A stretch of 64,000 bases of DNA from contig JAQGDQ010000192.1 of NCBI GenBank assembly GCA_030141605.1, positions 310,001 to 374,000 of the forward strand. Reading direction: 5' to 3'. Both the position numbers and the translations under genes were made by a program. This stretch comes from Tubiluchus corallicola. Its lineage: Eukaryota; Animalia; Priapulida. The notes under the pieces are model-generated. The model did no database searches. It worked only from the letters and a program-made list of their open reading frames with translations, and was not told the origin of the DNA. Numbering within the stretch: position 1 is the stretch's first letter; each line of letters starts with the position of its first letter. This document shows positions 1-64,000 of this stretch, one piece after another.

Positions 1-394
1 CACGAACTATATTATTCCCACGGAAGAAAAACGCCAGGAGGCTACAATAAATAAAAAAATCTGACAGATAAGGAGGTGACTAGCAAAGTCCCGTATCCAT
101 CCTTTTGAAAAAAATTGGGAGTTTACATATCTCGAGGAGGGCTTTACATTGAAAAGCAAGGTATTAGCCAATAAATGCAATTTCATCACTATTTCAACTG
201 TCTCTTTTACAAGAACTTGCAAACCCTACAGTCTTCCCTTGACAGGGACCTGCAAACATGCTTATCTTCATTTTTGATGGTGCCTGATTGGTTAAGTCAT
301 GCCATTTGCTCAAATTGTGAAGTTAAATTACACGTAGATTAGTATGATTCTGTTTTTGCAAAAAAATCTTATTACGTTGTAATTAATATTATCA

Positions 395-512
395 TAATGG
401 TCGTCATTATCATAATAATCTCAACTTGTCATCACCAGTAGCAGCAACAGCAGCAGCACCATCGATCACAATTCATGTCATAATCACTGGCACTATGTCA
501 TCATCATCATAA
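395..512. repeat. Degenerate (CAT/CAG)n trinucleotide low-complexity tract
   Basis: Runs such as cagcaacagcagcagcacc and tcatcatcatcat. Confidence 0.6.
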
Positions 513-1987
513 CTACATTTTTTATTAATGGGCTAGAGATTTTGCCAAGTTAGTTTTTTAAAGATCTATAATTTGAATAGCATTTTAAATTTTGTAAGTT
601 TTAATTTAAATGAAAGCTTAGGCTTTGAGTTCTTCTTGACTATTTTAATTTCTTCAGAATTTTAATTTTCTCGAAACTTTCAAAAATTGCAAGTTTTTAA
701 TTTGTGTGATGTGAGATAAATTATATTTTAAAGGGTGGAATACTGATCTTTGTTTGTCTTAGTAATTATAGTAGTTACAGTGGTAGCTAACTGCAGCAGT
801 TACGTATCTACGAAAAAAAAACTTGCAAACTCACCAAACTAATAGTGGAAGGTATACCAAAGTATACCATCTTCAACTTTTATTGTTCTGTAACATCGCT
901 CAGATTTCAAACTTTTCTCAAAAAAGGCTTAAAATAAGTGAAACAACCTAGTTATTATTCCTGAACACTTACAAACAAACACAAAGAAGTTATTAGTTGT
1001 AAAACAAAAACGAAGGTTTCTCTTCAAACTTGTTTACTTTTAGATACGTGACTTTGCAGGTCACCTCATCAGATGTCGAAGATAAATTATGAGTGCTATT
1101 ACTGAATGTCGCTATTATTTTAGTTGTCCCTTGTGAAAAAGAACAGCAGGCCGAAATATAACAACAATTTGATGAAATGGTTAATACACATCACGTGCCA
1201 AGTAGATGGAAATATCATGGTAAAATAAATTAATGAATGCGATGAAGAAAAGTTTTATCATCGAATTTGCTGCTAATTCAATAACGACAATATTAAAGGA
1301 AGTGAATTTATTTGTAATAACTTCCAGAATGTTATTCGAACGGTTACAGTATTGTATAACTTGTCTCACGAGGCAAATCATCAGTCAATTTGTACATGTA
1401 CATTATAAGAAATATACTTAATTTTATTTTATGTAATGAATAGTATTATAAGCCGCAAGCTGTATGAAATGCACGTTGACAGTACCCAAAAAACTGCCAG
1501 TCATTATAGCATGACTTGTGATCATTCACAGCCAGTCGTTACAGCATGAAAACGAGAACCGTAAGACTGATATATTTGTCCTGCAAGTTATCTTAAAAAC
1601 ATTATAATTAATGTACCCTGCAAACAGAAACGACGTGGTAATTATTGTATGGTCAAGAAATTTCTAAAACGTGAAGTTATCTATTGTGTTTCACAGAACG
1701 GTGCTCTGACCGAAGGTAGCAGTCCAGAAGTTTAGCTAAACTTCACGAAATACTCTTCATTTAATAAGAACCTAAGGCGGACACTGTCACAGGCTCCTTA
1801 TTTTGTTGACCATGAAACGGTATTTTCTTTGACGTGTAATCGCGTTCTAGAACTACAGGTTCATGTTATGGGCAATTTAGTGTGAAAGTATCAGTGCAAA
1901 TACAATTATAGATAGTATAAGATTTCAATAAGCCAACAACCGGCGATCAGTGGCATTAACCGTTTTAGGTAACTTTTGGTTGGGTGC

Positions 1988-2056
1988 TTGCGCAATAAAC
2001 GTGAACAAATCGAAATTGATCACGTGTCACATTCCAACCAATGCTTTTCGTCCACA
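1988..2056 (+). promoter_or_regulatory. Putative SERCA proximal promoter: C/EBP-type palindrome, E-box and ERSE-like element
   Basis: TTGCGCAA at 1988-1995, CACGTG at 2021-2026 and CCAAT-N9-CCACA at 2038-2056 are clustered about 180-240 nt upstream of a strong donor CAG|GTAAGG at 2232/2233, in a locally CpG-richer stretch. Confidence 0.5.
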
Positions 2057-2089
2057 TTCGTCGAGACTGTGAATGTTGCGTTGCATTTT

Positions 2090-2232
2090 CAACAGTTTCA
2101 ACTTCACTTTTTGTGAATTCGCGTCCGTTCACTTCACTTGTTATTGAGTCTTAGTGGTGGTTCAGATGGTGTGTTAACAGTAGATAGTGTTGCTCTGTCA
2201 AGGGTAGAAAGGAAATTTGCAAATAGCACCAG
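2090..2232 (+). other. Putative non-coding first exon (5' UTR) of SERCA; start approximate
   Basis: The first coding exon is preceded by an acceptor (ttttttaatacag at 4065), so an upstream exon is required. The best donor is CAG|GTAAGG at 2232, just downstream of the promoter-like motifs. Confidence 0.5.
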
Positions 2233-4095
2233 GTAAGGACGGTATTTGAATTTAATGGCCTAGTAAATATGGGCCTGTGTGGGAACGATTGCCCTGTGAT
2301 CACTTGCTTGTAAAATTTTTAAATCGGGTCACCTGAAAGTCGAACCAAAATTTTCTTGCTTATAATATAAATGTCAGACCAGTTGAGCCTGATTTGATAA
2401 TGTGAAATACAGAATAATTATCTGAATCTTATGCTTACTTGTACGTTTGTGTGTGTTACTGTTGTAACAAAGGTCGCAGCTATTGTGGACATTAATAATT
2501 CGTTTAATCCCGGAAATGCGGCTGTATTAGCATTTTTGCTATTTCATTTTATCCACTTTACTAAAATGCTGTAACTGAGAAGTCGTGCAGTGGCACCGTG
2601 TGAATAGAGGAAGGCCATACCATTAGAACATTTTGTTCCTATTAAGCCAACATGGGATCTATGAATATAAATTTAGATGGATTTTGCTGCCAGTGCTTAC
2701 CATGGTATCAAGACGGGCCTGGGCTAGAGCTAAGCCCAAGGTTAATTATATAGCTGTCCATTAAAAACAATCCTTTCCTTAGAATTAAAATTCCTTCCCT
2801 GGAAAGCAAGGACTTCCTGGTTGAGAACGAGTGTCCTAGAGTTTAATAAATAAATAAAAATACTGTTATGTGCTTATGCTGAGCTATGACAAAAAATTGT
2901 TTCTTGAACTCACTCTAGATGATAAATGTCTAGTCGTTAAACTGCACCAATTGTCATTATGTATATATGCTAAGTTTACCGTATGTTTTTTGCATGGTAC
3001 AACAGGTTCATTTTCCTTTATATTATGTGTACATATGCACTTGCTTGTCACAGTAACAAAAAACAAATTAATCATTGCAAAACATGAAGCTAGCACAAAT
3101 AACACCACAAGTCTTGAGCCCACACACATACATGTGCACTGCTTTGTTACGTAATGAAATCAATTGTGATAAATCTGAAGAGCAATTTAATGAAAAATTC
3201 TTCAAACAATTTTGTTTCAAGTTTGTTCAACTTTGATATTATTTCAGCATCAGTTGTCTTGAGCAAAAGCATTCTGGCAGGCACTTTCTGTAAAAAAATT
3301 GTTCAATATTTGCACAACTGCCGGTTCGTTTCTATCAGTTGATTCATGTTTTCATGTTTTTGTTGGCAGTGCACACCTCGCTTAAACAGTGTCAGCTCTA
3401 GCGTAGAAATGATTATCGCACAACTATGGAATCGATATTAAATTCCTGAACGGAAAAACAGCCTGTTGTTGAGGCTAAAAACTCGATTTTCTTAACTTTA
3501 CACTGTTGTTCAATGGCAAGATGCATTATCTTCGGCTCCTTCATGCAAGCACATGTAATGACATGTACATTAAAGGTTTCTCCTGATCATGATCATGTGC
3601 CATGAAAATGTTCACCACGAGCAGGAAAACTTTTGATATCCATGTTCTACGTGTTTTGCGTACTAAGTTGGTAATGAATGGCAAAAACTAATGACAAAAC
3701 CAAAAAAACGTCGTATAATTCACACGAAAATCGAAATGCAATTGTATGGAATCTGAAATTGTTAGTTAAAATCTAAATACAATCGAAAAGCGCACATTGA
3801 TATCTTTTGCACTCTAGTACGTACGACATTTCATAGTTGGTCGAAGTGATTGCTGCAAGCTACTTGGAACTGTGAATGCACTTGAATAGAAAGAGGAGTT
3901 TATTGAAAAGTGGCCGTGCTTTGCATGCTTTTGCCTTTACATGTTTTAGGTACATGCAACCAAATATGAACAAAATCTGTAAACACATGATTTTGTTTAA
4001 AACAATTGTGGACAACTATGTCCATGTACCATAAATACAAAAATTCAAATATTTTTTTAATACAGGGCAGGTCACCTGTATAACCCCTGGAAGCC

Positions 4096-4213
4096 ATGGA
4101 GGCAGCACACACCAAGAGTCCCCGGGAAGTTTTAGATTTTTTCAAAGTGAATGAAGAAACAGGACTAAGCCATGAACAAGTTCAAGAATACCAAGAGAAA
4201 TATGGTCCTAACG
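4096..4213 (+). CDS. SERCA: SERCA coding exon 1 (MEAAHTKSPREVLDFFKVNEETGLSHEQVQEYQEKYGPN)
   Basis: gccATGg context, typical SERCA N-terminus, 118 nt, donor G|GTAAGT, phase 1. Confidence 0.95.
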
Positions 4214-7059
4214 GTAAGTTGCTGTAATAATATACGAAGTTAGGAAAAGAGAAAAATGAAAGGCAAATATTTTCTGTTGAAGCAGTAGCTACTTAATTGT
4301 TTATTTGTGTAACTGCACTATAATTTGACGTACTATTATGTTTGCTGGACGACTGAACTTTGGGTTTGTCTGGCTAATCTCTGCCCACTTATTTATAAAA
4401 TTATTGTACATGTAGCAATATAATTTATTTAATTGTGCCTTTTGACTTATTATCAGCATCACTAGAACTTGCCGGCTGTTACAGGCCTTTGACGCTTTTC
4501 ATTATCTAGTAATACAAACAGAGCTCACAGTTTAGCGGGATGGCTACCTCTTTCTGTGTGGCATTTTGGAAAAATTTTTAATTTTGGTGTTTATTCTCTG
4601 TCATTTGGCAAGGTTATCTAATTTTCATCTTCAGTTTTCATTTAAAAGAGGAAAAGAGGCAGACACAAGTATGGTGAAGAGTGGGTAGATATCTATAGGC
4701 ATACGTATGGTGAAGAGTAGGTGTAGATAAGGGAGGAATGCACATTCAGACATTTGGCTTTTTTGTCTGGTTGTACATAAGGTCATGGTGACCTTATATA
4801 CTTTCTATATATTTTTATGCGAACGATGATAATAGCTATATGTAATAGCATATTGATTATGCATTTTGATTATGCATGTCAGTATTATAGCATTCTACAC
4901 ATTAATTGTCTGTCTGACAGTTGAGTTTATGTTGTTAAAGTAGCTAGATGCTAGAGGCTATATGTGGTGTAAAAGTTTCGCACAGTCTAGGATTCAGTTA
5001 TGTACAGTAAATGGTACATTTGACAACGTTTTTAAGTGGAGTAATGAATACACTTTGAAACTGGAATGTCGCCTGCTTTTCTGAAGGCTAAATTTTATAC
5101 ATTAAGTTTAAGTGGTGATCCTAAGGCTATAACCAAACCTTGGTAATGTTTTGGCCAGGGGCCACAGAACCTGACTATTGACGTCACATTCACGTCATTC
5201 TAAGCAGGTGTGCCATTAAAGTGACATTTATGTCTGTACCACCAGAGGAAATAAATATGCTCGTGGAAAGTGTAAGAAGTTACATGTAACTTTTGTTCGC
5301 CTTGGAAACGATGTAAAAGTAAATTTGCATTGTATAGGCTGCAGATACGTGTGTACAGTGTATAGTCACTTTAATGCCAGAGATTTCAGATTTTTGTCAA
5401 AATTTAAGCACAAATTAAAAAAGGAGATTTTATATTTTCCTTTTATTTGAAGTTATATCATACACTGTTTTTTGCAGCAACATCCAACTTACTTCACAAT
5501 TTACTTCTAATTGTCCACATCTAATGCTTAGCATCCTACAGGTACTAATTAAGCGTACGTTTTTTAGAACTGATGTTATATGTAATTCCACTTCGTGAGT
5601 AGCAAAAAAGGTGAAAAGTGAAATTCATGTCAAAAGTCCTCAACTTCAGGGATTGATGAATATGTTGACACAGTGCTTGTGAACATATTATAGTTTGGTG
5701 GAATAGCCACCAACTCACTTACTATGATGTTAGACTGGGGCATGGAAGGTTGTAAACTAAGTTCAGAATGTATTATTTGACAGAACTTTGTAGTTTTTTT
5801 CTTGTAAGAGCATCTAAAAGTTTGAATATTTGTCTGAACAGGTTTTCATTAAAAATTATAGTCTGTCTGACCTTCTATTAAGTATTTCCTGGCCCGATAA
5901 GCAATGCTGCATTACGTTCTGGAATGGACAGATGATTTCTTTCTTCTTTTGTTTTTATAAAACCACCAGTGGAGCAGTGAGAAATAACCTTAGTTTGCTT
6001 TAGCACCTAAAAATGTGTTACTATCTTTGACTTTATACACAGCAAAAACACACTTGGCTTCTTAGCTACTGTTTATAAACAACTTTGTTGTACTGGTCCT
6101 AAATTCAAATGATGTTTTCAAAACCACAAACGTCAGAAAACATGATTTAAACCAGGTCCAAATTTATTGGAATGCTCAGAAAATTTTTGTGGTTTCTTAT
6201 TTTGCTCTGCTGCAAATACAGAACGAATTCTGCTTTCTAGCAACTTGCTGTATCATTTACAGGTTAAACCGTAACTGCTGTGGCTGTGGCAAATATGTGG
6301 TACATTGCCTATCATGCGCCTTGCTGGCCATTGGATAGGCGTTCACACTTTGCATGAATGATTCTTGACTACGTGGGTTGAAGGTTGAGTTTAACCATCA
6401 TATTGTTTATCCTATAGAGGGAGGCTGCGTATACGTGCAGCACCTGGCTAAGATAGCTCTGCTGGCTTTCCTAAGTTTCATTAGAGGAATTTACTTGATG
6501 ATGAGCTAGGCTTTGGTCAGGCTACAAACATTGTGTTAATTAGGTGCTGCTGTTGAACACTGAATTCCAGCTTGCACTGTGCCAAAGCCCGCAGTCTATA
6601 AAAAATTTTGGAAGGAGTTTACAATTCACAACACAATTTAAGTACCATAACTCTAGCCCTAACCGTAAACCTAATCTGCTTCACAAACTAATTTCTTGTG
6701 TGCGGGGAATTGTAAACGTTAGCCAAAATTTTAACTTGACGTACTTGATTCATCAACTTTAATGTGATTCTATTTTTATTATTTTGCAATTGTTTATGTT
6801 ATATGGTATTCTCGTTTTTGTAGTAAGTGCAACTGTGTAAGCCAGTTTTTTTATTTTGGTTAAAGCACTGTTAACCAGGAAATTGTTCTACCATCAGTTG
6901 TTTTTACTCCATAATTATACCACAGTTTTTTTTTGCTTTCTGTGTTAGACTTTCTCCCTCCTGTGTTTTATGTATATACGAAGTTCTGTATTTGGTAGGT
7001 ATTGTTGTAAAATTGTGTTTGTGTTTATTGTAAAAGTGCAATATTGTGTTTATGTTGAC

Positions 7060-7300
7060 CATCATATATCATCAAACTGGTTTAGGAGTAACAAATTATC
7101 ACTGAATGCTTCCCAAATTAAATATGTTGTTTTTAGATCAAGAAACAAGAGAATGCCAAAATTTAACATTACAAATTGAAAATAGCAACATTCAACAAGT
7201 AAAACAAATTAAATTCTTAGCTATTATCATACCTGAATACTTAGAACAAATATCTCTTATATCAGACTCAAAATTGCTAAAAATATAGGCATCATTGTTA
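7060..7300 (+). mobile_element. Decayed non-LTR retrotransposon (LINE) reverse-transcriptase C-terminal remnant
   Basis: Frameshifted peptides NWFRSNKLSLNASQIKYVVF and IQQVKQIKFLAIII resemble the WFxxNKLSLNxxKT and VxxxKFLGV segments of CR1/L2-group RTs. Confidence 0.7.
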
Positions 7301-10300
7301 CCGTGAACGTAGTATTATGCAATTAGAAAATTTAATTAATTGAATATTGCAGTGCTTATGTATGAATGCAGTAATAGACTATTTCCTACATTGTTTTGCA
7401 AATCCAGTCAAATTGGCATCTAAGAGACATTATAATGGATATAATCAATACATTGTGCCTTTCTGTAGAACCAGCATATAGCTAAAACTTTTTTTATAAT
7501 ATTTCAATGACCAAAAGTCTGGAATGAGATTGGTTAATCTACAAAAAATAGCAGATGCATTACTAGATTTTAAAAATGCTAAAAAATCAACTTTGAATAA
7601 ATACCATTGAGTAGTCAAAGTTTCTAGCAATAGTGCTCACAGTAGTGGCAAAACAATCCAAGTATCTTAATCCAATTATCTTAATTCGTGTACTCACATG
7701 CCTACTATAATGACTAATGTTTTAGGAAATAATAGTCTTTGTATCTTTTACGTCATAAGCGAACTTTATTCATTATATTATTCCACTCAGAAACACTAAA
7801 TGTTTTCTTTGTCACAGTATCACCTCATAATTTTCAGTTTATTTTCCTTATTTTTTTTACTTTCACGCGATATGACAGTCTAACAAGCCCTGTTTTTTGA
7901 TTGCCGGCAACACATTTACATTTATCTATAGGCAAATATACTGTGAGGCGTTTCTTGTACAGAAACAATAAAAATAATTTGTATTGTGTTCATTGTAGCC
8001 CTTTCATTGTATTTTTGTACACAAAATTAATGTAAATGTGTTATGTCGCTTATTTTTAAGATTTTTCTGGCTAGCGCCAATCAGTCTTTGCGTGCTGGTC
8101 TCAACCCAGCTAAAGTAAAATTATTTGTGGAATGCAATGTATGCAAGTCTGAGAGTGGAAGAGATCTTTGCATAGCACCTACGTAAACTCATCAAAATCG
8201 TCTATATAGACATCAAATATGGGAATGTTAATACAGAAGATATTAATGCATTAATACAGGATTAGCAACTTCCACATTCAGGTGAGGGAAGTAGGTTGTC
8301 CTAAACTGATTAATAAAAACGCTCAATGGCAGAAGTAAAACATTAGGTTAGGAGGACAGTGGTTTTTAGTTTACAGCTTATGCTAAACTAGGTGACAAGT
8401 TGGTTTTTTAGCTATATTGGTTGTAGTGTAGGTATCTCATTTTTTCTGCAAATACACTAACAGTTGTCTTGTAAATGTAAATTAATTTGCTGCTGATTAT
8501 ATGGAGATTTAAAGCAAAAATTAGATGAAAACGGACGAGAGCTGTGATATAATATTAATGTCTTATCCTTCCATCTTATACATTGGAGAGTAAAGAGAAT
8601 TTAAAACGTATTGCACAAATACATTGCACTAGGTAACAATTAGCAGTCTGCATCCTTATCCAGCAGTGCTAACATTTTGCTATCTGTATTATTTTACAAA
8701 TTTTTGATATTGTCGATGGTTTCTAATGTGCGTTAAGTAGATGCTGTGTTAAGAATTCTTCCACTGCATACTTTACATCCCGCAAATTATTTTACTGATT
8801 GGGGTGGTGTGCACGTACCTAGAGACTGATTGGTATTAGCTGCAAAAATGCTGTAAACCAAGAGCAGTCTACTGGTGTTGCAATGAGGCACATCTTTCCG
8901 TTTAAGTTTTCTGCATGCAATGAGACCATTGAGACCACTGAGTTAATCTTAGATAAAAGTGAGTTTAACCAAACTCAGTACATGTAATTAATTTAATGTC
9001 TGTGTGAGATAAAAGATGTGGGCAGCGGAATGCATTGTAAGCGTCGAAGATGCAGATACACAGGTAGCCTAACGTCTGCATCATTGGCAAAAGGAGAAAC
9101 AGATGTTCATTGAATGCAAATTTATTACCTATTATCTTCTCTTATAATCTAAACAATTTCTGTGCTATAAATTTTCATCACTCAAGTCTCTTTTTTTACA
9201 AATAGATATATTTTAAACTCAGATAAAACTATACAGTTAGACATTTTGGATCTATTACAATAAAATACATCGTCCTTTGAATCTTTTAAGTAAAAAAAGA
9301 AAACTTAATTTAAATGTTTTTTCTGAGTGTAACAATAAAAAGCTGATGCGAGCACTATATTACTCTATCTTCTTCGTTCTGTCATTCTGATTTCAACTTT
9401 TAAATGCTGAAATTTTGTTTACAGTCAACAAATTTTCATGTAATTTATCTTATCGTTTCTTAATGTTTACCATTTTGATTGTAAAATGAGTGGATGGCTT
9501 GCTTAAATTACATTACACTAACTTTAGCCAACTTACATTCAGTTTTATGCAATGTTAGTCAGTTATTTACTGTTTAGTACATACATTAATAACTGACTAT
9601 GTGTTTTAGTTTTAAAAACGAAAAAATTCAGATATTTGGTTTGAAAAGTACTCCTATAACATAGAGCTGGGCAAAATAAAAGTCACTTAGTAAACGTTTC
9701 CAAGAAGCCAACTCATTTGGGTAATACAAGAAGCCAGTGTGCACTGAGCTGGTAACACAATCCAAACCCTAGACTTTGTGACCTATTTTCAGCCACCTCT
9801 CAGCACGAAGATTTACCCTGTGGCATGCATTCGTAGCACTCGCAAAGTACATGAATAAAAGTGGTTACGAACCTACTGTATTTATTCAACTAGCGGGGTT
9901 TCATTTAACAGTGTTACAGGAAATATGCAGGGCTGGTGTTAAAACATTTACAAACTTCTCTTCGGTAATAGCCACTATCAAATCATCAGTTTATTATAAG
10001 GAGTAAATACCTACTGTCATCGAGGCATCAGTATTCCCATAAAATGTTTAAAAAATTGGAGTCAGAATTCGTGTGCTGCTACCGTTGTCATTTCAAAGAA
10101 ATATAAATTTTAGTTGTTTCAGATAATTCGAAATAAAGTACTGAATAGACTAGCCTTGTTGCATTTGTGAAAGATACACAAGTATCTGGGCATTGAATAG
10201 GTTCACTTCATGTTCCAAATGGATATCTGTGGTGTAGATTAGAACTAAGGTTGGTGTCCAAAACATCTTAGTTGTGGTGACACTGCTGATTGTTGAATAT

Positions 10301-11508
10301 ACGTTAGGAGAAATAGGAATAACTTATTTTGCGTTCACATAGAATTTTGTCCATATTACTATTATATGTAGGGCGTAGCATGTGTATGTGGTTTTTACTC
10401 TAATTTTTATTTATATTTATATGGATCTTAGTCATGAAATTTTTATTTTTTTTATACAATAGATTACTGTTTCTTCATACGCTGACCATTTTACACACAA
10501 ACATATGAATTAAGTCATTTTTCTAAACAATGGCTGTTCTTTGCTCCATCATTCATAAGTTATACAGCCATAAATAGTCTGAAAAGAGATAATGCAATAA
10601 CAAATTTTCCCTGGATTTAGAAAATAACAGTATGATAACAGATGTGTGGTATTTGCCACTGGAGTTGCAATGCTGTTGTGATTTTGGTATATAGCTTGTT
10701 TGTTTCAGGTATTATAAAATATGTAGTTTTATGTTTAAAATTTATTTTTCATTAAGAGTGGGTATTAGTAAAATTAATTAACAGAATCTTGGTACGATAT
10801 CTCAGGAAAACGCGTGATTCTTTTTGCCATCTAGAATACAATTAACTATAGTGGTTAGTGGATATTTCTGTTATTTGTAAAATTTAGGAAAGTCTGATTG
10901 GCAAATATAAAAATGGACTGATGGAAAGCCACATTTTTCACCTATAGTTGGCCTATCTTAAGACAGGCCTTTATTTGAACAGCTTTTGCCAGTGCAATTT
11001 TAACTTATCTATATAACCCCATTTTCCTTAATCTTGTTTTCAAAGTGCACGATAAAGTTGATAAATGGAAAACACATTGGCGAAATAACAGATTTTCATT
11101 TTTCCGTATACTTCAATTAAAAAAATGATCATTTAGTTGCATCACGAGATCATGTATCATAAGCCAACATGATGTTACCATGCAAATTGGAAAAACTGCA
11201 AAAGCTACATCAGTAGAATTAGATGTTCAAAAAAGTGCCCTTAAGTCTAAAGTCTCAAATGAGAATTTATTAAATAGAGGTTTTATTCTTCACAGATGTT
11301 TTGTAAAAAGCTCATTTCCCAGTGCTGACTGTGGATGAACTCTTTATAGCGCAGCTGAACTGTCCCTCCTGAAAGGAAGCTGCTATTTAGACAAGTTATT
11401 TTAAGTCTCAAGGGCATTATATACTAAGCCTTTAAAACCATTCTAATACAGTTATCTGCTAAATGAAAAAAGTAATTATTTTATAGCACAATTTTTTTTC
11501 TTTTGCAG

Positions 11509-11526
11509 AATTACCGGCAGAAGAAG
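11509..11526 (+). CDS. SERCA: SERCA coding exon 2, 18-nt microexon (ELPAEE)
   Basis: ttttttttcttttgcag|AATTACCGGCAGAAGAAG|gtgagt; supplies the conserved ELPAEEG and keeps phase 1. Confidence 0.93.
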
Positions 11527-14500
11527 GTGAGTTGGACTGACAATTGGATGTTAAGTATGAGTATCGTAGTTTCGTAGTGCAGTAGCTTAGTGCTTGGTAG
11601 AATTATTGTGAAAGGGCAGAAAAGTATTAAAACTAAACTATTAAATACAAAATAAAGTAAATAGAATTAGGAGCTCAAGTGTAACTCTTCACACCGAACA
11701 AAAGTCTTGGAATAAAAAGCAATTTAGTGACTGCTATATCAAATTCGTCCTTCCTTATTTCCTCAGTTCCATGACAGTTGAGCTTTTAAGTCATCGTAGT
11801 GGTTCTTTTGCACGTGAGACAACATTTTTTAATTTCTACGTTTTGTAGGCCCCTGGTGGACTGGTTGAAGACATTTATCCTTCGGATTTTCCCTCTAACC
11901 AAACTGAAACTCATGTCGATTTTTTTGTGAAACTCTTTTAACTGTCGGCCTGAAACATTTTTTGAAGAATTTTTTAAGCTGTCAGCAAAATTTATATATG
12001 TTGTTTCTGAATGCTCTAAACGTTTTTTGCTTGCTAAATTTGTGTGGTGCCGAAAATTTATACCCTCATTAATTACTGATTCAGTCATCTTTTGTGACAT
12101 CTTAATAGTTTCTGATGTGCCGTCTATGTTGTTTGTTGAATGGACCTTTACAGCAATTGTAGATATTTGATAGTCAGACTTAAAAGAAATCTGTATTATG
12201 GATTTGTTAGGTAGCTTTTTCTTACAAACGTTTGCACTCTAATTTAATGACTTTTTCCATAAAGCTTTAACTAAAACACATTGCTTTTTTTTTGAGAATT
12301 GCCTTTTTTTCAAAACTTACTATGTTGTCAACAAAATTTGTATAATTTTGTTGTTTCTAAATGTTTTTACTTGCTTAATGTGCATGGCACTGAAGTGATA
12401 TTTTAGCCCTATAGTGATATAAATCCTAAGTGATATAATTACTTAATCTGTCCTTTTTTAGGACTTTTTAATAATTAGCATAAACACCGTTGATCGCTGA
12501 ATGTCCCTTTCATTTACTGTAGACTTGGGAAGAGATGCTCCTAAAGAGAAAGCTGCCCTCAAGGCATGAAAGCACAGCTGATGATTCAGTTAGGTCTTGG
12601 CCTCACCAAATGCCTGTTACGTCTGTTAGGGACGTTGCTCCTACCAACATTATTTGCAAGAAAAGTAGCAAGAAGGAAGCAAGAAAGAAGAATTTTTAGC
12701 CTTTAATAAATATGTGACCTGTGACCTGATGAACTATAGCAATGTTGTAGAAAATTTGTTGTTTTAACGGTAACAGGTAGTGAGTTCCTAATCACTTTAG
12801 AGCCCAGCCTCATAATAATCAGTTCCTAAGTATTGTAGTATATCTTTCGCCACGTTCAGACTAGCGAATTTTCTGTCTGGCAGCAAACTTACAAGTGTGA
12901 ACCACTTTGCAAGTTACTGTCGGAAAGAAATTATTGCTGACCGAGCTGACCGATAGCTATTGCTTGATTTACAGTCTAGTGTGCACGCCTCACTGCAAGA
13001 AAAGTTCTATTCTTTGGGACATTTGGAAAACTCGCGACTAGCTGGTATAGCCCATTGAGATATTATTAGGGGCTTCTTTTGTTGTGATACATCAAATGAA
13101 ACCTTGTAATTAGACAAGTTGAACTTCGTCACTTGAATTAGAGGTCAAAGATTTTAATGATATTTATAGGTCACAGCTAGCCATACCTACTGTTTGGAAC
13201 CATAGGGTGTCCAATTTGTGACCTGTGTACTTTATGTGTACTTTGATGCTTCATGTTTTAGCAGGAAGAACTTACTTTATGCTCTGTACTACATTATGCC
13301 AAAAAAGTGAATGTAATCGGTCTTGTCCTGTGTTAGCAGCTTATGTCTGGAATTAATGCCTTACCAGTAATGATATCTGCGAAAAAAAGCTTCTACCTTA
13401 CCTAATGGCTTAGTGCATTGTGTAGAGTAGATTTCCAGACAGCCTTGAATTGAAACATCCATGCAGCTGTTACAAAAGCCAAGTGTTGTGTTGGAAACTT
13501 ACTACATACGACTGGCATGTGCTAAGACTCCACTTGCTGTGTACAGTTTTACATATTAGAACGTACATTTTGTCCACAAATACCTTCAAACTCATCTGCT
13601 TCAGGTCCAACTTCCCATAAGGCCTCACATTGTGTAATGTATACCCTCGTTTGTAAAGGCAGCTTCCGTTTTATGCTAAACTTCATTTGCATGGCACTGT
13701 GTGGTAATGAAAAGTTTTCTGCCAGAACCTCCTTGGCATTTGAAAAATGGAAACTTATGGAATGTAACAAGACTGCCAAGCTACTAGTATCCCTATTGCA
13801 CATTGGCTGTAATACGTTTCGTATAATAATACAACTACAATTGTTATCAGGTAATTAATGCAAAAATGGGAGACATTTCAGCAAGTGACACATTTCCTGC
13901 CATTTAAGTGATTTTTTTCTTGTTTGCTACTTACATATCATTGCCTAGCACCACATATGTTCATAGGAACATGTTTTGCATTCTCATGTGCTGTGATTTT
14001 TGATGCCTAATAAGGCAGTGAGTTAAATTATTAATTCATTTCTTCGATAATTACAATGATCCTTCTGACACAATCCAAAACAAACCTTCTTTTCAAGATT
14101 GAGCTTGAGATTTTGACCAGATGGAAAAATGAATGGATTCATCTTTTTTCTATAGACGATGGTAAACTATTACTATCGTTCATTAGTCTCGGATTTCTCA
14201 CAAATCTTTCACTCTTCGAAGTGGAATGTATTTAACTTGCATTCTTTTAGCAAACTCTTTTGCTGAGTGCTATGTAAAGCATAGTGCATAAACACTGATT
14301 ATACATGGTCCTTCGCTCATTTACTAATCTAGATCACATTATTATGGCACAATAATTTTGTTCAGCAATCTGATATTCATGATGGCAAGCGAAAAGGAGC
14401 TTATCACCGACAACTACTACAGAATCTTAAGAAATCTTGTAATGCTCATGGTCATCCTTGTGGTTCTGTAAAGTTTCATGTTAATCACCTCACTACATCA

Positions 14501-15639
14501 AGTAAATGCTTCAGATGGGGATATCTCTGAATTGTGTGTGGTTTTGTTTTGTGGTGATTTTGTTTTTGCTTCTTTTTAAATAACTGAAATCATTAGATGC
14601 ATTAGCATTAAATCATCCTAACCATGCTGATTATATTCATCTATAATTGATGAATTGTAATTTGCCCCCCCCCTCAGAGTTATGAACATGGCTAGACTTT
14701 CTGCATTCTGTTAAACATCTTTTGTCACACTTGCTATAAGATAAAAATTGAAGAAAGTATTTCTTCAGATGGTTGATCAAACAAAAGTGAGTGATATTGT
14801 TCAGGATCGTGCCAAACAGCTTCCTGTGTCCAATCTGATTACATGTGTATTGTCTAATGACCCTCATGGTGTCAGTTTAGTTAATAAAACAACCTTATGA
14901 TATTATACAGCAATTCAAGCCAAAATTAATTGTTCCCATATTCTAAACAAATACGTCTGAAAATAGCTGCCCATTTATCTCCTTATTGTATGATATATGA
15001 CCAACTGTTGTTTGTTGAAAATGTTTTGACACTTGTTGTACACATATCACATTTTAATGTGTGTAGGTAGGTGCCGTGCTAAGAGCTCTTTCACTGTCTG
15101 ACTTATGTATTTTGCATACCTCAGATAATTTTATTTTTGCTAGCTGGAACTGCATGTAAAGACTGATTCGTGTAACTAAAAATATTGTGAGAAAAATACT
15201 TATTAGAAAAAATACTGATTATGCACATACTTCGTTTAAAGGGAAAGAAAAGGCAATTTTCAAGCATGTCCCAAAAAGCTTTCCAGACACAGTTATATTA
15301 CTTTGTATTTTGCTTAACTGCTTTAAAGACTTTGTAATTGGAAAAGAAAATGCTTAGTAATTTAAAATGTTTGTGCCAACTCATAAAATGTCACTGACTC
15401 ACTTTCCCAGAGTACACCACTGATTCACAGAAAAGTGTTTTTAATCGTATTGACAAGATACGGCATTTTGTACTTTTCCTTAGTTGGTGAAGTGTGTTAC
15501 GAATGCTGTGATCATTTTTTAATTCCATACTTGTTTAGAGGTAACAAATTTGTAATTTCATGGTTGTAGTTGACAAATACGTAGCTGTGCTCTTTTTGAT
15601 ATCTAGAGAGGATTTTCTATATTATTCCTAAATTAATAG

Positions 15640-15850
15640 ACAGCTCAATAAACACAAGATTCAAAGATAATGGCATCCAGATTTCAAACAAGTACTTCAA
15701 AAACGATGAGCAGGTTATTTCTTAACACATGCTTGGAAACTTAGCAAAGCAAAAAAGAGAAAATTGTTTATTATCTTTGTTGATTTTGCAAAAGCATACT
15801 ATGCTTTCCACATTACAAGCTATTTCAGGAACTATGTAAACTGGGATGGG
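15640..15850 (+). mobile_element. Decayed LINE reverse-transcriptase fragment
   Basis: KRKLFIIFVDFAKAY at about 15755-15800 matches the RT motif FxDxxKAFD; flanks are disrupted. Confidence 0.55.
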
Positions 15851-18800
15851 TTAGATTCAATCAGTGTACTACAATACTTTCTCTGTTCTGGATTCTGTTC
15901 AGTTTCAAATCAAGTAGTGAGTGCCTTTTAACTGTGGTCTGTTCTGTTTATTTGTTAACCTACTTATTAGATTGTTATCTGCCTTAAAGATGACATTTAC
16001 TATCATGACAAACGTGCTTTAATTAATCTGTAAGAATCCCTGTAAGAATTTGTTAAAGCTATGTAGAAAAGTTGAAGACATTTTGTATTAATCAAAGTTT
16101 GCAAATAAAAATGGTTCTAAAGATCAATTTTTTGACATTAGGAAAAATGCAGATGACAAAAAATTTGTCATGTTGTTGATTTCTGCGATATCTGAATGCC
16201 GCCTTCTGTGTTGATGGAAGATTTAAATCTTCCTTGCTAGATATGCTGTCTTAGAAATAGCACAGCAACTAAAATATTCATTCTTTGCATGAAAAACAAG
16301 GCAGTACTTTAGATCCTGCTGTAGTTTAGGTAACGACATTAGCAGTGTTAAGGTACAATTCCATGTGTACATAATGTGCAATGCATTAACGCGTGATCCG
16401 CTTTCACTCGAACATGATCACTATTGTCCGAACATGATCACTTTTGCCTGAATACGCATCACGCAGCAATACGCAGGAAACTGGTCTAGGTGATTTACCG
16501 AGCTTCAAGTTTCCAGTGATCATTTTAACTGATTGGCTTTCTCGAAATTCTGGTTAGGTGAGTTTGGTCCCTTCTTCCATTTGAGCTTTCGAGAGGTGAA
16601 CAAAGCATGTAATTATGTGTTATGAATCTAGTTGCAGTTCTTTCACTAAAATTAACGAATGCACATGCAATGGCATTGTTTTCTCTCCAGCCAAATTTTG
16701 TGCGCCCAAAACCTGCTATTCCTTTTCTGCCTGATAGTACGATAATAAGCTAATGCCATTGTTGTAATTATCACACTGAAATTTCGATATAGAGGCATCT
16801 CTTCCAAAAAACATTACACACAATTTTCACAAACATTAATCAGAAATGGCCGAAACGGCTCTGTGAGCTTTAGCTTTATTAATGCACATAACTTTCATGG
16901 ACATATGGAAAAAGTCAATACGAATCACGTATTACAGATCACATGCACATAGAGTTCTACCTTAAGTCACCGAATACATCATACATCAAATTGGTTATTC
17001 ATTATTTTTAAGCCAGTCAACTCAGAAAGACCTCTTACAGAAAGTGACTTCCCTTCTCTTGCATGGATTAACAGTCAAAACATTAGAATCATTTTGCAGA
17101 AGATCACAGCTACAAACTAAGAAAGACACAAAATTCTGATGAAAATCCTTTTTGTAGCTATATCTTATCTTCTGCTGAAAACCTAGTGGATGCTGGCAAA
17201 TGTGATTACAAAGAATTACTAACTTTGTTGGATGTAGCATGGTGGTTCTGTATGACTCTGTGGTGTCCAGTATGCACAGTATATGACAGCCGGCTGATCA
17301 TTTGTTCCACTTTAGCACTAGTTTACGGCTACTCCAGGGAAACCAAAAATGAAAATTATTTGGACCCAATGTTCTTTTAGCTTACAGAATTCATGTGAAA
17401 ACGTGAAAGTGTCAATATAGACCACGGCTCGTACAAGGTAGTGTTTGTGACTAGGGTCTCGTTCATGTTTACATGGTAAGAACACATCCTGTGCTGTGGC
17501 TCATAAACTAACCATGTTAAGAAAACATTTCTTTTAGGGATATAGATACAGGCTGTTTATTAAGTATTTTTACTTATGAAAACTCATAAACCATCAATTT
17601 TGTTTATGCGTGCTTTTAGTTGCTGCACACTCAGTGGAAAAATTCCTTGTCAAGTTGTGCTATACTCTTTCAATTTCATTTGGCAAATAAATAAATAAAT
17701 ATGTCAGTATTCGATACGAGTTGGTCCAATTTCTTAGACCAAGAGATTTGAAGACAAAAAAGGAGAAAGATGGGCAAGCCAATGAACTTTTACATTTGTT
17801 TAGACTAGCTTTTAATATTTCAGCGTCAAACACTTCCATAACTTTGCTAATCTCTTGAAATTGTGACTATATGTTCTAAATTAGTTATTAATGAAAAACC
17901 CAGAAGCATTTATAGCAGTGTACTACGGACACTGTTAAATTTGTCATGTACAATTTGACAACTAAAAATTTGATTCAGCTTTGTAAACTAGTGTCATCAA
18001 ATTTTGGATCACTGAATAATAATAGCTAGCCAGGCAGATTACAATAATTAGAAGAATAAAAATTGAGATCTGATGCGAATTTTTTGTATCTCCTCTTTTG
18101 AGGTGTTAATATTAATTTAGTTGCGCTTGGCAAGTACTGAAGAAATGCACTGATAACTTACACTTTGCGAGCGCTGTTTGCAGAAAATTACTGCTGATAT
18201 AAGTTATTTTATGATTTTTTTATCATTCACTAAGCCACCCTGCGCATCTGTTAGTGTTATATTTGTTGTAAGCCTCGTTTCAGTGCAGCTGTACAATGTA
18301 TTAAACTATGCAGCGAAGGTTGTCCTGACATTGAGTCCGGCTTTAGGTATGGGTGGCAGCAGCCATGGGAATAAGAAATAAGTAGCTATTATGAACAGAT
18401 TGCAGCATGCTGACTCGTTTTTTCTCTTACACGTAAGACGCATTTCATAGCAAATCCTCGCGGAAAATGCATATCACTGCCTGGGAGCATTTATTATTAC
18501 AGCCGTGGTTTTTCAGCGCTGCTACACAGGGCGATCTGCTGTTCTTGCTGAAGCCGAGTTTTCATGCTCAGCGAGCCAAGAGAAAATTTTCCAACTGTGT
18601 ACTGACTAAAAATACCTTACACAAAAATGGTTGCGGGGAAATCCGATCATAATGTACTGCATTAAAGGGGGTCTCTATGAGCTTGTAGCTTTGGTATTGT
18701 TCACTATAAATAAAGCTATCTTGCTGGTGAATCTGGTTTTGAGACGAGTGCTTTATCTGTCTGAAGGTGATGGTAAAAGGCAGTCGTTGTTTAGTGTAAC

Positions 18801-19917
18801 AACGGTCAGGGCAAACCAAGGACAGCAAAATCCTTGTGAAATTGATAAAGAATGAGCTCAAAAACTATACCGCTTTGCCATTAATAATCCCATTATTCAT
18901 ACAACTGTTTAGCGCTCACATTCTTAAGCAATAGTGCATTTAATTAGTTTAGAAAAATGGTTAGGTAAAATTCATCTCAACTGAAAGACTCGCTGCCTGC
19001 AGTATCTACACTAAAAAGTGGTACAGCTAAATATAACCATAGTGTAGCACATTTCAAGGGCAAATGTCCACGAGATACATTTTAAAAGGTCAATTTGCAT
19101 GAGAAGTAGAATGAAGTCTAAATCATGAAGCGTAGATAAATAGGGAGGTTGCAAGATATTGTTAGAAATGTGGCTTCCTCATTTAGATTTTGTTTGATAA
19201 TTTTGTGATTAATATGTGTTTGTAATATAGCTTTCTCCTTTTGGTTTTGTTTGATAGTTATGTGAGCAATATGTGTTTGTAAGGCATCAAGAGGTAGTCT
19301 CGTCAAACATTTACAATTATTCTTGTGAACTGTGATTGTTGGTCTCTATTAACAGCCAGTTTGTGTTATTGTTTTTGTTTTTTTTGGAGAAGACATGTTT
19401 TGCAAACATCCAGATTGTTGGTTTAAGAACCTTTTTCTTTTAGTCCATCTGTTAGCAATTTTGTTAGGAAAAGGACTGACAAAATCGCCAAAATCACACC
19501 TGTTAGAGAGAAATTAAGTACACTTTATGTATTTGGTATTCTTGCCCACTATTTTTGCATAGTTTAACCTTGAAACCACATTGAATCTATGATTACATAA
19601 CTTAGCTCAACTTACGAAGCCAATGGCTTCTTCGCAGTGTATTATTGGGTATACTTTACATGTTTTCAACCAAAAGGTCAAGTCTTCATCTCACTCCCAA
19701 TCCCAGTAATTCTACCTCAATCCCTAACCGTTTGAAAATATTGGTAACAAAATTTAGTTCTCTGTCTGCTGGAGCTCTGCTTTAGTAAGGCAGATAAAAC
19801 CACCACTGCATTGCAGTCCTATGATCTTACCAACCTCAAAACAAACTTTTTTGAAAAAAGCTAAAGTGCAACAAGTATAAATAGAATGCCATGTATGGAA
19901 ACCATGACTGATAGTTC

Positions 19918-20030
19918 AAACCTCTATTACTAATATTTATAGGGTATAATTGTTGTAGTGATTGTAGTCTAGTAGTTAAACCTCTAGTACTGATAGGTAT
20001 ATGGTATAATAGTTGTAGTGATTGTAGTCA
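19918..20030. repeat. Two-copy tandem repeat, period 60 nt
   Basis: aaacctcta...ggtataat.gttgtagtgattgtagtc occurs twice. Confidence 0.8.
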
Positions 20031-20322
20031 AACTTACAAAGAGTCAAAGTTTAAGAGTGCATTGTTTTTAATTATTGCAGTAATATAGTGGCCATTATGA
20101 TGGAGCTACAACTATATTGTATCACTTTATAAGTTTGTGTGATTTGTTTGGTTGGTTGTAATATGTAAAACATTTGATAAATGTAAACCTCTAAATCACA
20201 TCTAGCAATATGTAAAGAAGTAAATCTACTTCTAAAACTGTTGAATTATATCAGAAGAATTCATAAATTTTTTGCTGAATTTGTGAAAATGTTCATTATG
20301 TTTATTTATGCTTTTTACACAG

Positions 20323-20405
20323 GTAAAGCTTTATGGGAACTCATCTTGGAGCAGTTTAATGATCTGTTAGTCAAAATTTTATTATTAGCAGCTGTTATAT
20401 CTTTT
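20323..20405 (+). CDS. SERCA: SERCA exon 3a ([28 protein letters not shown]), canonical-like copy
   Basis: 83 nt, ag|...|gtaagt, phase 1 to 0, M1 helix. Confidence 0.95.
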
Positions 20406-21672
20406 GTAAGTATCTGTATGTAAAACTTGTTTAAACACGTTTGCTGCATGTGCTCATACTTTTATATCATTTTTCAGTATGAAAATAAATCAAAGTAGTT
20501 TTTTTAAGACCGGCTATATTAAAGAACTACTTTTAAATGTACTTCTACTTTTTTTGCATTTTTGATTATTTAGCACCCTATAAATTTTAATTCAATTTGA
20601 AATTTTGTCAAATATTAATGTTGTCCACATTTTTTCACGTGCTTGGAGAGTTGAGTTGAAATGCAACTTTATTGCCTTTTAAGCATTGTGTCCGGCCTGC
20701 ACCGTTTTCATGTCTGGGCTCATTTGCTTTCTTTTCAATTACATTTTGCTTATTGGTACTTTTCACGGTGTTCCTGTTGGGATGTGTGTGCAACGAAATA
20801 GAATTTTGCTTATTATTTTCCCATGTCTTTGGTCACCAGCTGTGGTACTTTTTGCATCAGCTGATACCCATTTCCTGTGGATCTTCTGCTCCGTCGTCTG
20901 GCATATTTTACGTGCTGTCATAAATTTGTGGCTTCGACACGCTGTGTAATTTTTAGAATATTGACAAGATTTTATTTGTGGAACACATCAAGATTTCGAA
21001 AGCCGTTCTCGTGCTTGGCTTGCTTGCATAAATAGTAAAACGATCTAAAACAGGAAATTTTAGCAGTCTTGCAAAGAAAGTGTGACGTTTTAAATAAATA
21101 GTTTTTTGCTGTTGTAGAAGGAAACAGATTTTCTGTTGTTCTTGCGCAATTTCTTGTGCAGTCAGAAGCTGCATGATGGGGTACCGATAAAAAATTTTGT
21201 GGTGCACTACAGATGGACACTCGTGTTGCTAACTGGACAGCTACATGGGTTTTGACTTTCAAATTTCCATCTAAAACTGCCATCTTGACGTTTGTCTGCT
21301 CTCCTCTCGTTCTTATGAAATGCTGAAAAACTGGAAAAGAATCCTTGCATCTAAAAAGCATTTTAGATGGCTTTTTTCAGTTAATCAGTATGTTCTTTCT
21401 CGCATATAGGCTATGGCTGTGACATCTGATCTGTTGAGTTTGAATGAAATCGCCGTTTTAATAAACTGCCTAGAAAATTAGTGTAACATTTTCCATGTAC
21501 AACTTGCACTACAAGGTTGACAATAAATTTATGTAACGGAAAAAATTTACGTAACATAAAGGTAGAGGTGCAGTCGCAATTTCAAGAAACCGGTTTTGTA
21601 AAATATGAGCACATGTCAGAAAACGTGTAGTTGTCGGAATTAGTTTTTCACTGAAATTTTTTGATTTTGCAG

Positions 21673-21755
21673 CCACTCCACTGTGGAAGCTATTTCTTAA
21701 CCAGTTTCTACAACCGCTGCCGCGCATTTTGCTATTGTCGGCTTTTATCTCATTT
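21673..21755 (+). CDS. SERCA: SERCA exon 3b (ATPLWKLFLNQFLQPLPRILLLSAFISF), alternative duplicated copy
   Basis: 83 nt, ttttttgattttgcag|...|gtgagt, same phases as 3a, 15/28 aa identical to 3a, no stop or indel. Confidence 0.88.
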
Positions 21756-23591
21756 GTGAGTATGTTCAAACGAGAAAGATTGGCCAAAATATCGAATTTT
21801 TTAAACAGAATTCGTGTCACTTTGGTTGACGTTGTGCAAATTACAAACTTTACAAATGAAATATCTACTCATTTGGCTTATGTATTCAAAACTTCTTCAA
21901 GTACTTGATTTAACGTTGCAGTTGGCCAATCTTTAGACCCGACCTGTGAACAGATGCTGCAGTTTTTTTCAACTCAATCTCGCCTTTTCTGCTATTGTCA
22001 TTATACGTAGTTGCGTTGATACTTTGCGAGACTGGTTAAGCTACTGCTTTCTCTTCTATGCATCTATATTCTAAACCTCTGGTTTCTAATATTACCTCGA
22101 TAAAAGTTTATGACGCATACTTGACACTTATTTTTAAACCTATCTTTCGCATTATGGTGGTAAAAAGGTATTAATCGTATCTAATCGTGTCAGGTTAAAG
22201 CAGAATTTCCGTGGCAGTTTAGCTGCTGGTTTAACATACCGCTGTGCTATCTTGCGGCACCTATTTTTATTTCCCTGAATCCTGCTTTGCATTTTTTTAA
22301 TACTTTGCTTTCGAATACTGATTATATAAAATTCAAAGCAGATTTTCATGTATCTAGGTAAAGTGTGAATGCCAGTTGTGTAAAATTACATTTTTTGTGG
22401 GCCAACCATGAAACTTCGATAGCATTCCAGGCTGTACCTATTTTACCTGTTGAGGAAAGATAGTTCCTGGTTGCTGAAGTGGGCCTATTTTATCGATGGC
22501 GTTTTGGAATATGTCTAATTTATTTCAGCAGCCATTTTTTTCTAACTAATTATGTTTTACCAATTGACTTGCAACAAGAATGAGTGAGTAAAAATGTAAA
22601 AGGGACAATTTAGTTGACTTCTCTTAAATTATTTTTATGTTGCAGGACCTTGCTCTATGTTACACACTACAGTGTTTATACTGGTGCATTTTTATTTCTT
22701 ACATAGTGTTTCAATGTTTTGTGTTTACAGATTTTTTTATATATACGGTCACAATGTTAAATTTTATTTTGGCATTTTAAGACACTTATAAATTAGTGTG
22801 GATTTTATTGCTTTGGTGTATTATCATTATTCCTGTGTGCTATAAGACGTCTTTTGTTCATTGTTTATGTATGGTTGGTGAAATTATAAGATTTGAAACT
22901 ATTTCTATTAAAAAACATATGTACCCTATATTTCAAGTTTCTAGATAATACAATATTTCAGTTTAATTGTCAAAATCCATGATTTACACCCACACATTCA
23001 GTGCCTAAAGACTCTAGTTTTGTTCATACCGCAAACATACTTGCATTCACCGTACTGTCATTTGTGGGCAGATTATTGAAGTTACTTAGTAGCTTGAAAA
23101 TGTTCTTCCATTGCAGTCTAATTGAGGTTATGAATTATACATTTTTATTAAAATTTTGATTAAAACGTTTGTTCAGTTTAAAATTATAAGTTTGAAATTC
23201 AGATACAGTACCTACTTTGCTCGTTTTTTTTGTTGCTTACCGACTGAACTTTTCAACTTCTCATGTTATGTCCTCTCAATACCAAATTTTTCTTAAATAA
23301 CAGTGACCAAACATGATTTTTTTGTCTGCAAGTTTAAACTATTTGAGTGATTCGAATTAGAAAGCATCATAATTTTGAAGATTTCCAAACTGCTACGGTA
23401 AATGCATTTAAAAATTATTTATGGTAATACTAAATTGTAATTGTTGCAAAACCTTTTCAGTGTGCATATGCTAGCAATAAGGTGCACACTTCTTAATTGT
23501 TTAACTAATGCAAAGTGTAATTTCTTAAAATGTAATTTTTTGTTTTGTTATGTTACATCATAAAGTATTTTTGTGTTTGTTTTCCATATAG

Positions 23592-23702
<111 letters not shown>

Positions 23703-24506
23703 TGAAATTTACTTTGCTAAATGGGTTGTATTGTTTATTAATGAATGTATGATATGACAGTTAATCCAATGGATAACTAAACCTTTGTCTAAATGGAACA
23801 TGTTAAAAGTTACGTTACTGAGAAATAATCTTTTCACAGTTCCAGCAATTGATGATGATCGTGAAATGGTCAAAGGTTATATGAACCAGACAATGCATTT
23901 GTGTACAGTTGACAAGGCTATCAGCCCAGCCCATGCTGTTGTAACCTAGTTCATTTTTCTTGTTCCCAAGCAAAATTCTGGTAGTAAATCACTCTACATC
24001 ACACATACTAAAACATAATTAAGCAAAGTCCATGTAACACAACTGAAGTTACTGAACTGATGCCACAGATGGCTTTGCTTTACCCACACGTCTTGTGGCG
24101 GTTGTAGTTAAGATGCGTTGCTCTGGTTAACTTAAGCTTTGACGTGCAACAACTGTGTGCGCGCACAACGAAACGTGAACAGGCTTATTGTTTATTTTTA
24201 TTTTTTTCTACATAGCAAATTGGCTCACAAATGCTAAAATATTGATGTGTATCTGTGATTTACAAGCATAAAGTTTTTGTTTTGTGATGATTTTGCAAAA
24301 GTGGCAGCTGTTGTAAAATTTCCTGTATTAAATTTTGAAAACTGACTTCTTTGTGATTTAATATTAAACTTTTATTGAACAAATGAAAAATCCGTTAAAA
24401 AAATTAAACACTAACGTGTACAACATAAAAAGTCAGCAAGATTAAGAGAGTGGCTATCTGACATCTGTCTTGTGGTCAGTGTAAAATCACAAAAATGTGC
24501 AGCTAA

Positions 24507-24782
<276 letters not shown>

Positions 24783-25459
24783 TGAAGTGTTCATCTATAG
24801 AGAAATCATTAATGTGATTGTAAACTTAAAAATATCTGATAAGAGTAACAATGTTTCACTTTATAACCTTGAAATATCCTGAAATAATACTCTGTTCCAC
24901 ACTATGAAAAGAAAATGATATACATTTGGTACACTACATATCAACCTAATTTTTCTTTTCGATAATTGCTATGAACTACAACTATTATACAGATAAGTAA
25001 ATGATGGCAAGGAAGAGGGTCCCATAATGCTAAACCTTCCCTGCCAGGAAACAAAATGAAATCTCAAAATACATTCTCCGCAATTGTCTCAGCAAGTGTC
25101 TGGAAAAATGATGCTTCATCTTCACATGTTTTGTTTTTGAGCTGTCATTATATTGGATAAATAATGTGTTGACATAACATACATACTTAACTTTTGGTCT
25201 GGCTGGTATTAAGCTAATTCCCAGCACAAGAGAAATTAATGGAGACCCTAATTATGTAAAAATACTCTGTTGTGCATGAACAAAATTATCAAAACTAACA
25301 CAAATCAGATTGACAACTACATTTTAAGCTATAGCTACGATGAGTACTACAGATCTTTTTACTTATACACATGATATGGTTTAGTTTTAAAACATGGAGT
25401 TACAGTCAGAACATTTACATATTTCTACCTTAGTCAACTAATTAAAACCATGCATCTGA

Positions 25460-25702
<243 letters not shown>

Positions 25703-27005
25703 TAGAATTCTAAATGTAGTGAAAATGAAATACTTAATAATGCAAGTAGAATAAATTATTAATAGCACTAATGTCCATATTTAAATAAACTTACATATTA
25801 ACGATATCTGTTACAGTATATTAGTACATTACCAGTTGTGGGTTTTATTGTAAATTAATTTGAGTTTTATGACTTTGGCGGAAAAATCAGTTCTAAACAA
25901 AAATGTGGCTTTAATAGTACAGAGCATAGACTAGACAACAAGCTATCTGTTGCTGAGTTTAACTTTAGTGCCTCAATGTCTTGTTTTCCTAGAAGTTGTC
26001 CTTCCCGGAGGCTATCTGGGTGTCAAGTTTGTACATTTGTTGCCAACCGTTTTCTTATAATATTTTTTGGTCTTAGACAGTAATGAAACTGAGGTGCTTT
26101 CTGTAACTCCATAGAATAGAAAATGCCATTCCATTTATTATTTCTTATTAAATTATGCTTCATTGTGACAATTAAGTTGAGTTATTGTTTTGAATAATTA
26201 ATAAGAATACTCAGGTGGAATTAGCGTGCTACACTCATTGATAATGTGGCTGTTTTCCAGTTATTACTTTTTATTATTACAGGTTATTTCTAAAGTGACA
26301 TTTTTTATTACTGCTTCTTGAGACATAAGTGTAGTTCATTAATATACATGTATTTGCAAAGTGGTCTGTTATGTGATTCTTCTATTTTAGGTGATTCACC
26401 TATTTTTTCACTTTGATCATAGCATGCTTCTGTATAAATGTGTTTCCACGAACTTTTAGTGGGTTAATGTGGAGGTGAACACAGATTAAGATTTTTGTGA
26501 CATCGCTCTTTGTTTTTTGCTTTGAGCTAAAACAAAGCATACTATAGAGTGAAATATTACCATTATTTAGGAATGATTGCAATCCTAGGAAGCTGTACTT
26601 ATTGTTAACTAATTAAATGATGTTAACAACCTTTTATACTGCCAATAGTTATGTAAGTAAGGAATCTTTAAAATTGCAAGTAATGGCAAAGATATTGAGA
26701 CAAATCCATACCTGCTGATTTGCTGTTTTGTTTTAGAAACATAGCAGCAAAATTACAAACTGCTGTCAAATTTGTGCTCACCTCATGCTGGTAGCTAATG
26801 TCATATTTATAAGAGCTTTCTGCCCATGAGCAACCACATCTTCTTTTAAATATTTCTATTTATCTTTTTGTATACATTATTTTACACAAGTGTAATTTAT
26901 TTTGATTTCCATGCATAGTGTCTGCTTGAATAATGTGTAATTTATTTCCAGTTTTAATGCACATTGCCTGCATTATATTCTTTAAAAGATAAATAAATAA
27001 ATTAA

Positions 27006-27107
<102 letters not shown>

Positions 27108-28279
27108 TGATAAGCTGACAACTGGGCCTCTGTACATGCGCATGCCTTATATTGGCTACGGTAGAAAATGAAATTTGTGGAACAGAGGTTAATTTTGTAA
27201 TTTTGATGATTACACTGTGAGCAAACAAGGTTAAGAAACGAAAGTCATTTCATGGTAACTTATTCACCATGCTTACCATGCGGTGTTTTTTCAAAAATGT
27301 AATTTTTGTTTTTCGAGTTGATACAAAAACGTTTTAGTTTTTCTTTGAATTTTGTAAATTCGATAATTAAAGTTGGAAATAAAACTTGTCACCATTTCCT
27401 ATTTTTTGTAATGTAAAGAATAAGAAGTGGTAACAACAAGGTCTGCACTTTTCATTTCAAAGATACTCAATGATTTCATGGGTATTGTTTAGGACATAGC
27501 ACAAACACTGAAGAATTTCGTGGAAATTACATGTGATTGTTAACGTCTCTGCCAAAAAAGTATATTATTTAAGTGTTAATGAAATGAGCTTTTGTCACCT
27601 TTTCCACTCTTTTTGAATTTATTTAATAGGTCTGTAAACCTTAAGAAAAATCCTTTTTAAGGTCAATTCACAAACATCTCACAATCATGAATTTTTGTCA
27701 TTTTCTATTAAAAATAACAGTGTTTTTGCTGAACTCTAGTAGTTCATCAGGTATGAAGAAAAATGTTACTTTATGGTGACCTGCTAGTGTACAGTAGGAA
27801 TGTTGCTATCTTTTAATAAAAAAATGATGACAAATTTGGTGGTTATTGTGGGACATTTAACAAATTGACTCCGTTCTGGTTATATTTAGAATTTGAAAAC
27901 TATGTCTCATAATCATCAAAATATTAATAACCTCTGCTTCCTACAAATGACAGCTTCTCTGGTGCACACTGACACGTTAAGGCATGTATTAGAGTCTAGA
28001 CGTCACGGCAATAAGGCGGACAAATTTTCATTGTTCTTACACTTAAAAAAGTGTCCAAGAATCTTGAAAATTTGCATAATAACAGTAGAGCTTCTAGTGT
28101 TACTATCTGTAGATAAAACTTCGTTTCCTTTACAGAATTGCATGTGTTCTCGTGGTGGTGGAATTCTTCTTGCTTCTTCTTTTTTGTTTCACACGGGACA
28201 GTGGACATTAAGTTTCCGTATTTTTATGTGTCCGTAATAATGTTTCGCTTTTAACATGTTAGTTTCTGATTGTTGTTAA

Positions 28280-28387
<108 letters not shown>

Positions 28388-28457
28388 TGAAGTGTGACGA
28401 ATTTTTCACTTTTGAGACTTTGTTTCGAGTTTATCCTCTACTATTTTGTGTTGTTAT

Positions 28458-28532
28458 GCCTTGTGCAAATTTTGATTATGCAGTTTTACCTTGTGCAAAA
28501 TTTTGATTATGCAGTTTTACCTTGTGCAAATT
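28458..28532. repeat. Tandem repeat, period about 31-32 nt, just downstream of exon 7b
   Basis: ccttgtgcaaatttttgattatgcagtttta twice plus a partial third copy. Confidence 0.8.
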
Positions 28533-30974
28533 CTGAATGTGCCATTTTTTGCTTTATTCATTTACAATGTTGAATGAATGTTTTCAACTTTTTACACTTC
28601 TCTGCACAAATTATTAACTTTTTTCAATTCCTTGTTGAATGAATGAAATTTATTCTCTTCGGTTTATTCTTAATCCCTATACTGTCTTGCAGTGAGCAGC
28701 TTTCTATGTAATGAGCATTTTTCAAGAATTGGGATACTTTCTATAAACACTGTGGAGTTAGCATGTGAAGTGGTTAATTTTATGTCTGCTTGAATTTTGT
28801 GCGAATTTTCCATAAGTCAGGGTGCCTGAATAATAATCAAAATATGCGTAATTATTTTTTAATAATAGTACATATGCTTTCTCCATAAATAGCATTTCTT
28901 CCTTTGAAGGATTTTTCATCAACTACCACATCCTATTTTGAATACCTACATGAATAAACAGGTATATAGAGCTCATACGTTGTTATTTTTAACAAGGTGG
29001 CAGGGCACTTGGGGTAAATGTTTGCAAAGCATAAAGAGGAAATACACAGCTCTGATTGTCAAACTTGTTCTCATAAGGGAATGGACGAGGTTTAGAGCTT
29101 CGTTCAAAATTCATATGATAGCTCAACAAAACCTCCTCTATTTTTTGATACTTTTGATTGGACCCTGTCGGTTGCTAAAAGAAATGTAAATGAAAATGTA
29201 ACTATGAAAAGTGCCTTTTTTGGTATCACGATCAAGATGTCTTCAAAAGAAAGACGTTACTTTACAGTTTCTTTATGGATACAATACACTTGTGCTTGTT
29301 CGTCAAATTTTCCAAATCAGACCATATAGTAGTTTACAGTTTGTGTGTTAGATAAAATAGTACTTGTAGTGCGTAGGCTTATTAAGTATTATAACCTAGA
29401 GTGTTGACACCGTAAAAAATGATATTTTCTTTAAGTTGTTTGCCTAGGCTTATTGGGTTTACTTGGGCTTAACTGCTGAAGTTCTATGACCTGATAACAT
29501 ATACTCTTCTGATGACTTGTGCCTGCAAATGAAAGCAGAAAAAAATCACATCGTTTGTCATAGTATAAAGTTCAACATTGTACCAACAGTTCTGTTTCTT
29601 AAAACACATCTTCAGTAAACCAGAAAATTGACATTGAATGTGTGAACTGTTTTTTCTTTTATAATTTTAGAAGTACAATTATAGTTATTATTGGTGTGAC
29701 ACTTGCCAATTATTTTTTTTTTGGTGAAGAGCAATTCATATCAGCACTGTAATTTTAAGCAGACACAGTCAAAAGACTACCATAAACTTAAAACACCAAT
29801 CAAACATATCAGAACAGTTAAAAGCAATGATGGCATTTGCTTTTGCACAATTTAGCATACAAATACACAAATTCAAATTGCTTGGATGTAAATTTTTCAT
29901 CCAAAAGTCAAACTGAAACAGTGCATATCAAACACATTTTGTAAAAGATGTCTGTTGCTTGGCTGTAAAGTTAATTTATGTTCTAGCTGTAAACAGAAAA
30001 ATGAAACTTTGTCCGTAACAATGAATGTCCGTAAAAGTGTGAAGTGAGTTTCCTAACACACGGTTCTGGCTGCTTTTCATTAGTACTATAAATTATTATA
30101 TAGTACTACCATTAGTGAATAAAATTAAAATGATATACACTGCGAAATTAATGCTTTTGCTATTTCCAGTGATTCTGTAATAACAGGGGTGGCCCACTTT
30201 TTGTTTTGTTTCTTGTGTCGCAGTTTAAATGTGTTAATTTGCATGATGCATGATCTTTGGATTACTTGCATTGCACATTTGTTTTTTTCCAGTCATAGCA
30301 GTTAGTACTAGTAGTAGTTACTGAACCTGCCAAATGTTCCTGATCTATGGTGCATGCTGTGTAACTAATATTTTAATGCTGTTAACTTTTTGTTTTGTTT
30401 AAATTTTGTCTTTTGTGCATAATTGCACATGATTTGAAAAATACTACATGCACAATTCTAAACAAAACTTGACAAAGCTGTTACTGTATTAGTTAATGAC
30501 CAAGTAGTTTAAAGCGTGCTAATTACTTGTCAATAAACATTTGATCTTTTAGAGGTAATGATGAAAACATTCTGAAGTAGGCCAGAAGTTAATCCCTGCT
30601 TGTAAACATAATCATTTGCATTTAACTAGTGTAGGTCATGTAGTGGATAAGCTCTAGATTATTAACTAAGGAATGCAACACTTTTTTCATTGTCTGATAA
30701 ATTTAATATTTATTGGGCCTACTTAGTAATGTTTTACTATTAAATTTCTCCATTCAGTTAGAAAATTAAATGCATCGTGACATATTCAAATTCCTCAAGA
30801 TTAGTTATTTTATATAATTAAATTATACAATATAATTATGTTATATAATAAAAAGTATACGTATATTATGGATAGATATTTGTGAAGCTTAATTTGTTTA
30901 ACATGTCATCTTGTATACTTCACAACATATGAGAAAAGCCTTATTTTACTTAAATATTGTTTGCATGTCACTAG

Positions 30975-31041
30975 GGAACGAATGTTGCCGCTGGAAAAGC
31001 ACGTGGTGTTGTTGTAGGAACTGGCCTTATGACAGAAATTG
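30975..31041 (+). CDS. SERCA: SERCA exon 8 (GTNVAAGKARGVVVGTGLMTEI)
   Basis: 67 nt, AG/GT bounded, in frame. Confidence 0.94.
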
Positions 31042-31573
31042 GTGAGATTATCGTAATATATATCTAATACATCATTTTCATATCCTTATGCACAAAAACA
31101 AATTTTATCTTTTATGATGGAAAGCTTTAATTAAATTTGGTGCATCATAGAAAGAAAAGCACTTTATGCACAATAGAAAGTTTTAATGACTGCACAGAAA
31201 AATTGGATAAAAATCCCGATAAAGAAATGGAATGTTATTGTTCAATGAAGTGATTTTATTATTTAATTAAAAGGTGATTTTTAAAGCACTTTTTTACAGT
31301 GCTAATGCATTAGTGTTCATTAAATGTTGTAAAATCTCTGTGCTATAAATATGTTTTCCATTTTCTACAATGCTTTAGTACTATGGAGTAACTACAAATG
31401 CACAAGAAATGGGTCATTTGGTCCGCAGAAACATCACACTTAATTCATTGAAATTTCGTCTGCATAACTTTGGTAAAAATCCAAGAAATAGCTGCATTTC
31501 AAAGAACTGTGCTAAAAAAACCTGTAAAAAAGAACGGTTTCAGAAACAACGAATTAATTCTCATTGTTTGTGA

Positions 31574-31744
<171 letters not shown>

Positions 31745-32331
31745 TGAAACAACCCATTGGCTAGGAGCTTTCAAATTATTTAATGATATTTTTAATACTT
31801 AATAGTTATTATACTGTTCGTCACCACATCTGTCATCTGTTCTGCCTGCCACCCCAAGAAACTATTAGACCCAAACGAGTTTTTCCAACAGTAGTTACAA
31901 ATATGAACAACAAATGTAATTCAAATACAGAGTATTGTTCTAAAAATAATTTCCGCTAAAGTTAGTTTACAAGGCAGCAGCTCGAGGGGTTAAACTGTAC
32001 TTAATGTTTTAAAGCAACTGCTTGATTGCTCAGTTTCGATTATTTGTTTGTGCCACTTATATATGTGGAATGTAGACCACAGTCCAGAAATTTGGTTGCT
32101 CAAGTGAAATTTCGCAAGAGCGCTGTGAATTCATAATAGTTTCATCCGAAAAATACTAGAATGAAAAGCAAGCAGAATCTTACCAGTTCTATAAAGAGTC
32201 TGCAGTTCAGAGTTTGATAAACTTCAAATGTTTAGTTGATAAAAAATCTGGCAAAGTTTGATAGATGTTGAGCAGTTTAAGAGTAAATTTGACTATTTTC
32301 TTCTTTCATTATCAGTTAACCTTTGTTTTAG

Positions 32332-32511
<180 letters not shown>

Positions 32512-33578
32512 TAGTGTTTGCTGTTGTTAAAGCACAAGAAAACTTTTCATTTATGTAAAGTTTAAAAAAATTGTCTTGAAATTTCATACCACTTGCATTC
32601 TGTCTTATTGCATACACCACTTGTGTTAGTAGTAACGCTGTATAAAACTTGAAAATTTATTCTCCCGCTACGACCATTAGGCATAGCTATTCAGATAAGT
32701 CTTCTGAAACTTGTTTAGATAACAAAACGTAAAGTTTGAAAAAATAATCATAGCATCCGTAGTGCACACTTCACTATCTAAGCAAACTTTTAAATTACTG
32801 TATCTTGTCAATAAGATTAAAAATAGGTTTTTTGTTGAGTGACTTGTGTACACTTGAAAGGTGAGTCAGCGATATTTTTTACCAATTAGCGGGAATATTT
32901 TAAATTATTAATAGTTACCTAAGCCTTTCAAGCAACTAAACTAAGTAAAGTGACTTTGCATAGAAAGTTTTTAGGGATATAGTTAACATTACCTTTTCTT
33001 TCCCTTTAAACAAGCAAATTATGTTTAACCTGTTTCTGTGTGTTCTATCATTTAATCATGGTCTGTTGCTGTGACATATGTATATATAGCACTTGAAATA
33101 ACGTAAACTGTGTACATAAACGTAAACATGTAGAAACGTTACCACTAGCTTCTAGCTTGTTTGTATTGTAATTAGGTTTACAATAGTTTTCTTGTGCTGT
33201 ATACACCAGATAATTGCAAACTGCACTAAGTGAAGACATCAGTAATACCTATTTTTTACACTTGTAGATGTAAAACTTTCGCCTCGATACTTTTAAGGGT
33301 GACAAAAAAGGCATTTTACCTAGTATTCAATGACATTTTGAAAGTTAAATGTGAGGCAAAATTCTGGCATTAAAGTCCATCTGTCTTTTTTTTACAGAAA
33401 ATGCAGAAATTTGCACACAAAATACTGATAAAATTTATTTCGTGCCAATTAAGTGAAAAAGAAGTAATGATTTATGTCAAACAAAAGCTGCAAATTACAA
33501 TTTTTGTGTCAGCTCAGATGTGCAAATTTACTTATTTGCATAGGTGATACATCAATCTCATTTTGTAATAATTCATGA

Positions 33579-33728
<150 letters not shown>

Positions 33729-33868
33729 TAGCTATAATATTTTTTTGTTTAATCTACAAGTTGGATTGAGCCATGTTTGATGATCCAATTCCATTTACTT
33801 AAAAAACTGGTATGTACAATATCAAATTGGTTTTCAGTATTAATTTGTTCATTTTCTCTGGTTTTTAG

Positions 33869-33957
33869 TTTTTTATCTTTGAATCGGCTGAAGGCGACAA
33901 CTGCACATTTCATCAGTTTGATGTTAGTGGTTCTACGTACGAGCCGGTTGGAGATGT
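33869..33957 (+). CDS. SERCA: SERCA exon 12 (FFIFESAEGDNCTFHQFDVSGSTYEPVGD)
   Basis: 89 nt, ends in phase 2 with gtaagt; GSTYEP motif. Confidence 0.93.
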
Positions 33958-35000
33958 GTAAGTAAATTCATTTCTAATTTGTCTAATTTTTCATCGAATA
34001 GAAATGCCCTTTACTTTTTCAGAGTGTTTCAGAGGAAAATAAAAAAATTGGTACTATTAGTGATATGTACATCCTACTTGAGAAGCATAAATTCATTTTT
34101 GAGCCAGAATTTAAGCATGACTAATGCCATTTTCTACAGGTGGTCCCAACACCCAACTTTCATTCCTGACTGGAATAAAATTTTCACTAGTTTTTCTGTC
34201 CAATATGTATGACTATAGATCCTTCTTAAGGTGGATGAAACAAAATACTAATATCTTGATAACTCACCTATATTCCTTCATTCATTAATTATTATAATTA
34301 CACCATTTTTATTAAATTGATTTAGCTCATACCTTGTCATTTTATCCAATTTTCTCTCTCAGCCCTAAAAAGCCTAAAAGGTCTCCAGCTGACCCCCATT
34401 AATTCTGTAATAAAAGTTTCCAGTGCGGTAGAGAAAAAGTTTAGCAAGCAATCCTATTTTTGTTTGTTCTGGCACAGTTTAAGGTAAACATTTGAATTAT
34501 GTGCAATGTTAGAAACTGGTTTGTTTGATTACGTGGATGTACTGTAGTTTAACAACTCATTATGCTACCACATTTTCCATTTCCAGTGACATGTGGGTCA
34601 AAGTCATTTTTACGCCTTTCCAGTCTACTCACAATTTATGCACAAACACATCAGTCCTCGCGTAACTGTTTTGTGCTGCCAGAACTTGCATTATGAAATT
34701 CGTTATATGTTTTAATGTTGGGCAGAGATATAGAAATGCTCAATGTAAATTATTTTTTAAATGGCAGACTTATTTTATCCAATCTTACCAGTTTTGCCAT
34801 TTTCGTAAACATTTCTATTGAAAAAATATTATAGCACATAAGCAAAAAAATGTTTTTATCGTGTTAGGATGCCAGAACATAGTTAAGCTTCATTTATGAA
34901 AATCTGTTGTCATGTTAGACCTGCATTTTCATTGGCAAATTTCTTTGCAAATATTCATTGGCGAAAGTAGTTTCATACTATATTTGGGGTGATTGTTTAG

Positions 35001-35103
35001 GATGGTTAATGGCAGGAAAATTAAATCGGAAAATTATAGTTGCTTGCCCGAGTTAGCAACTATATGTGCAATGTGCAATGAATCAAGCGTTGATTTTAAT
35101 GAG
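35001..35103 (+). CDS. SERCA: SERCA exon 13a (MVNGRKIKSENYSCLPELATICAMCNESSVDFNE)
   Basis: 103 nt, tttag|...|gtattc, phase 2 to 0, ELATICxxCN motif. Confidence 0.92.
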
Positions 35104-36532
35104 GTATTCTGGCATGTTTGAGTGAATGTTTTTTGTCTTGGCAAGTTGACATTATTATTCGTCAACCAAAATTTTTACACCGAGAATTATTAGTGATCTT
35201 GTTGTGGAATAACTGATTTAGCAAATAAAATGGAACATTCTTCAGAGGTATTTGTAGCGAAATATGCACACCCGAAGAAGAGAAACCATTTTATTTGCGA
35301 TTGTTTGTTTTAATTGTTTTGCACTTTATTCGGCTTTTCCATTTACTAACTAACAGTTAGTTAACTTGCTCGAGATGCAACTAATGCTGTAAAAACAACC
35401 CATATTTTTTTATTGATTGGTTAACATGGTTACTGGCCTGACTGACCGACCGACCAACTGACTTATCGACACATATACCAACTAAGTGGGGAATGCGATA
35501 TTTTCCTAGAAAACCAATTTCTGAGTTTTTTTAGAAAAACTGAGTCAAGGACACATATAGAAGTCAACTTCTATCAACAATAAAATCAACTAATCATAAG
35601 GATTTCATATATCAGTTTCTTTGCTATATATTTTTAAGAAATATATTTAAATAAAGTAACCAGGCTGAAGCTTTTAGTGGCTTCATTTAGCCTTTAACAA
35701 AAAGCCCGCTGAAGCAACAAAGCCAAGATAATGTAGTTGAAAAGCCTTACTTTAAGACGATGGACAGAAATCATCGGGTATATCTGTATCAGTTTTAATT
35801 TCACATTTGCACAAGTTTAAATAAAAGCTTCATGGAAAAACCTGAATGATATTACGTTTGCATTCTGCATAAGATTCGGCATAATGTTAGCGTTGTTGAA
35901 TCTCGTCTTTTTAAGGTTGCTAGGTTGTCCAAGTTTATTTTGTGCAATTCACCCAAGTTTTTTATTCGCATTGTGCTGATGTGCATATTTATTGAAGAAC
36001 TGAAAATGCACTGAAATGTGTTCTTAAATAATCTAAGGTTTAGACTGCAAACCTAGAGCTGGTGGCTTTTCAGTTTTATACATTTTTGACGTACATTGCT
36101 TAATTTGAGATCACTTATTATGGATCTTGAATGATTTAAAGTGTCACCTACACATCTAGGCTTTTATTCCAAAAGCTACTTGACTCTGTTAATCGGGTAT
36201 TTGTAAATATTGCATAAACATCACTAATGGACGTGGATTATGAGACTCAATTGGCATCGCAAGCTGAGCTAAGTACTTCGTCGCAATTGTACAATGCCGA
36301 TTTTTCGACTGACTGTATATTGAATTGCAGATGTTTTCTATGTCGTTACATTGTGCATTTTGATTGTTAAATAGAATTTAAATCACTTGCGCATTTCCGT
36401 ATTATCCATAATCACTTTAGTTGTAAAGTGTAACACTTATTACATAATGTACTTACTAGTTATAATTTAATGCATATTATTTTTTTGTTGCATCCCATTC
36501 CCATTAACTTGCATGGTGTGCTGTGTTTATAG

Positions 36533-36635
36533 AACAAAAAGCGGTCGTGCAATAAATGTGGATGATTATGACGTACTCAAGGAGTTTGCTTCCATCTGTT
36601 GTTTGTGTAACGATTCCTCCATCCATTACAGCGAT
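36533..36635 (+). CDS. SERCA: SERCA exon 13b (TKSGRAINVDDYDVLKEFASICCLCNDSSIHYSD), alternative duplicated copy
   Basis: 103 nt, ttatag|...|gtaaga, same phases as 13a, 14/35 aa identical, ICxLCNDS motif. Confidence 0.9.
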
Positions 36636-37773
36636 GTAAGAAAATGATTTTTAGTTACCTTTCTTTACTTTTTGAAAATTCCAAGCAATGTTGGTAGCAT
36701 AAATTTAAAACTTAGTGCACAAAAAATGCTATTTTGAACTTTGAAGTGTTTTACAAGTAGCTAAGTATAGTGCTGAAAATTGAATGCAAAAATATTTTTA
36801 TGTAATTGAAATACATAATTAACCCCAATAGAGGCAGTATGGTGCCACTATTTATTAACAGGCTAAATATAGAGGGTACATTATTTCAAATATTTTTATA
36901 TTTTATGACTACAATGTAGCTGAAACATGATGGCGACTCTCTAGTGATGACTCATTATCATTTGGTAAAATTTGACACGATATACACGACATTTAAATTT
37001 TTGTACAAGCGTTTAATGCAAGAAATGTATAAGGGTTGTTTTGTGTTCTCGTAAAACCACCTTTCGCGCACACATTTAAAATCGTCTGATGGCAAAAACT
37101 CATTTTCGGCACAATCAGCGCAACTATAAACAAAGTTTTAAATGTCAACAGTTGAGTGCATGCTGGTTGGAAAGCGTTTATTATCCTAAAGCTGCAGTTT
37201 TGGTACAGTTGTTCCACATGTAGTCTAAACACAGACTTATTTTTCTAAAATCACCGAATTAAATAAGCAGAAAAACTCTTTGCCCTATTTTGAAGTAGTG
37301 ACCTTGCTGGAGATGATAGTAGGCAATAAACACGTCATCCTAAAACATTACATTTTTTCCAATTGTTTGTGTAAGTATATTTTATAATACATGAAAACTT
37401 ATTTCGTATTTTAGCTAATGGTAGGTTTAGCAAGTTTGTTCAGATACTATATTTGTGTGTAAACCATTTGTCATAGCAGTATCTCTGCCTGTTTTATTGT
37501 TCTGCTAAATTGTTTACAAAGATTATAACTATACTCAGTAGTTTGTTCACTTGAGCTACATAAAGAACATTCACTACTTGCTTGATCGACGTTGTCGTAA
37601 GGGCTTTAATATATTATTACTTTAGCACTTTATAACTTTTCAGTGTTGTGGCAGTTGTATTTCTGTGCTTGATATAAAAATCTTGTTTGAAATTTAAAGC
37701 ATAAAAATATGTATTCTTAACAGTTATTTACTCCTTTGACTGTCAAACTTGTTTACTTTTGCCTACCACTTAA

Positions 37774-38010
<237 letters not shown>

Positions 38011-38484
38011 TAACTTTAGATGTTTCTTTGGTATAGTCACTAATTGCGCCCGTCTAATTTATTTTCCGCATGTATGCCATTTCCTTTGTATGATGGCCAG
38101 TCTGTAATAGTAGATGCATTTTTTGATGAGAGAAACTGCAAAATGACATTTCATGCACATTTTTATAAAGAGCTGTTTTTATTTTGATTTCTGCTTTCAA
38201 ATGGAAAAAACATCACAAACTTAATAATCTGCCTTGATTAACTTGCTTCTTGCTGCTTATGCAACAGCTCCTCTCTTTCTTGAAAACATTAGTAGTTACC
38301 TAAAAAATTCCACAACACAAAAGTATTTTTTCGAAAACATTATTTAAAAAACTACCTGTTTAGTGTTTACTTCTGTTAAGCCTTAGTTGTGTTATGCAAA
38401 TAATTCAGGTCCATAAGTGCAACACCTGTAATTTGTTGAAATGTTCCAACATTCAAACTTGAAAGAAGCAATGTGAATGCCTTG

Positions 38485-39070
38485 GGCCCATTTCACTGTG
38501 AGAAAGCACATCAAAATTCCTCTGGAAGAAATTCCTTGCGGCATTCCTCAAGAAAATGGAACACATTGTTTTTCTATGGCGTATTTTGCAATGACACCTT
38601 ACAAGGAATCTTCCTCGTGCAATTTCTCATGAGGAATTCTGCTGCGCATCTAACAAGAAGCTATGCATCCTCCTCATGAAGAAAATTGTCACGTAGTAAA
38701 AATGCTGCATGTTCCATTTTCATGAGGAATCCTCGTAGAATTCAGATCAAAATTTAACTGTTCTTTCTTGTCCAAAAGATGACAATTCACACATTTCAGC
38801 ATAAAATTATAAGGTTCAATCTTTTTTTGACAGACAGACGATTTTGTTTTAATAGTGCAATGGAAATCCATGATGACGAGTAATAGCTAGAAACCTGCAA
38901 CTCACAGAGTAGCTGCAGCTAACTGGATATGCGGAAAAAACTTCACGATTTCATTGTAAAATAAACTTTCTTGCTGCATGAAAAAAATCTGACATTTTCT
39001 GAAAATTTTCTGATTTCCTAAAAACAATTCCATGCATCACTTTTCTTGTATCCTCACTATGAAATGGGCC
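38485..39070. mobile_element. PIF/Harbinger-like MITE
   Basis: Terminal inverted repeats GGCCCATTTCAc(t)GTGAG ... CTCACtaTGAAATGGGCC, flanks TTG/TTA (TWA-type target with one mismatch), internal repeated TTCCTC/GAGGAA palindromic motifs, no ORF. Confidence 0.7.
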
Positions 39071-39302
39071 TTAGTGAGGCATCGTATATCATTCATTGCT
39101 TGTCCTTGTATGTAAACTAAGAGTAACTCACTTCTTAAAAAAAGATGGCTCTTTTCAGTTAGTGCAGTTTGTTTGCTTTTAACTTATGATCAGTGATATT
39201 GTTATTTAGATATTTATTGCTTGTCATTTATTTGCTTTCAAATTACAAAGCTCCTTTCAACATTATCTGCTAATTTGTTGATATTACTTCCCTTTTATTT
39301 AG

Positions 39303-39452
<150 letters not shown>

Positions 39453-39980
39453 TAAATACTATTTCAAAAAACTTGCTTTCAAGTTTTTTGTTGTTTATAT
39501 GTAAACTAGGTCTTTTCAGAGTTAATGATGCAAAACTTAAAAATTAAAATTCTTGCACTTGATGTTTAATGCTAACTGCTAAGTGCAAGCATTAAAACTT
39601 TTGGTCATCTGTTAGGAAATTGAACATTTTCTCTTGCATTTACATTTTGTAAAGATAGGCAAAAATTAATAGTTCACATGTTGTTGATCTAGTAAAAATA
39701 AGTTACACTGCTTTGTGAATACGCTTAATAATAATTACTTTTTTCTTCCAATATGGTTATAATAGTTTCTTTGCCACCCATTTTCATTATTTAAATTGAT
39801 AAGAATTTTTCAACTTATCAGAGTTTTTCATACGAGTTACTGTACTACTAACCCATACACTTTTTGTAAATTTTTTAAGGCTCACTTCAAAACTCGTGGT
39901 TGTTCTCTGTTGCTCAGGTCACTATAACTGTAACTTTTGTTTATTCTATATTGTATTATTTTATAATCGTTTATTTCTAG

Positions 39981-40098
39981 GGTGCAACTGAGGGTGTTTT
40001 AGAAAGGTGCAACTTTGCACGCGTTGGAAACAATCGTGTTCCTCTTACTGACAGGATGAGAGAAAAAGTCATGAAACTAGCTGCCGAATATGGAACTG
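39981..40098 (+). CDS. SERCA: SERCA exon 16 (GATEGVLERC...EYGT)
   Basis: 118 nt, AG/GT bounded, in frame. Confidence 0.94.
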
Positions 40099-40798
40099 GT
40101 ACGTTATTCATACATTAATTCAATTCCGCAAATGATTTGGTTCATGTGTATATTTGTAAGCTGTTGGTTATAAAGCTTTTGCATAAATATAGGTTAAAAA
40201 AACTCTGGTTTTGTGATTATTTTTCTTGAGAACTGGACCAGATTTTACTTGTTAACTTGCTGAATGAAATCTCAGATTAGACAATGGAAATTTATAGCAT
40301 TGTAATAGGTTTTTGTAATGTATGTCTATGTTGGTTTAAACAATATTTTATTTAAGTTACATAATCATTTGTTCCTCATTTTTAGATGAATAATAATTTT
40401 TTTGTAATCGTCTGCCTATAGAATTTGAATAACTGATACACTTACGCTCTGAAAGGCTTTAATATAGGTTTTTCCTATTAGTCAGTCAGTATTTGAGTCG
40501 TGTACATCTACATTGATCCTGCAGTGGATTTGCTATTCACGTTTCTGAAGTGATTGCGACTCGTTTATTTAGTTAAAAATAAACCAGCTTATGTTTTTGT
40601 GAGCAATGTTGTCCTTGTTCTGCATTTTGTCCTTTATCAGATCAGTCAGACAAGGTGGACTGACTGCAACTTGTTCATCTGGCTGCATTGTTTAATAAGC
40701 AGTGCAGAAGAATACTCAGAATAGCAGCCAAAACCTAAAGTTGGCTCCTTTCATGTTTCATGTGATTCTGTTCGCATTTGCATTTACTTCTATCCTGA

Positions 40799-41032
<234 letters not shown>

Positions 41033-41252
41033 TGAAAGAGATCAAACTGTCTATGATGGTGTTCGGAAAAGCAGCTTCTTCAGCGAAGAGTTTACAATTT
41101 GATATTGGATACTGATTAAAAGATGCAACTTAAGATTACAGTATTGTTTGACATACTGTTGTGCGTATGTAATGTTTTCGAGATCTTAACTGGGCATAAT
41201 ATTATTCTTGGCAATGTATATCTGCTTGTTATAATTAGTGACTATCATTTAA

Positions 41253-41504
<252 letters not shown>

Positions 41505-42158
41505 TAGCTTGTAAATTTCTTCTTTATACTTGCCTGTAATTTTGTTTAAGGAGCAAAGGCAGCTTAATAATGAAACAGCTTTGCCTACACTTACTTAATC
41601 TGCTTATTATACTTTTGTCTTGCTGATAACTTGCTGATTTATCGTTAAATCACATATTTTGCTTAATAAATTTGTCTAGAATTAACTAAAGATAAATTTA
41701 TTATGCAAAGTATGTGATTTACCTAAATATGATGAATAAGAAAATTTTAATGCCATAAGAAATATGATTAAAAAAATTTTAAATTTAAATTTTTTTAAGT
41801 ATAATTACTGGATACTTAATGCATGCAATTAGAGGTCCAAATTGTATATACGTTCTATACTAATTATATAAAAATTTATTATTATTAATAATAAAAAATT
41901 GCTGATAACAGCATAATGTTATCACTACTGTTTTCCAAATAGCCACAATGTGTTGCAGTGGCAATCTTTGTCTGGTCTGAGACATGTGTAATGTTGTCCT
42001 TGTTGGCTAGGATTGTCGATTTGACAAGTTATAAACTTGTAAGTAATGATGTCACCATTTGACATTTCCACAAAATTTCTTACAAAAACAGCATTGACAC
42101 TTTGTCCTCAATTTTAGTACTGTTTGTGTGCTATTTGTTATGTACTTTTTATCTCTAG

Positions 42159-42374
<216 letters not shown>

Positions 42375-42953
42375 TGAACAATTTTTAGTGATTCTGTTGT
42401 CGGATTCAGATAGTACTGTCTGCTCGTTTACTGCTGACCAAACCATGCAAATGTAATATCTGCTGTCAAAAGGCCTTCATATCGCTATTTTTTAATCTAT
42501 TGTTCATGATGTGCATTAAGAATTTTGAGCATTGGGTGGCAGACAAATACTGAAACAGAGCAGGCAGAGCTCACTAGCACAAGCAAATCTTGTCATTTAT
42601 AAAAGCTGGCATAAGCCTAAAATGTTGCTGGAACATTATGGAAGGTACCCAAGCTACCTAGCATCATGCACAGCTAGTTTTTGGCCTCCTGTGATTATTT
42701 AAAAAAAAACTTTAAACCTATTGGTATATATGCATTGCATCGGTACATTTATATGTATTAATACTGACCAAGTCAAAACACTGCAATTAGATGGTCAAAG
42801 TTTTAATTCCTGCCTATAAAATTCAAAATTAAGCCCACGTATTCTCCTCCCTAGTATTTGTTGTTACTTGTCAGGAACTAAATGCAAGTTGTATTTCATG
42901 TGTATAAACTACTTTGTTTATTCTATGTGACTCAGAAAATACTTTGCCTGTAG

Positions 42954-43229
<276 letters not shown>

Positions 43230-43567
43230 TAGTTTTTAAAAAGGCTTCGGTATTTCTTGAGCATGCAATATGTAAGCAAATGCACTAAACTAGGCAAACT
43301 TACTATGTGGTGGTATCCAGTAATCGTAATCTTTACTCACATATTATATTTGTTAAAAATATTTATAATTCAGGGTATCAAAAGTAACATGAAGGGGATA
43401 TGGCAATATCAAAAGAGACCTAAAATCGCTAAACTTGGATTATAAGCTATTGCCCATACTGTTCTTCAAATACTATTTTTCAGAAGTCAGCTTGAGCATC
43501 ACTGCAAGAGAATACTAACCAAGCTTTCCAGAAATTTCTAAACCTTGCAAAATGTGAAGAAATGTAA

Positions 43568-43852
<285 letters not shown>

Positions 43853-44083
43853 TAGTTAACGTATTCAATAAATTACTGTAAAGTAGTATTGACAGATCTG
43901 AAGTAGCATTGATTGAAGTAATACCAAGTATTTTTTGACAGATCTGCACATAGAAATGAAATTCACTTTAAAAAATATTTTAAAATGTCCATTATTTTAG
44001 GAATATAGAAGCAAAAAATGTGTTCAGTATTATATTGTAATACTTAACACACATCTAACCTTTGTTTATTTCTTTTTGTTTAG

Positions 44084-44184
44084 CCTACGTTGGTGTTGCA
44101 ACGGTTGGTAGCGCTGCTTGGTGGTTTATGATTTATCATGACGGACCAAAACTAAGCTACTTTCAACTCACACATCATTTATCG
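44084..44184 (+). CDS. SERCA: SERCA exon 22 ([33 protein letters not shown])
   Basis: 101 nt, AG/GT bounded, M7. Confidence 0.95.
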
Positions 44185-44533
44185 GTAAGCCCTGACCTAT
44201 TGTGTTGATGTGTGTAAGCTATTCAAATTGTTCAAATGCACTTTTGATTTTTGGGCATTTTTGGTGTTTTGTTATTTATCATCAATTTAGCGATATTATC
44301 ATGTTAGATTAAAGACTAGTCCCATATGTATTTTTTCTACATCATTTCTAGATCTTTCTAAATTACTAGTGTGCTAGACTTGTCTCTACAAAATCATTCT
44401 CCTACAACAGGTTTGCAGAAACACTCTGCCTGGATACTACTTTTTCTACGTCTTAGTGTACTAGGAATAGGAATTTTCTTGAAATCTTGTTTTACTTTTA
44501 TAAATATTTATTTATTTTCTGTTCTCATTTTAG

Positions 44534-44653
<120 letters not shown>

Positions 44654-45108
44654 TAACAATTTTATTTCATTGTTGATAATCTATTTTAGGTGTGTTACAT
44701 AAAAACATAATCATTATTTGTAGTGGAATTTTTCTTCTGTAAACGATTCCTTTTTGATTACACGTTTGGAACACGATATATGATATCCAACATCAATGCA
44801 AATTCATTTTTTGCTGCTGCATTTTGTTACTAGAGACTAATTAAACAAAATTTTAGTATGTAACTCCTTCACATCCCAAAATCAAATGCTCGTAACAGAA
44901 AATCGGCTGAAAGTTATCAATGGAAAACTTCACAGCTATCAGTCATCAAGGTCTATATTACTGATACTGGACAATCATCAATGGGTGTTATTAAGTGTCT
45001 ATTGGTTGTTATCAAAAATCAAAGCACTTGTGCCTTCAGTCGTTTATGATGCTTGTAAGTGAACTGAACTGTTTTAAATTTTTACTAAAATATTTTTAAT
45101 CTGTGTGA

Positions 45109-45450
<342 letters not shown>

Positions 45451-46315
45451 TATATATATGTTCTAATTAATACAAAAGTTGGAAAACAGTCCCAATGATG
45501 TTAGAAGAAAATTATTCGTTGCTTTTTGTATTTGTAATGATCATGTTCAAACCAGTTTTGTATTTTCTTAACTAACTTAACTGTGCAAGAAGTATTTATT
45601 CTACAAAACTACTATTATTACCTGCATGCCATATGCTAGCACAAGTATATGCTACATTGCTCTATAAACAAACAGAATGTATACATACATTGCTAGTCCA
45701 ATACTGAGTTCAGGAATTTCAGCAAATGTCAGCCCGTAACAGCCTAGTCATAATATTGGATAACAAGAACATGCATATTCTATAAGTTCTGCCTATGTAA
45801 TGTGAGATTGAAAAAGTATTCTAGCTCATAATACTATGGCCTAACATATATGGCTTCTAATATACATTGTACCACTTCCTGGGAAGGATATTGATGCAAA
45901 ACGTTGAATCTGCGGCAGTGTTTCACATACAATGTGGGTGGTATCCAGCCTGTCTTACCATTGTAGTGAATCACAGATGTATATTGATCGTAATACGTCA
46001 AGTTTTCAATTTATGTATAGAAAAATACGTACAGTCTTAGAAGGCCGTTTTCTTGTTATAATGCAATTTTGACAAAAAAATTGTATGACACTTGCATCAT
46101 ACAATTAATCACACAGCTTTAAATCAAACTTTTTCTCCATTTGGTGTGACCTATTTTTAGTGACACATTATTTTTATTATTTTTATTGATTTTTAATTTT
46201 TAGTATAATTTTTATAGTTTAAACAATGTTTAGATATGGACTTGTATGTCTCATTTAATTTTTTTAACTAAGTAAATAAAGTTAAATTAAACCTGATGTC
46301 TTTTCTTTCAAATAG

Positions 46316-46534
<219 letters not shown>

Positions 46535-49500
46535 GATTTCCACTATTGCTTTCTCCCTTTTGTTGCCTTCGTAGTTATGCTGGTATGCAGCTTATTCAAA
46601 TATTGTAGTTCTGTTGCTATTTCGTCATTTTATGAATCGACTACCCTAAATTTTATGTTCTCATTTTCATTGGTGTTTTTAACTGCATGGTTATGCACTG
46701 TACCATGTTTTTGATGTGTAGTTAATGTAGTAGTGCATTAGATTTTATGAACTGTAAAAAGTGTAAAATAACAAGTGGCTTTAAGAAAGTTAGCTTAATT
46801 TATTTAACAATGGCATATTTGTTATATAAGCTTCGAATGAAAAATACATACTAACTTAAGCCTAAATTTGTAGTAATTGCTAGCCATTTTTCTTGGTACT
46901 GTATTTATTTTTCTCATTATGCTTGAGCACAGCATTAATAAAACCATTTTCTGGTTACATTGAGCATGTTTTTTGGCATGAACAGTTTGTATTGTCTGTC
47001 GTAAGATGTTGCAAAGCTGTAGATTGTGATACTATGTTATTAAGTGCTGGAAATTTGATAAGTGCTAGATGGGACCTTGGAATCATTTTAGAATCAATAG
47101 TGACGTTGTAAATGGTATTCCTTTGCAATATAAAATACTAGCATATTCATTTAACTTTTTGAATTTTATATCTCTAGGACTTTTATGAAAATATATGAAT
47201 GTGTTACGACTTACGAGTTTATTCTTACACTGTAATTTTCTGTTAAGTTTTCGTGCAAAAAACGTAATTTTATCACCATTATACCATTTTCTGAGGAAAT
47301 CCAAATTTATTTTGCATGGTGTTTTGGCAAGTCTGTGTGGAGATTCACGTTATTGGGTATAGGATGTAACTTTCTTTGATATATGTACAGGAATAAAATA
47401 ATAATTTTCATCGTTTTCACAATGTTCAATTCATTTTCGAAAGTTGCTTACATTTGTGTTAAGCTCTATACCAAGAGTAAGAATAATAATTATATACTGA
47501 TAAAAATAAATTATACTTATATATACATGTTGAAGTTCATCTGAACAGTGATTTGTCTGACTTGGACTCTGCCTTCCGACAAGCACTGTTAAGCATGCAG
47601 CCAGACACATTTTACTAATTTACTAATTTTAACAAGTAATTAACAAAAAACTAGAAATTTACAAGTGCGCGGAAGATTTTGCCTGATTTGAGGAATTGCA
47701 GTGTTTAAAATACTTTTAATTTTCTACTAATTATGATAAAATAATGACGAGCTGATGATAGGCAACCATGCTGCCTGCATGAAGCATGCCAGTGATGCTA
47801 CCACTTTGACTTGTCCCTTGTTAATTTGCACCACTTTATTAAAAGCAGCATACACAGTTTTTGTTGAGCAGCACTAACAGCACTATAGCCACGTCAGCAG
47901 CAGCTGCAAGAATAACCGCAATAGTTTAGTTATAGTGACCAGTTTTGTGACATTAATGGCCATAAATGTTATTCTGTAATTATGGAGTCACACAAAACTT
48001 TCCACTGTGATGGACACTTAATGGAAAAAATCCCACAGTGAAAAAATTGTCTTCAATTTTTCTATTCAGGAGTTTCTATTAATTTTTCCATTCCCATGTA
48101 TGAGCATTATTTCTATATCTGTTTGGTCATTATTCACCATGATATTGGTAGCATTCTGTACATGCGTTTCACATCATTTGATATAGGTACATAAAAAGTG
48201 AAAATCTATCCCCAGAAAGAAAGAAAAAACTTTAGACAATAATCCATGGGTTTTGGGCATAAAATGTAGGCTATGCGCATACTGTATAAACATAGCAAAT
48301 TTGTAGTGATATTTAATGAGCCACATTTTATGGCACACAAACAAAGTAGCTCCCACAATCCCTCCTCCCTCCATAATCATTTTTCTATGCCCATTGCCAC
48401 AGATGGGAATCTGGTGTTTTCACTCTATTTTTAAATAGCATAATATCTATGCAACAAATACTGGACGTAAGAGTTTAAATTTTAATGGACTGTGAGCCCC
48501 ATGTAAGGTGCAATGAATAGTAAATACTGCGGTTGCCTCTCAGTCCTAGCCAGCATTGCATATTTTCGTTAGTGGTCATTTCGATTCTTCTGCTGAAAAT
48601 GAGTGCCTGGCTATTACCTGCCGTTGACGCTTTTATCATTGTTTTGGCTAATCATCTAGGCCTACTAGCTTATGAAACTACCAGAGTGGTTACATGGCAA
48701 TTTTTCAGTAATGACATATGATACGTTGCTTTTGTAAAAACCGGGATTATGGACATGTTACTTCATCGGTATCAGTTGATGGTTAGCACCTACATTAATT
48801 TGGTTTTCGCTTTTCAGCTGTTTTTACTGTGCATGGCTAATGAAGTCACTTTTGCTTGTAATCTTATTATTTTGTGTGCAATTTTTCTGTAAGTATACCC
48901 TTAACTTCCTTGTAAATTGTTTTATAAATTTTATAAGCTTGAAATAATTCTAGTTACTTAGTGATAAGTAATGTAATGCACCCACATTGCTTCGTTTCTC
49001 TTATGAGCAACTTTAGCTTTTTAGATACTGGGTGTCATTTGGAATTGAGAACATGCAGTTTATTATCTGGGAAAAGGGGTATATTAAATGAGAAGTGTAT
49101 AGCTATTTTTCCGATATCTTTTCCTGATAAACCTTATACGTACGAGTATCTACAAGACCAGCGAACTTGCGTAAGCCAAACTTGGTGCAGCTGTTTTAAG
49201 GTGGAAAGAAAGTCATTCGTCATTGACTTGTAATCTGTGACCTTCCTCCAGAAGCATCTTTGTCCTTCTTCATAGTAAGATAGGGGCGACATTCTTAAGA
49301 TATTTTTGCTACAGTGACACACGCCATTATGGCAAGCTAACATTGTGAAAGATGGACTAATAGTAAGTTACTTTGCTTCAGTAACCTTCTTAACCTTAAT
49401 CTTGGCAACGTGATCTTGGTTTAGCTTGTTTGTCTGAAAAATAATTAACTGTTACGTGATATTGTAGTCTAAAAAGCTTGGCGTTTTTGATTGTCATGCT

Positions 49501-49974
49501 ACTACTTGCACGTTATTTTTTACCATTAGTTTGCAACTTTACTGTACCTTTTTGCATGAACCTCAGCTGCCTTTTGGTGTAGTTACACTTAATTAAAACT
49601 TGAACTTATTGATTTTTTGTCATCAACACTGAAATCCTCTACCTGCTTTTCAGCATTATTACTGTATTAGCAAAAAGTGTTGTAAACTAATGTACAAAAA
49701 ATGCATTTTCTCCCGTATATTGAGTGCTTACTGTTAATCAGAATACTAGATTTGCCCCAACAGCTAGATGATTGATTATCTATTAACAACCAACATTTGC
49801 CCTGCATGTGATTATGCAGGTTATCATTAATCATTATACAAGACGCACCTGCACGAACAACTGTACATGTGGGGTGGGGTCATCTCATTAATATGATTTG
49901 GGGTGGGTATCTTCACTAATAGGAATGCAACCTCTCTATACTGTTAATACTACATCCATGAACTTTTGTTTCAG

Positions 49975-50105
49975 CTCCCACAGCTCGTGAGTTGATGATG
50001 ATGCAAGCTGGTCCGCGTGCAAGTTTTAGTGGATATGGTCCACCCGGACTCGGTGGCTACGGTATGCCTCCGCCACCTATGTTTAACAAATACGATAGAT
50101 GGTGA
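49975..50105 (+). CDS. SERCA: SERCA alternative terminal exon (APTARELMMMQAGPRASFSGYGPPGLGGYGMPPPPMFNKYDRW*)
   Basis: Acceptor cttttgtttcag, branch-like CACTAAT at 49914-49920, phase 1 matches the donor at 46433, GC-rich coding-like island in AT-rich surroundings, 43 open codons to TGA. Confidence 0.8.
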
Positions 50106-51482
50106 AAGTCGCCATTTCACAATGAGTTATAGGAAAATCATTAATATACTTTGACATGTTATGATGTGACAGTTCATAAACACGTGATATGGTAACACTT
50201 GCGTCCGTTGAATTGTTAAAAGTTACATAATAGAACAAAGCCATACAAGGTTATCACGGTTAATTAAAACGAAATTGCACAACTCTTATCAATTCTGCAC
50301 ATGATAAATGAGCCTTTTATACTTAGCTTTTGTTCTTTATCATGATTTAGACAATTACCAGCTTTTAATCTAGAATTATTTTAGACCTTATTAACAAATG
50401 TATGTAGGTATCTCTTCAAAAGTTGTTTTTAGTCACTGAAAAAGCCACCCAGTTTCCTGATTAAAATGACCCAAACTGTTACCAAGTCCTAATATGGGCT
50501 AAATAAAATATAAAATAATTAAATGAATATAAATATAATTATATATATTGTGTAAATACAAACTGTTTTGTTTGTTGTTTTGTAAAGGCTATTATTTATA
50601 GTTTGCTACTATTCACAAAAACTGATGTAATTAGGAGAAAGTGTAGGATTTTAATTGCATGGTTAGTTTAATATCTTAGTACATCATGTATATACCTATG
50701 AATCTCTAGAATTGGTTCGTCGTTTTGATGGTAACTCGATAGGCCTGTTTGATCGACAGAACGTCGTTTCAACAATAATATTATTTATTTCAGATTTTAT
50801 TTACATATGCTTTAGGTAATCATGTACATGTAATGTAAAGTGAGTTTTTCAGATTTTGATGTGAACTTTGAACAATTTTTGCATGTACATTATTGGAGTT
50901 CAAGCTGAATGTGTTTTAGTTTCCGAAAGGTTTGAATGCTATTATATCTGTAACCACTTCTTTGTAATCAGGATTGCAATGAAAGCTGGTATTTTTAGAC
51001 CTATTCTACAATTGATTAACCAACCTAGGACGCACCTGCTAACAGCAGACAAATATTAAATTATAATACACATTGTAAAGCGTTTGAATTGGCTCAAGCC
51101 TGTGGTTTGTTATACTTTTGCTATAGTAAATTAATGTGTTCATGCTAGTCACACAATAGGCATAGGCAAAAAGTATTAACCACTAAGCAATGTTGAAAAA
51201 ACCTAGCTGTATACTAATTTAGATCTAGCAGATGTAGCAGCATAACTTTTTCAATTTAAAGCTGCACACTGTATAGAAGTTTAGGTAGTTTAAGTTAATT
51301 ATTTTCAGAGCTCTTGCCTTTGTTTTTAATGTCACAAATTGTGTTCAAGTCGTCACTGAATCACCTTGAAAAATGCACATTATTCATTATGAAAGTTTAC
51401 TTGATAAGAGATGCACAGCATTACATTTACTGTTAAATATTTCTGTGATTCTTCCCATTGTTTATGGTGTTTTTCATTATCT

Positions 51483-51527
51483 AATAAAGAAGTTGGTTGT
51501 GGATTAACCGTTTCTTCATTTTTTATT
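51483..51527. terminator. Back-to-back polyadenylation signals (SERCA + strand, TMTC4 - strand)
   Basis: AATAAA at 51483-51488 on + followed by GT/T-rich sequence; TTTATT at 51522-51527 is AATAAA on -. Lies between the two convergent stop codons. Confidence 0.55.
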
Positions 51528-52523
51528 GTATCAGAAAAATGATGAATGCGAGGTGATGATCTGCATGAAACTCATGATATTCCACAACATAAGACTGTGC
51601 TTGATACGCAACATAAGCAGAACTTCTCAAACACCAGAGAAGGAACTGATTTCCTTGCACATAATCCTTGTTTAGTTTCCACAAACAAACAGCAATTAAT
51701 CACCATGGAATAGCCTGATTCATCTTACTAATCAAATGCCATATGGCAATTCACCGTCTACAGATGAAACTTGGTAAGCTGCATTCTGGAGGAAGGCAGT
51801 TCATATGACCACATTAATACGAACCTGTGCTCCATTCTGACTTTTTTGCATTTATTTGTTTTAATTTGCTACATATGATTGTCAGTTGAACAAATGAAAT
51901 TAGCAAAATAAAATTAGGCAAGACTTTCTTAGATATAATAGTTTTGATATGCCATTTATTTTGAACTCTGACACAAAACACAGGTACAAGATTAACAAAT
52001 CTCTGCAACACTCTCTAAACATGTAAACACAAGGAACTACAGGATTAACATTAGTAAAATAAAATAATGCTTGATGCCATTAAGACTCAGTAATTATAAT
52101 ACATTGTGCTAGCTTTCAGTCTTTAGCTCTTTACTAGTATTGAAATAATCAATTACTGAAAACACAAACTGGCTATAAGCATAATTCAAAAACCTAATAA
52201 ACTGCATTATACCTGAGTGGTCACAGAGCAAGGTTAAGCAATGCCGAGTCATAAAAGTTTCACCCGCCATAAAAGTACAGTATTTCAACATCCTTGATAA
52301 TGAGATAGATTCCAGCCCCGCCCACACCTATTTCCATTAAGTTGGTCTAGAATTGAGTGCAGAAGCGTATAGAACAAAATTAAAAACATGCGTCATTTAA
52401 TAAAATAATTACATACGTTCAAAGTAGCAATGACTGAAAGTTTGGTACAATAGAATATACTGTACTGAAAATCAATGACATTCTCATTTTTGGTACTTCA
52501 ATGTATGCAGAATGTGCAATACA

Positions 52524-52542
52524 CTATATATATATATATATA
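52524..52542. repeat. (TA)n microsatellite in the TMTC4 3' UTR region
   Basis: tatatatatatatatat run. Confidence 0.85.
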
Positions 52543-52948
52543 CAATGAAATACCTTTGTTTTATAACAGTTAGTGCTATGTTATTATTTTCCTAATCCAC
52601 ACACATTCTTTCATTGTATAATTAAAAAATACAGTTAGGTAATTAAGCTTGTATAGTATCTTTTGGAGAAATAATTTTGATGAGGCAGCCAGTAACTTGG
52701 AGTCTCTATCAGTTCAAGGTCAAAACAGATCAAAACTGGAAAACTGGCTTTTGATGAGTGATGGTGGTGGTGCAAAGTTGGCTTGCAGCAGGTCGTCTAA
52801 AAGCTGCAGGGAAATGAACTTAACTGTTCACTTGAATAAGCCGATGCCAAAATCCGATGTCATTTGAAGACCACCAGAAGAAAAAATGGAAAATGAATCA
52901 TACACAGTAACACTACCTACAGCAGTAATTAGTATCAGAATGTTGATA

Positions 52949-53488
52949 TTAGCTATCCTCGCTTTCTCTTATTAGTCTAATGAGCTTTACCAGATTTTGC
53001 TGTGTCTGCTCCAATGTCGGATTCAGCTCTAGAGCTCTCTGGTAAGCTCTATGTGCATCATCGACTCGTTTCCACCGGTGGTACAATACACCAAGGTTAC
53101 CCCAATAGTTGCCATTTAGTTCATCTGCATTGATAGCTACCAAAAAATGTTTTTCAGCTTCAGAATATTTTTCTAGCTTTCCTAAGATGTTTCCAAGATG
53201 AAAATGAATAGACGATGCTTCAGGAAGTACCCGGAGTGCTTTCCTCGCAATGTTCTCAGCATCTTGCAGCGAGCCATTTTTTTCTAGCATGACAATCATG
53301 TTATTCCAAGCATTAACGTGACTTGGACGCAGTTGTGTAGCATTTGTCCATGCATTCAATGCTTTCTGATGCTGCTGTTTCTCAAGATATAGGTTGCCAA
53401 GGTTGTAATAGCAGTCAGAATAGTTGCGTCGGTGCTTAAGGGCAATGATGTAACTCAGTTCGGCTTCTTCATATTTCCCCAAGCTGGT
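52949..53488 (-). CDS. TMTC4: TMTC4 coding exon 3 (C-terminal TPR repeats to stop)
   Basis: 540 nt from ctttag|ACCAGC; DCYYNLG, ALNAWTNAT, AWNNMI and GNLGVLYHRW resemble TMTC4 specifically. Total about 855 aa. Confidence 0.93.
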   Translation of the reverse strand, partial: TSLGKYEEAELSYIIALKHRRNYSDCYYNLGNLYLEKQQHQKALNAWTNATQLRPSHVNAWNNMIVMLEKNGSLQDAENIARKALRVLPEASSIHFHLGNILGKLEKYSEAEKHFLVAINADELNGNYWGNLGVLYHRWKRVDDAHRAYQRALELNPTLEQTQQNLVKLIRLIRESEDS

Positions 53489-53901
53489 CTAAAGCAAAAG
53501 CATTCATTAAAATTACAAAAATGCATCAAATATTCATCTAGAAAGTTAAAATTAGGAATAAAATTGAAAATTCACATATCTTTCTACGGATCAGAGTGGG
53601 AAATTATACCAATTTGGCATCTAACAGGATCAGCATACCTTATGGGTTGGTGATTTTATGTTAACACTTTTTACTAGCATCATAATGTAATTTTTTATTC
53701 ATATTTTTCATGAGATTTCATGATCTTTATGATAACTGAAAGTGATTTTGTCATAATTTAGTAAGATTCTTAATGTGTTATTCATTTATTTTGTACATTT
53801 TGTTTTACATTGATAATATTTAATTTACATATTGTAGTGAGCTTATAAACAATAAATTCTAACTGTAATTGTGACTGTGACTGTGTTATAAAAAAACAAT
53901 A

Positions 53902-54338
53902 ATGTGTTCCCTCGCTAGTTTGTGGGTCGTTTGTCGCGGACTCGCTGTTTCCCGGGTTTTCAAAAATATTAATGTAAAACATTTATCGCGGTATTTCGCT
54001 GTTTCCCGGGTTTTCCAAAATATTAATGTAAAACATTTATCGCGGTATTTTCGCTGTTTCGTGGGTTTTTGCAGTGCTCTGTCTAAAGTATTTTTGCACA
54101 TGCGTAGTACGTATTGTATAGATTTGATGAATTTTGCATAAAAAATTACAAAATGAACAAAAATATATTAAAAATAAGATAAAAACAAAAAGAATATTAT
54201 AAAAGTGTGGGGAGGGTTTATAAAGACTTAAAATAATGTATAACTTACTAAAATAAGTATAGCGTCCCTACTTCGCGGAAATTCGCTTATTGCGGGTGGG
54301 CTTGGAACGGAACACCCGCGATAAGTGAGGGAACACTG
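53902..54338. mobile_element. Tc1/mariner (Tigger/pogo-like) MITE in TMTC4 intron
   Basis: Right end cccgcgataagtgagggaacactg|TA is the reverse complement of the decayed left end atgtgttccctcgctag; internal ~55-nt tandem duplication at 53943-54060; CpG-rich relative to flanks. Confidence 0.75.
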
Positions 54339-56134
54339 TACAGAAGATGCATCGAAAATTTCATCTTTATAGGTGTACAGCTTTTGTACGCTTCTCAAGC
54401 AACATTTGATATGTGTGTGTGCTTTCATAGCAAAATCGTCCATAAGTCGGCTATTAAGCTTTTCTAGCTATTCACATATCTTGAATCTCCATTTCATGAG
54501 GATCATTTTGATACTAAGCTTATTGCTCTATATAGTTTCTAAGCTGAGATAATCCACGTTGAAGTTGAAGTGCATGCTACGCACTGAAAAACATAATCTT
54601 GAGAAAAAATTTGCCATTGTTTTTTGTCGTATTTGTACAAAACCCTTAGCAACCGCACAAATGTTGGTTGCTATGGACTTTGCAAGAACACGTGAAAGTT
54701 ATGTTTAAATCTAGTAGATGGCTCTTCCTGACGAAAATCTGGGCTTGGCAACAGTAAAAACCCGAAGCAAAATGACAGCTTCCGGGAGCTATAATCAGAG
54801 TTTGAAAACACAAGTTTTTTACAATTGCAGTACTAGTTTCTAGCCAAAAACGAGGGCACGGGTTATAAAATTAAATTTTTAGCATTTTTTGAACAATTTC
54901 TTGATAATTTTATGCTAGAATATAAAGGTCCAGTATATTTAGCATTTGTTTTTATAAAAAACAGAAAATTGACATTAGATCAAATTTTTTATGCATTCTA
55001 CTTTTAAGCATCACAACGTAGCTTTAACTATGCCGACTTGTGGACGGTTTTGGTATGCAAGCACACATATCATATCCTGCTGGCTCATCTTAGAAACCAG
55101 AGCCATTGGTTTCAGTGGATGAATCACGAACTGGTTTATTACTTTACACAGGTTATCATTTTCTTGCATTATATTCTTTTCAGCAAGCAGGAGCCAAAAG
55201 GAACAACATTACTGCTAACAAATAACTATGTAATTTTAACCTGCACAACCTGTGTAAGCAGATTAAAGATGGTCCACATGCTTAGCGAAAGATGAAAAAC
55301 AAAAGGATGCAACATATAGTAGTTTCAAAATTGCAACCAGGACTATAAGTCCACTCGGCAATTACTGAGTGTTATCAGAGGCATTTGGAAATACAGTATA
55401 CTCCACTTAATAAATCCACAATGATGCTGATGCAAGCTAAATGGATTTATTAAGCGGCTGGATTTATAAACTGAAGAGAACATTAAGTAGCATTTTATGT
55501 TAATACAGTGGACGTAATTTATTTATTAAACCAATTCTCTTAACACACATTAAAAAAGTTTTTAAGTAAAGTGCAATAATTTATTAGCATTCGTAATATT
55601 AAAGTAATTCGCGTAAAGTATGTATTATTTAACAGTGGTAGCATTAGCTTTTATATGTGACAAAATGCTTGCTAAGCTAAAAAATGCAATACATGTAATT
55701 TTAAAGTCAGCATTGATTCACTGAATATTCATTTATTTGAGTCATTAACATTCTTGCAGTTACGCTGGTTTGTCAGTTAAAATCGGCGTTTTAGTTCAGC
55801 CTAATTGCATGTATGTGCAAAAGGAATATGCAGTAGACTATTTACACAGCAGATAAGTTTGAATTCGAAACGTATCCAGTGTGGTCTATTTTAGTAGACA
55901 TTTTATCGAAGACATGATTGAATGACTTGCGTGAATTTGAAGCGCAATCACTGTTCTACAGTCCACAGAGTGCTCAGTGTTTCCAGTGTGGCACTTCAGC
56001 AGCTGATATAGTTATGTTTGGTTCAAATTCACTATCGTCAAGTTGAAACGCAGCCCATATGTTTGGTCTTACATCACAGTTTCATTGTCTTCACAGCGCG
56101 CAAAGTGTATTCAAAGATTTATAAAGCGAAGTTT

Positions 56135-56290
56135 GGATTTAATAAATGGCAACTTTTAGTAGGTTAATGTACTATACAGTTCCGTTCCAGCAATAGTTGC
56201 AACAATACGCGGCTGGATTTAACAAATGGAGCTTTTAGTATGTTAATGTATTATATAGTACCATTCCAGCAATACTGACAACAATAAGTG
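56135..56290. repeat. Two-copy tandem repeat, period about 79 nt
   Basis: ggatttaa.aaatgg..cttttagta.gttaatgta.tata.agt.cc.ttccagcaata occurs twice. Confidence 0.75.
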
Positions 56291-56705
56291 CCTTCTACTG
56301 TATAACTTGAACAAATAAACAGATGCAAGATCCTACAACATAATCATAACTGAACTATCTTTTCAATATCCTAATCGGGGTAGAAGCTCTGGCATTTTAT
56401 GTGACAATACTTTGATAGGATATACAGTTGCTTTACCTAGCAGCAGAATGCACTAACTGTTGTGACTATGAAGTTCTTTTATGTGACAAAAATGATATAT
56501 TTATTTTTCTTAATGAAATGGTAGCGTGTATCCTACACACAACTACGTGTATGCATTGGTCTGCATCTATTGTTCAGTCACTATTGCTCTGCATCTGTCT
56601 AGCATTTTGCTCCCACTAGGGAGAACATATATCAGTTGTAAAACTGTCTGTTTCAAACCTAATTCCATGTTACATCTTCAATAAAATTATGTTTAAACCA
56701 AGTAC

Positions 56706-56899
56706 CTGTATAATGCCAAGATTCATCCAACCAGCTGCAAACGAAGGTCGTAGTTCCACAGCTCGTTTCAATAGCTGCTCTGCCTCTTGTTCTTTGCCCA
56801 TGTCTTTAAGCAAATTTCCAAGATTATTAAGTGCTTGATCGTACTGTGGATTGAGCAAAATTGCGTTCCGATACCTGTTTATCGCTACTTCAGTGTTTC
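56706..56899 (-). CDS. TMTC4: TMTC4 coding exon 2 (TPR repeats GNTEVAINRYRNA...WMNLGIIQ)
   Basis: 194 nt, tttctag|...|gtact, phase 1 to 0 compatible with both neighbours. Confidence 0.93.
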
Positions 56900-57635
56900 C
56901 TAGAAAGACAAAACAAAATAAAAATAACAATGAGTTTAGAATTTGACACAACTTACTTATTGAAGTAGAAAATTGGAATTCTAATATTGAGCGCAGGAAC
57001 ATACTTTCTCACTAAATAGAGACTGTAAGCGTGTGATACCGAGCGCGTTGATTCATATGACTTTTTTGTTTACAATCTATCGCACATTACGTAATTTGAT
57101 AATAAATATTAGGTATAGGGCCTCCTAACTTAAAATTTCTGTCATCAAACTTCAAAAAATTGGAGACCCTACTGGTGGCTTTTGGAGAGAATGGAATAAC
57201 TGTAAAAACTCAACTCTGAAAAAATACTGAAAGTTCTCATTTTTTTACATTCGATTCTGAATCATACAAGCTGCAACCAGTGTTCATGATAGGGCCTTTT
57301 CAAACTGGATGGTTCTGGCAACACAGGAACCTTATCAAGGCTATACCTCTAAGATGAACTGGCTGAAGTATCTTAACAATGTTTGGACTATGCCGTATCT
57401 TAACGTCTGTATCTAAACATCATTACGTGCACGAGTGTACAGCCTCCCTCCAAGAAGTAAACAGCCAGAATCAGGATAACAAATGAGATCGTCCAAAGTG
57501 AGAATCAGAGCAGTTGTACCCATCCATTAAATGACCAACCCCAAAGCAGGTTGTGCTATTTTTAACTTCCGTCGACAAATACGTTCAAATTGCGCTTTGA
57601 AGGACACAAGGTTTACAAATAAAAAATTACCTTAC

Positions 57636-59469
57636 CTGCATCACCAGCAACTTTGCCAATGTTGTAATGAACTTTCGCATTGAGAGGACACACTCTCTCC
57701 CCAGATATAAAAAGCAGCTCCTCCGACCTCCAATCCATGTTACGTTGTAATGTTCTTGTGGTATGCGCGGCAAGTAATATGAGCACACAGACTTGGACCA
57801 TAACTGACAACTTAGGTCTGCTAGTACCTGAAACCACAACTTCATTGGAAAGTGCTTGTTTTCCATAAAAATCATCATTCTGTTCCAACTCCAAAACGTT
57901 ATTATTTTGTAGTGCTGCTGCTGGCAATTGCTGCCAGTCCTCATGGCAGAAAAATAGCTTTCTTATGCCAAGAATGAGCAGAAGAATGAAGCCAAAACTT
58001 GGAATATACAAAACCCGTTCAGCAATTACAAAACCAACAGTAAAAAATAAGTTCGATGCAGGCAGAAATGGAATAATCAGAAAAGCAAGTGACATCACCA
58101 GTAATCGACCAGTTCTGTGGTTAATCGCTGATATACTAACCCATATTAGGCCACCACATGCGGTCGAAAATATGACAACAAAAAACAAACGCACATCCAA
58201 AATGTGTCTTATAAGTGGAACACAACCCATGGACCAGTCAAAACACAGCCAGGATGGGTTGATGAGCAACCAGCAGTTTATGGCATAAATATAAATATGG
58301 TTGATAACTCTCATTATGATATTATTAATAAATGCTGGCGGATTGTCCCATTCCTCAAATTGTGGCAATGATGTACCCATAACTTGTATTCTCAGAAATA
58401 GCATAGCAACAGAAGAAACCAGCAAAAGTGATATGCGCTGAAAGAAGCTTTTTCTCCATTTATCTTGCACACTATGTTTGGGACTGTGTTTAGGTGTCGA
58501 AGTAGGCGTGTGCAGTGGCGTTCCAGTCGATCGTTTACCTGCTTGGTTTCTACTGTTATTGTTCATCTTGTCCAAAATCATTGACCATAATGAATGTAAA
58601 AAAATTTCCAATTGCAACAATGGGCTCACAATTTTTACTTTGCACACAACAATTATGTCATAGATAATACAAACACAGATCACTGTTATGCCTTGTTCTT
58701 TGCACAGCATTGACAGCAGGCTAAATAGGATACACAAGAAAAGCCATTTAACAGAAAATTTCTGTGGCCTGGTATGCTCTCCTGTTGAATATTCAAAGAG
58801 TACATTACAGCTCTTTGCATAACTTAAGAAAGCAGCAAAGAAGAAGGCTGCACTGAGTAATTCAGCCCTCCCAACCACACCAGCTACACTTTCTGTGTGA
58901 ATCGGGTGAACAGCAAATAAAAATGACCCCAGAAGGGATAATCTCGGAGCGGTAAAAATCCTTTGTTTTGATATCAAATCATACTGCAGCCCACCAAGAA
59001 TGATACTAAAAACTTGCAAGCACAAAATACACACTATTCCATGTATCAGAACATTAGTAACATGAAAGCCCCGTGGGTGAAACCCACCACTTAAATAATA
59101 ATTCAAGCGAAACGTCAATATGGTTAGTGGTCGGTATGATTTGTGGCTTGTGCTCAGGTCGATTCTCGTACCCCAAAAGTCATTTTGAAAAAGTCTGTAA
59201 AGTGGAGATTCTCCTTTTACATCACCATTGTAAACAATCGCTTCTTGGTCATCAAATGCAAACTGTCCAGGAACAGTATTCCAATAAGCAGCTACTGCAA
59301 CAAGAAACGTGGCTACAGATGCACAATGAAAGCTGCTAAACAATGGAAAGGAAGAAGATCGACCTTGGACATCTTCTAAAGCAGTGTCAGTACTGAACTC
59401 CACATTGTTTGGCCATGTATGATGGTATGCTTTCAAGCCCATTTGTTGTTTTCGCTGATGTACAAGCAT
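57636..59469 (-). CDS. TMTC4: TMTC4-like protein O-mannosyltransferase, coding exon 1 (membrane/DUF1736 region)
   Basis: Motifs FAFDDQEAI, NDFWG, SHKSYRPLT, HPIHTESVAGVVGRAELL, KEQGIT, LCFDWSMGC, PFLPASNLFF, GFVIAERVLYIPS, CPLNAKVHYN. Acceptor at 59474-59475, first ATG at 59469 (true start could be in an upstream exon), donor G|gtaag at 57636. Confidence 0.92.
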
Positions 59470-60134
59470 CTCACTAAAAATAAAGGTAAAGAAGCCATAA
59501 AGGCAATAATAAGAAATCAGACCCTTCAAATTATTACCCACGAAAGGGTTTTGAGATTAAAAGTCATAATTGATGAATACTATATTTCTTAGACAGCAAG
59601 GACAATCTTGCTAGTGTACCATAATTATGGTTTTTTGGCTCTTATTGCTTACACTAATAATAACTTAATTAAAGTGAATTTTAACAATAATTCACTGTGT
59701 TGGTAGTGAACACTGACGAAGTGCGCCATGATAAGTGAGCACTGAACATGTACCAGTTCACCTGCTTCCCTGATTAATATACCGTTTTGTATTAAGGAGT
59801 TTTTGAAAAACAGCCAGCACTAAATCATCATCGAATCACGGCAATGCCCATTGGGTCTAGTTGTCTACTACAGAAACTAGACAGGTAGAATTATAAGTGC
59901 AAAATAAAACAGCGAGCAGCGAAAATGTTCAGTTGTTGGCAGTATGGTAAGTCTTTGCAACAATTGGCCAACTGCAACATCTTTTTTCCGTCTTGGATAA
60001 CGGTGCAATATAGTTGCTTGGGCGCGAAGGATCAGTGAAATTAATACACACAAAATCAACAGCTTCATTGCAGTATGTACTTTGCAAGCATCAATAATAG
60101 TAGTGCAGTGATGGCGAGAACTTTGGCCTATTCG

Positions 60135-61012
60135 GTGCTTAAGTTAAATCTAACTTAACATAACCTAATCTAACCTAAAATTAATAGTCTCTTGTGTGTG
60201 AACTATAGCACAGGGGAAATTCATCGACTTGCCTGTCCAAGCCTAATAAAAACCTAGTTGAGCAAATCCACTGAGTTAAATGTTTGTAAATTAAGTTACC
60301 CCTGCAGACCTATAAACACAAAACAATGGCACAACGCAAGACATACAGCACAAAAATAAGAATTCTGGAAGATGCAGAAAGGAGTGTAAAAGCTTCATAC
60401 AGCAGTGCAGTTACAACAAATACTGCAACATGTTAACTGGGTGTCTAAGTGTAACTTCTGCTTGACTATGCTTGTTTTCTTCCTTGTGAAGACAATAAAA
60501 ATAGATTCATTGTCAACTGCATTGCATTTGCCTTGAGCCATTTGTTCAAATTCCAGTGGATGCAGTTGCTTTTTTACAGCACCGTTCTTATCCGGCAAAG
60601 GTCTTGTAAAGGTTGTTTTTCCCTTGATGGACAACAAAAACTGGCTTTTCTACTCCCAACATAACCAGTGACCATGTACAAAATTTGTCAGTATACGTTG
60701 GTGTACATGCGGAGTGTACAGGTACCCCCAACAACACGTCAATATTTTAAGGTCAAGCTACTGCTCTGTCATCCTTGTATCCACATTTGAGTATGTTTGG
60801 TGACAAAGCACTTGAAGTTTTCTCGGCTTGTTGGTTAAAGATCATCACCAGGATGATATATCGTGCTCAGTAAGCTTGTACTCTATAACAGCTTGGGGTA
60901 CCATAACAGTGTAGACAGCAAAGAGCTGCCGACAATTAAGAACTAATAGATGGACCAGTGGGCAAGTGATATAACCTAGAATTTTCCCACTGCTGGATTT
61001 CAACTTAAGCAC
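60135..61012. mobile_element. Degenerate inverted-repeat-bounded element (probable DNA transposon relic)
   Basis: GTGCTTAAGTT at 60135 and AACTTAAGCAC at 61002-61012, with further patchy inverted similarity inward; interior looks like decayed coding sequence on the - strand. Confidence 0.45.
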
Positions 61013-61241
61013 GAGATGGATACTACGTTAGTTTTACGTTACTACTTTCTACGTTCTATGTTCTACGTAATTCTATGGTCGTAACCTTAAGAAGCTGAAC
61101 CTCACCATAAAGCAGATTTACCACTGAAGACAAATAAACTCGGAAGCTGTTTCACTGTGGTTATTCTGATATGTAAAAATATGTTATTCTGCTAAAAACT
61201 CTATGCGATATTATTTATTGTATTAACGTACTCGCTACCGA

Positions 61242-61242
<1 letters not shown>

Positions 61243-61288
<46 letters not shown>
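61243..61288. repeat. (ATT)n microsatellite
   Basis: About 15 consecutive ATT units. Confidence 0.95.
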
Positions 61289-61290
<2 letters not shown>

Positions 61291-61349
61291 TAATTCTTGT
61301 TCCCTTTCGAGTGTTTCAATCATTTTCCTCTCGTTTCCTAACCAACAAT

Positions 61350-61630
61350 CTTAAAAAAGCTGCAGTTTTGATTATCGACCCACTTCATTGTTACAAGCAT
61401 TATTTTCTAAAATTTATGAACATTATGTTTATAACCAAATGTATAATAATTGTCAAACATGGAGTATTAAACAAAAATCAGACAGGTTTCAGAAAAGGTT
61501 GCTCTCTTGCATTACCATAGTTGGTGTGTTTTGTGATCTCTTCAGAGCATTTCATACGGCTGATCACAATATATTGCTGCATAAATTATATTTTTACGAC
61601 TTTACAGGGTCACAGTTTCACAAATAAATG
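61350..61630 (+). mobile_element. Decayed LINE reverse-transcriptase fragment
   Basis: Frameshifted RPTSLLQALFSKIYE, NQTGFRKG and VFCDLFRAFHTADHNILLHKL match the RPISLL..SKIFE, QxGFR and DLSKAFDTVxHxILLxKL RT motifs. Confidence 0.8.
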
Positions 61631-61989
61631 ACTAAAATAGTTTTTTCGTTAAGCTGAATCGATTTCCTGCTACATTTTTAGGGCCATAATTTTGGTGCGT
61701 AGCTAGATGGCGTCAAGGTCTTGCCACATGACTAAATATGGCCTTGCGCGTAAGGGTAAATTTTTCGCCAGAAGCAAAAAAACAAAAAAATTGGTGCCAG
61801 GCAGACCAATGTTTCCTGTGTTTGAATAACAGCGGTTTGTAGTTAAACCAAGTAAAAGGGTTCGAATAGGCGATTTGAACAGTATGAGTAACGCCCAGAT
61901 TGGCCGATCCCTGACACTGTTGACCATAGGGATAAAAACTGGGATAGGGAGGACAAATGCTTCCAGTTTTAAACAACAGTAGTTTGTGC

Positions 61990-62700
61990 AGTGTAATATG
62001 TCAAATGAAGGGTCTCATATGAGTTGCGCCCAGATTATTGGCCCTTAATCCCGCTAAGAAGTGAAAACCGAAATTGGCGGTCGGGGTAATAGAAATTTAA
62101 TGCTTTCAAAGACGAGTAACAACGGCTTGCAGTTTATAAAATGAAAGGTCTCGATGAGACAAACGGAAAGATGTGAATTACGCCTATATTGGAGGCAAAA
62201 ACCGTAAGTGGGGAGACGAATTTATCCAAAGCAACAGTGGGTTGTTGTACATAATGCATGTAATAATAATAATTTCGTTTAGGACATAGTCCAAGGGATA
62301 GCACCTTAAGTAACTCAATACTCGTTTCCAAGGTATTTCCGATCGTTATTACTAGCATGTTACTTCGATAAACCCGCGTGCTTGGTCGAAGAACCAGCGG
62401 TACCATTTAAAGCTAGATTGGCCAACTCTTGATCTCACCAATGGGCAAAAACTGAAATTGGGGTTCAGGAATCCAAATGCTTCCAACGTCAAGCAACAGC
62501 AGATTGCACTTCCTCTAGGTCATAGGTTAAAAGTGACAAGTTCCCGTTTTAGTGCCTTGTAGCACATCAGATGAAAGGTCTCGATGAGATAAATTCAATG
62601 AATACGTTGATCTGCGTTTAATTGACCCTTGATCCAAGGTCGGAAAATGACAATTCCGAAAGTCATAGTAAGTTCCGATTCCATTTAAACTGTTATGTCA
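61990..62700. repeat. Probable non-autonomous interspersed repeat with recurring ATGAAAGGTCTCGATGAG motif
   Basis: Motif at about 62141 and 62572, with a variant at about 62006; no coherent ORF. Boundaries approximate. Confidence 0.4.
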
Positions 62701-64000
62701 AGTACAACTTACATACATTAACTGCTTTGAAAAACAATTTTTATTTGTAAAGGCGAAACAAATGTTGTAAGTTAAAGCATCTCCAGTTACAGAAACAGAA
62801 GCAGAATATTTGACAGGGTCAAAAACGTTCACTACCTGTAAATTTGTCACTGTGCTACATCTTATTTAAGATTGGTATTTATCTTTATATTGTGTGCACT
62901 TTTGGCATTGCTGCATCTATTTTGGCATTTTAAAAAATAAACTTCAAACTCAAGGTCTAATTCTGAAAATTGGCAAAACGACAAATTACTTATTTAAAAT
63001 TTCTGGGACAACAGATAACCTATTAGCCATAGGCCACTACTATAAACGGCTCTTAACGAACACAACAATACTGAATCGCCACGAATAAATATAACAATTT
63101 GTTTGCACCGATACATGTGCTCGTGAGATTCGAATCGCGCCATAAACACAGTAGCTCCCACAGTTCGCTTCGTTAAACCTTCAGACACTCATACCGACTC
63201 AATAAAAAAATGTGAGAAATTCTGTATATGTATTATGGTTTTGCGATAGTGCTATTAAAAACTTACTTCGAGTTAGGTGCTCATAAAGTTCTAATAGTCT
63301 ACACTATTATGGCACAGCAATTTCTGATGCCCTGAATAATGTTTAATTATTTACGCGGGTCATTAAATATTTTTTTAAATACTATTTGATTTTAGTGCAT
63401 TTATTTTCCCTGTTTTATGGCAATTTTTGTAACTTAGCAACATAATGCCACGATGATTTATTGTATAATAAGTGTCGAGAATTTGCTTCGGCAAATTTCT
63501 TGAGACTAAGTGATTTTCGGTATTTGCGTTGGGATCAAGTCGCTACTAAAATATTTTAACCTGTTATTCCTGCTTTATTGTTGTTATTTGGAATTTTTTA
63601 TGTTTAATGTTCCGTATTAAATTGTTTTTTTCGTCTTTTCATGTTACTTGTTAGTTGGTTTAATGATTTAATCTAACTTAATACATTTGCAGGTGACAGC
63701 TGTAAAAACAATTCATAATGTATTTTCGTTATATATCTGCTTAACTGAGTTTAGCATATCCTAACCTGATTCTATTCCCGATCATGTAGACTTAGTAAAT
63801 TAACTTGTATTAATTTTTATTACAGTCATTGATCCAGTACTTAGTTCATTCTTCTGTATACGTAACTATAAACTATAGAAGAATTGCAGCCAGGTAGCAA
63901 ATGAAACGAAAAACTTGATCTACTGGCTTAGTATTTATATTTTACACAAAATTTGTATTCTATGATAGCTGAAATCGTGAATGTAGGTAAAAATAGCACA

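Follow-up and report, generated by a model that had tools for sequence, protein, structure and literature searches.

Three tandem pairs of internal exons in a priapulid SERCA gene, with single-copy splicing of the exon 13 pair

Can one SERCA gene build different calcium pumps by exchanging internal exons? The question is raised by the window analyzed here, a 64,000-nucleotide stretch of DNA from Tubiluchus corallicola in which three internal exons of such a gene each occur twice in tandem.

Results

Anatomy of the gene and of its duplicated exons

Judged by its sequence, the locus at 4096..50105 on the forward strand is one SERCA (P2A Ca2+-ATPase) gene, as the initial annotation had proposed, and it runs from start codon to last stop through 25 exon positions and an alternative last exon, exon 26. 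The SERCA-type family TIGR01116 was the top-scoring family for all five constitutive exons tested (versus PMR1/SPCA and PMCA), and the P-type motifs TGES, DKTGT, TGD, and GDGVND were all found. The constitutive exons also carry the two-site calcium-ligand motifs of M4, M5, M6, and M8, whose ligands we take to be E309, N768, E771, N796, T799, D800, and E908. Identity to 71 full-length SERCAs was 63 to 77%. In trees from which 21 of these 71 homologues were omitted as redundant or partial, support for the position of this SERCA was weak, and a locus search with exon 14 yielded no close relative (best 75%). In our gene model, with exon 1 at 4096 and the end of exon 26 at 50105, all 16 combinations of internal copies and C-termini are free of internal stops.

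The first pair is preceded by exon 2, an 18-nt microexon (11509..11526) placed by its AG/GT boundaries and frame. No further copy with a comparable peptide was found in the stretch from exon 1 to 3a, so exon 2 is single. Exons 3a (20323..20405; a canonical M1, 31 bits to SERCA1a) and 3b (21673..21755; a divergent M1 with open frame and AG/GT flanks) are 83 nt each and are followed by constitutive exon 4 (23592..23699). Exons 7a (27010..27095) and 7b (28284..28369; 35 bits to SERCA1a) are 86 nt each and encode A-domain sequence starting with the ES of TGES. Exons 13a (35001..35103) and 13b (36533..36635), each 103 nt, encode N domain and are followed by constitutive exon 14 (37804..37950). All of these lie on the forward strand. 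The six exons, with their equal lengths, AG acceptors, and GT donors, were verified as first annotated, and alignment to SERCA1a residues 47-73, 183-210, and 396-429 agreed with the earlier assignment of the pairs to M1, the actuator, and the nucleotide-binding domain, respectively. In all three pairs the neighboring homologous exons have the same length, the same phase, and intact splice sites, and the splice sites of all six score within the limits spanned by the constitutive exons of the gene.

The copies of pairs 3, 7, and 13 are identical at 44/83, 55/86, and 50/103 nucleotides and at 15/27, 20/28, and 13/34 amino acids, respectively. Within the window, tblastn matched the copies to each other at E values of 4e-8, 1e-12, and 1e-8, the next-best other match having an E value of 0.006. 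Profile HMMs for 24 exon positions detected a second copy at exons 3, 7, and 13 alone, at scores that are somewhat inflated because the a and b copies themselves were among the profile members. The flanks had been described as lacking obvious similarity, and our blastn comparison of 400-nt intron stretches (E < 0.05) gave no match in five of six comparisons and 15-17 nt at an E value of 0.019 in the sixth. As also predicted earlier, transcripts with both copies or neither are frameshifted: double inclusion places the first stop at codon 103 (pair 3), 217 (pair 7), or 441 (pair 13), and skipping of both copies places it at codon 51, 206, or 419, respectively.

Splicing of the copies and of the C-termini

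Transcript evidence came from X2, one RNA-like run of a close relative that consists of assembled contigs ∼5% diverged in exons; its RNA nature is presumed and is supported by its spliced joints. We observed GT..AG joints from exon 12 to 13a (depth 259) and from 13a to exon 14 (depth 310), as well as joints 12-13b and 13b-14 (depth 278), with three differences in the 103 nt of 13b. The contig of exon 14, where both paths meet, has a depth of 580, close to 310 + 278. Splicing thus takes in either 13a or 13b, a single copy per path, and does so at similar depth. For the other two pairs, the X2 joints are those of 3a (20405 to 23592) and of 7a (6-7a and 7a-8); the contigs join 3a-4 and 7a-8 across 3b and 7b, and the bins with 3b and 7b are uncovered in these contigs, which drop rare variants and speak to presence rather than absence. 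The earlier proposal that every pair is mutually exclusive, for which a check of junctions had been suggested, therefore holds for pair 13, with both copies joined to exons 12 and 14, whereas pairs 3 and 7 gave only the joints of 3a and 7a. We infer that 3b and 7b are used. The 8 or 16 isoforms that would follow from this use and from independent choice at the three pairs are an upper bound, and at most four are visible in the X2 data.

The two C-termini anticipated by the initial annotation are both made. Exon 25 (46316..46533) can be read through into a hydrophobic segment (best 19-residue hydropathy 1.92) for a protein of 1027 aa and has an internal donor after 46433; exon 26 (49975..50105), an alternative last coding exon also on the forward strand, has an open frame for a soluble, Gly/Pro/Met-rich tail and gives 1037 aa. 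The spliced joint from exon 25 to 26 has a depth of 306 in X2, and X2 contigs also cover the UTR downstream of the read-through end.

Residue changes in 3b and 13b

The 3b peptide is without an acidic residue and has Pro at positions 60 and 62. Seven of its changes fall where 67-68 homologues show at least 95% invariance, and at eight positions, the two M1 prolines included, its residues occur in 0/67-68 homologues. Pfam Cation_ATPase_N scores 3b at 25.3 bits (cut-off 20.4), and its donor (4.1) and acceptor (4.4) score toward the low end of what the constitutive exons show. This remodeled M1, which is absent from the initial annotation, is the most unusual point of the locus. According to the cited passages on SERCA, Glu51, Glu55, Glu58, and Asp59 line the calcium access funnel (10.1101/696070), a kink at Leu60 permits occlusion (PMC7733806, PMC7583845), and cyclopiazonic acid is coordinated by Gln56 and Asp59 (10.1101/344911). 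By alignment, the 3b form would lack the acidic calcium-entry residues of M1 and would have a proline placed at the M1 kink.

Weak matches (E 0.1-2.4) score 3b at 15.7 bits versus SPCA1, 15.4 versus LMCA1, and 15.1 versus SERCA1a. Of the 11 positions changed within 48-72, four (Pro48, Lys51, Pro60, and Ser68) agree with M1 of SPCA1 (ATP2C1), and 3b also has seven residues in a row in common with M1 of Listeria LMCA1. Unlike these pumps, 3b is bounded as SERCA exon 3 is, its C-terminal half is SERCA-like, and the remaining pump is SERCA; the resemblance is therefore at most convergence. We also considered the 3b isoform as an SPCA/PMR1 pump with a PMR1-type core and a single ion site, which was ruled out since the common core is SERCA-type and only the M1 segment is SPCA1-like.

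In the alignment, 13a keeps Asp426 and Asn428, and 13b has His at 426 and Ser at 428. Asp426 is described in the cited passages as contacting Arg134 and Arg139 in the A domain from its place in the N domain (PMC7733806, PMC7583845); both A-domain partners are Lys in the window's SERCA. An isoform lacking Asp426 is thus spliced at about half of the contig depth in X2. A representative search with 13b gave 11 matches, including eight short pieces that read as single exon 13 frames and two unrelated repeat proteins, and among the pieces P0133 and P0135 likewise have His at 426. A protein search with 13b and six upstream intron codons as query returned one candidate and no match.

Selection on the copies

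The view that these exons were selectively conserved was borne out by purifying selection in all three pairs, with pN well below pS for 3a/3b (pS 0.91, pN 0.32; Fisher p 6e-6), 7a/7b (pS 0.70, pN 0.28; Fisher p 8e-4), and 13a/13b (pS 0.95, pN 0.41; Fisher p 2e-5). Synonymous sites are near saturation in all pairs (0.70-0.95) and replacement sites are not (0.28-0.41), and no copy carries an indel or stop. A low pN/pS between copies is a record of past constraint, and recent silencing would leave the same signal. Simulations of neutral decay (20,000 runs) reproduced the open frame and second-position identity of 3b in 0.3% of runs, the state of 13b in 3.5%, and that of 7b in 26%, so neutral decay is not rejected for 7b. 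By column frequencies 7b matches the SERCA consensus more closely than does 7a, the copy that is expressed, and the acceptor of 7b has the highest score among the six exons. Our search for an orthologous locus containing 3b or 7b found none.

Discussion

We conclude, with a probability of roughly 0.6, that this is one SERCA gene with three tandem duplicate exons, that 13a and 13b are spliced singly, and that 3a/3b and 7a/7b likely behave alike, 3b and 7b probably being used in minor tissues or stages. A less favored account keeps only the exon 13 pair as a live switch and makes 3b, 7b, or both formerly functional exons that are now silent and have so far gained no stop. The X2 contigs that join across 3b and 7b agree with it, as do the 3b residues found in no homologue, which fit relaxed selection, and the frequency with which simulated decay reproduced 7b. 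We nonetheless consider silencing less likely: 3b and 7b retain exact length, frame, and splice sites despite near-saturated synonymous sites, 7b is closer to the consensus than its expressed partner, and several 3b changes lead to residues present in SPCA1 and LMCA1. Moreover, the contigs would have dropped rare variants, and 13b is a live copy that itself has changes at invariant sites.

It is far more doubtful that the extra copies are poison exons, included together with the other copy so that nonsense-mediated decay lowers SERCA output. The early stops on double inclusion are as such a device would have them, but the constraint is on amino acids read in the SERCA frame, something of no use to a poison exon, and 13b is joined straight to exon 12 with 13a skipped. 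Hardly any credence is left for an assembly artefact or for interleaved pieces of a second SERCA paralogue, given that just three single exons are doubled, that their copies are deeply diverged and without similar flanks, that in X2 exons 12 and 14 are the partners of 13a and 13b alike, and that a contig of run X1 matches 27461-28496, 7b included, with zero differences. An artefact had been judged improbable from the outset; we found no support for one, the X2 joints contradict it for exon 13, and the X1 contig speaks against it.

For a gene with three pairs used one copy at a time, the choice between copies would be made by regulated splicing, and both-copy and no-copy transcripts would be removed by nonsense-mediated decay; we favor these steps because the copies are 1.2-1.4 kb apart and no docking-type RNA pairing was found. 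Steric exclusion depends on a donor and a branch point that lie very close together between the copies, some 50 nt apart, and is ruled out by the introns of 1267 nt (pair 3), 1188 nt (pair 7), and 1429 nt (pair 13) between them. When Dscam-type docking/selector pairing was looked for, the inverted matches that turned up around pairs 7 and 13 were all weak (E 0.024-0.29), and none occurred near pair 3 in 17323-23591.

By extrapolation from mammalian SERCA, the swaps are predicted to tune pump kinetics. The change of Asp426 to His in 13b would loosen the N-to-A contact that closes the headpiece. Exon 3b would strip the cytosolic calcium funnel of negative charge and set a proline into the kink of M1, and for these reasons its pump would bind and occlude calcium differently and probably be less sensitive to cyclopiazonic acid. 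Since the ion-binding residues of M4-M8 are in shared exons, two-calcium transport is predicted to stay.

The swapped segments hold residues studied in mammalian SERCA by mutagenesis and structure, namely the M1 funnel and kink, the post-TGES segment, and Asp426. The 13b isoform without Asp426 and a possible 3b isoform without the acidic funnel would thus offer direct and cheap tests of M1 gating and headpiece closure in pump tuning. Quite tentatively, all three pairs may be live and combinable, the calcium gate of 3b may have converged on an SPCA/bacterial design, and invertebrate SERCA genes (worm, annelids) may repeatedly have replaced vertebrate-style paralogues with internal exon switches. 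If so, these genes would form a library, made by nature, of variants in gating and headpiece.

Six of the 79 SERCA loci examined, all annelid-like (L017, L028, L029, L039, L040, and L041), carry tandem copies of other exons, namely 9, 12, and 16 as well as one of 134 nt that covers position 23, in up to six copies. Left out of this count were L001 (split exon, false match), L004 and L010 (whole-gene duplicates), L076 and L078 (partial exon 11 copy), and L079 (identical 24-25 copy). Like the window's pairs, the annelid-like internal copies are of equal length and phase, are flanked by AG/GT, and have lengths that are not multiples of 3; the exons concerned differ, being 9, 12, 16, and 23 there and 3, 7, and 13 here. 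Among loci with introns on both sides, exon 13 is single in 10/10, exon 7 in 1/1, and exon 3 in 4/4. The different exons, together with these single exons 3, 7, and 13, imply that the duplications arose separately, and the loci jointly point to several origins of internal exon swapping in SERCA, each time at other exons. Such parallel clusters mark the SERCA gene as prone to exon duplication. The exon 12 segments of three Capitella-group proteins lean to the annelid 12a or 12b types by only a few residues. A tunicate-like locus covering M7, the only one of its kind (L071), gave a single match for the M7 exon. In three named isoform pairs, from two hemichordates and one crinoid, the differences are confined to the C-terminus or its immediate neighborhood, and a Biomphalaria pair differs only in one stretch of exon 18, with no switch at exons 3, 7, or 13 in any of them. 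Our literature search found no internal mutually exclusive SERCA exons, in keeping with the initial annotation, which knew of no such description for SERCA; the annelid-like clusters at other positions make the architecture less unique than it supposed.

In the cited passages, SERCA is a single gene in invertebrates (Artemia, C. elegans, and Pinctada; SERCA2a/2b-like) and is described as varying only by C-terminal splicing (PMC3527596, PMC6987452). The window's gene varies there too, ending either in a hydrophobic tail made by read-through or in a last exon that is spliced on, and differs from the C-terminal variation given in those passages in that it also swaps internal exons. A further parallel is the arthropod Na+/K+-ATPase alpha subunit, likewise a P2-type ATPase, in which an internal exon has been duplicated in tandem and the copies are used singly, as in pair 13 here; the passages on it describe exons 11a/11b in barnacle NAK1 and four copies in Drosophila (PMC3793950). 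As with pairs 3 and 7 here, a single copy was detected in barnacle cDNA (PMC3793950). The Na+/K+-ATPase alpha gene, as described, has one cluster, with highly similar copies in barnacle (PMC3793950), whereas the window's SERCA has three clusters in three domains, with copies 38-71% identical and one of them with a remodeled M1.

Tandem exon pairs in the SERCA gene

Three internal exons of the SERCA gene (4096-50105, plus strand) occur as tandem pairs: 3a (20323-20405) and 3b (21673-21755), 7a (27010-27095) and 7b (28284-28369), and 13a (35001-35103) and 13b (36533-36635). In our hand-built gene model of the whole window every exon is bounded by AG/GT, and the six positions proposed in the initial annotation were correct, AG/GT ends included. 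All 16 combinations of 3a/3b, 7a/7b, 13a/13b and the two C-termini (exon 25 read-through, 46316-46533, or spliced exon 26, 49975-50105) are open and encode 1027 or 1037 aa. Inclusion of both copies or neither of any pair leads to a stop at codons 51-441, bearing out the frameshift that had been anticipated. The introns flanking paired copies are not similar, in line with the annotation. Searches by tblastn with each exon peptide and by profile HMMs for 24 exon positions recovered second copies for exons 3, 7, and 13 only. The triple tandem-exon feature is real.

The SERCA-type model scored best for all five constitutive exons tested, and no catalytic or calcium-ligand motif is disrupted. Identity to 71 full-length SERCAs, none of them a close relative, is 63-77%, and trees place the protein within protostomes, near nematodes, with weak support. 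Adjoining it on the minus strand is a TMTC4-like O-mannosyltransferase gene (52949-59556) with a single very long coding exon, an open frame of 647 codons, whose best match is from Priapulus caudatus (575 bits; next protein, 463). The source animal is probably a priapulid or a worm related to priapulids.

Use of the paired exons

For evidence of splicing we used X2, an RNA-like set of contigs under the same species label that differs from the window by ∼5% in exons. GT..AG joints were observed for both members of pair 13, namely 12-13a (depth 259) and 13a-14 (310) as well as 12-13b and 13b-14 (278), with a depth of 580 for the exon 14 contig; over its 103 nt, the 13b of X2 has 3 differences from the window. 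Hence, in a close relative transcripts take either 13a or 13b, and contig depth is about the same for the two. The switch proposed from sequence therefore stands for pair 13, one of the three; for pairs 3 and 7, the joints listed involve only the a copies (3a-4, 6-7a, and 7a-8), and contigs of this single run join across 3b and 7b. As X2 is one run of contigs, it may miss any use of 3b and 7b that is rare or stage-specific. At most four isoforms are visible in X2, of the up to 16 that free combination would give.

Both C-terminal ends appear in X2, as an exon 25-exon 26 joint (depth 306) and as contigs of read-through UTR downstream of exon 25; the alternative last exon (49975-50105) is the deeper. 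It encodes a soluble tail rich in Met, Gly, and Pro, whereas the listed homologues have short tails that are acidic or basic. In contigs of a second run, X1, depth reaches 3,000-7,800 at 23435-24101 and 32106-33439 and is mostly <30 elsewhere; both intervals are intronic stretches of the SERCA gene made up of high-copy repeats.

The six paired exons all have splice-site scores inside the range of the constitutive exons, the weakest acceptors being those of 7a and 13b. The copies of a pair lie 1188-1429 nt apart, a spacing that rules out steric exclusion, and a search of the introns for complementary elements gave no convincing candidate. On the simplest reading, splicing factors would regulate the choice between copies, and frameshifted products of double inclusion or skipping would be cleared by nonsense-mediated decay.

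Constraint on the second copies

Synonymous differences exceed nonsynonymous ones in every pair (pS/pN 0.91/0.32, Fisher p 6e-6 for exon 3; 0.70/0.28, p 8e-4 for exon 7; 0.95/0.41, p 2e-5 for exon 13). When neutral decay of the b copy was simulated in 20,000 runs, an open frame with the observed second-position identity was retained in 0.3% of runs for 3b and 3.5% for 13b. These low shares make constraint clear over most of the history of 3b and 13b; a recent loss is undatable by this means. The same simulation does not establish constraint on 7b (26%), which is nearer the consensus than 7a.

Possible consequences for the pump

In SERCA1a numbering, exons 3, 7, and 13 span residues 47-73, 183-210, and 396-429. 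Of the 13 positions that distinguish 3b from 3a, 7 are sites with ≥95% invariance among 67-68 homologues. Exon 3a encodes three acidic residues; at position 58, usually Asp or Glu, even this canonical copy has Asn, which none of 68 homologues shows. Exon 3b encodes none: it is without equivalents of Glu51, Glu55, Glu58, and Asp59 and places Pro at the Leu60 position. Rabbit SERCA1a mutants of Asp59 and Leu60 reportedly release calcium faster, a finding ascribed to Einholm et al. in 2004. The four acidic residues line the calcium access funnel (10.1101/696070), a kink at Leu60 is needed for occlusion (PMC7733806), and Asp59 also coordinates cyclopiazonic acid (10.1101/344911).

Exon 3b nevertheless passes the Pfam Cation_ATPase_N cut-off. 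It scores about equally against SERCA1a and two other pumps, SPCA1 and LMCA1, and between residues 48 and 72 it takes the SPCA1 residue at 4 of the 11 positions changed; for 3a the SERCA1a match reaches 31 bits, and SPCA1 is not among the matches listed. Since the 3b matches are weak (E 0.1-2.4), convergence on SPCA1/LMCA1 is a lead only. In exon 13b other residues stand in place of Asp426, conserved in 70 of 71 homologues, and of Asn428, conserved in all 71. Two features stand out: the candidate exon 3b, with its remodelled M1, and an expressed isoform without Asp426.

Tandem exons in other SERCA loci

We scanned metagenome contigs with exon 14, obtaining 79 loci from the best 80 of 203 matches. 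Tandem, equal-length, AG/GT-flanked internal exon copies were found in 6 of the 79, many of which are transcripts or short fragments unable to reveal a duplicate. L017 (5507-19083) has two copies each of exons 9 and 12 and four of a 134-nt exon covering position 23 (luminal-loop/M8), and L039 (260-5149) has two of exon 12 and six of exon 16. The 134-nt exon is present twice in L028 (8044-8809), L029 (8722-9654), L040 (9901-10833), and L041 (6074-7455), L029 and L040 having identical peptides and so not being independent. All six loci are annelid-like, grouping with Capitella (support 0.96). At loci where the exon stands alone between introns, exon 13 is single in 10 of 10, exon 7 in 1 of 1, and exon 3 in 4 of 4. 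The M7 exon, looked at in one tunicate-like locus (L071), was present once. Taken together, internal exon duplication recurs in SERCA, but the trio of exons 3, 7, and 13 appears lineage-specific.

Other arrangements were also seen. In L004 and L010, a contig carries a tandem pair of complete SERCA genes; L076 (648-701) and L078 (592-645) carry a partial second phosphorylation-site exon, its DKTGT motif altered, just downstream of the intact one; and in L079 (13857-14090) the exon 24-25 region is repeated identically 2.4 kb downstream, by duplication or as an assembly repeat.

Comparison with known systems

Invertebrate SERCA splicing is given as C-terminal in two reports (PMC3527596; PMC6987452). 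Among the listings and opening lines of abstracts screened, from a literature collection covering a minority of subscription journals, we found no description of internal mutually exclusive SERCA exons, and public gene models may already contain such isoforms without comment. Tandem mutually exclusive exons are known in a P-type ATPase, the arthropod Na,K-ATPase (PMC3793950); the window has three clusters of tandem exons, in a SERCA, with one of the three switches shown in use.
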